Of a stretch of DNA of 40,000 nucleotides, positions 1 through 40,000 are shown piece by piece. A program made the translations under genes and the position numbers. Location of the stretch: assembly GCF_048265525.1 (NCBI RefSeq), contig NZ_JBLXBI010000002.1, positions 310,903 to 350,902 of the forward strand. The letters run 5' to 3'. The notes below the pieces were generated by a model, which worked only from the letters and a program-made list of their open reading frames with translations, had not been told where the DNA came from and ran no database searches. The DNA comes from Idiomarina sp. (GTDB taxonomy: Bacteria; Pseudomonadota; Gammaproteobacteria; Enterobacterales; Alteromonadaceae). Within the stretch, counting starts at the first letter, position 1. Each line of letters starts with the position of its first letter.

Positions 1-61
1 CCAGCGTCATATGCAGCAGCAAGCTGAACAGGCTCAGGGTCAGCAAACTGCAGACGCGTAA
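1..61 (+). CDS. 3' end of a gene running off the window edge, possibly secB
   Basis: The open frame from the edge ends ...QRHMQQQAEQAQGQQTADA with stop TAA at 59-61. The Gln/Ala/acidic tail and the position directly upstream of gpsA resemble the secB-gpsA arrangement. The fragment is too short to be sure. Confidence 0.4.
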   Translation, partial: QRHMQQQAEQAQGQQTADA

Positions 62-73
62 GCAGATACAATA

Positions 74-1075
74 ATGCAGACACCTCAGGTGACAGTATTA
101 GGGGCGGGCTCTTACGGGACCGCCCTTGCTATTTGTTTTGCCCGCAAAGGTATTCCTACTACCTTGTGGGGGCGGGATGCCGATAAAGTTGCCGTTATGC
201 AGACGGCTCATGAAAACGAAGAGTATCTGCCTGCGTGCCCGTTTCCGGAATCATTAAAGGTTACTGCCGACTTAGGCGAAGCCCTTAAAGACGTGAAAAA
301 CGTGGTGGTCGTAGTTCCCAGCCACTCGTTCTCGTCTATGCTGAAGCAGGCAAAACCTTTGTTAGCGGAACATGCCCGCGTTGCCTGGGCAACCAAAGGG
401 TTAGAGCCGGACAGTGGGCGTCTTTTGTACGAAGTCGCAGAAGAAACTCTGGGCGACGAGCATCCGTTAGCGGTGTTATCCGGCCCCACTTTTGCTATTG
501 AAATGGCTAAAGGCTTACCTACTGCCATTTCTATGTCGTCAACTGATCAGGCCTTTGTCGAAGAGCTTTCCGGGCTTCTGCATTGTGACCGCTCTTTCCG
601 GGTTTACACCAACAACGACTTTATTGGCGTGCAACTGGGTGGCGTGGTTAAAAATGTCATAGCCATTGGTGCTGGTATGGCCGACGGTATTGGCTTTGGT
701 GCTAACGCCCGCACGGCGCTTATTACCCGCGGGTTGGCTGAACTCACCCGGTTAGGTCTGAAGTTAGGCGCAAAAAGCGAAACCTTTACTGGTATGGCCG
801 GTTTGGGCGATTTAATTCTTACCTGTACCGACAATCAGTCGCGTAATCGCCGTTTTGGCATGGCTTTAGGTCAGGGCAAAGGAGTTGAAGAAGCGCTGAA
901 GAGTATCGGGCAATCGGTTGAAGGCTACCGTAATACCCGTGAAGTGGTTGCTTTAGCAGCGCGCAACGAAGTGGAAATGCCCATCTGTGAGCAGATATAT
1001 GCGGTCCTTTATGAAGGTAAAGAACCGCAACAGGCCGCTATTGATTTATTAAGCCGTGAGCGTAAAACGGAGTGA
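74..1075 (+). CDS. gpsA: NAD(P)H-dependent glycerol-3-phosphate dehydrogenase
   Basis: 333-aa ORF with ATG at 74. It has an N-terminal Rossmann motif ([12 protein letters not shown]) and full-length resemblance to GpsA (..[18 protein letters not shown]..). Confidence 0.95.
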
Positions 1076-1119
1076 TCTGTTTACAGTGACCTGTTTTACG
1101 CCTTTATTTACGCACGTAC

Positions 1120-1710
1120 CTACGAACTAACCAGCTGTTGTTCCATTACCTGCCACTGAGCCGAGAAATGCTCGGTCGGTAAACGCTTAAAGTTAGAGCG
1201 TACAAACTGGCTGATTTTGCCATCGGCATAGCTTAGCAATAAGTTCGCTAATACCGCTTCGTCCACAATAAAGCGCTGCTGTTCGCGCATCGCTTTCTCG
1301 CGCAGTATTTGCTTAATTGAACTCTCTATACGGTTGAACAAGTCTTCCATACGGCCCCGTAAGCGATCATGCTCACCCATTAATGCATCACCTGTCATAA
1401 CACGGGTAATACCGGGGTTACGCTCGGCAAACGTCAGCAACAGTTGCAATATTGCGTGACAGCGGGAGAGGGTGTTTTTCTCCTCGTCCATAATCATATT
1501 AATACGGGTTAGCAGGGTGTCTTCAACAAACTCGATAAGCCCTTCAAACATCCGCGCTTTCGACGGAAAGTGACGATATAAAGCCGCCTCTGAAACGCCT
1601 AAATTAGCCGCCAGTTTTGCTGTAGTAATGCGCTGACCCGGGCTGGTTTCCAGCATTGCCGCTAAAGCCTGTAAAATTTCTTCACGACGGTTACGTTTTT
1701 GTTCTGCCAT
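1120..1710 (-). CDS. slmA: Nucleoid occlusion factor SlmA (TetR family)
   Basis: The 196-aa ORF is colinear with E. coli SlmA as I recall it ([16 protein letters not shown]...[25 protein letters not shown]...[10 protein letters not shown]). It sits in the conserved slmA-dut-coaBC synteny. Confidence 0.9.
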
Positions 1711-1758
1711 GACAGTAACTTTCCTTATTTGAGAGGCCAGAATGATTAGTTGCTGTAA

Positions 1759-2214
1759 CTACGAACGACCAGAATGACCAAAACCACCTTCACCACGATC
1801 CGTCTCGTGGAACTCTTCAACAATCGACATTTGCGCCTGCACAACCGGCAAAATCACTAGTTGCGCGATACGGTCGCCGGGCTCAATGGTGTAAGCCTGG
1901 TTACTGCGGTTCCAGCAGGACACTTTAAGCTCGCCCTGATAGTCCGAGTCGATAAGACCGACCAGGTTACCCAGCACCAGACCGTGCTTATGGCCCAGCC
2001 CTGAACGCGGTAAAATAGTGGCCGCATAATTCGGGTCGCCAATGTACATGGCAATACCGGTGCCTATTAACTGAGTTTGTCCTGGCTCAATGGTTAACGG
2101 CTGATCCAGGCAGGCGCGCAGATCCATTCCGGCAGAGCCCTGTGTGGCGTATTCAGGAAGCGGAATAGACTGGCCAATGCGGTCATCTAAAATTTTTACT
2201 TCGACTTGCGTCAT
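1759..2214 (-). CDS. dut: dUTP diphosphatase
   Basis: 151-aa ORF with dUTPase motifs: [17 protein letters not shown] and the C-terminal [10 protein letters not shown]. Confidence 0.95.
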
Positions 2215-2247
2215 GGAGTTCTCACTTTCTTATTAATTAGCCCTGAA

Positions 2248-3468
2248 TTAAGGAGCTGTAGTATTAAAATAACGTTTGGCTATCGCGTCGATAATTGCAA
2301 TAGCCATATCATGCTTGCTCATTGTTGGAAGTGACTGCTCACTGTCCTTACTCAAAATAATGGCGTTATTGCTGTCGCTGTTAAAACCCAGCCCAACCTG
2401 ACTGACGTCGTTAGCGACAATCATTTGCAGTTGTTTTCGTTCCAGTTTACGTAGCGCGTTGGCTTTTAGGTTTTCAGTTTCGGCCGCAAACCCAACGGTA
2501 AAAGGTGGTTTTTCAGAGCTGGCTACCTGCTGCAGAATGTCCGGGTTTTGCACCAGTTTGAGTTGCGGTGGCTGGTTGTTTTGTTCTTTTTTAATTTTCT
2601 GCGAGGCAACCTCAGCAACTCTATAGTCCGACACGGCAGCACAGCCAATAAACACATCGCAGTTTGGCAGTTGCTGTTGTACCGCGTTTAGCATTTGTTC
2701 GGTAGTCTCCACATCAACGCGTTGAACACCAGCGGGCGTGGGCAGTTGCGTTGGCCCCGATACTAAAATGACTTTAGCCCCTGCATGTGCAGCAGCTTCA
2801 GCCAGGGCATACCCCATCTTACCGGAACTGTGGTTACTGATGTAGCGCACGGGGTCGATGGCTTCACGGGTCGGGCCTGCGGTAATCACAAAGGTTTTAC
2901 CCTGCCAATCTTGCTTGGCTTCAGGGGCTTTTTTTATTAACGCCTGCACAATCTCTGTAGGGTCACTCATGCGGCCGTAACCGACATCGCCACAGGCCTG
3001 TTCGCCACTTTCCGGGCCTATCATTTGCACGCCACGGCTCAGTAGCGTTTCAATGTTTTCCTGCACCGCAGTAGCCGCCCACATTTGCTGATTCATTGCC
3101 GGAGCAATAGCTAGCGGTGCTTTACTGGCTAAAACCAGGGTACTCAACAGGTCATCGGCAAAGCCGTGAGCAATACGGGCAATAGTGTTAGCCGTTGCCG
3201 GAGCAATAAGAATAAGATCCGCCCAGCGAGCCAGTTCAATATGGCCCATAGCGGCTTCTGCTGTGGGATCCAGCAGGTCGTCGCTGACCGTAAAGCCGGA
3301 CACAGCTTGTAAGCTAAGTGGGGTTACGAAGGCTTTAGCACCGGCAGTCAGCACCACACGAACTTCTGCGCCCTGCTCACGCAAACGGCGCACCAGGTCA
3401 GGCGCCTTATAGGCGGCAATGCCACCGGTAATACCTAAAAGTATGTGTTTGTTCTGCAGCTGTGCCAT
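2248..3468 (-). CDS. coaBC: Bifunctional phosphopantothenoylcysteine decarboxylase / phosphopantothenate-cysteine ligase
   Basis: 406-aa ORF with an N-terminal flavoprotein motif (GITGGIAAYK) and a C-terminal CoaB domain (ITAGPTREAIDPVRYISNHSSGKMG). Confidence 0.95.
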   Translation of the reverse strand: MAQLQNKHILLGITGGIAAYKAPDLVRRLREQGAEVRVVLTAGAKAFVTPLSLQAVSGFTVSDDLLDPTAEAAMGHIELARWADLILIAPATANTIARIAHGFADDLLSTLVLASKAPLAIAPAMNQQMWAATAVQENIETLLSRGVQMIGPESGEQACGDVGYGRMSDPTEIVQALIKKAPEAKQDWQGKTFVITAGPTREAIDPVRYISNHSSGKMGYALAEAAAHAGAKVILVSGPTQLPTPAGVQRVDVETTEQMLNAVQQQLPNCDVFIGCAAVSDYRVAEVASQKIKKEQNNQPPQLKLVQNPDILQQVASSEKPPFTVGFAAETENLKANALRKLERKQLQMIVANDVSQVGLGFNSDSNNAIILSKDSEQSLPTMSKHDMAIAIIDAIAKRYFNTTAP

Positions 3469-3867
3469 GCGAACCCCTTAGTGTTAAGTCGTGTAAAGAT
3501 AACATGAGACCCCGTAACTGGGTAGATGGTCGTTATACTTCTCTCTTAAGAATTAAGGTAAGAATTAAGGAGAAAAGAATGAGCGTCAAGGAATGGCCCG
3601 TTTCGGAACGACCGAGAGAAAAACTGCAGACCCAGGGGGCAGAATACCTGAGTGACGCAGAATTATTAGCTATTTTACTTGGTAGCGGCAGTGGCGGGCA
3701 GGACGTTGTCAGTTTTGCGCGTCGTTTACTAAGTGACTTTGGCGGTGTAGGCGCCTTGCTAACAGCTACACCTGAGCAGCTATTGGCTTGCAACGGCATA
3801 GGCCCGGCCCGTGTGAATCAGTTGCGGGTTGTGCTGGAATTGTCACGACGCTACCTGAAATGGCAGC

Positions 3868-3872
3868 TGGAG
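3868..3872. repeat. 5-bp target-site duplication TGGAG (copy 1)
   Basis: TGGAG lies immediately outside the element end at 3873. The identical pentamer lies immediately outside the other end (30709-30713). A 5-bp duplication is the Tn7-family hallmark. Confidence 0.9.
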
Positions 3873-3880
3873 TGTAAGTT
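3873..3880 (+). repeat. Terminal inverted repeat, tnsA-proximal end (Tn7R by convention)
   Basis: TGTAAGTT is the exact reverse complement of 30701-30708. It starts with the TGT typical of Tn7-family ends. Confidence 0.85.
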
Positions 3881-3932
3881 CTATTGCTAACTGATAGTAT
3901 CTAATCAATTTCCATTAATAAATAAAAGCACA

Positions 3933-4586
3933 ATGAATTTCTACTCCTCAAAAGTCAGAAAGATTGGTGTTACCACACGAAGCGTATCTGGGGTTGTTCC
4001 GGATATCGGCTCTTTTGAGTCTTCATTGGAGAGAGATTTTATGGAGTTGACCCGCTTTGATTCAAATATCGAAGAAATAATTCCGCAGCCAATGACCATA
4101 GGTTATTTCGATACACAAGGCGGTTCTCGGCACTACACTCCTGATGGTCTTTTAACGTATAAACTGGAGTTAAACACTCCTCCTATTCTCTATGAAATAA
4201 AGTACCGATCTGACTTCAAAGACCAATGGAGAAACTTGATTCCTAAGCTTCGCGCAGCAAAACAGTTTGCTAAAAGTCGGGGCTGGATGTTTAAGGTGTT
4301 TACAGAAAAGGAAATAAGAACAACTTATTTAGATAATGTGAAGTTCCTTTGGTCATTCAAGCAGCGAGAAACTGATGAAGAAATGACGTCTTACATCCTT
4401 TCGGTTATGAGTGACCTTCAAGAAGCAGATCCGGCATTACTGCTCGCTGCTCTATTCAATTCTAAAAAGAACCAGGCAGCTGTCATTCCACTACTATGGA
4501 ATTTAATTGCGAACTTACGTATTGGTTGCGATTTAAATGAACCGTTAACAATGCATAGTAAAATTTGGACAAGAGAAGACTTATGA
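3933..4586 (+). CDS. tnsA: TnsA-like endonuclease subunit of heteromeric transposase
   Basis: This 217-aa ORF is the first gene inside the end. It has a restriction-endonuclease-like motif set: E (SLERDF), PD (HYTPDGLL) and ExK (LYEIKYRSD). Its stop overlaps the next gene's ATG (ATGA). Confidence 0.85.
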   Translation: MNFYSSKVRKIGVTTRSVSGVVPDIGSFESSLERDFMELTRFDSNIEEIIPQPMTIGYFDTQGGSRHYTPDGLLTYKLELNTPPILYEIKYRSDFKDQWRNLIPKLRAAKQFAKSRGWMFKVFTEKEIRTTYLDNVKFLWSFKQRETDEEMTSYILSVMSDLQEADPALLLAALFNSKKNQAAVIPLLWNLIANLRIGCDLNEPLTMHSKIWTREDL

Positions 4587-6490
4587 ACTCAGTAATCCCA
4601 GGAAAAGTCGCCTATTGGAATGATCAATCTGTTCTTGTATTGGAGCTAAAAGGATTCTCTAAAGCAATCGTTCGGTTCATTGAAACTGGCTCTACGGATA
4701 TTGTTCCAGTTCGTGATTTAGCATTAAATCCAGCTGAAGCAGCTAAAAACCATCAAAGCAAACACCTAGTCGCCGAAGATAAGGAGTGGGAATTGGCATT
4801 GGAGCGCTTCGAGGTAATAAAACCTTTACTGGAGAACTCTGGCAGAACCGAGAATGACGTTAAGGAAGTTGCTAGAAAAGAAGCAAAAGGAACAACTACA
4901 ATTTATCGGTGGTTAAAACGCTTTGAAGAAACCGGCTTGGTCTCTTCTCTGTTGAGACAAGCTCGAACTGATAAGGGCGATCATAAATTAGTTGATGAGG
5001 TTGAAGAACTAATACAGGCTCAGATTGAGAAAGAATATCTGAGAAAAGAACGACCCTCAGTACTGAAGCTCTACAGAATAATAAAAGCTGAATGTATAAA
5101 AGCTGACCTCCCAGTCCCACACAAAAATACGGTATACGCTCGAGTGCGTAGAATCGACGATAAAGAATCTATTAGAAGGCGTATAAGCCCAAAGGCTGCA
5201 AAGCAACAGTTTCAGCCTATAACTGGCCGATTCCCGGGTGGGAATTACCCAAATTCCGTCGTCCAAATTGACCATACAAAAGTTGACTTAATCATTGTGG
5301 ATGAGGCGCACCGTCTGCCAGTCGGGCGGCCTTACCTTACTATCGCCATTGATGTGGCGACCAAAATGATATCAGGATTCAAAATAACATTAGATCCTCC
5401 GAGTGCATCGACTGTCGGACTGTGTGTTGCTCATGCAATCATGTCCAAAGACAACTGGCTCGCTAAGAGAGACATAGATGCTGAGTGGCCCATATATGGA
5501 AAAATGGAAAAAATACATGTTGATAACGGGAAGGACTTTCGTAGCAATATGCTTAAAAGAGCCTGTCAGCAACACGGCATCATTCTAGAGTTCCGCCCGA
5601 AAGGGCAGCCTAATTACGGCCCTCATGTAGAAAGAGCATTCAGAACTTTCATGCAGGAAGTACAAACGATACCGGGAACTACTTTTTCATCTGTGAAAGA
5701 TAAGCTCGATTATGACTCGGAAGGTAATGCATGTATGACATTGGCGGAGCTTGAGCTTTGGTTTACCAATTTCATTGTATATTACTATCATCATAAGTCA
5801 CACAAAGGCATTAATAAAATGGCGCCGATCAAACTTTATACGGAAGCTGTTTTTGGTGATAAATATAAACCAGGTATTGGACTGCCTGCTCCTGTCGAAG
5901 ATGAGGAGACCCTTCGTTTGGACTTTACGCCTTATGTAGAGCGTACTGTACAGAGACAAGGCGTTATCATAGACAATATCCACTATTATTCAGATGTCCT
6001 GAGAAAATGGATCGGTGCAAAGGAAGTCAACGACCGAACGAAGAAACGTAAATTCATATTTGCACGAGATCCCAGGGATATAAGCGTTATTCACTTCTTT
6101 GATCCTGATACTCACCGGTATGTGCCGATCCCATACCTTAATTCTTCTCGTCCAACGGTAAGTTTATGGGAATTAAAAGCTGTCGCCAAATCCTTAAAAG
6201 ACGATGAGCAGCCGTTTATTGATGAAGATGCAATTTTTAAGGGTATCCAGCGAATGCGTGAAATTGAAGCTGAAGCAGTAGAAAGAACGCGGTTGGCTAA
6301 GCAACAGCGCGCGACAGAAAAACGAAAACGAAGAATGGCCGAAAGACGAAATAATTGGACGATAGAGGATAACAAGCCAGATAAACATGATGAGCCGAAG
6401 ATACTTGGACCGAATGTTGATGACGCTGAAGACTTCGATGAGACCGATTTTGATGATATCCAACCGTTTTCTGATGTTGAACTGAATTAA
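4583..6490 (+). CDS. tnsB: TnsB-like DDE transposase
   Basis: The DDE triad context is intact: VVQIDHTKVD, IHVDNGKDFRS and GPHVERAFRT. There is an N-terminal HTH region and an acidic C-terminal tail. I prefer the ATG at 4583 (ATGA overlap with the tnsA stop) over the TTG at 4565 used by the ORF track. Confidence 0.9.
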   Translation: MNSVIPGKVAYWNDQSVLVLELKGFSKAIVRFIETGSTDIVPVRDLALNPAEAAKNHQSKHLVAEDKEWELALERFEVIKPLLENSGRTENDVKEVARKEAKGTTTIYRWLKRFEETGLVSSLLRQARTDKGDHKLVDEVEELIQAQIEKEYLRKERPSVLKLYRIIKAECIKADLPVPHKNTVYARVRRIDDKESIRRRISPKAAKQQFQPITGRFPGGNYPNSVVQIDHTKVDLIIVDEAHRLPVGRPYLTIAIDVATKMISGFKITLDPPSASTVGLCVAHAIMSKDNWLAKRDIDAEWPIYGKMEKIHVDNGKDFRSNMLKRACQQHGIILEFRPKGQPNYGPHVERAFRTFMQEVQTIPGTTFSSVKDKLDYDSEGNACMTLAELELWFTNFIVYYYHHKSHKGINKMAPIKLYTEAVFGDKYKPGIGLPAPVEDEETLRLDFTPYVERTVQRQGVIIDNIHYYSDVLRKWIGAKEVNDRTKKRKFIFARDPRDISVIHFFDPDTHRYVPIPYLNSSRPTVSLWELKAVAKSLKDDEQPFIDEDAIFKGIQRMREIEAEAVERTRLAKQQRATEKRKRRMAERRNNWTIEDNKPDKHDEPKILGPNVDDAEDFDETDFDDIQPFSDVELN

Positions 6491-6499
6491 GGGCTAAAT

Positions 6500-7393
6500 A
6501 TGAATTCATACCCTCACTTACATAAAAACTGCATTGAAAAGTTAGAGTGGGATGTAGAAGCTCGAGTTAAAGATATAAAACAACCTAGGTGGATTGGCTA
6601 TCCTCGAGCTCATGAAGTTCTTCATCGGTTTGACGATATTTTAGTGCATCCGCGGGTATCTCGGATGCCAAACCTCATGCTTATAGGTAGAACGAATAAT
6701 GGAAAAACAGAGTTGCTGAGAAAGTTTTGCCAACAACACCTTCCAGACCCCAATAGCTCAGGAGATAGCTTTATCGTTCCAGTGATGTATATGCAAGCTC
6801 CTCCTTCTCCTAACGAGTCCGATTTATATGTGCAAATACTTAATAACCTCTATGAGCGGGTCCCTGCTTCTTCTATATCGGCCAAAAGAAGTCGGGTAAT
6901 TGATGTTTTGAGGAAAATTGAGCTTAAGGTGTTGTGCATTGATGAGCTGCATAACTCGCTAGCAGGCTCCTCCGTGAAGCAACAGAATTTTTTGAATACC
7001 CTGAAGTATTTAGGTAATGAATTAAAAATTTCATTTATTGCTTCTGGAACCGAAGATTTATTGAGAGCTACCAGTATTGATAACCAAATTCAAAATCGAT
7101 TTGAACCAATTCTGTTAAAAAAATGGACGTTAACTAAAGAGTTTCGCCAGCTACTACGCACTTTTGAATCTATATTACCTTTAAAGCGGCCCTCCAAATT
7201 GCATAGTGGGTTATTGAGTAAAAAAATACTTGCTCTTTCTGAGGGAACAATCGGAGAGCTATCAACCCTACTGAATAAGGCGACAGTCTGCGCCATTCGA
7301 AGTGGCTCAGAGTGCATAGATACCGAGGTGCTTGCAAATTGCGGCTATATCCCACCAAGCGAGCGAATCAGAGATTCGGCTCTCGGTATCTAA
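6500..7393 (+). CDS. tnsC: TnsC/TniB-like AAA+ ATPase transposition regulator
   Basis: 297 aa with Walker A (GRTNNGKTEL) and Walker B (VLCIDELH). It sits between tnsB and tniQ, and its stop TAA overlaps the next ATG (TAATG). Confidence 0.85.
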   Translation: MNSYPHLHKNCIEKLEWDVEARVKDIKQPRWIGYPRAHEVLHRFDDILVHPRVSRMPNLMLIGRTNNGKTELLRKFCQQHLPDPNSSGDSFIVPVMYMQAPPSPNESDLYVQILNNLYERVPASSISAKRSRVIDVLRKIELKVLCIDELHNSLAGSSVKQQNFLNTLKYLGNELKISFIASGTEDLLRATSIDNQIQNRFEPILLKKWTLTKEFRQLLRTFESILPLKRPSKLHSGLLSKKILALSEGTIGELSTLLNKATVCAIRSGSECIDTEVLANCGYIPPSERIRDSALGI

Positions 7394-8538
7394 TGATTCT
7401 CCCAATTCATCCTAGGCCTCAGAATAGTGAACTATTGTCGTCGTGGATAACGCGACTGGCGATAGAAAACGGCTTTTACTCGCATTCCTTTTTCAAAAGT
7501 ATCATTGGCTTAAAAGAAGATATCGTTAGGACAGATGTCGATCGGAGTAATTCCACCGAACTTATTGGAAAATTATCGCAGGTTAGTGGAATAAGTGCCG
7601 ATGAACTATCAAAGCTGTGTATGAGCTCATTGCAGGGTGAAGTTTTTTCACATGACAGCCTGGGTACTTGCGTTCGCTGGGTTTTACCTCTTGGTTTTTA
7701 TCACAGAATAAAAAGAAGAAGAGGGATAGTCTATTGTCCACTTTGTTTGAAAGAAGATGAGGTAAGGCACTTTCGAAAAAGCTGGCGATTGGCTTTTATG
7801 AATCTATGCGAAAAACATGGGTGTGTCTTATGGGATCACTGCTATCACTGTAAAGCTAACGTTGATTATCAAAGAGTGGGGATAGGTAGTAAGTCTTATG
7901 ATACCCCCAATAAAGACTTAGGACTTTGCTTTAACTGCCATAAGCCGCTCTGGGATGCCCCTACAAAAAGGCTTTCGCTAGATTTAGAAAGGTTCTCCGC
8001 ACCCTACAGAGATTTTATATCGGTATACGAGTCAGGAGGCTCTATTTTACCGGCCTTAAATCAACCACTGAACTTACAAGTGTTTAACGGACTTTGGACT
8101 TTGGCTGGAAGGGTTGCTTCAGTGCGGGCTGTGGAAGTGAGAGCTCGAATTCTTAGGGAGACAGGAATAGAAATTTCACCCTTAAAGCCAAACAACAGTT
8201 TTGAAGGATTCCCGCTTCAGCAAAGGCTTAATATCTTTATCGTTGTTCTATACTATTTGCAAAGCTGGCCCCATAAGTTCATCAATTTGGTAAAGAACAC
8301 CCACTTTACAGTTAGTGCGTTTGGAAATGACATTGAGCAGCTACCATTTTGGCTAAGCTCAGTTATTTTTGAGCACATGAATTCGACTCCTTACGCTACG
8401 ACTGAGCGAGAAGTAATAAATGCAATGAAGTACCTACAAGCGGTAAATCCAGACTTCAAAAAAGTAGAATTGGCTAAACTGCTAGGGATTGATATTTGTA
8501 CTTTAAATAGACGTTTGAAGGGGATGAGTCGACGATAA
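7393..8538 (+). CDS. tnsD: TniQ/TnsD-family target selector
   Basis: The N-terminus MILPIHPRPQNSELLSSWITRLAIENG is typical of TniQ. It has a Cys/His zinc cluster (CPLCL...CEKHGC...CYHC...CFNCH) and a C-terminal HTH-like segment. The start is taken at ATG 7393, not at the upstream in-frame extension from 7312. Confidence 0.85.
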   Translation: MILPIHPRPQNSELLSSWITRLAIENGFYSHSFFKSIIGLKEDIVRTDVDRSNSTELIGKLSQVSGISADELSKLCMSSLQGEVFSHDSLGTCVRWVLPLGFYHRIKRRRGIVYCPLCLKEDEVRHFRKSWRLAFMNLCEKHGCVLWDHCYHCKANVDYQRVGIGSKSYDTPNKDLGLCFNCHKPLWDAPTKRLSLDLERFSAPYRDFISVYESGGSILPALNQPLNLQVFNGLWTLAGRVASVRAVEVRARILRETGIEISPLKPNNSFEGFPLQQRLNIFIVVLYYLQSWPHKFINLVKNTHFTVSAFGNDIEQLPFWLSSVIFEHMNSTPYATTEREVINAMKYLQAVNPDFKKVELAKLLGIDICTLNRRLKGMSRR

Positions 8539-8649
8539 CTCAAGGTATACGTTTCTTACATCATCTTGTTACAGAGGTTGACTCACTGAATTTAACCAAT
8601 ATACATTAGTATTTGATAGTCACTCCTTGGACTTTAATAAGAGCTAGAT

Positions 8650-10482
8650 TTGGGAAAACCTCTAAAAAAGTTATCAAATTACCCAGGAATATGGCGTATT
8701 GACGGCTACAGCAATATGCAGCTGTATGCTAACAGTGCGCCAAGAGTATTTATCTCTTTATCACAAATTAAAGAAGAAGGAAGTGATGTTGCGCTATATA
8801 ACGGGCAGGTAACGGGCAAGCAAATTTGGCTAAATGAGCCCTTAAGTCGCATTTCCGATTTATTGATAGGCTCATGTTGGCGCGGTGGAAAGGATGGTGA
8901 AGGAAAACGCATTAACCGGCCTGCACCTATGTCTAAATCATTCCTAGTCGATACTTCTAAAGTTCAAATAGTAAAGCTGATTGAGCCTGTTACTCTCAAC
9001 GGAGTAGAGTACAGGTCGGCTCTTCCCTCGCGAGCTATTAAGTTAGGCAAGCATTTGAATCGAATGAAGGATTCCTTCTATGCAGTTGTGCCTGTCTTGA
9101 ATGATGCCGATACAAAGTTTCTAGTCATTTCATGTTATGAACTATACCGAGCATACCTAGGGGTTAGCAGTGGATTAATGAACAATATTGTTCAGGGCGA
9201 CTTAAGGAAGTTTTTTGAGTGGAATGATCCGAAGCTGAGAGCTAAACGAAGACTCAGTAGACTTGAGCAGTTTGTTGCTTACAGAGGTCATTACGACCAA
9301 GAGGGACGAGAGTGGTTTTATATGCCTTCGAACCACTTGAAGGCAACTCGTATGGCCAATCAATATGAGGAAGAACAAAATCGAGAACCACTAGTATTGA
9401 AAGCTACCTTCCCTTTCAAGGGCCGAACCCTATTGACCGTAGCTGGGAAAGCGTTCCGCAACGTAAATGACAAAGGTTCGGTTTGGTGTGTCTTTGCTGC
9501 GAATCTCCTTCACTGCAGCAGCCCTGTTGATTTTGATGTTCAAATAGAAAGTGATAAGTATTCGACAAGTCCTTTGCCCTGGAGTAATGAAACTGGAGGC
9601 TCTGCTCATGATGAGGAAGATGAATTTGATGAAGAAGATCTTCCTGACAGTGAAGAACCTCCAAATGCACGTGGGCGTGGCGCTCACTTGCTAAACTCTA
9701 ATAACTTTTTCGGTGCAATGCGAGACGTCGGATTCCAGCATTACGATACTGGTGAATCAAAAGACCCGGTATACGAGAAGGATACAGGGGAACCTTTAGA
9801 TGCTTATTCGTTAGAAGAGCTTGAATCTAAATCAGAGGGGGAGCCTAAAATATTACAGACAGGCGAGTTTGACTCGCATATTGATACTGTGGGGAGAGAG
9901 TTATCCGACTTTATAAAGATGATTGTGCGCTTAAGAGGTCTTGTTGCTAAGCGTGGATGGGAATTGAGAACGAGGAATCGAGGTTCAGCTCTTATCATAG
10001 TAGAAGGTGAGGTCGTAACTACATTTTTACAAAGCAATAATCCCCGTAAAAGCTGGCACCTGATTGAGGACGAAAATCAAGACAGACTTCGGCAGATAGT
10101 TTGGGTTGAAATTGCGCTTGGGAATGATCAGTTTATTTATATTATGGAGATGGAGCTGAAAGAGAGCGAGAGTGGAAAAAGTACACTTTGTGTTATAGCG
10201 AACGGTTACAAGTATATGGGCGAAGAGGATTTTAGAATTTTTTTAGGAATGACAGCAGTTCAGAATAAATGGCCAAGAGCCAGTCATCAATGGAAGTCAG
10301 ATAAAGCTTATGCAGCTGCAAAAAATTACTTTAGCGCCTATAGTCATTTAGGCATTTCACATCCGGCAACTCACCACACCAAGGATGGAAAAAGAGAGCC
10401 ATTAGATAACAGTGAGTTAAAAGATAAATGGGCTTCCAATATAGAGCAAGTGTTGCTTGAAATATCAGGCGGCCAACAGTAG
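8650..10482 (+). CDS. Possible TnsE-like second target-selection protein (start uncertain, TTG 8650)
   Basis: This 610-aa ORF occupies the tnsE position. It has a central acidic stretch (DEEDEFDEEDLPDSEEP) and a C-terminal segment (...NDQFIYIMEMELKESESGKSTL...NKWP). Both resemble my recollection of Tn7 TnsE. The call rests on memory and position only. Confidence 0.45.
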   Translation: MGKPLKKLSNYPGIWRIDGYSNMQLYANSAPRVFISLSQIKEEGSDVALYNGQVTGKQIWLNEPLSRISDLLIGSCWRGGKDGEGKRINRPAPMSKSFLVDTSKVQIVKLIEPVTLNGVEYRSALPSRAIKLGKHLNRMKDSFYAVVPVLNDADTKFLVISCYELYRAYLGVSSGLMNNIVQGDLRKFFEWNDPKLRAKRRLSRLEQFVAYRGHYDQEGREWFYMPSNHLKATRMANQYEEEQNREPLVLKATFPFKGRTLLTVAGKAFRNVNDKGSVWCVFAANLLHCSSPVDFDVQIESDKYSTSPLPWSNETGGSAHDEEDEFDEEDLPDSEEPPNARGRGAHLLNSNNFFGAMRDVGFQHYDTGESKDPVYEKDTGEPLDAYSLEELESKSEGEPKILQTGEFDSHIDTVGRELSDFIKMIVRLRGLVAKRGWELRTRNRGSALIIVEGEVVTTFLQSNNPRKSWHLIEDENQDRLRQIVWVEIALGNDQFIYIMEMELKESESGKSTLCVIANGYKYMGEEDFRIFLGMTAVQNKWPRASHQWKSDKAYAAAKNYFSAYSHLGISHPATHHTKDGKREPLDNSELKDKWASNIEQVLLEISGGQQ

Positions 10483-10508
10483 CTCTATTAGGTCTTGAAA
10501 ATCACTAG

Positions 10509-10685
10509 TTATTCATTTTCCGATTCTGATTCTATGCGGAGATAAATCTCTTCTCGATGAACGCCAACGTCTTGAGGGGCTTCAATTCCCAAACGTACCT
10601 GATTTCCCTTGATACCAAGAACAGTAACACTTACTTCGTCACCAATTTTTAGAGTCTCGCCATTTCGACGAGTAAGAATAAGCAT
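10509..10685 (-). CDS. csrA: CsrA/RsmA-family RNA-binding translational regulator (58 aa; absent from the ORF track)
   Basis: Hand translation of the minus strand gives [58 protein letters not shown]. It is near-colinear with CsrA, including MLILTRR and VHREEIY. An AAGGA motif lies about 7 nt upstream of the ATG. Confidence 0.88.
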
Positions 10686-10989
10686 ATCGACATCCTTTGT
10701 TAAAAATTATAGCTTATCGAAGCCTAGAGAGAATAGAAACTAATTGGAGCAGCTAACGTTATAGTCGTACATCGATAGTTTATAATTTCTTACATCAGAT
10801 ATAATTCGCTCGAAAATTTTAAGAGAGTTAATCTCACTATCTATACTGTTTACTTTTTTAATGTCATAGTTTATCAAAAGGTTGTTGTCTAATCCGTTTT
10901 AGCTTCCGCGATATCCATATATTTCAGGTTAACGATCACTGCTTGCTCATAATAAGAAAGGCAGAAGCTGGGTGTCAGATATAGCTAAT

Positions 10990-11475
10990 TTAAAAGCTAT
11001 GGGGCTGCTGTTTAGCCTGGCTTACAACTATAAAAGTAATTAACATTATATGCACTAGATTTAGGAATACACAAGAAAGTATCCACTTTAGCCAGTTGAT
11101 TGACATGTTATCTAGTACCATTAGAATACATAAGCTAAAGGTTAGAAGTAAGAAAACAATTGCGGCTCCATAAAGATGAAAGAATATAGATAGGTAACCT
11201 TCTTGTCGCCATTCTTCGAATGCAGGATTCCGACTGACAGTGAATAAATAAGCTCCTATTGCTGCTATAAAACCTGTCATTGTTATACTAAAAGTCGTAA
11301 CGAAACCGAGAATAACTGGTAGGTTACTAGGCATAATATAGGGAAATAGCGTGGCCACTCCTAGGATATAAACTAGCCCGTTATACAGTCCGTATACGCC
11401 ACATACAAAGAGAACTGTAAAAAGCCAAATAGCCGCCTTCCAGTACGTTTCTTCTTTGTCGCTGAGCATCGTCAT
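10990..11475 (-). CDS. Small polytopic membrane protein (4-5 TM), RexB-like
   Basis: The 161-aa ORF is almost entirely hydrophobic helices. It lies 14 bp downstream of the 343-aa ORF. The segment ITMTGFIAAIGAYLFTVSRNPAFEEWRQEGYLSIFF resembles the lambda RexB central region as I recall it. The CDS call is solid; the Rex assignment is tentative. Confidence 0.5.
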   Translation of the reverse strand: MTMLSDKEETYWKAAIWLFTVLFVCGVYGLYNGLVYILGVATLFPYIMPSNLPVILGFVTTFSITMTGFIAAIGAYLFTVSRNPAFEEWRQEGYLSIFFHLYGAAIVFLLLTFSLCILMVLDNMSINWLKWILSCVFLNLVHIMLITFIVVSQAKQQPHSF

Positions 11476-11489
11476 TAAAGAAGTCCCAC

Positions 11490-12521
11490 CTAATATGATC
11501 CACTATTCGTTAGCATAGACCATTTATCACAAACCGGTCCACTATGAAGCTTTGTAGTCATTGAATTAAAATAACTATCACAGATACTATTAACAGACTG
11601 ATTTTTTGATCTTTTTTCTTCAATCTGATGCTCGATCGTGGTTTTTAATTTAGGGTAGATCACATCATAGATAACAAGACTATGATCTAAATACATGTCT
11701 TTAATATTCTCAGCCAGGGAGTTACGCTTACCCCTAAAATGGGCGCGAGCAAATTCACTACTATTAGTATCGGATTCGAGAAGGTTTAGCAAAGGCTTGA
11801 TATCGTCTTCAATCCCTTTGTCACCTGTATTTGTTCGTTTAAAGCTAATTTCAATTTCTAGGTTGTTAGCAACCTTACCGTTAGTTAAAAACTTTTTTAA
11901 CTTAGTCATTTGTGAAGATCTACTATCCAGAATGATGTCCGCCTGAGATATCATAGCTAAGCTCTTGACTTCTGAACGTGATATCTCAGATATTAAAGGC
12001 TCAAGAGAAATTTCGTAAAGTTCGTCTGAAGTCAATCCATTTAAAACTTCATTCAAGTAAAACTGTAGGTCCTCAAAGTTAGCACCACCCTGGGAAGATG
12101 CAATACCGACAATCGGTCGTGACTTATCAATAAAAATATAGGTAACTTTTTCTAGGCTATCTCCGCCTATAACCGTACTTAAATGATTTATTCTTCCTGA
12201 GCTTTTATCAAGAGTTCTATATTGGTGTAGATCTGTTGGTGTCATTAAGTAAAAAATGGAGTTATATTGTCCAGCTTTTGCAAAATATAATTCTTTATCC
12301 GTCTTGTCATTAGTTTTTACTAGACAATTTTCATTCTTTTGGTATGTACAAAAGGTATCAATCACGTCTTTAACGCAAACCTTCCTTCTTTCGCCTTTTT
12401 TTTTAAATTTAATGGTATAAGTAAAATAATTTAGCTTCATAAAACTCCGGCTCTTGGCCAAATGCATTAGTTTCCGATAGTGTTTCCAGCATATATTGAA
12501 AAATGATTTACTAGCAAACAT
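11490..12521 (-). CDS. Soluble protein of unknown function, RexA-like (true start possibly Met-28 at 12440)
   Basis: The 343-aa ORF abuts the upstream stop (TAAATG). From MKLNYFTYTIKFKKKGERRKV..., ...YIFIDKSRPIVGIASSQGGANFEDLQFYL... and ISLEPLIS... it resembles lambda RexA in order and spacing as I recall it. It is followed by a 4-TM protein, as in rexA-rexB. Confidence 0.45.
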   Translation of the reverse strand: MFASKSFFNICWKHYRKLMHLAKSRSFMKLNYFTYTIKFKKKGERRKVCVKDVIDTFCTYQKNENCLVKTNDKTDKELYFAKAGQYNSIFYLMTPTDLHQYRTLDKSSGRINHLSTVIGGDSLEKVTYIFIDKSRPIVGIASSQGGANFEDLQFYLNEVLNGLTSDELYEISLEPLISEISRSEVKSLAMISQADIILDSRSSQMTKLKKFLTNGKVANNLEIEISFKRTNTGDKGIEDDIKPLLNLLESDTNSSEFARAHFRGKRNSLAENIKDMYLDHSLVIYDVIYPKLKTTIEHQIEEKRSKNQSVNSICDSYFNSMTTKLHSGPVCDKWSMLTNSGSY

Positions 12522-13592
12522 TTAAATGTATAAAGAGATCAATTGTTCTCTTGATATATGCAAACCTCTATGCTCTAAGCCCGTTTTTCGTATTACGAAT
12601 AGTGCTTCTATAGCCTCTATAAGCTCTTTTCCGCCTCCATGGTGGAGTAATCTATGACAAGTTGGGCATAGGGCAACGATATTTTCAGGTACATCTATGT
12701 TAAACGTAAAATCATCTTGGTAACTTAACGGAACCAAGTGATGGGCTTCAACAAAATTCTCACCGCTGCTTTTGCTCTTAAAGGTCTTATGAGCGGGCTC
12801 CAATTGACAAAGGTATCCTGAGTTACGAAGACTAATTGAGGAAACGGCAACATTCCTTCGCCGGCTACCTGTATTAGAAAACTGATTTGGACTAGGCTTT
12901 GGAAGCGGTCCATCAGGTAAGTAGCACTGATGAGCTTTCTGAATATTTTTCTGAAAGGAGTCCTCAGTCTCAATCCCTATCGTGGTGAGCAGAGTTGAGC
13001 CATAGTACTCAACCAACACTCGATAAATAGAAAGAAGAGAGACTAAGTACTTATCGATTTGCGACCAAGAGAAGAGAGTGTTTACTTCAAAACTTTTACC
13101 TATAATATGCCCGGCTTCATATCCCTTACCACGTTCAAGACTGGCTCCTAAATCAGCCGAAACCTCGTAAGTAGAAAAATCATTGATTAAATGCTGAAGT
13201 TCCTCTCTAACAGAGCAAGCTCTATCCTTTAATGTTCTAAATTTCTCCGTCCTGTTCAACTTTTTTCCAATCGGTCTCTCGAAGCCTTGGTTTAAGCTTA
13301 ATAGAATTCTCTTCATGTCTTCCGAAAACAGAAGCGCGACGTAGTAACCACTTTTCGCTGAGTTTGTGACTCTGGCATCCATAAATGTAACTAAAGGGAT
13401 TTTGGGATAACGGTGATTTGGCTGGGCGATACATCCTTTTATTAGAAGCTCTTCACTACCCTGCAAAGCATTTTGAAAAGCAGTAGGCAACTCTTTCGAA
13501 AAAATCTTATAAAACTTATCGTTACTTGCAACAGTTTTGCCCTCTGTATAGGGGATATAGTCTCTACTTATTGCCTTTACAGTATCAAGCAT
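12522..13592 (-). CDS. DUF3578 (MrcB N-terminal-like) + HNH endonuclease; putative modification-dependent (type IV-like) nuclease
   Basis: The N-terminal signature is IPLVTFMDARVTNSAKSGYYVALLFSEDMKRILLSLNQG, the pattern of McrB-type DNA-reading DUF3578 domains. The C-terminal HNH is FVEAHHLVPLS...NIVALCPTCHRLLHHG. Confidence 0.8.
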   Translation of the reverse strand: MLDTVKAISRDYIPYTEGKTVASNDKFYKIFSKELPTAFQNALQGSEELLIKGCIAQPNHRYPKIPLVTFMDARVTNSAKSGYYVALLFSEDMKRILLSLNQGFERPIGKKLNRTEKFRTLKDRACSVREELQHLINDFSTYEVSADLGASLERGKGYEAGHIIGKSFEVNTLFSWSQIDKYLVSLLSIYRVLVEYYGSTLLTTIGIETEDSFQKNIQKAHQCYLPDGPLPKPSPNQFSNTGSRRRNVAVSSISLRNSGYLCQLEPAHKTFKSKSSGENFVEAHHLVPLSYQDDFTFNIDVPENIVALCPTCHRLLHHGGGKELIEAIEALFVIRKTGLEHRGLHISREQLISLYI

Positions 13593-13614
13593 GCTCGTTC
13601 CTTTAAGTTAACTA

Positions 13615-13974
13615 TTACCGAACCTTAGACATCCAGTGTGCTGTATGCAGTAGCTGGGCTATAGCCACGGCAGACTCTTGTGAACCATCCCAAACACTTT
13701 TTAAAGCATCCATGATGACCGTGCAATTCTCAGGCTCTACGTCTTTCTGCAAACTCTTAAGGGCTACGCCTTCATTGTTAGTAAACTCCAATCCCAAAAA
13801 GTTGAATATTTTCAACAGCGATCCAGAATCCACCTTTACTAGATGCCCATTAATAGCCTTGCTTACCATATATTTACTGACGCCTGTATTGTCTGCTATA
13901 TCTTGGTTTTTTAAGTTCAGATCTTTCATTCTCGACTTTAAAGAGTCAGCAATAGTTGTTGATTTACTACTCAT
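13615..13974 (-). CDS. XRE-family helix-turn-helix regulator (controller/repressor-like)
   Basis: 119 aa with an HTH segment LKNQDIADNTGVSKYMVSKAINGH. It is the first gene of the minus-strand operon and is divergent from the methyltransferase gene. Confidence 0.75.
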   Translation of the reverse strand: MSSKSTTIADSLKSRMKDLNLKNQDIADNTGVSKYMVSKAINGHLVKVDSGSLLKIFNFLGLEFTNNEGVALKSLQKDVEPENCTVIMDALKSVWDGSQESAVAIAQLLHTAHWMSKVR

Positions 13975-14014
13975 AAAAACACCAATTATTGTTGAAATTA
14001 TTCAACTATTGTTG
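13950..14014. promoter_or_regulatory. Three direct CAAnnnTTGTTG repeats in the divergent control region (candidate operator)
   Basis: The copies are CAATAGTTGTTG (13950-13961), CAATTATTGTTG (13983-13994) and CAACTATTGTTG (14003-14014). The last two are 20 bp apart start to start. They lie between the XRE gene start (13974) and the MTase start (14061). Confidence 0.35.
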
Positions 14015-14060
14015 TATAAACTTAGTTATGTTTCAAGGGAAAATTTAAATTAGAATATTT

Positions 14061-15179
14061 ATGAGCAAACTATGTTACTTAAAGGAAAATGCGCTTAATT
14101 CCATTTGCCCTTATTTCACTATGTTTCCACTCGAGTACCCAATAAGACACTTGAAGAAGTTTAAAATGGGTAATCCAGTGGTAGTGGATCCTTTCTGCGG
14201 TCGAGGTACGACATTATTTGCAGCTAGAAAGTTAGGGCTTAATGCTTGGGGGATAGATACGTCTCCAGTTGCAACCGCTATAGCTAAAGCAAAGATGGCT
14301 AGTTGCTCTAAAGCGGATATATTAGAACTCGCGCGAGAACTCTTACAAAAGACTCCTAATGACGTACCGGAGAATGAATTTTTTAAAAGGTTATATTCCT
14401 CGTCAACTCTTGAAAGCGTTTGCGCGTTACGCGAAGGTCTTTTGTCAATAAATCAGGAAACAAATGCTTCAATAGTTCTCAGAGCTTTAACTCTAGGGGC
14501 ATTGCATGGACCTTTGAATAAGTCTATTGAGAATTCTATATACTTTTCAAATCAAATGCCTAGGACTTTCGCATCTAAGCCCGACTACTCGATCAAGTAC
14601 TGGTCTCAAAAGGGGCTCTTTCCGCCAAAAATAAATCCAATCGACGTCCTGAAAAGGAAGTTAGACAGGATTCCGACTTTTAATCATTCTTTAAACGGAA
14701 GTTATCATCAAGTAATAGAGGGAGATGCACAGTTAGAGTCGACAACTAACCAAATTAGCGATGATTTTTCGCTCGTCATAACGTCCCCTCCTTATTATGG
14801 GATGAAAACGTATGTGCAAGATCAGTGGTTAAGAAACTGGTTTTTAGGAGGGCCGCCAATAGTAGACTATACTTCCGGCCCTCAACTTGAGCACAAAGGT
14901 ACCGAAGGCTTTGCGAAGTCGCTCGGAAAAGTTTGGAGCAATATGGCAAATTCTAAAGCCAATAATTTAAAAATGTTTGTGAGGTTTGGCATAATTCCCT
15001 CGGCTAAGGTAGATGCAAAAAGTCTCATGCATATGTCGTTAGAATCTTCGTCAGCTAACTGGCGAATTATATCCACTCGGAGTGCTCACACAGCAGAAAA
15101 AGGAAAGCGGCAAGCGACTCAAATGCAATCTAAGTCTAATGCCGCAATTGAATACGACTTTCATATCGAGAGAATCTAG
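14061..15179 (+). CDS. DNA amino-methyltransferase (N6-A or N4-C), permuted motif order
   Basis: The AdoMet-binding region is FPLEYPIRHL...VVDPFCGRGTTLFAARKLG...GIDTSP, near the N-terminus. The catalytic SPPY (LVITSPPYYGMKTY) lies about 190 aa later. Confidence 0.85.
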   Translation: MSKLCYLKENALNSICPYFTMFPLEYPIRHLKKFKMGNPVVVDPFCGRGTTLFAARKLGLNAWGIDTSPVATAIAKAKMASCSKADILELARELLQKTPNDVPENEFFKRLYSSSTLESVCALREGLLSINQETNASIVLRALTLGALHGPLNKSIENSIYFSNQMPRTFASKPDYSIKYWSQKGLFPPKINPIDVLKRKLDRIPTFNHSLNGSYHQVIEGDAQLESTTNQISDDFSLVITSPPYYGMKTYVQDQWLRNWFLGGPPIVDYTSGPQLEHKGTEGFAKSLGKVWSNMANSKANNLKMFVRFGIIPSAKVDAKSLMHMSLESSSANWRIISTRSAHTAEKGKRQATQMQSKSNAAIEYDFHIERI

Positions 15180-18100
15180 CTACTAATACTGTTGGATCTC
15201 CAGTGCAAGGTAACATCCCTTGTCATATCGGCCGCGTTAACTTGGTAGTGAGTAGTGGCATTACAGTACTGGTATACATAATTTTTAATTGCTCTTGAAG
15301 TAATGACCACATCTAAGTCATCGGGTAAATGGTGAACCAACTCTTCGGATATGAACAGAACGGCTTTGCATTCGGCCCTAGAGATAGCAACATTGGTTCT
15401 ATTCAATTGCAATAGAAACTCTTCCTCTGCTTCGATAATAGATGGGTCGCCAACTCCAAACGCAACTAAAATAATATGTCGTTCGCCACCTTGGAAACGC
15501 TCTACTGTATCAATGGCCTCAACTATTAAAGTCGGATCATGGTCTGGAAAGAAGCCCAGTAGTTTTCTAAATATTAATGACTTCTGTGCTTTGTGCGGAG
15601 TTACAATTCCGATTACCTTTTTCCAGAAAACCTCCTTGGATAGGTTAGAAAAACTTGATTTTTCATCAATACTAGGCTCTGCACTTACATTGCGCCAAGC
15701 ATAATAAACATACTCTGCTACAATAGCCGCTTCAAACTCATTAGCCTGTGAACTTTTCCCATCTGGATAAGTTACAGCGGCTACTCTCTTTTCAGGATCT
15801 AGTGCTGATAGATAGAAACTCTCGTCGCTGCTGCAATCCGCCTGGGGATTAACAACGATACGCTTTAATTTCTGTTTAGCTTGTAACGTATCTTTATACC
15901 CAATATAGTGGCCAAAGTTAACTATATCTTGATTAGACCTGAAGTTAGTATTCAATGTTTGAGTACGAATATTGAACCGTTTTATTAGGTATTCTTGGAA
16001 ACTCCCAACAAGGTATTCCGCTCCTTTAGGCGGGCAGGCGGCGTGAATCGGGGGCATTTGAAGGTGATCTCCAAATACATTCAGACGAGCATTACTTGAT
16101 AAGCTAGTTAATACTAGAATGGCATTCGCAACATCAACTTGTGAACATTCATCAATAGCTATGTAGTCAAAGAGCTCAACATTAGAAGATTCTTCAAGCT
16201 CAGACTTCAATTTATGTACACTTTGAGGTGTAGCCACTGTGACCGTAATCTTTCCTTTTTCTCTACCTTTAAGCGAAGCGGCTAACTCACCTAACTCTTC
16301 GCCATCGCTTAAACATCTTTGGCCACCAAAAACCCGAATGTTTATATTCTCATAGTCATTTCGTTTTTCAAAAATTGATTTCCAAATCCCACCAGCTCTG
16401 TCTGACGCTAATAAATTAACCTCAATATTTAAACTCTCACCGAGAGAGTTAAAAATGGGTAATAGGCGAGCAACTAAGACTTCACATGCTCTATAAGTGG
16501 GTCCAGTTATCAGCATCCTACTTGAATCCTTTTCAATAGCCGATAGCTCTGCCTCTAAGGAAATTATATATTTAGCAACATCTGTTTTACCCGTTCCCGG
16601 AGGTCCCCAAACAACTGATAGTTTCCTTGTTAGGGAGTTAATAATCGCTTCTCGCTGATTCTCTTCAAGAGGAAAAGCACCATGGCGAGCCTCCATATCT
16701 CTTAGACTATCCTTAACTTGATCAATATTGTTTCTTACTGTAATTTCAGATAGTTTATCTGCTATCCAAAGAAAATTGGCAGCTGGTGTAACAACGCTTC
16801 TACCTGGATTTTTCTCTTTTGTAATACCTTGGGCAAGTAGAGCTTTCTGATCCGGAAAGGCTATGGGAGGATTACCAATATCAGCCAAACACTTTTTTAG
16901 TTTTGGAGTTAACGTATCCGTCGAGGTACCCAAGAGTGAAAAATTTTTTGATAAGTCTATGTCAGCTAGATTTTGAATTGAAAACGCGATATCTTCTGCT
17001 TTCATTGATGTATACTGAATGGCTATATATCCATCGACTCGATCAAATTTAACTAGTTTAATTCTTAAAAATGATCCGACCCTCATGTTAGGGTAGATCG
17101 AGTGGTCGATACTGAGGTTTTCGGGAATATTGCCGTCGAATATCTTTCCGAACTTATCCTCTGGGAAACCCGGAGATTGATCGGGTACGATGGTTAAAAA
17201 AGCGTCACCTTCTTTGATTTTAGAGTTCTTTGAATCCTCAGAAATTTTATATAATTTTTCTCTACTACGGCGTAACCCCCAGCTTTCAAACTTCTCTTGG
17301 ACAAACTTCGGGTCTTCCACTTCGTTCAAAACATGTATAGATTTATAAGAGGCTTCCAGCTCGTCTGCGGAACTAAAATAGCTTTTCTTGTTATCTATAT
17401 TTTCAATACTTGCACAAACTTCGGAAAATGCCATCCAAAGTTTTGAGTCTTGTGCCATTTTGTTATAGCTTTTCGCATCTCTCAGCTTAATCGGGGCTGC
17501 TTTTACTTTGAGTTGTTGCCTCAAATTAGCCCTTAGCTGCTTTGTTATCTTTTCAACTCCACTTACAAGCGTACACATAGTTCTATTCAGTTTGTCATAA
17601 ACTTCTTTATAATGTGGGGAGTCATTTTTATTCCAAATCTCATATATTCTTTCTTTTGGAATAGCGTCAGAAAATGGATCGCAATAATAGTCACTTACCT
17701 GAAAAAACTTTTGCTCATTTTCGGGTAGAATGGACTTTGCGACATTCAATATTGTATATGAATAAGGTACAGGGAGAGCCGCCATTTTCTGAAGACATTC
17801 TTTTACGAATGAGATCACTGGAACACTAGTTAACTCGGGGTGCTTATTCAACTCTTCAGGAGGAAAAAGCCATGATAATCCTTTAAAAGACTTGTCTTCC
17901 AATATTCGCCATAGATGCCTTCCTATAACCTTTGTTAAGAACTCGTATTGCCTAGGTTCCCAAAAGTATAAATGTGTAGTCGAATTCTTAACTTTGCTTG
18001 GGTCATTATATTTGTCTCTATTATTAGTATATTCGAAAATACTTTTTAGTTTGATTAAAAAACCCTTTAAGGCCTGAAACTCTTCTTCAGCTGTATTTTC

Positions 18101-19516
18101 GAGAGTCGTATAAGCTTGAGGCCTCCATAATTGGTAGTTCCCTTGAGATAATTGCTTCTCTCTATCAGCCATATAATCACGAGGTTCACTCCAGGAAGCG
18201 GACGTTGAAATTGATGATAATGTTCCAGTACTAGCATCAAAGTTAACCACTACGTATATACTACAATTTGAAAACTTCGGAATTTCAGTACTCACTCTAT
18301 GTGAATTAAAAGTCGTTCCTTTCTCCAAAGAGCGAGCTCTTTCCGGAAGAAAGTCACGCTCTTTTTTCAAAGAAACGTGAGCTTTAAAAGCATTACTTTG
18401 TGGGTTCAATGATGCTAGCGTTGAACAACTTTGAACGTTCTCATCTTCTAGGGTCCGTCTCATACCCTTAGTAATAAACGCTATCCGGCTTAGGTGATCT
18501 GTATTTTTTGATTTCAAATGACAATGGTCGCATCCAACTTTTTCTTTATGCTCTTCTTTAAGCCAAGGTTCATATGCTAACCAATCACACATAGAACAAG
18601 ATGCTTCTATATGCCAATCTAGGCTTCTCCAATCCAACGTACCGATCACTCTTGGGATATCTTTCAATAAAAATTTTCTTAATGTGATAAGGAACTGGTC
18701 GAAAGGAATAGGAGCTAGCTCGTTGTTAATAAGTTCAAGCTTTTCAGTTTCTTGAGCTTCAAGAATGAAATCCTGATTGTAACTTGCTTGATTAGTAACA
18801 CTTCCTTTAACCCAGAGTGCACACTGGTCAGTCACCACATACTGTTTGTGTAAGTTATGAAAGTGAATCCAATTAGAAATCACCAGGGTATAAAGAACTA
18901 CTTCAGCAGCATAGCTAGGATTGCCATGTTCCGAGTTTTTAACATCTATAACTGAAAGCCTAATTCGCTCATCATCGCTATCAATTGGCTTCGTGGTACC
19001 GTCGACAAGAACCTCGCTCTGAAAGGGGTTTCCACTTTTGTTTATGACTTCTTCGCTACTTAAAACTCTTAGGATATCGGGCCGAAAATCAGCTAAAGTA
19101 GGTAAGGTTTTAAATGCGTTATCCTCAGCTTTATAACCTATGTTTACGTAGAAAAATTGATCTAGCTGGTCTGTTTTTATCGGGGTTTCAATTAAGAACG
19201 AACCTACGTCCAAGTTTCTTTCCTTCAGCCAATCGACCAACTTTTCGTTTGAAGGTTCATGACTACTAGATTTTAATAATCCATCTAACCTATAAGTTTT
19301 ATCGGGAAACATATTAGATAAAAGGTCGTACTTGGCTTTTTCTAATTTTATACCTTCGGCCATTGTTTGAGCTATTTGAGGCCTTGCCTTTATCGGTTCT
19401 GGTACAGCATCTCCGTTCGGGAAAACTTTATCACTTCGATATAGAGAAAATAATAAAAATTTATCGCACTGTGTTCTAAAATACTGAGAAACTGTCTTTT
19501 TTTCCAGTCTTGCCAT
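15176..19516 (-). CDS. Large PD-(D/E)xK nuclease + Cys-cluster + SF1B (Upf1/DNA2-like) helicase; Nhi-like
   Basis: 1446 aa. The N-terminal region has RPDILRV ... LSVIDVKNS (PD...DxK) and CSMCDW...GCDHCH. The C-terminal helicase motifs are GPPGTGKT, AIDECSQ, TNFRSNQ, VTPHKAQ, VERFQGGE and NVAISRA. An AAGGA motif lies upstream of the ATG at 19516. Confidence 0.85.
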   Translation of the reverse strand: MARLEKKTVSQYFRTQCDKFLLFSLYRSDKVFPNGDAVPEPIKARPQIAQTMAEGIKLEKAKYDLLSNMFPDKTYRLDGLLKSSSHEPSNEKLVDWLKERNLDVGSFLIETPIKTDQLDQFFYVNIGYKAEDNAFKTLPTLADFRPDILRVLSSEEVINKSGNPFQSEVLVDGTTKPIDSDDERIRLSVIDVKNSEHGNPSYAAEVVLYTLVISNWIHFHNLHKQYVVTDQCALWVKGSVTNQASYNQDFILEAQETEKLELINNELAPIPFDQFLITLRKFLLKDIPRVIGTLDWRSLDWHIEASCSMCDWLAYEPWLKEEHKEKVGCDHCHLKSKNTDHLSRIAFITKGMRRTLEDENVQSCSTLASLNPQSNAFKAHVSLKKERDFLPERARSLEKGTTFNSHRVSTEIPKFSNCSIYVVVNFDASTGTLSSISTSASWSEPRDYMADREKQLSQGNYQLWRPQAYTTLENTAEEEFQALKGFLIKLKSIFEYTNNRDKYNDPSKVKNSTTHLYFWEPRQYEFLTKVIGRHLWRILEDKSFKGLSWLFPPEELNKHPELTSVPVISFVKECLQKMAALPVPYSYTILNVAKSILPENEQKFFQVSDYYCDPFSDAIPKERIYEIWNKNDSPHYKEVYDKLNRTMCTLVSGVEKITKQLRANLRQQLKVKAAPIKLRDAKSYNKMAQDSKLWMAFSEVCASIENIDNKKSYFSSADELEASYKSIHVLNEVEDPKFVQEKFESWGLRRSREKLYKISEDSKNSKIKEGDAFLTIVPDQSPGFPEDKFGKIFDGNIPENLSIDHSIYPNMRVGSFLRIKLVKFDRVDGYIAIQYTSMKAEDIAFSIQNLADIDLSKNFSLLGTSTDTLTPKLKKCLADIGNPPIAFPDQKALLAQGITKEKNPGRSVVTPAANFLWIADKLSEITVRNNIDQVKDSLRDMEARHGAFPLEENQREAIINSLTRKLSVVWGPPGTGKTDVAKYIISLEAELSAIEKDSSRMLITGPTYRACEVLVARLLPIFNSLGESLNIEVNLLASDRAGGIWKSIFEKRNDYENINIRVFGGQRCLSDGEELGELAASLKGREKGKITVTVATPQSVHKLKSELEESSNVELFDYIAIDECSQVDVANAILVLTSLSSNARLNVFGDHLQMPPIHAACPPKGAEYLVGSFQEYLIKRFNIRTQTLNTNFRSNQDIVNFGHYIGYKDTLQAKQKLKRIVVNPQADCSSDESFYLSALDPEKRVAAVTYPDGKSSQANEFEAAIVAEYVYYAWRNVSAEPSIDEKSSFSNLSKEVFWKKVIGIVTPHKAQKSLIFRKLLGFFPDHDPTLIVEAIDTVERFQGGERHIILVAFGVGDPSIIEAEEEFLLQLNRTNVAISRAECKAVLFISEELVHHLPDDLDVVITSRAIKNYVYQYCNATTHYQVNAADMTRDVTLHWRSNSISS

Positions 19517-20053
19517 TACTAAATTCCTTTCAATATCACTGCGAGGAGCTATCAGCTTTTTTTGCCCATAGAGGGCAATTTACACTTTATAAATGAGTTG
19601 ATAGAAACACTTTTAGCTCATCTTATTATGCTTATTATATTAATATACCGATATATACACACTATGACTACAGTTTAGGGAAGCGATTTCGTCTTTAGTT
19701 GAATGGGCAGTGATTTGCTAGAAACCTCATAACTTGTCCTCTGAAATTTCAGTAAGTAAGCGCGCTAATAAAGTGTTAATGAAGTAATGAGTTGTAAAGT
19801 CACTTCTGTTAGGCTGGCGATGCTTCAGATTCCACTTCATTCTGTAGAAACAATTTACTAGAAGCCAAGGCGGGCAAGTGCTTTAAGAGTTTCAGTAAAG
19901 CTGTAGTGATCTAAACCCTTCAAAGTTTTGTCAACCAAAAACTAGTTAGATAGAGAGCGTGCCAAATACTTTTTGCTATTTAAGCCTTAACATAAGCCTG
20001 TATTCTGTGTAGTTTTAAGTTACAAATTAAGTTAAGCAAACGGACTTATAGCA

Positions 20054-23000
20054 ATGAAATTACTGCGTGAGAAGTACTGGAAGTTAACTCCTTCGATGGA
20101 ACTGCTCTCAGATAAACTAGTTCTTACACAAGCATGGAAAAAATCTCACGCCTATATTCGTGCTCGCAATTGGTATGCCGACACCTTAGCTCTAGATGTT
20201 TCAGCGTTGACCATAGAGGAGTCTGTTGAAAAGTGGAGCAGAGACCTAGGTCCGGGTCTTAATACTCACAAAGTAGAGTTGATACTCGCAGGCAAAAGTG
20301 AATCGTGGGGGTTTGATGGAGATGAGGGATGGCAGCCAACTGGACTAATTAAACGAGCGCACGAGTCATCATCTAACTCAAAAATAAAGGCTCGTGAGGA
20401 TCGTCCGCCGTTGAGGCCTCTTTCCCACTTATCTGTAAGAGATCAAACATATGCCACTGCAGTTATGTTATGTGCTGCTGATTTTGTGGAGAGTAGACAA
20501 GGGGAGTGTACAGAAAATCCATTTGTAGACCGACAGAACCAAGTTTACAGTTATGGCAACCGCCTCCTATGTGATTGGCGTACTCCTCACGATGCCTGGT
20601 TTAGGTGGGGGAACTCTGAAACTTATCGAAAATTTTTTGTTGACTACCAGAGCTTTCTAAGTCGATCTAGTATAATTGGTCAGCATGTCCAGAAAAGTGC
20701 TTCCGGTGGGCGAGAAGTATATGTAGTAAGCTTGGATTTAGAGTCCTTCTTTAACTCTATTGATTTGGAGCATTTAAATAACCTTCTTCAGGAGGTGTCA
20801 TGTGGTGAAGCACAAGGTATTGATAGTGATTTCTGGTCTACAACAAAGAGAATTTTGACTTGGAAGTGGAATGATAAAGAGGTTAGAAAAGCTGAGAGTT
20901 TAGGGCTAAAAAATGTTACAAAGGGACTACCGCAAGGCTTGGTTGCGGCTGGCTTTTTTGCAAATGTTTATATGCTCAATTTTGATGAAGCTATATCTTC
21001 TAAGCTAAATCAAAGTGTAGGAAAAGAGAAATCTATTTGGCTACATGACTATTGCCGTTATGTTGACGACTTGAGGCTTGTTATCAGTTCGGACATTAGT
21101 GATACAGAGCAGTTAAAAGATATTATCGATGATTTTGTCAGTCGCCTATTAAAAAATACTTGTAATGCAACATTAAAAATTAATAAAGATAAGACAAAAA
21201 TAAACTCTGTTACTGATTTAGCGAACGCTAGCAGTATATCTAACCGATTAAAGGCAGTTCAGCAAGACCTCAGCGGCCCTAATGATAGAGAGAGCCTTGA
21301 AACAACATTAGGTATTCTAGAAAACTTTTTAACAACACCGACTGTAAAAAGCGAAAAAAGCCATGTTTTATCTGACGAACATGAGCAGCGTTTACTCTCA
21401 TTGACTCAATACGATCATGACGTTAGAGCAGACACCTTAAAAAGGTTTGCTGCAAATCGTCTTGAGTCAGTTGTTCGAAAAAAACGACGGATATCCTCAT
21501 CAAGTGATAGTGACACTAACGCTCAGTTATTGTCGGAAGCTGAAAATGAGTTGCTGGCTAAAAAGCTTATCCATGCTTGGACAACGGATCCTTCACTAGC
21601 GCTTTTGCTCAGGAAGGCAATGGAAATATATCCGGACGCAGAATTGTTCGAGCCAATACTGCAAGTGATATTCCAGCGAAGTTCATTTGGTAAAAATCCA
21701 CTTATGAGAGCGCGAAAAAACAAAAATGAATCAATTAACCAGTATGTAATGGATTTTTTGCTAGCCGACATGTTCCGCTGCGGAGTTGATTTTGTTTACT
21801 ATTTTGACAAAATGGATTTCCCCTCCAGTTTAGAGCCTAAGTCGTTACTAGAGCTTTTAGCGAGGTTTGCTGTAAAGACAGTTAACAGTAGGCTTAGGAA
21901 TGTTTCCTTTGTTAACCGGCAAGCATTAATGCTTTTGGCTTCTGTGAATCGACCGACTTTAGCTAGTAACATTAAAAGAAATATCGGCACTCGCGAATCC
22001 TCGGTTGAAGGGCTTCAAGAGCTCACTCTACAAAAAGAACTTCTTCGAATTTTATCTGGCTTAGACATAAAGTACCATCGCCAAACCTCAGTTTTATTTG
22101 AGATTGCTAGCCAAATCACAGGGCATTACGATAGTTATTCAAGACGATTTTTAGAAACCGCAACATCTCATGAAAACGAAGGTAGTTTTCACATTAAGCT
22201 TCTACCATTCGCAAAGAGAGGGGGCTTATTTTGGGATAATATTTGGGCTGATTTGGAAAAAAATCGGAATGATTACGGTGAAGCTTTAGAAAACCTAAAG
22301 TGGGCTAGGCCGTGTGGCTCTCAAATACTTTTAGGTAAGAAGCAATCACTTTTTAATCTTATTACGTCGGAAAGTCATGCTTTCGAATACGAGCAGTCGC
22401 TTATAAAGCTTGCAAAAGCACTATTTGAAAGATTTTGTGATGAAGACGATTTTAACCCCCCTCCTTTGTCAGATATTATTGTAGCTCTAGATGACAACTC
22501 CAACAATTGGAACACCCTTTACCGCCCCTCAAGTGACTTATATATAGAGCAGAGTAGAAAAAAGCTTAAAAGATCCGTAGATCCCCGCTATGCCATACCA
22601 GAATGGATAGATGATACTACAGAGAAGCGGCTAGTATATTGGATTGGAATGGTATTAAGAGCGGCTGCCCTTGGCTCACCAGATTATACTGGTAACCTTT
22701 GGAATAATAGCAAAATAGCTGCATACCGGGGAGTTAAAGCCACATGGTTTAAACGGCGTATGGCCATGATGCACTCACCTGAATCGATTATTGGTGAAGA
22801 TGCAACTATTTCTGATTGGTTCTCAGAGTTCTTAATGAAGTGTCTCCAGTGGCCTGGTTTCGAGGTAAATAAAATCCAGCATTCAGATATCGCCAGTGCA
22901 AATAATATATCGGATGTTATTTCTGTTATTAAAAATCGGATTAAGAAACTAGACTCATTGTATTGTGAGATCTCTGATACACCTGGTTTACCGACTAGAA

Positions 23001-23899
23001 TAGGTCCAAACCTAGATCTGAAGAACTTTAGAATAGTCACAGTTCAACCGTTACTTCCTAAGCCGGAGTGGTTTATAAACGACATGAAGCTTGACCGCTC
23101 GGAAGTTAAACCCTTACACCGTGAGCATATTGCATCCGTCTGCAGCTTAGTTTTAAAAACGCTAGAAGCAAAATCGTTGGCGACAGGAACTAAAGATGAA
23201 CGCTTTGCAAACATTATAGTTTTTCCTGAGACTTCCGTTCATATTGATGACCAAGACTTAATAAGAAGTTTGGCAGACAAAACTAAGTCTATAATATTTG
23301 CAGGAATGGTGTTCACTGAGAAAGATAGCAAATTAGTAAATTTTGCTAGATGGTTCATTCCTAATTACCGAGGGACCGAACGTACCTGGATGCTCCGTGA
23401 CCAAGGAAAACAGAATCTTATACCATTTGAAGTCTCGAATGGAGTAAACCCTTACAGACCATGTCAGCATTTTCTCGAAATGTTTGATCAAAACAATGAG
23501 TCGCGTTTGATTACCGGTGCGATTTGCTATGATGCCACGGACATAAAGCTCTCAGCAGACCTGAGAGATAAGTCTGACCTGTTCATTATTTCTGCTTATA
23601 ACCAAGATGTGGCGACTTTTGATAATATGGCTAAAGCTCTACATTGGCATATGTATCAGCATGTGGTTATTGCTAATACAGGTATTTATGGTGGCTCCAC
23701 CATTCAAGCTCCATACAAGCAGTCCTACGATAAAATAATCGCACATGTTCACGGAGCAGGCCAAATTGCTATAAATATGGCGGATATTGACCTTGGTGCA
23801 TTTACTAGAAGTTATACAAAGTATAAAGAAATTAAGTCACAGCCTGCAGGTTTCGAACGTGATCAACGTCAATCAAGCTTTAGCCTTAAAAAGAGGTAA
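20054..23899 (+). CDS. Reverse transcriptase fused to C-terminal nitrilase (C-N hydrolase) domain; DRT type 1 / UG1-like
   Basis: 1281 aa. The RT motifs are YVVSLDLESFFNSI (A), GLPQGLVAAGFFAN (B) and YCRYVDDLRLV (C, YVDD). The C-terminal nitrilase-type Glu-Lys-Cys context is IIVFPETSVH ... ITGAICYDATD. Confidence 0.85.
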   Translation: MKLLREKYWKLTPSMELLSDKLVLTQAWKKSHAYIRARNWYADTLALDVSALTIEESVEKWSRDLGPGLNTHKVELILAGKSESWGFDGDEGWQPTGLIKRAHESSSNSKIKAREDRPPLRPLSHLSVRDQTYATAVMLCAADFVESRQGECTENPFVDRQNQVYSYGNRLLCDWRTPHDAWFRWGNSETYRKFFVDYQSFLSRSSIIGQHVQKSASGGREVYVVSLDLESFFNSIDLEHLNNLLQEVSCGEAQGIDSDFWSTTKRILTWKWNDKEVRKAESLGLKNVTKGLPQGLVAAGFFANVYMLNFDEAISSKLNQSVGKEKSIWLHDYCRYVDDLRLVISSDISDTEQLKDIIDDFVSRLLKNTCNATLKINKDKTKINSVTDLANASSISNRLKAVQQDLSGPNDRESLETTLGILENFLTTPTVKSEKSHVLSDEHEQRLLSLTQYDHDVRADTLKRFAANRLESVVRKKRRISSSSDSDTNAQLLSEAENELLAKKLIHAWTTDPSLALLLRKAMEIYPDAELFEPILQVIFQRSSFGKNPLMRARKNKNESINQYVMDFLLADMFRCGVDFVYYFDKMDFPSSLEPKSLLELLARFAVKTVNSRLRNVSFVNRQALMLLASVNRPTLASNIKRNIGTRESSVEGLQELTLQKELLRILSGLDIKYHRQTSVLFEIASQITGHYDSYSRRFLETATSHENEGSFHIKLLPFAKRGGLFWDNIWADLEKNRNDYGEALENLKWARPCGSQILLGKKQSLFNLITSESHAFEYEQSLIKLAKALFERFCDEDDFNPPPLSDIIVALDDNSNNWNTLYRPSSDLYIEQSRKKLKRSVDPRYAIPEWIDDTTEKRLVYWIGMVLRAAALGSPDYTGNLWNNSKIAAYRGVKATWFKRRMAMMHSPESIIGEDATISDWFSEFLMKCLQWPGFEVNKIQHSDIASANNISDVISVIKNRIKKLDSLYCEISDTPGLPTRIGPNLDLKNFRIVTVQPLLPKPEWFINDMKLDRSEVKPLHREHIASVCSLVLKTLEAKSLATGTKDERFANIIVFPETSVHIDDQDLIRSLADKTKSIIFAGMVFTEKDSKLVNFARWFIPNYRGTERTWMLRDQGKQNLIPFEVSNGVNPYRPCQHFLEMFDQNNESRLITGAICYDATDIKLSADLRDKSDLFIISAYNQDVATFDNMAKALHWHMYQHVVIANTGIYGGSTIQAPYKQSYDKIIAHVHGAGQIAINMADIDLGAFTRSYTKYKEIKSQPAGFERDQRQSSFSLKKR

Positions 23900-23984
23900 C
23901 GGGCAATGAGCGGAATATTTCTTACTTACCTGAATTGGGTTCGTTAAATGATGACAGGGTATTTTCTGAAAGCAGGAGCGTTAA

Positions 23985-25580
23985 GTGTTAAAGAATGACT
24001 TCTATTCAGCTGCTGTAATAAGGTTGGTAACTTTACAAAAGAGAAGAGGCCAGGCGGGTCAGTTACTTTTTGCAACTATATCACTGCTTCCAAGGGGTAG
24101 GCCAATACCGTATCCAATGAGTGGGATAGATAGATGCTCTGTCGGAAAAACCGGTGAAACTGTTTTTTTCCGCCGCACCCTTATGAACGTTCAAGAAGCA
24201 ATAGACTGGTATCGAGGACTTGGCTCCGGTGATGAGAAGTCTCCTATTCCTTCCAAGCAGGAAGAGCGCAGTGATAAGTACGATGGAATTAAAATTGAAG
24301 TATCGGAGCTGTCAGATGACCCTGCGTGGCCTCATTTAGGGCTACCGATTGAGAAGGGGCTATTGACTCATTTTTCTGAGCGAAGCCACCCGGCCCCTTT
24401 TATCGGCAATCACTCTGCGCGGATTCACCGACGTTTCGGTAATCCTAACGGTTTTGATTCATTGCTAGCTGATGATAAGGCTGTTGCCTTTATTTCTAGG
24501 CGTATTCACCTCAATGTTCGACTTTACAGGGAGTACCTCGGGAGTGCGGCTTTGGTAGCCCCTGATCCTGTTCTTCAGCAAATTGACTGCTTTATGATCC
24601 CTGCTTCGGGGGAAAGAGGTGAACGTATTTTTTACCGGTTTGTTCCCCGTGCTGGTGAATCCGTTGAAGGTTTGAAAGTAACTACTTTCGATGAACAGGG
24701 ACATTTACTAACAGACTTCAAAACACATAATATTACAGAGAGTGGCATTTTAGATATTGATAAAGGCTATTGCATTGGCTCATACGGCTATGTGGTGTCT
24801 CATCAAGAGCATGGGATTCTGGCATATAGCCCCCCCTCTCGGTTTATGCGCCAGATGAATTTTTCGATGCACGCAAGTACTCGAGAAGTTAGAAAAATTA
24901 GTGTTCCAATTAATGAGTCGGATAATGCTCCTCGAATTGAATACTCAGCAGCCCCATCTAAAACGCCTATTTCCCAGAGTATAATAGGAAAAACGCCAAA
25001 CATACCGAACAACAGTGGCCGTGTCACCGCTGCAGAAGCATATCGAGATAGTCTTGCAAGAGCAGAGTACTACGGTCAGCGCTGGTTTTCTGATGGCTCT
25101 CGCGAGGAAGCTATGCGTTTTATTCAAAGTGAATTACGACAGGCTAAATCAAGGGTCATCATCGCAGATCCTTACCTTGCAGGTTTGCAATTAGGCCAGT
25201 TTTTATATGCTGTTAACCCGGAAACGACGGGAGTGACCCTATTAACCTCTAATCTTGCGTTTAAGTCTAGAAAAGAAGAACTTTCAAAAATTGATAATTT
25301 CGACGAGAAGCTCGCAGAATTAGAGAAATTTGGAAAAATCACAGCAAATGTACATGTACTTCTGTCACCTATTTTGCATGATCGTTTTATGGTCATTGAC
25401 GATTCGGTATGGTTTCTTGGGAATTCATTGAATACCTTGGGGGATAAAGCCTCTCTCATCGTAAAGTTACCCAACCCAAATGAGGTTATTGAAAAGCTCA
25501 AAGGTATGCTAAAACAAGCCGCTTCATTTAAAGATTATAAAAGCGCTCAGCTTAAGACTAAAAGACGCAACGATGATTAG
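23985..25580 (+). CDS. Unknown N-terminal domain (~360 aa) + C-terminal PLD-like domain with HxR variant motif
   Basis: GTG 23985 is preceded by AGGAG 6 nt upstream. The C-terminus has RVIIADPYL ... VTLLTS ... LHDRFMVIDDSVWFLGNSLN (His codon at 25377). Its stop overlaps the next ATG by 8 bp. Confidence 0.65.
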   Translation: MLKNDFYSAAVIRLVTLQKRRGQAGQLLFATISLLPRGRPIPYPMSGIDRCSVGKTGETVFFRRTLMNVQEAIDWYRGLGSGDEKSPIPSKQEERSDKYDGIKIEVSELSDDPAWPHLGLPIEKGLLTHFSERSHPAPFIGNHSARIHRRFGNPNGFDSLLADDKAVAFISRRIHLNVRLYREYLGSAALVAPDPVLQQIDCFMIPASGERGERIFYRFVPRAGESVEGLKVTTFDEQGHLLTDFKTHNITESGILDIDKGYCIGSYGYVVSHQEHGILAYSPPSRFMRQMNFSMHASTREVRKISVPINESDNAPRIEYSAAPSKTPISQSIIGKTPNIPNNSGRVTAAEAYRDSLARAEYYGQRWFSDGSREEAMRFIQSELRQAKSRVIIADPYLAGLQLGQFLYAVNPETTGVTLLTSNLAFKSRKEELSKIDNFDEKLAELEKFGKITANVHVLLSPILHDRFMVIDDSVWFLGNSLNTLGDKASLIVKLPNPNEVIEKLKGMLKQAASFKDYKSAQLKTKRRNDD

Positions 25581-26196
25581 TAAACTTTCCTCTCGAGTTT
25601 CGCTTGCGCCAGAGGCAGAGCGACCATTTCCAAACAAAGAAATTCTTTGGGGGTCACAAGAAGGAGGACAGTCACTCTTTCCTACAACCGCCGCTGCTTA
25701 TGAGCGAAAGTATTCTAGTGACGCTGTACCACTTGAAAAATTTTGCCACGCAGTGGCAAATGCCCAAGAGCGAGTGTGGATGGTTGATGAATACTTACTG
25801 ATGCCTGATAGAGGGAATCCAGTAGAACGAATTGATAAAATCCTAGAGTGGCTACCTTTATGGCTTGATGCGAGTGACATTAGGCTACTGACGAAGCCTC
25901 ATCAGGAAATTAGTAAAGATGATCTGAGAAGGTTTTACAATCATGCTATGGCTATAAACAGTCATGATGTAAGGCGCACTAAAGAATGCCGCATTGAAGT
26001 TAGGATGCACCTTACTAAGGATTGTGACTTTGTCCATGATCGCTTTGCTATTATTGATGACGAGCTTTGGCATTTTGGTGGAACTGTCGGTGGGTTTCAT
26101 TCTAAGGTTAGCGCTACTAGTCGCGGATGGAGAGCAGAAGATCACGGTGCCATCAGGTTTTTTGAGGAAATTTGGGATGCTGGTGTTAGAAAATGA
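25573..26196 (+). CDS. Stand-alone PLD-like domain protein (HxR variant), paralogous to the C-terminus of the preceding ORF
   Basis: 207 aa with RVWMVDEYLL ... IRLLTK ... VHDRFAIIDDELWHFGGTVGG (His codon at 26035). There are ATGATTAG and ATGA overlaps with the neighbouring ORFs. Confidence 0.65.
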   Translation: MISKLSSRVSLAPEAERPFPNKEILWGSQEGGQSLFPTTAAAYERKYSSDAVPLEKFCHAVANAQERVWMVDEYLLMPDRGNPVERIDKILEWLPLWLDASDIRLLTKPHQEISKDDLRRFYNHAMAINSHDVRRTKECRIEVRMHLTKDCDFVHDRFAIIDDELWHFGGTVGGFHSKVSATSRGWRAEDHGAIRFFEEIWDAGVRK

Positions 26197-28184
26197 ATAA
26201 CAAATGGCCACTCGAACGTCGCAATGAAAAGGTAGAAGCAGGTTCAAGTCCGTTGGCTAAAGGTGTCCCGGACTTTGTAAGCTTAATAAATGTAATAGAT
26301 GAAGCTGAAGAGTCAAGTTTTATTGAAGTAGTAAACTGGATTGTGAAGCAAGGGGAGAGCATCTCTGAATTAGAAAAACGAATCGTTGAATTTGCGGATG
26401 AAATTGAAGTTACCCTTGAGGAAGAAAAACCTGCACTTATGGCGCTAGCTTGTGCTGTAGCTCTTGCGAGGAATCCTTCAATCGACACTTGGATTAAAGT
26501 TAATGCGCTAAAATGCGAGTCATGTGAGATTGAAAGTTGGCTGAGTGCAGCCATGGTAGCGTATGTTGAAATATATCCCCCAGCATGTGGTCCTTATAAT
26601 TCACTTGCTAAAAGTGTTTTTTCGGCACTAGATAATTTTTCATTAAAATCTAAGTCAGAGCGTGTGAATAAAGAGAGAGAAGGGGTTTGGTTCTATTGGA
26701 ATGATAGGCAAGATAAACTAGAAGAAGTCTGGTTTGGGTTGAGGAGCTGGTCAGGTTTTATTAACTATAGAGAGGAACTTCCATTATTCGAGGTATTCTA
26801 CAAAATCAGCCCGCATGAATTCATAGCTACAATATCAAGATCCACAAATCCTTATTTATTGAATGCATTGTGCTTAGCAGCTGGCATAGGAGCATTTTAT
26901 CCAAAGTTCTCCGAGTGGAGAAATATAATTGGCGCTGCGCCTATTGCTTTTGAGGCGAATGGAGAATGGAATGGTTCTGTTCTGTTACCTCTACTGCTTG
27001 TTGAAGCTCGCGATCAATTATTACAGTCGCGAGACCCCGTTGGTCCAAGTTTGACTCATGACGAGCACGATGGGCTTGAAAGGGAAATAAAGAAAACAGC
27101 GAAAAAAATAGTAACTGCTTTGGCGGAACGTAAAGATTATTTAGTTATCTTCTCTCGTTGGTGGCCTTGGCTAATGAGACAAATTCTAGCAAGTACCGAA
27201 GAAGAGTTAACCGATGTTAAGTCTTCGGCGTTTTCGGATAATGTGCTAATGAACGAGATTGGTGAAAAGCTTAAAGGCAAGTCTATATCTCAAGTAGTTT
27301 CGAGTAGTGTGCCTTTATGGGAGGTATGGTGCCATTATTGTGCTCTAGCATTTTTTTCTCATGAAGAACATATTCAAACTCCAAACTGGAAAGTTTTTGT
27401 CGACGAGTGGAGACTTTTACCTGAGGACTGGGGGGGCGATAAAGGTAAAGCTTTACGTGATCACTCTAGGTTAATTATAGCTTCAAATAGAGAGACTCCC
27501 GGGATTGCTGTAAACTTGCTTGCCTATCCGATTGCGCAATCCTCTTTTCCATTTAAAGTATGGGACGATCTATGGAATAACGCTTATGTCTTGCGTGAAA
27601 TTGTTGAATTCGGGGACTTGGATGCAATTGAAGATGAATATAGCTCACGCTCGGAAGCAGGCCGCCTCTTGCTGCTATTATTTAAAATAGGCCTAGCAAT
27701 ATTAGACCAAATAGCAGTCGAAAGTCCCGATGAAGACAGTATCGAAGCGAGAACTGCCGCCAAACTATTTAATACTCTTTACTTTGCTGCAAGTGAAATG
27801 CGAGAAATCGATAGTACTTTGAATCATGACAAATGGTTTCAAATGGTGCAGCACTTAGTGATTAGGAGAGTTATATGGGAGCCCGCCTTTAAAGACGAAG
27901 GTACTTCGTTAAACTTCCAAGTTTTCAAATCAGAAGATGTTCCGACCGTCTCATACAGTCTTTTAAAAGAAAAAAGTGACCCAACAAGACTGATAGCCAT
28001 TTTACAATCTCTTTTGCTCAATACTGAGAGTTCACGGTTAAGAAATGAACTCAGTTCAGCATCAATTGATGTTTCCGTTATTATAAAGTCGATAAGATTG
28101 CTGAATGAATATCACCCAAATAAGTACCCTGTTGATAAATCAGAGTTAAGCAAAATAGAAAAACTTCTGGGGGAGGCCAATTAA
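26193..28184 (+). CDS. Large Trp-rich, predicted helical protein of unknown function
   Basis: This 663-aa uninterrupted ORF is translationally coupled (ATGA) to the preceding gene. I could find no recognisable catalytic or nucleotide-binding motif. Confidence 0.65.
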   Translation: MNNKWPLERRNEKVEAGSSPLAKGVPDFVSLINVIDEAEESSFIEVVNWIVKQGESISELEKRIVEFADEIEVTLEEEKPALMALACAVALARNPSIDTWIKVNALKCESCEIESWLSAAMVAYVEIYPPACGPYNSLAKSVFSALDNFSLKSKSERVNKEREGVWFYWNDRQDKLEEVWFGLRSWSGFINYREELPLFEVFYKISPHEFIATISRSTNPYLLNALCLAAGIGAFYPKFSEWRNIIGAAPIAFEANGEWNGSVLLPLLLVEARDQLLQSRDPVGPSLTHDEHDGLEREIKKTAKKIVTALAERKDYLVIFSRWWPWLMRQILASTEEELTDVKSSAFSDNVLMNEIGEKLKGKSISQVVSSSVPLWEVWCHYCALAFFSHEEHIQTPNWKVFVDEWRLLPEDWGGDKGKALRDHSRLIIASNRETPGIAVNLLAYPIAQSSFPFKVWDDLWNNAYVLREIVEFGDLDAIEDEYSSRSEAGRLLLLLFKIGLAILDQIAVESPDEDSIEARTAAKLFNTLYFAASEMREIDSTLNHDKWFQMVQHLVIRRVIWEPAFKDEGTSLNFQVFKSEDVPTVSYSLLKEKSDPTRLIAILQSLLLNTESSRLRNELSSASIDVSVIIKSIRLLNEYHPNKYPVDKSELSKIEKLLGEAN

Positions 28185-28384
28185 CATTTGGCTTGTAAAT
28201 GAGTGATGAGGTAAAGACGGAAGTCGAGCGACTAATAGTCGTAAACAGGCCTCATAAATTTACAGAAATACATTAAAGGTCTTAGTTTTTGAAAATCTAG
28301 TGTTGATTCTCAAGAAAACAAAGAGCGTTAGTAGTAGCGAAGAACGGTTTTATTTTGCGATGGGCATCTAACTATGAATCAAAG

Positions 28385-28426
28385 GCGTAGCGGGTGATTA
28401 AGAAGACGATAAATCACCTGCTACGC
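28385..28426 (+). terminator. Strong stem-loop between convergent genes (15-bp stem, 12-nt loop), no U-tract
   Basis: GCGTAGCGGGTGATT (28385-28399) pairs with AATCACCTGCTACGC (28412-28426). There is one G-U pair in a plus-strand transcript. It lies 200 nt after the 663-aa ORF stop. Confidence 0.35.
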
Positions 28427-28497
28427 ATACCCACAAATAGTAATCGTTATCTCTTTGCTCGTTTTGATGGACATTGGGGCATTTCTTAAAGATTTCC

Positions 28498-29868
28498 TTA
28501 CCCTTTCATTTCTTTTTTAACGTTAGTTGAATCCCCAGAGGAAGGCTTCTTCTGCTCTTCATCAAGCCCCACAACAATTTGTTTAATTGCTCGATCTCGT
28601 TTTGGTTCACCCAAAATCATGAAAGCTGCGACTTGAAATGCATCCATGTCATCCTTTTGAGCTATAACTCTTTGATATGGGCTTTGTTGGAGGTATGATT
28701 CAATGCCGGCTATCATAGCATCATCTTGCTCCGTGTTTTCTCGACCTTCGGTTTTATCATTAGCAGGGGCAATACCTCCACCTGGACCTCCATCGTCTGG
28801 AAGTGGCGATATATCCCTTCCGTCGCCGATTAGAAATCCATGTTTATGGAAAATAGGTAGGAAGAACTTTTCTGACTCTGCAACATCAGCAGTAAATAAA
28901 CCAGAGAATAGAGCCAGCGCTTGGTCTATTGGTGGAGAAGCATGCGCATGTTGCCTTATTCCCCAACAGTTGATAGACGACAAACAAAACATTGATAAAT
29001 GCCTTGTGTTTTTCATTCGTTCTTTTTCAACAAATTCGAACTCATTGTCTGGCCAATCCGCATCAAGAAAGTTATTCGATGCTTCATATTGGTTCCGAAA
29101 CGATATGGCTGGTTTAAATAGGATTTGGAAGTCTCGTATATAACTTCGTTGGTTGAAGCATAATGCGCGATGATATTGGAAATGCCAGACGCAAAGGCGT
29201 TCCCATCGGGTGAAACTAATGACTCTGTGCTTAACTTCTTCATTGGTTAGAAGTCTGTTATCCTGCGAACCTGCGCCCTCCTCTAGCAAATTAAACAGTT
29301 GCATTTGGTAAATGACACCTTTAATTAGCTTAGAGTAAATTGGCCAAGTCTCGTTTACGTGAATTGGCAGAGCCTTTCTTTCTTGTAACTCTAGTAGTCT
29401 CAGTACGAATATTATGATAACCGCTGATGCATCAGCTTCATAGTCAATCTCATGTAGAATGTTAGGCGCAAGAGTGGATAACCCTCTATGGTTTTGTTCA
29501 CCCATTCCTTGGCAGCGGTGAACTATTTCGTGAACAATAAAGTTATCTACAGTCTCGATTAATTCATCCTGGTCTAGTTTTCCTTCGTTTGCCATGTGAA
29601 CAAACATTTGTCGCATTTCGTTGCTTAAGAGCAATCTTGCGGGGCTTCCCACTTGCTGCCCTCTGATATCTATCCGTCCACTACCGCCGGAGCTAGGTTC
29701 ATCAGACACGTCGTAATGGAAACCATTTAAGCTGGTTTTAAGTTCATGACCAAACCAAGCAACAACGCCTATAACGAATTCATTTGGTATTTTTCGCCCG
29801 AAGTTAGAAATAATTTTAGCTCTTTCTTTAATGGTGTCATTTATCTGTTTTAGGTTGAATTTTGCCAT
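28498..29868 (-). CDS. Hypothetical protein with HExxH zinc-metallopeptidase-like motif
   Basis: 456 aa. FIVHEIVHRCQG is followed by ILHEIDYEAD (a possible third ligand). The C-terminal region is Gly/Pro-rich and acidic. The family is not recognised. Confidence 0.55.
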   Translation of the reverse strand: MAKFNLKQINDTIKERAKIISNFGRKIPNEFVIGVVAWFGHELKTSLNGFHYDVSDEPSSGGSGRIDIRGQQVGSPARLLLSNEMRQMFVHMANEGKLDQDELIETVDNFIVHEIVHRCQGMGEQNHRGLSTLAPNILHEIDYEADASAVIIIFVLRLLELQERKALPIHVNETWPIYSKLIKGVIYQMQLFNLLEEGAGSQDNRLLTNEEVKHRVISFTRWERLCVWHFQYHRALCFNQRSYIRDFQILFKPAISFRNQYEASNNFLDADWPDNEFEFVEKERMKNTRHLSMFCLSSINCWGIRQHAHASPPIDQALALFSGLFTADVAESEKFFLPIFHKHGFLIGDGRDISPLPDDGGPGGGIAPANDKTEGRENTEQDDAMIAGIESYLQQSPYQRVIAQKDDMDAFQVAAFMILGEPKRDRAIKQIVVGLDEEQKKPSSGDSTNVKKEMKG

Positions 29869-30244
29869 TATTATCTTCCCTAGTCTGGTAGTGACTGGCC
29901 TCCAACAATACTAGTACTTGATTTTAACTAATTCCAGAAAGCTTAAAATCGAAACTATTCTTACCGATTTTATCGGAGGCAAGGCCTTAATAAGAGAGAT
30001 GTTTCGGTAACTTTCAACGCCTGTATTATGATAACCGCTATGGTTCATGCCGGAGTCAGATCCGCGTCTTTCCTCTACTCTCACCACTTGTAACCTAGGT
30101 TCACTTTTTCCGCCTAGCGTTTCTTGAACTTGCTCTTCCTAAGGGGGACGGTAAGTATCAGAGCTGAGGACTTTCAGATTTATATGATGAACTGTAATAT
30201 CCGTTGCAAGAGCGTAATTTATGCTAATAAAAAGGAGAGTGCAC

Positions 30245-30541
30245 ATGGGACGAATCCGCCAGCACTGTTTAGATCAAGTGAAAAGTATAGCTAGACGAAA
30301 AGGTGAGTCATTTCCGATAAATATTGAAATAACCGACATACATGGAGTTACTATAGCCGGAGGAGAATTTCACAATGATGGAGAAATTACAGTGTATAGT
30401 AATCCGAGTTTAGGTATTAAACATCGTCGCTATGAGAACCCAAGTGCAATGAGGCAGGATATAGTGGCTTCAAACCGTCCGACCTATAAGTATATTAAAT
30501 ATAAAGGTAAAACGCTCAGTGATTACGGAGTATCTGGTTAG
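30245..30541 (+). CDS. Small hypothetical protein (98 aa)
   Basis: ATG 30245 has AAGGAG (30232-30237) 7 nt upstream. This is preferred over the ATG at 30221. No recognisable motif. Confidence 0.45.
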   Translation: MGRIRQHCLDQVKSIARRKGESFPINIEITDIHGVTIAGGEFHNDGEITVYSNPSLGIKHRRYENPSAMRQDIVASNRPTYKYIKYKGKTLSDYGVSG

Positions 30542-30644
30542 TTCTATGCGTTATCTGGAAAATGTTACGCAGAGGGCTCTTGGATTGATAGACTTGCGAC
30601 TTGAAAATCATAAAAGAGCCGTAAAATCAATTTGACATGTTGAC

Positions 30645-30708
30645 TGTAAGTTAAAAATGTACACTTTCACTTAAAAGTGTACATTTTCAATTATCTTTAA
30701 AACTTACA
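30645..30708. repeat. tnsA-distal transposon end with internal repeats (candidate TnsB-binding sites)
   Basis: There are two near-palindromic motifs, AAAAATGTACACTTT (30653-30667) and AAAAGTGTACATTTT (30673-30687). An internal TGTAAGTT (30645-30652) is inverted relative to the terminal AACTTACA (30701-30708). Confidence 0.4.
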
Positions 30709-31094
30709 TGGAGCGTTCAGACGGCTTTACCGAACCTACCATGGTCAAAGACTATTTAACCTCGCAGCTGCGTCATCAGGGCCGCGAAGTCTTTGCTATT
30801 TTACTGCTGGACAGCCAGCACCGGCTGTTACGTTACGAAGAACTGTTTCAGGGCACCATTAATGCCGCGCCGGTGTATCCACGTGAGGTAATAAAGCTGG
30901 TTATGCAGTATAATGCGGCAGCGGTTATCCTCGCACATAATCATCCATCGGGTGTTGCAGAGCCCAGCCAGGCTGACCAGAGAGTCACCGAACGAGTCAA
31001 AAAAGCCCTGACTTTAATTGATGTGGCGTTGTTGGATCATTTCGTAGTGGGCGCCGGCGATCCAATTTCTTTTGCAGAGCGCGGATTGTTGTAG
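30708..31094 (+). pseudogene. radC 3' fragment (JAB/MPN domain), separated from its 5' part by the transposon
   Basis: It encodes (M)ERSDGFTEP...[13 protein letters not shown]...[25 protein letters not shown]...FAERGLL, the conserved RadC C-terminal domain. The apparent ATG is formed by the last transposon base plus the TG of the duplication. Confidence 0.88.
30709..30713. repeat. 5-bp target-site duplication TGGAG (copy 2)
   Basis: It lies immediately outside the element end at 30708 and is identical to 3868-3872. Confidence 0.9.
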
Positions 31095-31175
31095 TTTTGT
31101 ACTGGCGGTTTGGTTAAAAATCACGTAAAATCCGCACCGAACGATCGATGACGATCAAATTTCCGTCGTATAAGC

Positions 31176-31204
31176 TTGATTAGAAGGGCAGTTTGCTGTA
31201 TAAA
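31176..31204 (+). promoter_or_regulatory. Candidate sigma70 promoter for rpmB-rpmG
   Basis: TTGATT (31176-31181), a 17-bp spacer, then TATAAA (31199-31204). It lies about 70 nt upstream of the rpmB ATG. Confidence 0.45.
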
Positions 31205-31276
31205 ATGCGCCCTCGGATTTATAGGCAAGGTCACGTTGGGCGACAGGCGAGCTTGCAGCAATTTTGGAGTAAAGAC

Positions 31277-31513
31277 ATGTCACAAGTATGCCAAGTTACA
31301 GGTAAGCGTCCGGTAGTCGGTAACAACCGCTCGCACGCACGCAATGCGACTAGACGTCGCTTCCTGCCGAACCTTCAATCGCACCGCTTTTGGGTAGAAA
31401 GCGAGAAGCGTTGGGTTAAGTTACGCATTTCTACTAAAGGTATGCGTATCATTGATAAAAACGGTATCGATACGGTATTAGCGGATCTCCGCGGCCGTGG
31501 TGTTAAGGTTTAA
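31277..31513 (+). CDS. rpmB: 50S ribosomal protein L28
   Basis: [39 protein letters not shown]... (78 aa). The start is taken at ATG 31277, not at the upstream in-frame extension. Confidence 0.95.
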
Positions 31514-31524
31514 GGAACTAAATT

Positions 31525-31680
31525 ATGCGCGATAAGATTCGTTTAGTGTCATCTGCTGGTACAGGTTATTTCTATACCACAGACAAAAACAAACGCACCA
31601 TGCCAGAAAAAATGGAGATCAAAAAATTCGATCCAGTGGTTCGTAAGCACGTGATCTTCAAAGAAGCTAAAATCAAGTAA
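31525..31680 (+). CDS. rpmG: 50S ribosomal protein L33 (51 aa; below ORF-track cutoff)
   Basis: Hand translation gives [51 protein letters not shown]. It lies 11 nt after rpmB. Confidence 0.95.
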
Positions 31681-31700
31681 TTGGTTTCAAAGCTTACAAA

Positions 31701-31726
31701 AAACCCAGCTTCGGCTGGGTTTTTTA
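31701..31726. terminator. Bidirectional rho-independent terminator
   Basis: AAAAAACCCAGC-TTCG-GCTGGGTTTTTT is a GC stem flanked by an A-run and a T-run. It lies between convergent rpmG and the oxygenase gene. Confidence 0.8.
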
Positions 31727-31743
31727 TTGGGTGGTGTTTGAGT

Positions 31744-32361
31744 TTATCGTGGTGGGTCAATAATGCCCGAGATGCTGGCATTAATACGGAACCAGCCGGT
31801 AATGCTGAAGCGGTCACGTTCCGAGCGTTGTACTTCATGCACAAAGCGGTCGCTTAAAAATACCACTAAACGCCCTTGTTTAGGCAGCACGGTTTCCAGC
31901 ACCTGTCCTTTGTCGCCATAAATAACCAATTGCCCGCCGTCGGTTTCCTGCCATTCCGGGTTCAGATAAAACACGGTTGTGAGCACTCGGTTGCTTCTGC
32001 CTTTAAACGCATCCAGATGTTTTTTATAAAACGCCCCTTTAGGGTAATGCGCTAAGTGGCACTCATAGTCAAACAAGCCAAGAAAAAGTTCGCGGTTAAA
32101 TTCGTGGCGTAACTCGTCCATAATGCCGAGGTAGTCTTTATGACGTGGCTCTTCGGACGTTAGCCAGTAAATGCGGTCGTTACGAACCATGGTATTAATG
32201 GTCTGGTTTTGCTGGCGGCCTATACCTGCCAGGTTCCAGTATTGCGCGGGTAATTGCAGAGCATATTGATACAGAGCCTGCGAACGCTGCGGCTGCAGAA
32301 AATCATCGATAATGCAGTAGCCGTGGTCGGCAACTTTGTCGATAATATCAGATAGCACCAT
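31744..32361 (-). CDS. 2OG-Fe(II) oxygenase (prolyl 4-hydroxylase-like) family protein
   Basis: It has HxD...H...R motifs (YKKHLDAF, RFVHEV, RFSITGWF). The start is taken at Met-33 of the track ORF (MVLSDIIDKV...). Confidence 0.7.
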   Translation of the reverse strand: MVLSDIIDKVADHGYCIIDDFLQPQRSQALYQYALQLPAQYWNLAGIGRQQNQTINTMVRNDRIYWLTSEEPRHKDYLGIMDELRHEFNRELFLGLFDYECHLAHYPKGAFYKKHLDAFKGRSNRVLTTVFYLNPEWQETDGGQLVIYGDKGQVLETVLPKQGRLVVFLSDRFVHEVQRSERDRFSITGWFRINASISGIIDPPR

Positions 32362-32480
32362 AATGCAATAAAGCTCCGTACTTTGTTGTCGCGCGAGAAT
32401 ATAGGGTATTCTGTCTCCAGTAACAAGGAATACGGCAACAAGAAGATTATTCGACACGTTAGCACAAAGAGCCCAAGCCG

Positions 32481-32987
32481 ATGAAAGTGAATGAGAAGCG
32501 AAAAATATTTGGACTGACTATGACCCGAAGGGCGTGGAATAACGTTCTGGTATACGTGATATTAATTATCATGGTGGTGTTCTGGTATGTCGCTCCGCCG
32601 GTTAAAGAAGAGGCGGCTGACAGCATCGCGAAAGAGGCTGAATCGGGCGAAGTCATTGGCTTAATACCGAATGATGGAAACTTGAGAGCAATACAAATTG
32701 ACCAACTGAAGTTAGCGCTAAATGACGGGCAATGGCAATGTCAGTCTCCATGTCGTTTATCGGAAAAAGCGTCCGCCAGCGTCGCTGAAAATTGGTTGGC
32801 ATTAACCATGACGCCAACCGAACAGTCAGCTGAAAATTTGATAACGGAAATTTATTTTGGTTTTGTCGGGGGCGAAGAAGCACGTGTTGAGTTATACGCA
32901 GACCCCGAGTTGATGATCCGTTTGCCAAATCAACAACAGAATTATCGTGTTATAGAATTTACTGCCAGTCAGTTATTGGGCCATTAA
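32481..32987 (+). CDS. Hypothetical protein with N-terminal membrane anchor
   Basis: 168-aa ORF with a single hydrophobic helix (VLVYVILIIMVVFWYV). No recognisable motif. Confidence 0.5.
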   Translation: MKVNEKRKIFGLTMTRRAWNNVLVYVILIIMVVFWYVAPPVKEEAADSIAKEAESGEVIGLIPNDGNLRAIQIDQLKLALNDGQWQCQSPCRLSEKASASVAENWLALTMTPTEQSAENLITEIYFGFVGGEEARVELYADPELMIRLPNQQQNYRVIEFTASQLLGH

Positions 32988-33002
32988 GGACATTTTAAGT
33001 TT

Positions 33003-33815
33003 ATGCCAGAGTTACCCGAAGTCGAAGTCAGCCGTTTAGGCATTTCTCCACACATTGAAGGCCGCACAATTAAGTCGGTTAAGGTTCACGATAAGCGCCT
33101 GCGCTGGCCGGTCCCTGAAACTGTGCATCAGGTCGAAGGACACGTGCTGCGTTCGGTTAGCCGCCGTTCAAAATATTTGTTGTTACAGACAGATAATGGC
33201 TGTCTGATATTGCATTTGGGTATGTCGGGTAAGCTGCGCGTGGTTCCAGTCGAAACAACTCACTACAAACATGACCATATTGATATTGAGTTCGATAACG
33301 GCCAAACCCTGCGTTTGAACGATCCGCGGCGTTTTGGTGCTTTGCTCTACAGTGAAAGTGATGTGAGCGGGCATGAACTGCTAAGCCAACTTGGCCCGGA
33401 ACCGTTAACCGACGCGTTTAATATCGACTATTTATTTGAACGCTCACGCGGGCGTTCGCAGTCGGTGAAAACCTTTCTTATGGATAATAAAGTGGTCGTG
33501 GGTGTTGGCAATATTTACGCGAACGAAGCTTTGTTTAAGGCGGGTATAAACCCGAAACGGGCCGCCGGGAAAATCAGTAAAGCGCGCTACCAGAAACTGG
33601 TGCCGATAATAAAAGAAACTCTGGCAAGTGCTATTGAACTGGGTGGTACTACCTTAAAAGATTTTACTCAGGTGGACGGTAACCCGGGCTATTTCGCTCA
33701 GAAACTTCAGGTTTACGGGCGTGGCGGTAAGCTTTGCATGGTGTGCAGTAACCGGTTGAAAGAAATTCGTCTGGGTCAGCGCAGCACCGTGTACTGCACC
33801 CAGTGCCAGCGCTAG
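33003..33815 (+). CDS. mutM: Formamidopyrimidine-DNA glycosylase
   Basis: It has the MPELPEVE N-terminus and the C-terminal zinc finger CMVC...CTQCQR. 270 aa. Confidence 0.95.
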
Positions 33816-33830
33816 TTTGGCTTTTAACTC

Positions 33831-34601
33831 TTAGTTCTTAACAACAACCTTAAGCAATTCACTGACAAAGCGCTCCGGTTCCGAAATAAACGGGGCGTGT
33901 GCGCTTTTGGTGAATACCACAGCTTTTGACTCGGGCGCCAGTGCGGAAATATCGTTGATAGCGCGCTCCGGAACCAGGCTGTCCAGGCGTCCGTAAAAAC
34001 GGTTGAAGGGCACTTCAATGCCGGGTAATTGCTGACGTAAATCTGCGGTTTGTAATATACCTAGGGACTGTTTCAGCACACCCTGGTCTGGCATTGGCTT
34101 GGTAAATATCAGCTGCTTTACCTGCTTAACCTGTTCGCGTGCGTCCTCGCTGCCCATGGCCTGAATCGCTAAAAAACGTTCAATGGTCTTTTTAAAGTCG
34201 CTGTCCAGTTGCTGTTGAAACTGCTCCAGAATAGTTGGCTTAATACCCGCCCAGTCGCTTTTTTCCACAAAGTGAGGTGACGATGCAACGGTGGTTAAAG
34301 ACATAACCCGGTCAGAATGCGTCAGTGCAATTTGTGTCGCAATTAACCCGCCTAAAGACCATCCCATTAAATGAAAGCGTGGCGGCAGGGCTGGCATTAT
34401 TTGTTCAATAAAACTCTCCAGCGACACCTCATTCTCTGATGACCAGACAGAGTCGCCAAAGCCGGGCAGGTCGATGCAGTACAACTGAAAGTGCTCGCTT
34501 AATGCCGGTACCACGGGTTGCCAGATGTTCGAATTCATTCCCCAGCCATGGAGTACAACAATAGGGGTTCCTGTACCACAGCACGTTACCGAAAGGCTCA
34601 C
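33831..34601 (-). CDS. bioH: Alpha/beta hydrolase, pimeloyl-ACP methyl ester carboxylesterase-like
   Basis: VVLHGWGMN, the nucleophile elbow GWSLGG and a C-terminal HAPF. It is adjacent and divergent to comF, as in enterobacterial bioH-gntX. Confidence 0.8.
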
Positions 34602-34637
34602 TATACTACCTGTCCGAGTTATTAATTAAGGGGTGGT

Positions 34638-35327
34638 ATGCTAGCGTTTTTACAGCGTTTCGCCAATGCTTTTGAGTTGGGCACATGCTGGAGTTGCGGT
34701 TATTCTAAGGTGGCCGCTGCAAGCCTTTGCCCTTATTGCGAAGAAGCACTGCCGCGTTGGTATCCGCGTTGCTGTCAGCATTTGTCCGATATTGAACAGC
34801 ATTTAGTGGCGGAGCAGAAGCAGTGCCGCTACTGGTACGGTGCATTACGCTGGGAGCCGCAGGTACAGCAGCTTATTACTCAGTTTAAATTTCGCCATAA
34901 AGCCGAGCTGGCCCCTTTACTGGCAAACCAGTTAGCGGCTCATTTACGCCTTTGTTACCGCGAACAGGCACTGCCGGACTGCGTTGTTGCGGTGCCTATG
35001 ACGCAACAAGCCTGGCGTAAAAGAGGTTTTCACCAGACTGCATTACTGGCGCGGCATGTGTCAGTGGCGCTTGAGTTACCTTACATTGCGGGCGGATTAC
35101 GTAAAATACGAGCGGTGCCCATGCAGCACATGGCATCGAAGGCATTACGCTGGGAGAACAGTCGGGGCAGCCAACTCGCTTTACAGGATTTTAGTGGCTG
35201 TACGGTAGCGGTTGTGGACGACGTACTGAGTACCGGCGCCACTATGATGGCGGCGGCTGATGCGCTCTACAAAAAAGGGGCTAAAACCGTCGATGCCTGG
35301 GCCGTTGTCTATAACCAGCACGACTAG
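34638..35327 (+). CDS. comF: ComF/GntX family phosphoribosyltransferase-domain competence protein
   Basis: It has N-terminal Cys pairs (CWSC...CPYC) and the PRTase motif VAVVDDVLSTGAT. Confidence 0.8.
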   Translation: MLAFLQRFANAFELGTCWSCGYSKVAAASLCPYCEEALPRWYPRCCQHLSDIEQHLVAEQKQCRYWYGALRWEPQVQQLITQFKFRHKAELAPLLANQLAAHLRLCYREQALPDCVVAVPMTQQAWRKRGFHQTALLARHVSVALELPYIAGGLRKIRAVPMQHMASKALRWENSRGSQLALQDFSGCTVAVVDDVLSTGATMMAAADALYKKGAKTVDAWAVVYNQHD

Positions 35328-35398
35328 AAACTGCAGGGCGTTTCGGTTACACTATACCCTAGTAATTTACTCAGGTATAAGCCGTGAGGTCAGTATTT

Positions 35399-35977
35399 AT
35401 GATTCGTATTTCAGAAGCAGCGCAGTCCCACTTTCAGAAACTATTAGCCGATCAGCCCGATGGCACGTGTATTCGTGTGTTTGTGGTGAACCCGGGTATG
35501 GCGAATGCAGAGTGTGGTGTTTCTTATTGCCCGCCAGATTCGGTCGAACCGGACGACGAGCGTCTGCCGTTTAATGGGTTTGATGCCGTAGTGGATTCAG
35601 GCAGTGCGCCTTTTTTAGAAGACGCCGCTATTGATTTTGAAGAGCAGGAAATGGGGTCTCAGTTAACTCTGAAAGCCCCGAACGCCAAAGCGCGTAAAGT
35701 GGACGACGACGCACCGCTAATTGAGCGGGTGGAATACGTGATTCAGGCAGAAATTAATCCTCAGTTGGCCAGCCACGGTGGTCAGGTGATGGTGTCAGAA
35801 ATTACTGATGACGGCGTTGCTATTCTGCAATTCGGCGGTGGCTGTAATGGTTGCAGTATGATTGACGTAACCCTGAAAAACGGCATTGAAAAAGAGTTGC
35901 TTGAGCGCTTCCCGGAAGAAGTGAAAGGCGTGCGTGATATAACTGATCATGAGCCCGGAGAACACTCCTACTACTAA
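35399..35977 (+). CDS. nfuA: Fe-S cluster biogenesis protein NfuA
   Basis: [16 protein letters not shown]... is an A-type-like N-domain. The Nfu C-domain carries GGGCNGCSM. The start is at ATG 35399. Confidence 0.9.
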
Positions 35978-35990
35978 TCGTAGCTTTCAG

Positions 35991-37301
35991 TTAATAAGTT
36001 CCGGAAAAGTATTTAAGCCAAATTGCCTGGGTAATACCACGCATGAATAAAAAGCCGCTGAGAGCTAACCACAGACCGTGGTTCTCCAGCGGCAATCCCG
36101 CCCACCATAAAGGCAGAAAGCCAATTAAAGCGCTTAATATCATCGTATTACGCATACCTCGGCTGAACGATAAACCAATGAAAACACCGTCAAACCAATA
36201 GCTCCAGTGCGCGATAAGTGGCAATACCACTATCCATGGCAGATAGTTTTCGGCAACCCGGATAATGTCGGGAATATCGGTAATGAGACGAATAATTGCA
36301 CTGCCGGCCAGGGCGAAAACCAACGCATAAACCACAGCAAAGAGTGACGACCAGAGCAAGGTAATTTTGCACCAATAACGGATTTTATCGTAACGCTTCT
36401 GACCTTTAGCTTCGCCAGCTAAAGCTTCCACAGAATAAGCAATGCCGTCCAGCCCCAGCGATATCAGCATCAGAAACTGCATTAACACGGCGTTAACCGC
36501 CACCATAGTGCTGCCGTAGCGAGTCGCGTAGCCGGTCATGGTTGCCATGCACAGTTGCAGTATCAGGCTGCGTATAAAAATATTACCGTTAACGCCTAAA
36601 AACTGACGCAGCTGCTGAAACTTGAGCTGCCAGAGGCGTAAGTGCCAGCCCAGCGCGCGGGCAGTCCAGTAGAAGCCGACAATAGCGGTTACCCACTCAG
36701 CACTAAGCGAAGCCCAGGCGGCACCTTTTACATTCAGTCCAAAGCCGAGAATGAGTATCACATCCATAACCACATTCACGGCGTTGGTAATTATCACCAG
36801 AAGCATGGCTTTGCGGCTGTTTTGTCGGCCTAATAATACCCCCAGAGCGACCAGCGTTATCAGCGAAGCCGGTGCCGACCATAAGCGAATTTCGATATAA
36901 TCGCGGGCGTAGCCTTCGAGCTCGGCAGAAGGGGCGATAACCCACATGGCTAAGTCATTAATTAAAGGGCTGGCAACCGCTATTAAAACACCTAAAACCA
37001 GCGCAATAATAATGCCGTTATTGAAGTGCTGGCGCTGAGCATGTATGTCATCGGCACCGTATGACTGAGCTATGTAACCGGTTGTGGCCATGCGCAGAAA
37101 CACCGCCAGCAGATAAATAAAACTGACCACCATGGCGCCAATGGCAACAGCCGACAAGTAGATAGCGTTCGGCAAATGACCTATGATGGCAGTATCGACC
37201 AGACCGAGAAGGGGCGCAGCAATATTGGAAATGATCATTGGCAGGGCAATCGCAAAAACGCGGCTGTGATCTGACAGCGAAAATCCAAACAGCTTGTGCA
37301 T
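35991..37301 (-). CDS. dinF: MATE family efflux transporter, DinF-like
   Basis: 436-aa polytopic protein. ALPMIISNIAAPLLGLVDTAIIGHL...FLRMATTGYIAQSYGA matches the DinF N-terminal pattern. Confidence 0.8.
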   Translation of the reverse strand: MHKLFGFSLSDHSRVFAIALPMIISNIAAPLLGLVDTAIIGHLPNAIYLSAVAIGAMVVSFIYLLAVFLRMATTGYIAQSYGADDIHAQRQHFNNGIIIALVLGVLIAVASPLINDLAMWVIAPSAELEGYARDYIEIRLWSAPASLITLVALGVLLGRQNSRKAMLLVIITNAVNVVMDVILILGFGLNVKGAAWASLSAEWVTAIVGFYWTARALGWHLRLWQLKFQQLRQFLGVNGNIFIRSLILQLCMATMTGYATRYGSTMVAVNAVLMQFLMLISLGLDGIAYSVEALAGEAKGQKRYDKIRYWCKITLLWSSLFAVVYALVFALAGSAIIRLITDIPDIIRVAENYLPWIVVLPLIAHWSYWFDGVFIGLSFSRGMRNTMILSALIGFLPLWWAGLPLENHGLWLALSGFLFMRGITQAIWLKYFSGTY

Positions 37302-37358
37302 AACTATCCTTAAGTAAACTCGGTTAATAACGGCTTTTATATTTTATCAGGAGTCAGT

Positions 37359-38444
37359 ATGAAGATGTTGAACAAAATGACGTTGAGTGCCGCATCGGCC
37401 TTATTGCTGGGCTGCTCACCATTAGCCCAGGCAGGCAGCGCCGATAGTGTGGTGGTATTGCAGTATCACCATGTCAGTGACTCAACTCCGGCGGTAACGT
37501 CAATTGACCCGGAGACGTTTCGCGAACATCTGCAATATCTGCAGGATAACAACTTTAACGTTATTGATATTACTGACGCTCGTGATGCCATTGAAAAAGG
37601 GGAAGAGCTTCCCGAAAAAGCCGTTGTTATAACCTTCGACGATGGCTACCAAAACGTTTATGAGAACGCTGTAGAGGTTCTGGAAGAGTTTAAAATGCCT
37701 TATACGGTGTTCGTTAACCCTGAACTTATGCGTAAGCACAGCGGCCATTACATGGGCTGGGAAGAGCTTAAAGAAATTCAGCAGAACGGCGCTACTATTG
37801 CTAACCACGGGCAGACTCACGGACACCTTATTCGCAAGCAAGAAGGTGAGAGTGGTGAAGAATGGCGCGAACGTATGCATTACGATGTTATTACCGCACA
37901 AGAAGCCATTGATGAAAACTTAGGCGAACAGCAGAAGTATTTTGCCTATCCTTACGGTGAGTACAACAACGAGTTGCGGGCGTTACTGGATGAATGGGGT
38001 TTTCTGGCCTTTGCTCAGCATTCAGGCCCATGGTCTAAGTGGAGTGAGGATACTGTTATTACGCGTTTTCCTGCGTCTGGTATCTACGCGAACTTAAATA
38101 CGCTGAAAGCCAAGTTGAATTCGAAAGCCATGCCGGTAAGTGTTTACCAACCGGAAGAACCTTTAGTCACGCATGAAAATGCACGACCGACGATTAGTGT
38201 GACACTGGAAGCAGGCGAAACATTAGACGATATGCGTACCGATGCGCTGCAATGCTTTGCCGGAGGTTCAGTCTTAAAACCTGAATGGGAAAGCGATACT
38301 CAGTTTAGTGTGACGCTTGAAAAGGACATTAACATTGGGCGCTCACGCGTCAATTGCACAGCACCCAGCGCATCGGAGTCTCGTTACTATTGGTATTCCG
38401 TAGCACTTATCCGTCCGAACGAGTCAGGCAGTTGGCCTGACTAA
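37359..38444 (+). CDS. Polysaccharide deacetylase (NodB-homology) family lipoprotein
   Basis: It has a signal peptide with a lipobox (LLLGCS). The NodB motifs are ITFDDGY and ANHGQTHGH. Confidence 0.75.
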   Translation: MKMLNKMTLSAASALLLGCSPLAQAGSADSVVVLQYHHVSDSTPAVTSIDPETFREHLQYLQDNNFNVIDITDARDAIEKGEELPEKAVVITFDDGYQNVYENAVEVLEEFKMPYTVFVNPELMRKHSGHYMGWEELKEIQQNGATIANHGQTHGHLIRKQEGESGEEWRERMHYDVITAQEAIDENLGEQQKYFAYPYGEYNNELRALLDEWGFLAFAQHSGPWSKWSEDTVITRFPASGIYANLNTLKAKLNSKAMPVSVYQPEEPLVTHENARPTISVTLEAGETLDDMRTDALQCFAGGSVLKPEWESDTQFSVTLEKDINIGRSRVNCTAPSASESRYYWYSVALIRPNESGSWPD

Positions 38445-39055
38445 TTGGCGATAATGGCAAAATCTTTTGCCAGTTGTTCCATGTCGACTACCGGTATTTC
38501 CCCACGTTGGTGGTCGGCATTAAATATCGCTTTACGGTGCCCGTTCGGGTTAACCAGAATAATAGCGGCGCTGTGGTTAACCAAGTAATTTTCCTCGCCT
38601 TCATCGGGAATGGAATACATTAAACCTAAATCACGTACGAAAGGGAACAGCTCTTTGTGCTCGGCTCGCACACCAACAAAGTCGTCACCAAAATAGTTAA
38701 CGTATTGAGTTAAACGTTTAATGTCATCGCGTTGCGGGTCAACTGAAATCATCCATACTTTAACCGGATCGGAGGTTTCTTCCTGTAAAGCCGGAAGCAC
38801 ACCTTTTAAGTCTGACATGGTGGTTGGACAGATATCAGGACAGAAGGTATAACCTGTAAAGAGCAAGGTCCACTGGCCTTTCAGTGCATCGTTTTCAATA
38901 GCGCCGTCGGCTGTGCTGTTTAACTTAAACGATTTTAAAGCACGAGGGGGCTCGTAAATTAAAGCTTCCGGCTTCTCTTCCGGCCAAAAATTGTAAACCG
39001 CGAACCCGGCTGCAAGGGCGATAAAGGCAGCCAGCAGCGTAACGATACGACTCAT
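38441..39055 (-). CDS. SCO1/SenC family copper chaperone (thioredoxin fold)
   Basis: It has an N-terminal membrane anchor and the CxxxC motif FTGYTFCPDICPTT. It is adjacent to the heme O synthase gene. Confidence 0.85.
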   Translation of the reverse strand: MSRIVTLLAAFIALAAGFAVYNFWPEEKPEALIYEPPRALKSFKLNSTADGAIENDALKGQWTLLFTGYTFCPDICPTTMSDLKGVLPALQEETSDPVKVWMISVDPQRDDIKRLTQYVNYFGDDFVGVRAEHKELFPFVRDLGLMYSIPDEGEENYLVNHSAAIILVNPNGHRKAIFNADHQRGEIPVVDMEQLAKDFAIIAN

Positions 39056-39067
39056 TTCTTACTCCAG

Positions 39068-39964
39068 TTATACGTAGTGATCGACCAGTAAAATCACAAA
39101 CAGCAGCATGAGGTGCCAGATAGAGAAGGCAAACATGTTAAAGGCTGTTTTTTTGCTGGGCGCGTATTTCAACTTCCAGGCATAAGCCAGAAAAATGGCG
39201 TTAAGTACACTGACGCCCACCAGATAAATCATGCCTGTCATGCCAATTAAAAACGGCATAAGGCAAACCACGATCAGCAAAACGGTATACAGGAAAATAC
39301 AGGTTTTGGTGAATTCAATACCGTGGGTTACCGGTAGCATTGGCACCTTGGCACGGGCATAATCTTTGGCGCGGTGCACCGCAAGTGCCCAGAAGTGGGG
39401 CGGAGTCCAGGTGAATATGATCATCACCAACAGTACCGCTGGCGCGTTAATTTCGTTGGTCACCGAGGTCCAGCCCAGTAACGGCGGTGCAGCACCGGCT
39501 AAACCACCAATAACAATGTTCTGCGGCGTAGCGCGTTTTAAGAACATGGTATAAACCACGGCGTAACCCACCATACTGGCAAAGGTTAACCAGGCAGTTA
39601 ATGGATTAACCCAGGCATACAGGGTGACGAAACCAATAGCACCAATGGATGCGGCAAAAACGGTTACTTTTGTCGGTGACAAATTCCCCTGAGGTAGCGG
39701 GCGGCGAAGCGTACGCGCCATTTTCGCGTCAATATGGCGGTCAACTAGGTGGTTAATGGCTGCTGCTGCGGCAGACATGAGTCCAATACCGGTCAGCGCC
39801 GGCACCAGTACATTCAGCGACACCAGTTCTTCAGTGGCCAGACACATGCCAACCACTGCGGTGAGTAACAGCAAAGCGACGACGCGGGGCTTGGTCAGTT
39901 CAAGGTAGTCCCGCCAATGAGCGTTGCGCGTTTTTGTTATATTATTTGTGGCAACGGATTGCAT
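39068..39964 (-). CDS. cyoE: Protoheme IX farnesyltransferase (heme O synthase)
   Basis: 298-aa UbiA-family polytopic protein ([31 protein letters not shown]). Confidence 0.9.
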
Positions 39965-40000
39965 AGTTTCAACTCCTCTACGCTTTTCTGGACAGGTTGT

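Follow-up and report, generated by a model that had tools for sequence, protein, structure and literature searches.

Three open reading frames, each overlapping the next, lie on the + strand of the Idiomarina sp. window (the whole 40,000-nucleotide stretch of DNA analysed here), with the following features:

23974..23978, + strand: Shine–Dalgarno sequence AGGAG, read directly, 6 nt 5′ of the ORF1 GTG start
23985..25580, + strand: ORF1, 531 aa, GTG start, subunit A, VPA1262-N-type protein (NCBIfam NF040700, 377 bits)
23985..25100, + strand: ORF1 N-terminal region, residues 1–372, putative beta-rich domain(s)
25101..25580, + strand: ORF1 C-terminal PLD-like domain, residues 373–531 (Foldseek, PADLOC)
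25167..25175, + strand: ORF1 first-strand motif D395-P-Y397 (D395 100%, Y397 96% in 112 diverse members)
25377..25433, + strand: ORF1 variant HKD motif H465-D-R467-x4-D472-x6-G479-N-S481-L-N483 (conservation)
25573..25580, + strand: ORF1/ORF2 junction ATGATTAG, ORF2 start overlapping ORF1 stop
25573..26196, + strand: ORF2, 207 aa, putative second PLD-like half-site protein (hhalign against the ORF1 domain)
25786..25794, + strand: ORF2 first-strand motif D72-E-Y74 (D72 invariant in 15 homologues)
26035..26094, + strand: ORF2 variant motif H155-D-R157-x4-D162-x6-G169-G-T-V-G-G174, without Asn (15 homologues)
26193..26196, + strand: ORF2/ORF3 junction ATGA, ORF3 start overlapping ORF2 stop
26193..28184, + strand: ORF3, 663 aa, predicted all-alpha solenoid, candidate sensor or scaffold (AF2)

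Re-reading of the sequence gave exactly the ORF coordinates, Shine–Dalgarno sequence and ATGATTAG and ATGA overlaps reported in the first-pass annotation, and placed the two histidine codons singled out there, at 25377 and 26035, at H465 of ORF1 and H155 of ORF2. The GTG start of ORF1 is supported because the resulting N-terminus, MLKNDFY, lines up with homologues starting MLN-TDFY. The ORF1/ORF2 junctions overlap or abut in related loci too, and the 4-nt ATGA junction between ORF2 and ORF3, found also in L001, L002, L003, L004, L005, L012 and L014, is kept in most loci. The 85-nt gap that follows Drt1a was searched for a sigma-70-like promoter, and none was found. Judged by their conservation as proteins in many genomes, the three ORFs are not chance reading frames.

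ORF1 matches the NCBIfam model VPA1262_N_dom (NF040700) at 377.2 bits against a cutoff of 80, over model positions 2–477 of 478. Its homologues number 261 at 90% clustering, and a search at E ≤ 1e-3 returned 976 clusters (50% identity); the best 150 of these 976 are all 131–604 aa long, full-length members being about 500–600 aa, and none comes near the ~1026 aa of Juno, which is discussed below. The AF2 model of the whole protein is poor (pLDDT 53.7), with pLDDT mostly below 60 in the N-terminal region. The latter had no match in Pfam, PADLOC or PHROGs, and a transthyretin-like hint (E 0.17) was not significant. Residues conserved in this region among 87–112 diverse members are mostly aromatic, proline or glycine, and include W75, Y76, W115, P138, F139, H148, G186, P193, P195 and G277.

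The C-terminal domain of ORF1 models as a PLD alpha/beta fold. Foldseek matched the model to NucT, Zucchini, Nuc, NgoAVII-R, FAM83 and TrmB/TrmBL2 (E 3e-6 to 2e-3), with a target TM of 0.5–0.63 for the nucleases; the top matches include the non-catalytic TrmBL2, TrmB and FAM83, and an engineered phospholipase D ranks 24th. In ORF1 and ORF2, Pfam PLDc_2 is reached only below threshold (16 and 19 bits, cutoff 27). Across the 112 sequences that represent clusters of 50% identity, the ORF1 motif is conserved at H (97%), D466 (99%), R467 (99%), D472 (100%), G479 (100%) and S481 (98%). The strand elements and HKD-like motifs quoted in the first-pass annotation are present in both proteins, as RVIIADPYL, VTLLTS and LHDRFMVIDDSVWFLGNSLN in ORF1 and as RVWMVDEYL, IRLLTK and VHDRFAIIDDELWHFGGTVG in ORF2; D395-P-Y397 corresponds to VDEY of ORF2 and to LIDNY of a RhuM protein. 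By profile–profile alignment with hhalign (ORF1 382–482 against ORF2 59–172; 94.4% probability, E 8.5e-8), the ORF1 domain and ORF2 are distant paralogues, and it is via this alignment to ORF1 only that ORF2 would be assigned to the PLD fold. The suggestion that ORF1 and ORF2 contain paralogous PLD-like domains with an H-x-R motif is thus borne out by hhalign and conservation, together with the fold modelled for the ORF1 domain; the extent of the paralogy was overstated, since about 115 residues align rather than essentially all of ORF2, whose residues 1–58 have no counterpart. In 15 homologues of 25–70% identity, H155, D156, R157, D162, G169, G173, G174, H176 and R184-G-W186 of ORF2 are invariant. 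The Asn loss ascribed to ORF2 is real: G-G-T-V-G stands where ORF1 has G-N-S-L-N, and the Asn residues are gone.

The AF2 model of ORF3 is a confident all-alpha solenoid, helical throughout (pLDDT 84.1, pTM 0.80), for which Foldseek returned only generic HEAT/ARM-type matches (TM <0.3) and no specific relative. Its earlier description as a protein without a recognizable motif holds, while that as an orphan does not, 173 homologues having been found at 90% clustering. In every locus, identity is lower for ORF3 than for ORF1 or ORF2, which makes it the fastest-diverging of the three; bridging sequences link it by homology to the ~660–790-aa partners of distant ORF1 relatives.

As had been supposed, the three genes form one conserved unit: all 16 genome loci compared, which come from beta-, gamma-, delta- and alpha-proteobacteria, keep the order ORF1–ORF2–ORF3, ORF2 always lying in the middle, with ORF1 identities of 30–66% and junctions that are mostly 4-nt overlaps. 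The trio is also present in Ferrimonas, Azospira and Halomonas and on plasmids of Klebsiella variicola and Burkholderia glumae. Some copies have decayed through an insertion (L011), an IS element (L023) or frameshifts (L015), as costly accessory genes often do.

Among the sampled relatives, ORF1 is most often paired with an ORF3-like protein; ORF2 may be a gene of its own, may be joined to the ORF3-like protein (one case, of 791 aa) or may be missing. In the 791-aa protein (L031), which adjoins an ORF1 relative, an ORF2-type domain (hhalign 99.2%, E 1.4e-19) is followed by a region matching the ORF3-like family (E 2e-14), and this natural fusion argues for a coupling between ORF2 and ORF3. In the two-gene forms, an ORF1 relative with an identical motif is accompanied by an ORF3-like protein and no ORF2; one such ORF3-like protein (L032 g2) matches both profiles, at 1e-12 and 4.5e-22. 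Since the motif is unchanged in these forms, ORF1 is presumably able to act without ORF2. Accordingly, of the obligate heterodimeric catalytic centre proposed from the first reading, the heterodimer is favoured by the ORF2–ORF3 fusion and by the invariant His, Asp and Arg of ORF2, but the case for its being obligate is weakened by the relatives without ORF2: such a site is plausible for the trio and not obligate for the family.

The trio was rightly placed inside a Tn7-like cargo island among defence genes. TnsA, TnsB, TniB and TniQ lie upstream of it in the window, followed by RexAB-like, type IV restriction endonuclease-like, methyltransferase and helicase genes and by Drt1a (1338 bits), which adjoins the trio. 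That the trio might be an accessory of this adjacent RT–nitrilase (DRT type 1) was rejected, as a Drt1a homologue was found within 10 kb in none of the 16 loci. The Azospira copy likewise resides in a TniB/TniQ element. In other genomes, the neighbours include Gabija, mads, ApeA, IetA, AriA and PDC-S01, and many of them are housekeeping genes. Some trios lie in small chromosomal islets without transfer genes and others are carried by Tn7-like elements or conjugative plasmids. The two-gene and fused variants, for their part, lie within T4SS/relaxase modules of conjugative elements.

Our working model, in which we place about as much trust as doubt, is that the trio constitutes a self-contained, horizontally mobile module defending against phages or other invading DNA. 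In this model, where we infer the defence function, nuclease activity, heterodimerization and sensing by ORF3, ORF1 would combine a beta-rich N-terminal region with a phosphodiesterase half-site of the PLD type that has arginine in place of the HKD lysine. ORF2, from the same domain clade, would provide a second, asymmetric half-site and work physically attached to ORF3, the fast-evolving alpha-solenoid that may serve as sensor or scaffold. Once the solenoid or the N-terminal region of ORF1 recognizes a component of the invader, a composite ORF1/ORF2 PLD site would be permitted or activated and might cleave nucleic acids, either those of the invader or the cell's own (abortive infection). The link to defence is drawn from the phenotype of Juno, the PDC-S05 match, the Tn7-like defence cargo island, the defence neighbours found elsewhere and the decayed copies. 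Points against the model are the many housekeeping neighbours, the gap after Drt1a without a sigma-70-like promoter, the non-catalytic proteins among the best fold matches and the poor overall ORF1 model.

Alternatively, an ORF1 homodimer may be the active enzyme, ORF2 being a regulatory pseudo-half-site, held by ORF3, that caps the half-site of ORF1 and so keeps it inactive until a trigger frees it. Single-HKD nucleases such as Nuc are homodimers, both motif Asn residues are lost in ORF2, and the two-gene relatives combine an unchanged ORF1 motif with an ORF3-like protein alone. However, H155, D156, R157 and D162 of ORF2 are invariant at 25–70% identity and kept in the fused form, which would be unusual for a purely inhibitory decoy, and we regard this alternative as a serious but unlikely one. 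A purely binding role seems very unlikely to us: the PLD-like domains would be non-catalytic ligand- or DNA-binding modules, as in TrmB/TrmBL2 and FAM83, and the complex would bind without cleavage. Such a role would be in line with the prominence of TrmBL2, TrmB and FAM83 among the fold matches, the canonical Lys missing from both copies and the sub-threshold PLDc_2 scores, but it fits poorly with the near-absolute conservation at the HKD-catalytic positions (His, basic residue, Asp, Gly and Ser), and Arg could provide the same positive charge as Lys.

The module could also serve the mobile element rather than the host, for example in plasmid/ICE competition, exclusion, addiction or counter-defence during transfer. 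The location of the two-gene and fused variants in conjugative transfer modules would agree with this, as would trios on conjugative plasmids and Tn7-like elements; yet such elements typically carry defence systems too, some trios occupy islets without transfer genes and the fused relative Juno has a phage phenotype, so that we consider this quite improbable. We give least credence to a PLD site that would target phospholipids rather than nucleic acids and, as an effector of abortive infection, damage or remodel the membrane. The PLD superfamily does include phospholipases and cardiolipin/phosphatidylserine synthases, and a phospholipase D is among the fold matches, but the closest compact ones are the single-domain nucleases NucT, Zucchini, Nuc and NgoAVII.

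The nucleic acid-cleaving module that we favour would resemble several known systems in part. With the single-HKD nucleases (Nuc, NucT, BfiI, Zucchini and the NgoAVII R protein) it shares a compact PLD fold with one motif per chain and an active site expected from two chains. In contrast with these homodimers of one chain type, the trio has two different chains, with Arg for Lys in both copies and no Asn in ORF2, and its sequence similarity falls below the family thresholds; the canonical H-x-K-x4-D-x6-G-S/T-x-N motif is found in neither ORF1 nor ORF2, both having H-D-R. We know of no H-x-R version of the HKD motif that has been shown to be catalytic. DSR2 (SIR2 plus a HEAT-like domain) and Avs (TPR sensors) are examples of defence proteins in which an effector is joined to a sensor built of an alpha-solenoid or of repeats; the trio would similarly pair a conserved enzymatic effector with a rapidly diverging helical-repeat partner, if ORF3 is indeed a sensor, although no relationship in sequence or specific fold emerged. 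Menshen (NsnABC) was set aside, NsnC scoring no better than E 0.01 (13.5 bits) on the PLD-like region, with no match for NsnA or NsnB.

The trio as such is unnamed in PADLOC 2.0, Pfam and NCBIfam, and no paper describing it was found in the literature searched; the initial claim that no named system matches does not hold as worded, since ORF1 belongs to NF040700 and the HDR domain matches the PADLOC candidate PDC-S05. A PDC-S05 member with a RhuM domain is reported to protect E. coli B against T7, T5 and T4, the protection by this class member being 10- to 1000-fold (bioRxiv 10.1101/2024.09.26.614923). The PADLOC PDC-S05 model matches residues 355–505 of ORF1 (E 1.2e-11) as well as ORF2 (E 8.4e-5), the HDR variant PLD-like domain being shared with the PDC-S05/RhuM proteins; LIDNY ... 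SHDRFLIVDDAVYHIGASLKDLGKK of a Bacteroides RhuM protein compares with IADPY ... LHDRFMVIDDSVWFLGNSLNTLGDK of ORF1. ORF1 and ORF2 are not full PDC-S05 proteins, since only HMM positions ~160–300 of about 300 (the C-terminal ~140) match. PDC-S05/RhuM proteins are single ~290-aa chains with no solenoid partner and with an N-terminal RhuM domain, often also ORF6N, both absent from ORF1 and ORF2; indeed, RhuM PF13310 matches the Bacteroides protein at 5.7e-24 and neither ORF1 nor ORF2.

Juno is the name given in an August 2026 preprint to the fused ~1026-aa VPA1262 family, a single-gene anti-phage system that protects E. coli and whose mechanism is not given there; the phenotype concerns full-length P. 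agglomerans and V. parahaemolyticus Juno proteins only, and the homologue search demanded at least 70% coverage (bioRxiv 10.64898/2026.08.01.741415). The trio would escape that homologue count because of this coverage requirement. The N-terminal half of the family, PLD-like domain included, is modelled by NF040700, which ORF1 matches at 377 bits; positions 281–555 of the Juno model NF040699 align to ORF1 269–517, and both systems occur in mobile defence or 'armory' islands. ORF1 is not itself a full-length Juno (49.2 bits for NF040699, cutoff 325), and the model had no match at E ≤ 10 in ORF2, ORF3 or ten partner proteins; the Juno phenotype would thus transfer only via the shared N-terminal half. 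Where Juno is one protein, the trio has a separate 531-aa ORF1 and, after it, another PLD-like protein and the 663-aa solenoid. Of the readings considered, the most probable is that this unnamed multi-gene module, whose ORF1 family (VPA1262-N) was already known, is an anti-phage system akin to the single-gene Juno family.

The three genes considered here (ORF1, ORF2 and ORF3, together the trio) are a good candidate for a defence system; they are a multi-gene variant of the very recently named Juno/VPA1262 kind, and the variant form is what is new. Their limits, start codons and both overlaps, taken from the ORF listing and from reading of the sequence, coincide exactly with those described in the first-pass annotation, and the opposite strand of the trio region holds just short shadow ORFs (≤122 aa). 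ORF1 and ORF3 have counterparts of 100% identity among NCBI proteins, encoded on a 457-kb contig. The trio and its neighbours in the window are laid out as follows.

8650–10482, + strand: 610-aa ORF, directly after TniQ of the Tn7-like transposition module
10990–13592 (− strand) and 14061–19516: RexB/RexA-like pair, MrcB_N-HNH type IV restriction-like gene, N6/N4 methyltransferase and 1446-aa SF1 helicase, cargo
20054–23899, + strand: full-length Drt1a (UG1 reverse transcriptase fused to nitrilase), PADLOC 1338 bits
23974–23978, + strand: AGGAG (Shine-Dalgarno), 6 nt ahead of the GTG of ORF1
23985–25580, + strand: ORF1, GTG start, 531 aa
25573–25580, + strand: ORF1/ORF2 overlap, ATGATTAG
25573–26196, + strand: ORF2, 207 aa
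26193–26196, + strand: ORF2/ORF3 overlap, ATGA
26193–28184, + strand: ORF3, 663 aa
28498–29868, − strand: gene of a 456-aa protein, convergent with ORF3, HExxH-type motif VHEIVHRCQG
30708–31094, + strand: RadC-like JAB gene, Pfam E 5e-45

The proposal that the trio is Tn7 cargo in a defence-island setting is borne out. A block of about 40% GC, running from about 3.9 kb to 31–32 kb of the window between flanks of about 50% GC, opens with TnsA, TnsB, TniB/TnsC and TniQ and carries defence-type cargo, in which the methyltransferase gene is convergent with that of the SF1 helicase, a protein giving DpdJ/Mko-like matches. The RadC-like gene and the climb of GC back to about 50% at about 31–33 kb probably mark the far end of the element; a search for Tn7 end repeats did not identify terminal repeats. 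The 610-aa ORF, with zero matches in Pfam, PADLOC and PHROGs, may encode a second target selector or else be one more cargo gene. Neither an Rfam family nor a tRNA was found anywhere in the window. Between ORF3 and the convergent gene of the 456-aa protein, an inverted repeat of about 15 bp (GCGTAGCGGGTGATT ... AATCACCTGCTACGC, 28389–28435) was noticed by eye; it may be a bidirectional terminator lacking a T-run, and was not called in a terminator scan of the window. The 456-aa protein itself gives weak PADLOC matches to SAVED-peptidase-type effectors (E 1.7e-5) and no family in Pfam, NCBIfam or PHROGs, and its gene is not kept beside the trio in other genomes. On the other side, Drt1a immediately precedes ORF1 in the same orientation, and a promoter scan detected no sigma-70-like promoter in the 85-nt gap, so that co-transcription of Drt1a and the trio is possible in this Idiomarina genome.

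When genomes were searched by a pattern scan, taking one per species, 16 loci containing a relative of ORF1 came to light. They span Beta-, Gamma-, Delta- and Alphaproteobacteria, and in 16/16 of them homologues of ORF2 and ORF3 follow directly downstream in the same order, as expected for the single conserved three-gene module that had been postulated. The 4-nt overlap is kept at most junctions, while identity to the window is 30–66% for ORF1, 29–73% for ORF2 and 22–55% for ORF3. A linkage of the trio to Drt1a was rejected: Drt1a homologues are lacking within 10 kb of the trio at all 16 loci, which makes the trio independent of this neighbour. Further trios were found on an IncF plasmid of Klebsiella variicola and a conjugative plasmid of Burkholderia glumae, in Ferrimonas balearica, Azospira oryzae and Halomonas, and on metagenomic contigs. 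That of Azospira oryzae again adjoins TniB/TniQ; in strain PS (locus L021, 4692–7587), an HxsD-like gene and a pair of radical-SAM genes stand immediately ahead of the trio in this element, a stretch that is another uncharacterised cargo cluster. Decayed copies also occur, with ORF1 split by a 5.5-kb insertion (locus L011), cut by an IS (Halomonas) or frameshifted (locus L015). Among 104 genes flanking 14 of the trio loci are Gabija (GajA/B), mads genes, ApeA, IetA, AriA, PDC-S01, resolvases and integrases, and many are ordinary housekeeping genes, as would be expected of a small, mobile accessory module often, but not always, found in defence islands. No near-identical DNA was found in E. coli genomes and plasmids, and no ORF1 relative in viral contigs.

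The gene set had been said to match no named defence system. This does not hold, since ORF1 reaches 377 bits (cutoff 80) against NF040700, the model of the VPA1262 family N-terminal domain; the full-length VPA1262 model NF040699 yields no more than 49 bits (cutoff 325). Its N-terminal ~370 residues are beta-rich and could be assigned to no family, whereas the ~160 residues at the C-terminus hit Pfam PLDc_2 below threshold and match the C-terminal part of the PADLOC defence candidate PDC-S05 (E 1.2e-11). Modelled by AlphaFold2 from a shallow alignment, ORF1 gives a structure of low overall quality (pLDDT 53.7), the C-terminal domain being better predicted; with this domain, Foldseek retrieved TrmBL2/TrmB, FAM83, NucT, Zucchini, Nuc and the NgoAVII R protein (E 3e-6 to 2e-3), with a target TM of 0.5–0.63 for the small nucleases. 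Sequence-profile searches of the PDB with ORF1 (12- and 87-sequence profiles) and ORF2 gave nothing significant, the best matches being a transthyretin-like protein (E 0.17) and NucT (E 0.49), and PHROGs contained no match for any of the three proteins. At the profile level, residues 382–482 of ORF1 align with 59–172 of ORF2 (hhalign probability 94.4%, E 8.5e-8), in agreement with the earlier description of two paralogous variant PLD-like proteins.

The motif of ORF1 reads D395-P-Y, then H465-D-R467-x4-D472-x6-G479-N-S481-L-N483, and its H, D, R, D, G and S are 97–100% conserved in 112 representatives of 50%-identity clusters. In ORF2, H155, D156, R157, D162, G169, G173/G174, H176 and R184-G-W186 are invariant in 15 homologues, in which the two Asn positions of the motif are G/A and G. 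The same signature also ends a RhuM-family protein of Bacteroides (LIDNY ... SHDRFLIVDDAVYHIGASLKDLGKK). Since the H-D-R form is common to the ORF1 clusters, ORF2 and the RhuM protein, it marks out a distinct PLD-like clade rather than being peculiar to this locus.

Within the trio, ORF3 diverges fastest at every locus compared; it has no match in Pfam, NCBIfam or PADLOC. It is confidently predicted to be an all-alpha solenoid (pLDDT 84, pTM 0.80), for which fold searches of the PDB and BFVD returned generic HEAT/ARM-type likeness only (TM < 0.3). A Walker-A-like GEKLKGKS in ORF3 was rejected as a motif, being absent from the consensus of its relatives.

The trio is embedded in a wider family. 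An exhaustive profile search with ORF1 yielded 976 cluster representatives at E ≤ 1e-3, of which 207 also pass E ≤ 1e-30; the top 150 of the 976 are 131–604 aa long, full-length ones having about 500–600 aa, and none of these 150 comes near the ~1026 aa of Juno. Sampled neighbourhoods of distant members fall into four patterns.

(a) trios of ORF1, ORF2 and ORF3
(b) two genes, ORF1 and a 594–734-aa protein, without ORF2 (loci L026, L032, L037; Methylorubrum pCMU01)
(c) ORF1 with a 791-aa fusion as partner (one case, locus L031, 6702–9077)
(d) ORF1 with unrelated partners (Bacillus wiedmannii; locus L034)

The large partners of patterns (a) to (c) belong, on profile evidence, to one family with ORF3. 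Direct hhalign comparison of ORF3 with the 734-aa partner family is only suggestive (E 7e-4, 26% probability, collinear motifs), and bridging sequences match both profiles: the second gene of L032 (1e-12 and 4.5e-22), the third of the B. glumae trio (1.7e-12 and 2.3e-37) and the third of locus L030 (3.6e-25 and 7e-9). When the Methylorubrum and Bacillus partners were compared with ORF2 and ORF3 by single-sequence hhalign, no link appeared, whereas an HMM search places the 659-aa Methylorubrum protein in the ORF3-like family. An LHDR invariant in the 734-aa partner family was considered as a PLD remnant and discarded, since what follows it does not fit the pattern and hhalign against ORF2 gives E 0.56. 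In the fusion protein, residues 21–149 are an ORF2-type domain (VHDRLAIVDDEFWHFGATVGGLH...SRGW; hhalign 99.2%, E 1.4e-19) and the rest matches the ORF3-like family (E 2e-14), which argues that ORF2 and ORF3 may act as one physical unit. Two-gene and fused forms sit in T4SS/relaxase modules of conjugative elements; in L031 (6702–9077) and L026 (7834–10038), the ORF1-like gene and its large partner lie between VirB4/TrbE, TrwC and TraG. Distant ORF1-family members are followed by genes for 714 and 418 aa on plasmid p536 of the Firmicute Bacillus wiedmannii (L025, 4999–9936) and for 232 and 293 aa on a metagenomic contig (L034, 5001–8162). These partner genes have no detectable similarity to ORF2 or ORF3; ORF1-type proteins may therefore combine with other partner types too.

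These data support a two-part machine. Subunit A, ORF1, would comprise the N-terminal region and a complete H-D-R PLD half-site; subunit B would be the ORF3-like solenoid, which in the trio subtype would bring its own asymmetric half-site, ORF2. Single-motif PLD nucleases build one active site from two chains, and by analogy a composite ORF1/ORF2 site would be the simplest reading for the trio, supported by the strict conservation of the ORF2 His, Asp and Arg. The obligate heterodimer proposed at first is thus plausible, but it is not established, and, as relatives without ORF2 exist, a composite site is not obligate across the family. A serious rival is that an ORF1 homodimer is the enzyme and ORF2 its regulator: the ORF1 motif is unchanged whether ORF2 is present, fused or absent. 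Whichever chains form the site, its substrate would most likely be nucleic acid, given the nearest fold matches, while the architecture would suggest a trigger and a sensing role for the fast-evolving solenoid. It is tempting to speculate further, on a scheme that we consider rather unlikely, that the trio exemplifies an extensive, as yet unnamed modular family, whose ORF1 clusters (50% identity) number more than 200 at E ≤ 1e-30 and in which a conserved A (N-terminal region and HxR-PLD half-site) pairs with a fast-evolving alpha-solenoid B, itself perhaps with an asymmetric HxR half-site. Sensing of an invader by the solenoid would be required to complete the nuclease site, immunity would arise from induced assembly of a heteromeric PLD site, and Juno would be a fused relative of A.

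Novel defence candidates broadly of this sort are common. What stands of the initial interpretation is a real, conserved trio with two variant PLD-like proteins and good defence candidacy, albeit one that has relatives and whose heterodimer is not established. If confirmed, the trio would offer a tractable split version, with effector half-sites and putative sensor as separate proteins, and would give a function to an HxR variant of the PLD motif that recurs in RhuM/PDC-S05 proteins of restriction-modification loci. With its naturally occurring variants (split, fused or lacking ORF2), the family offers a ready series for studying the assembly and regulation of a PLD active site.

The literature searched makes no mention of the trio or of VPA1262 N-terminal domain proteins as a multi-gene system, and searching it by locus tags of trio homologues found nothing. 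With PDC-S05/RhuM proteins, the trio proteins have the HDR domain alone in common. One PDC-S05 representative with a RhuM domain has been reported to protect E. coli B (bioRxiv 10.1101/2024.09.26.614923), and an earlier proposal was that RhuM-like proteins are toxins residing within restriction-modification loci (PMC3710099). A tblastn search of plasmids with the PLD half (E ≤ 10) found RhuM/ORF6N proteins and no 'VPA1262 family protein'. The closest named system is Juno, the full-length ~1026-aa VPA1262 family, described in an August 2026 preprint without mechanism or domain analysis (bioRxiv 10.64898/2026.08.01.741415); by the 70% coverage that this preprint uses as homologue criterion, the trio would fall outside. 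Compared via the model only, ORF2, ORF3 and the ORF3-like partners do not match Juno even at E ≤ 10, whereas ORF1 corresponds to its N-terminal half. If confirmed, the trio would thus add a multi-subunit branch to Juno/VPA1262, a defence family named only in 2026.
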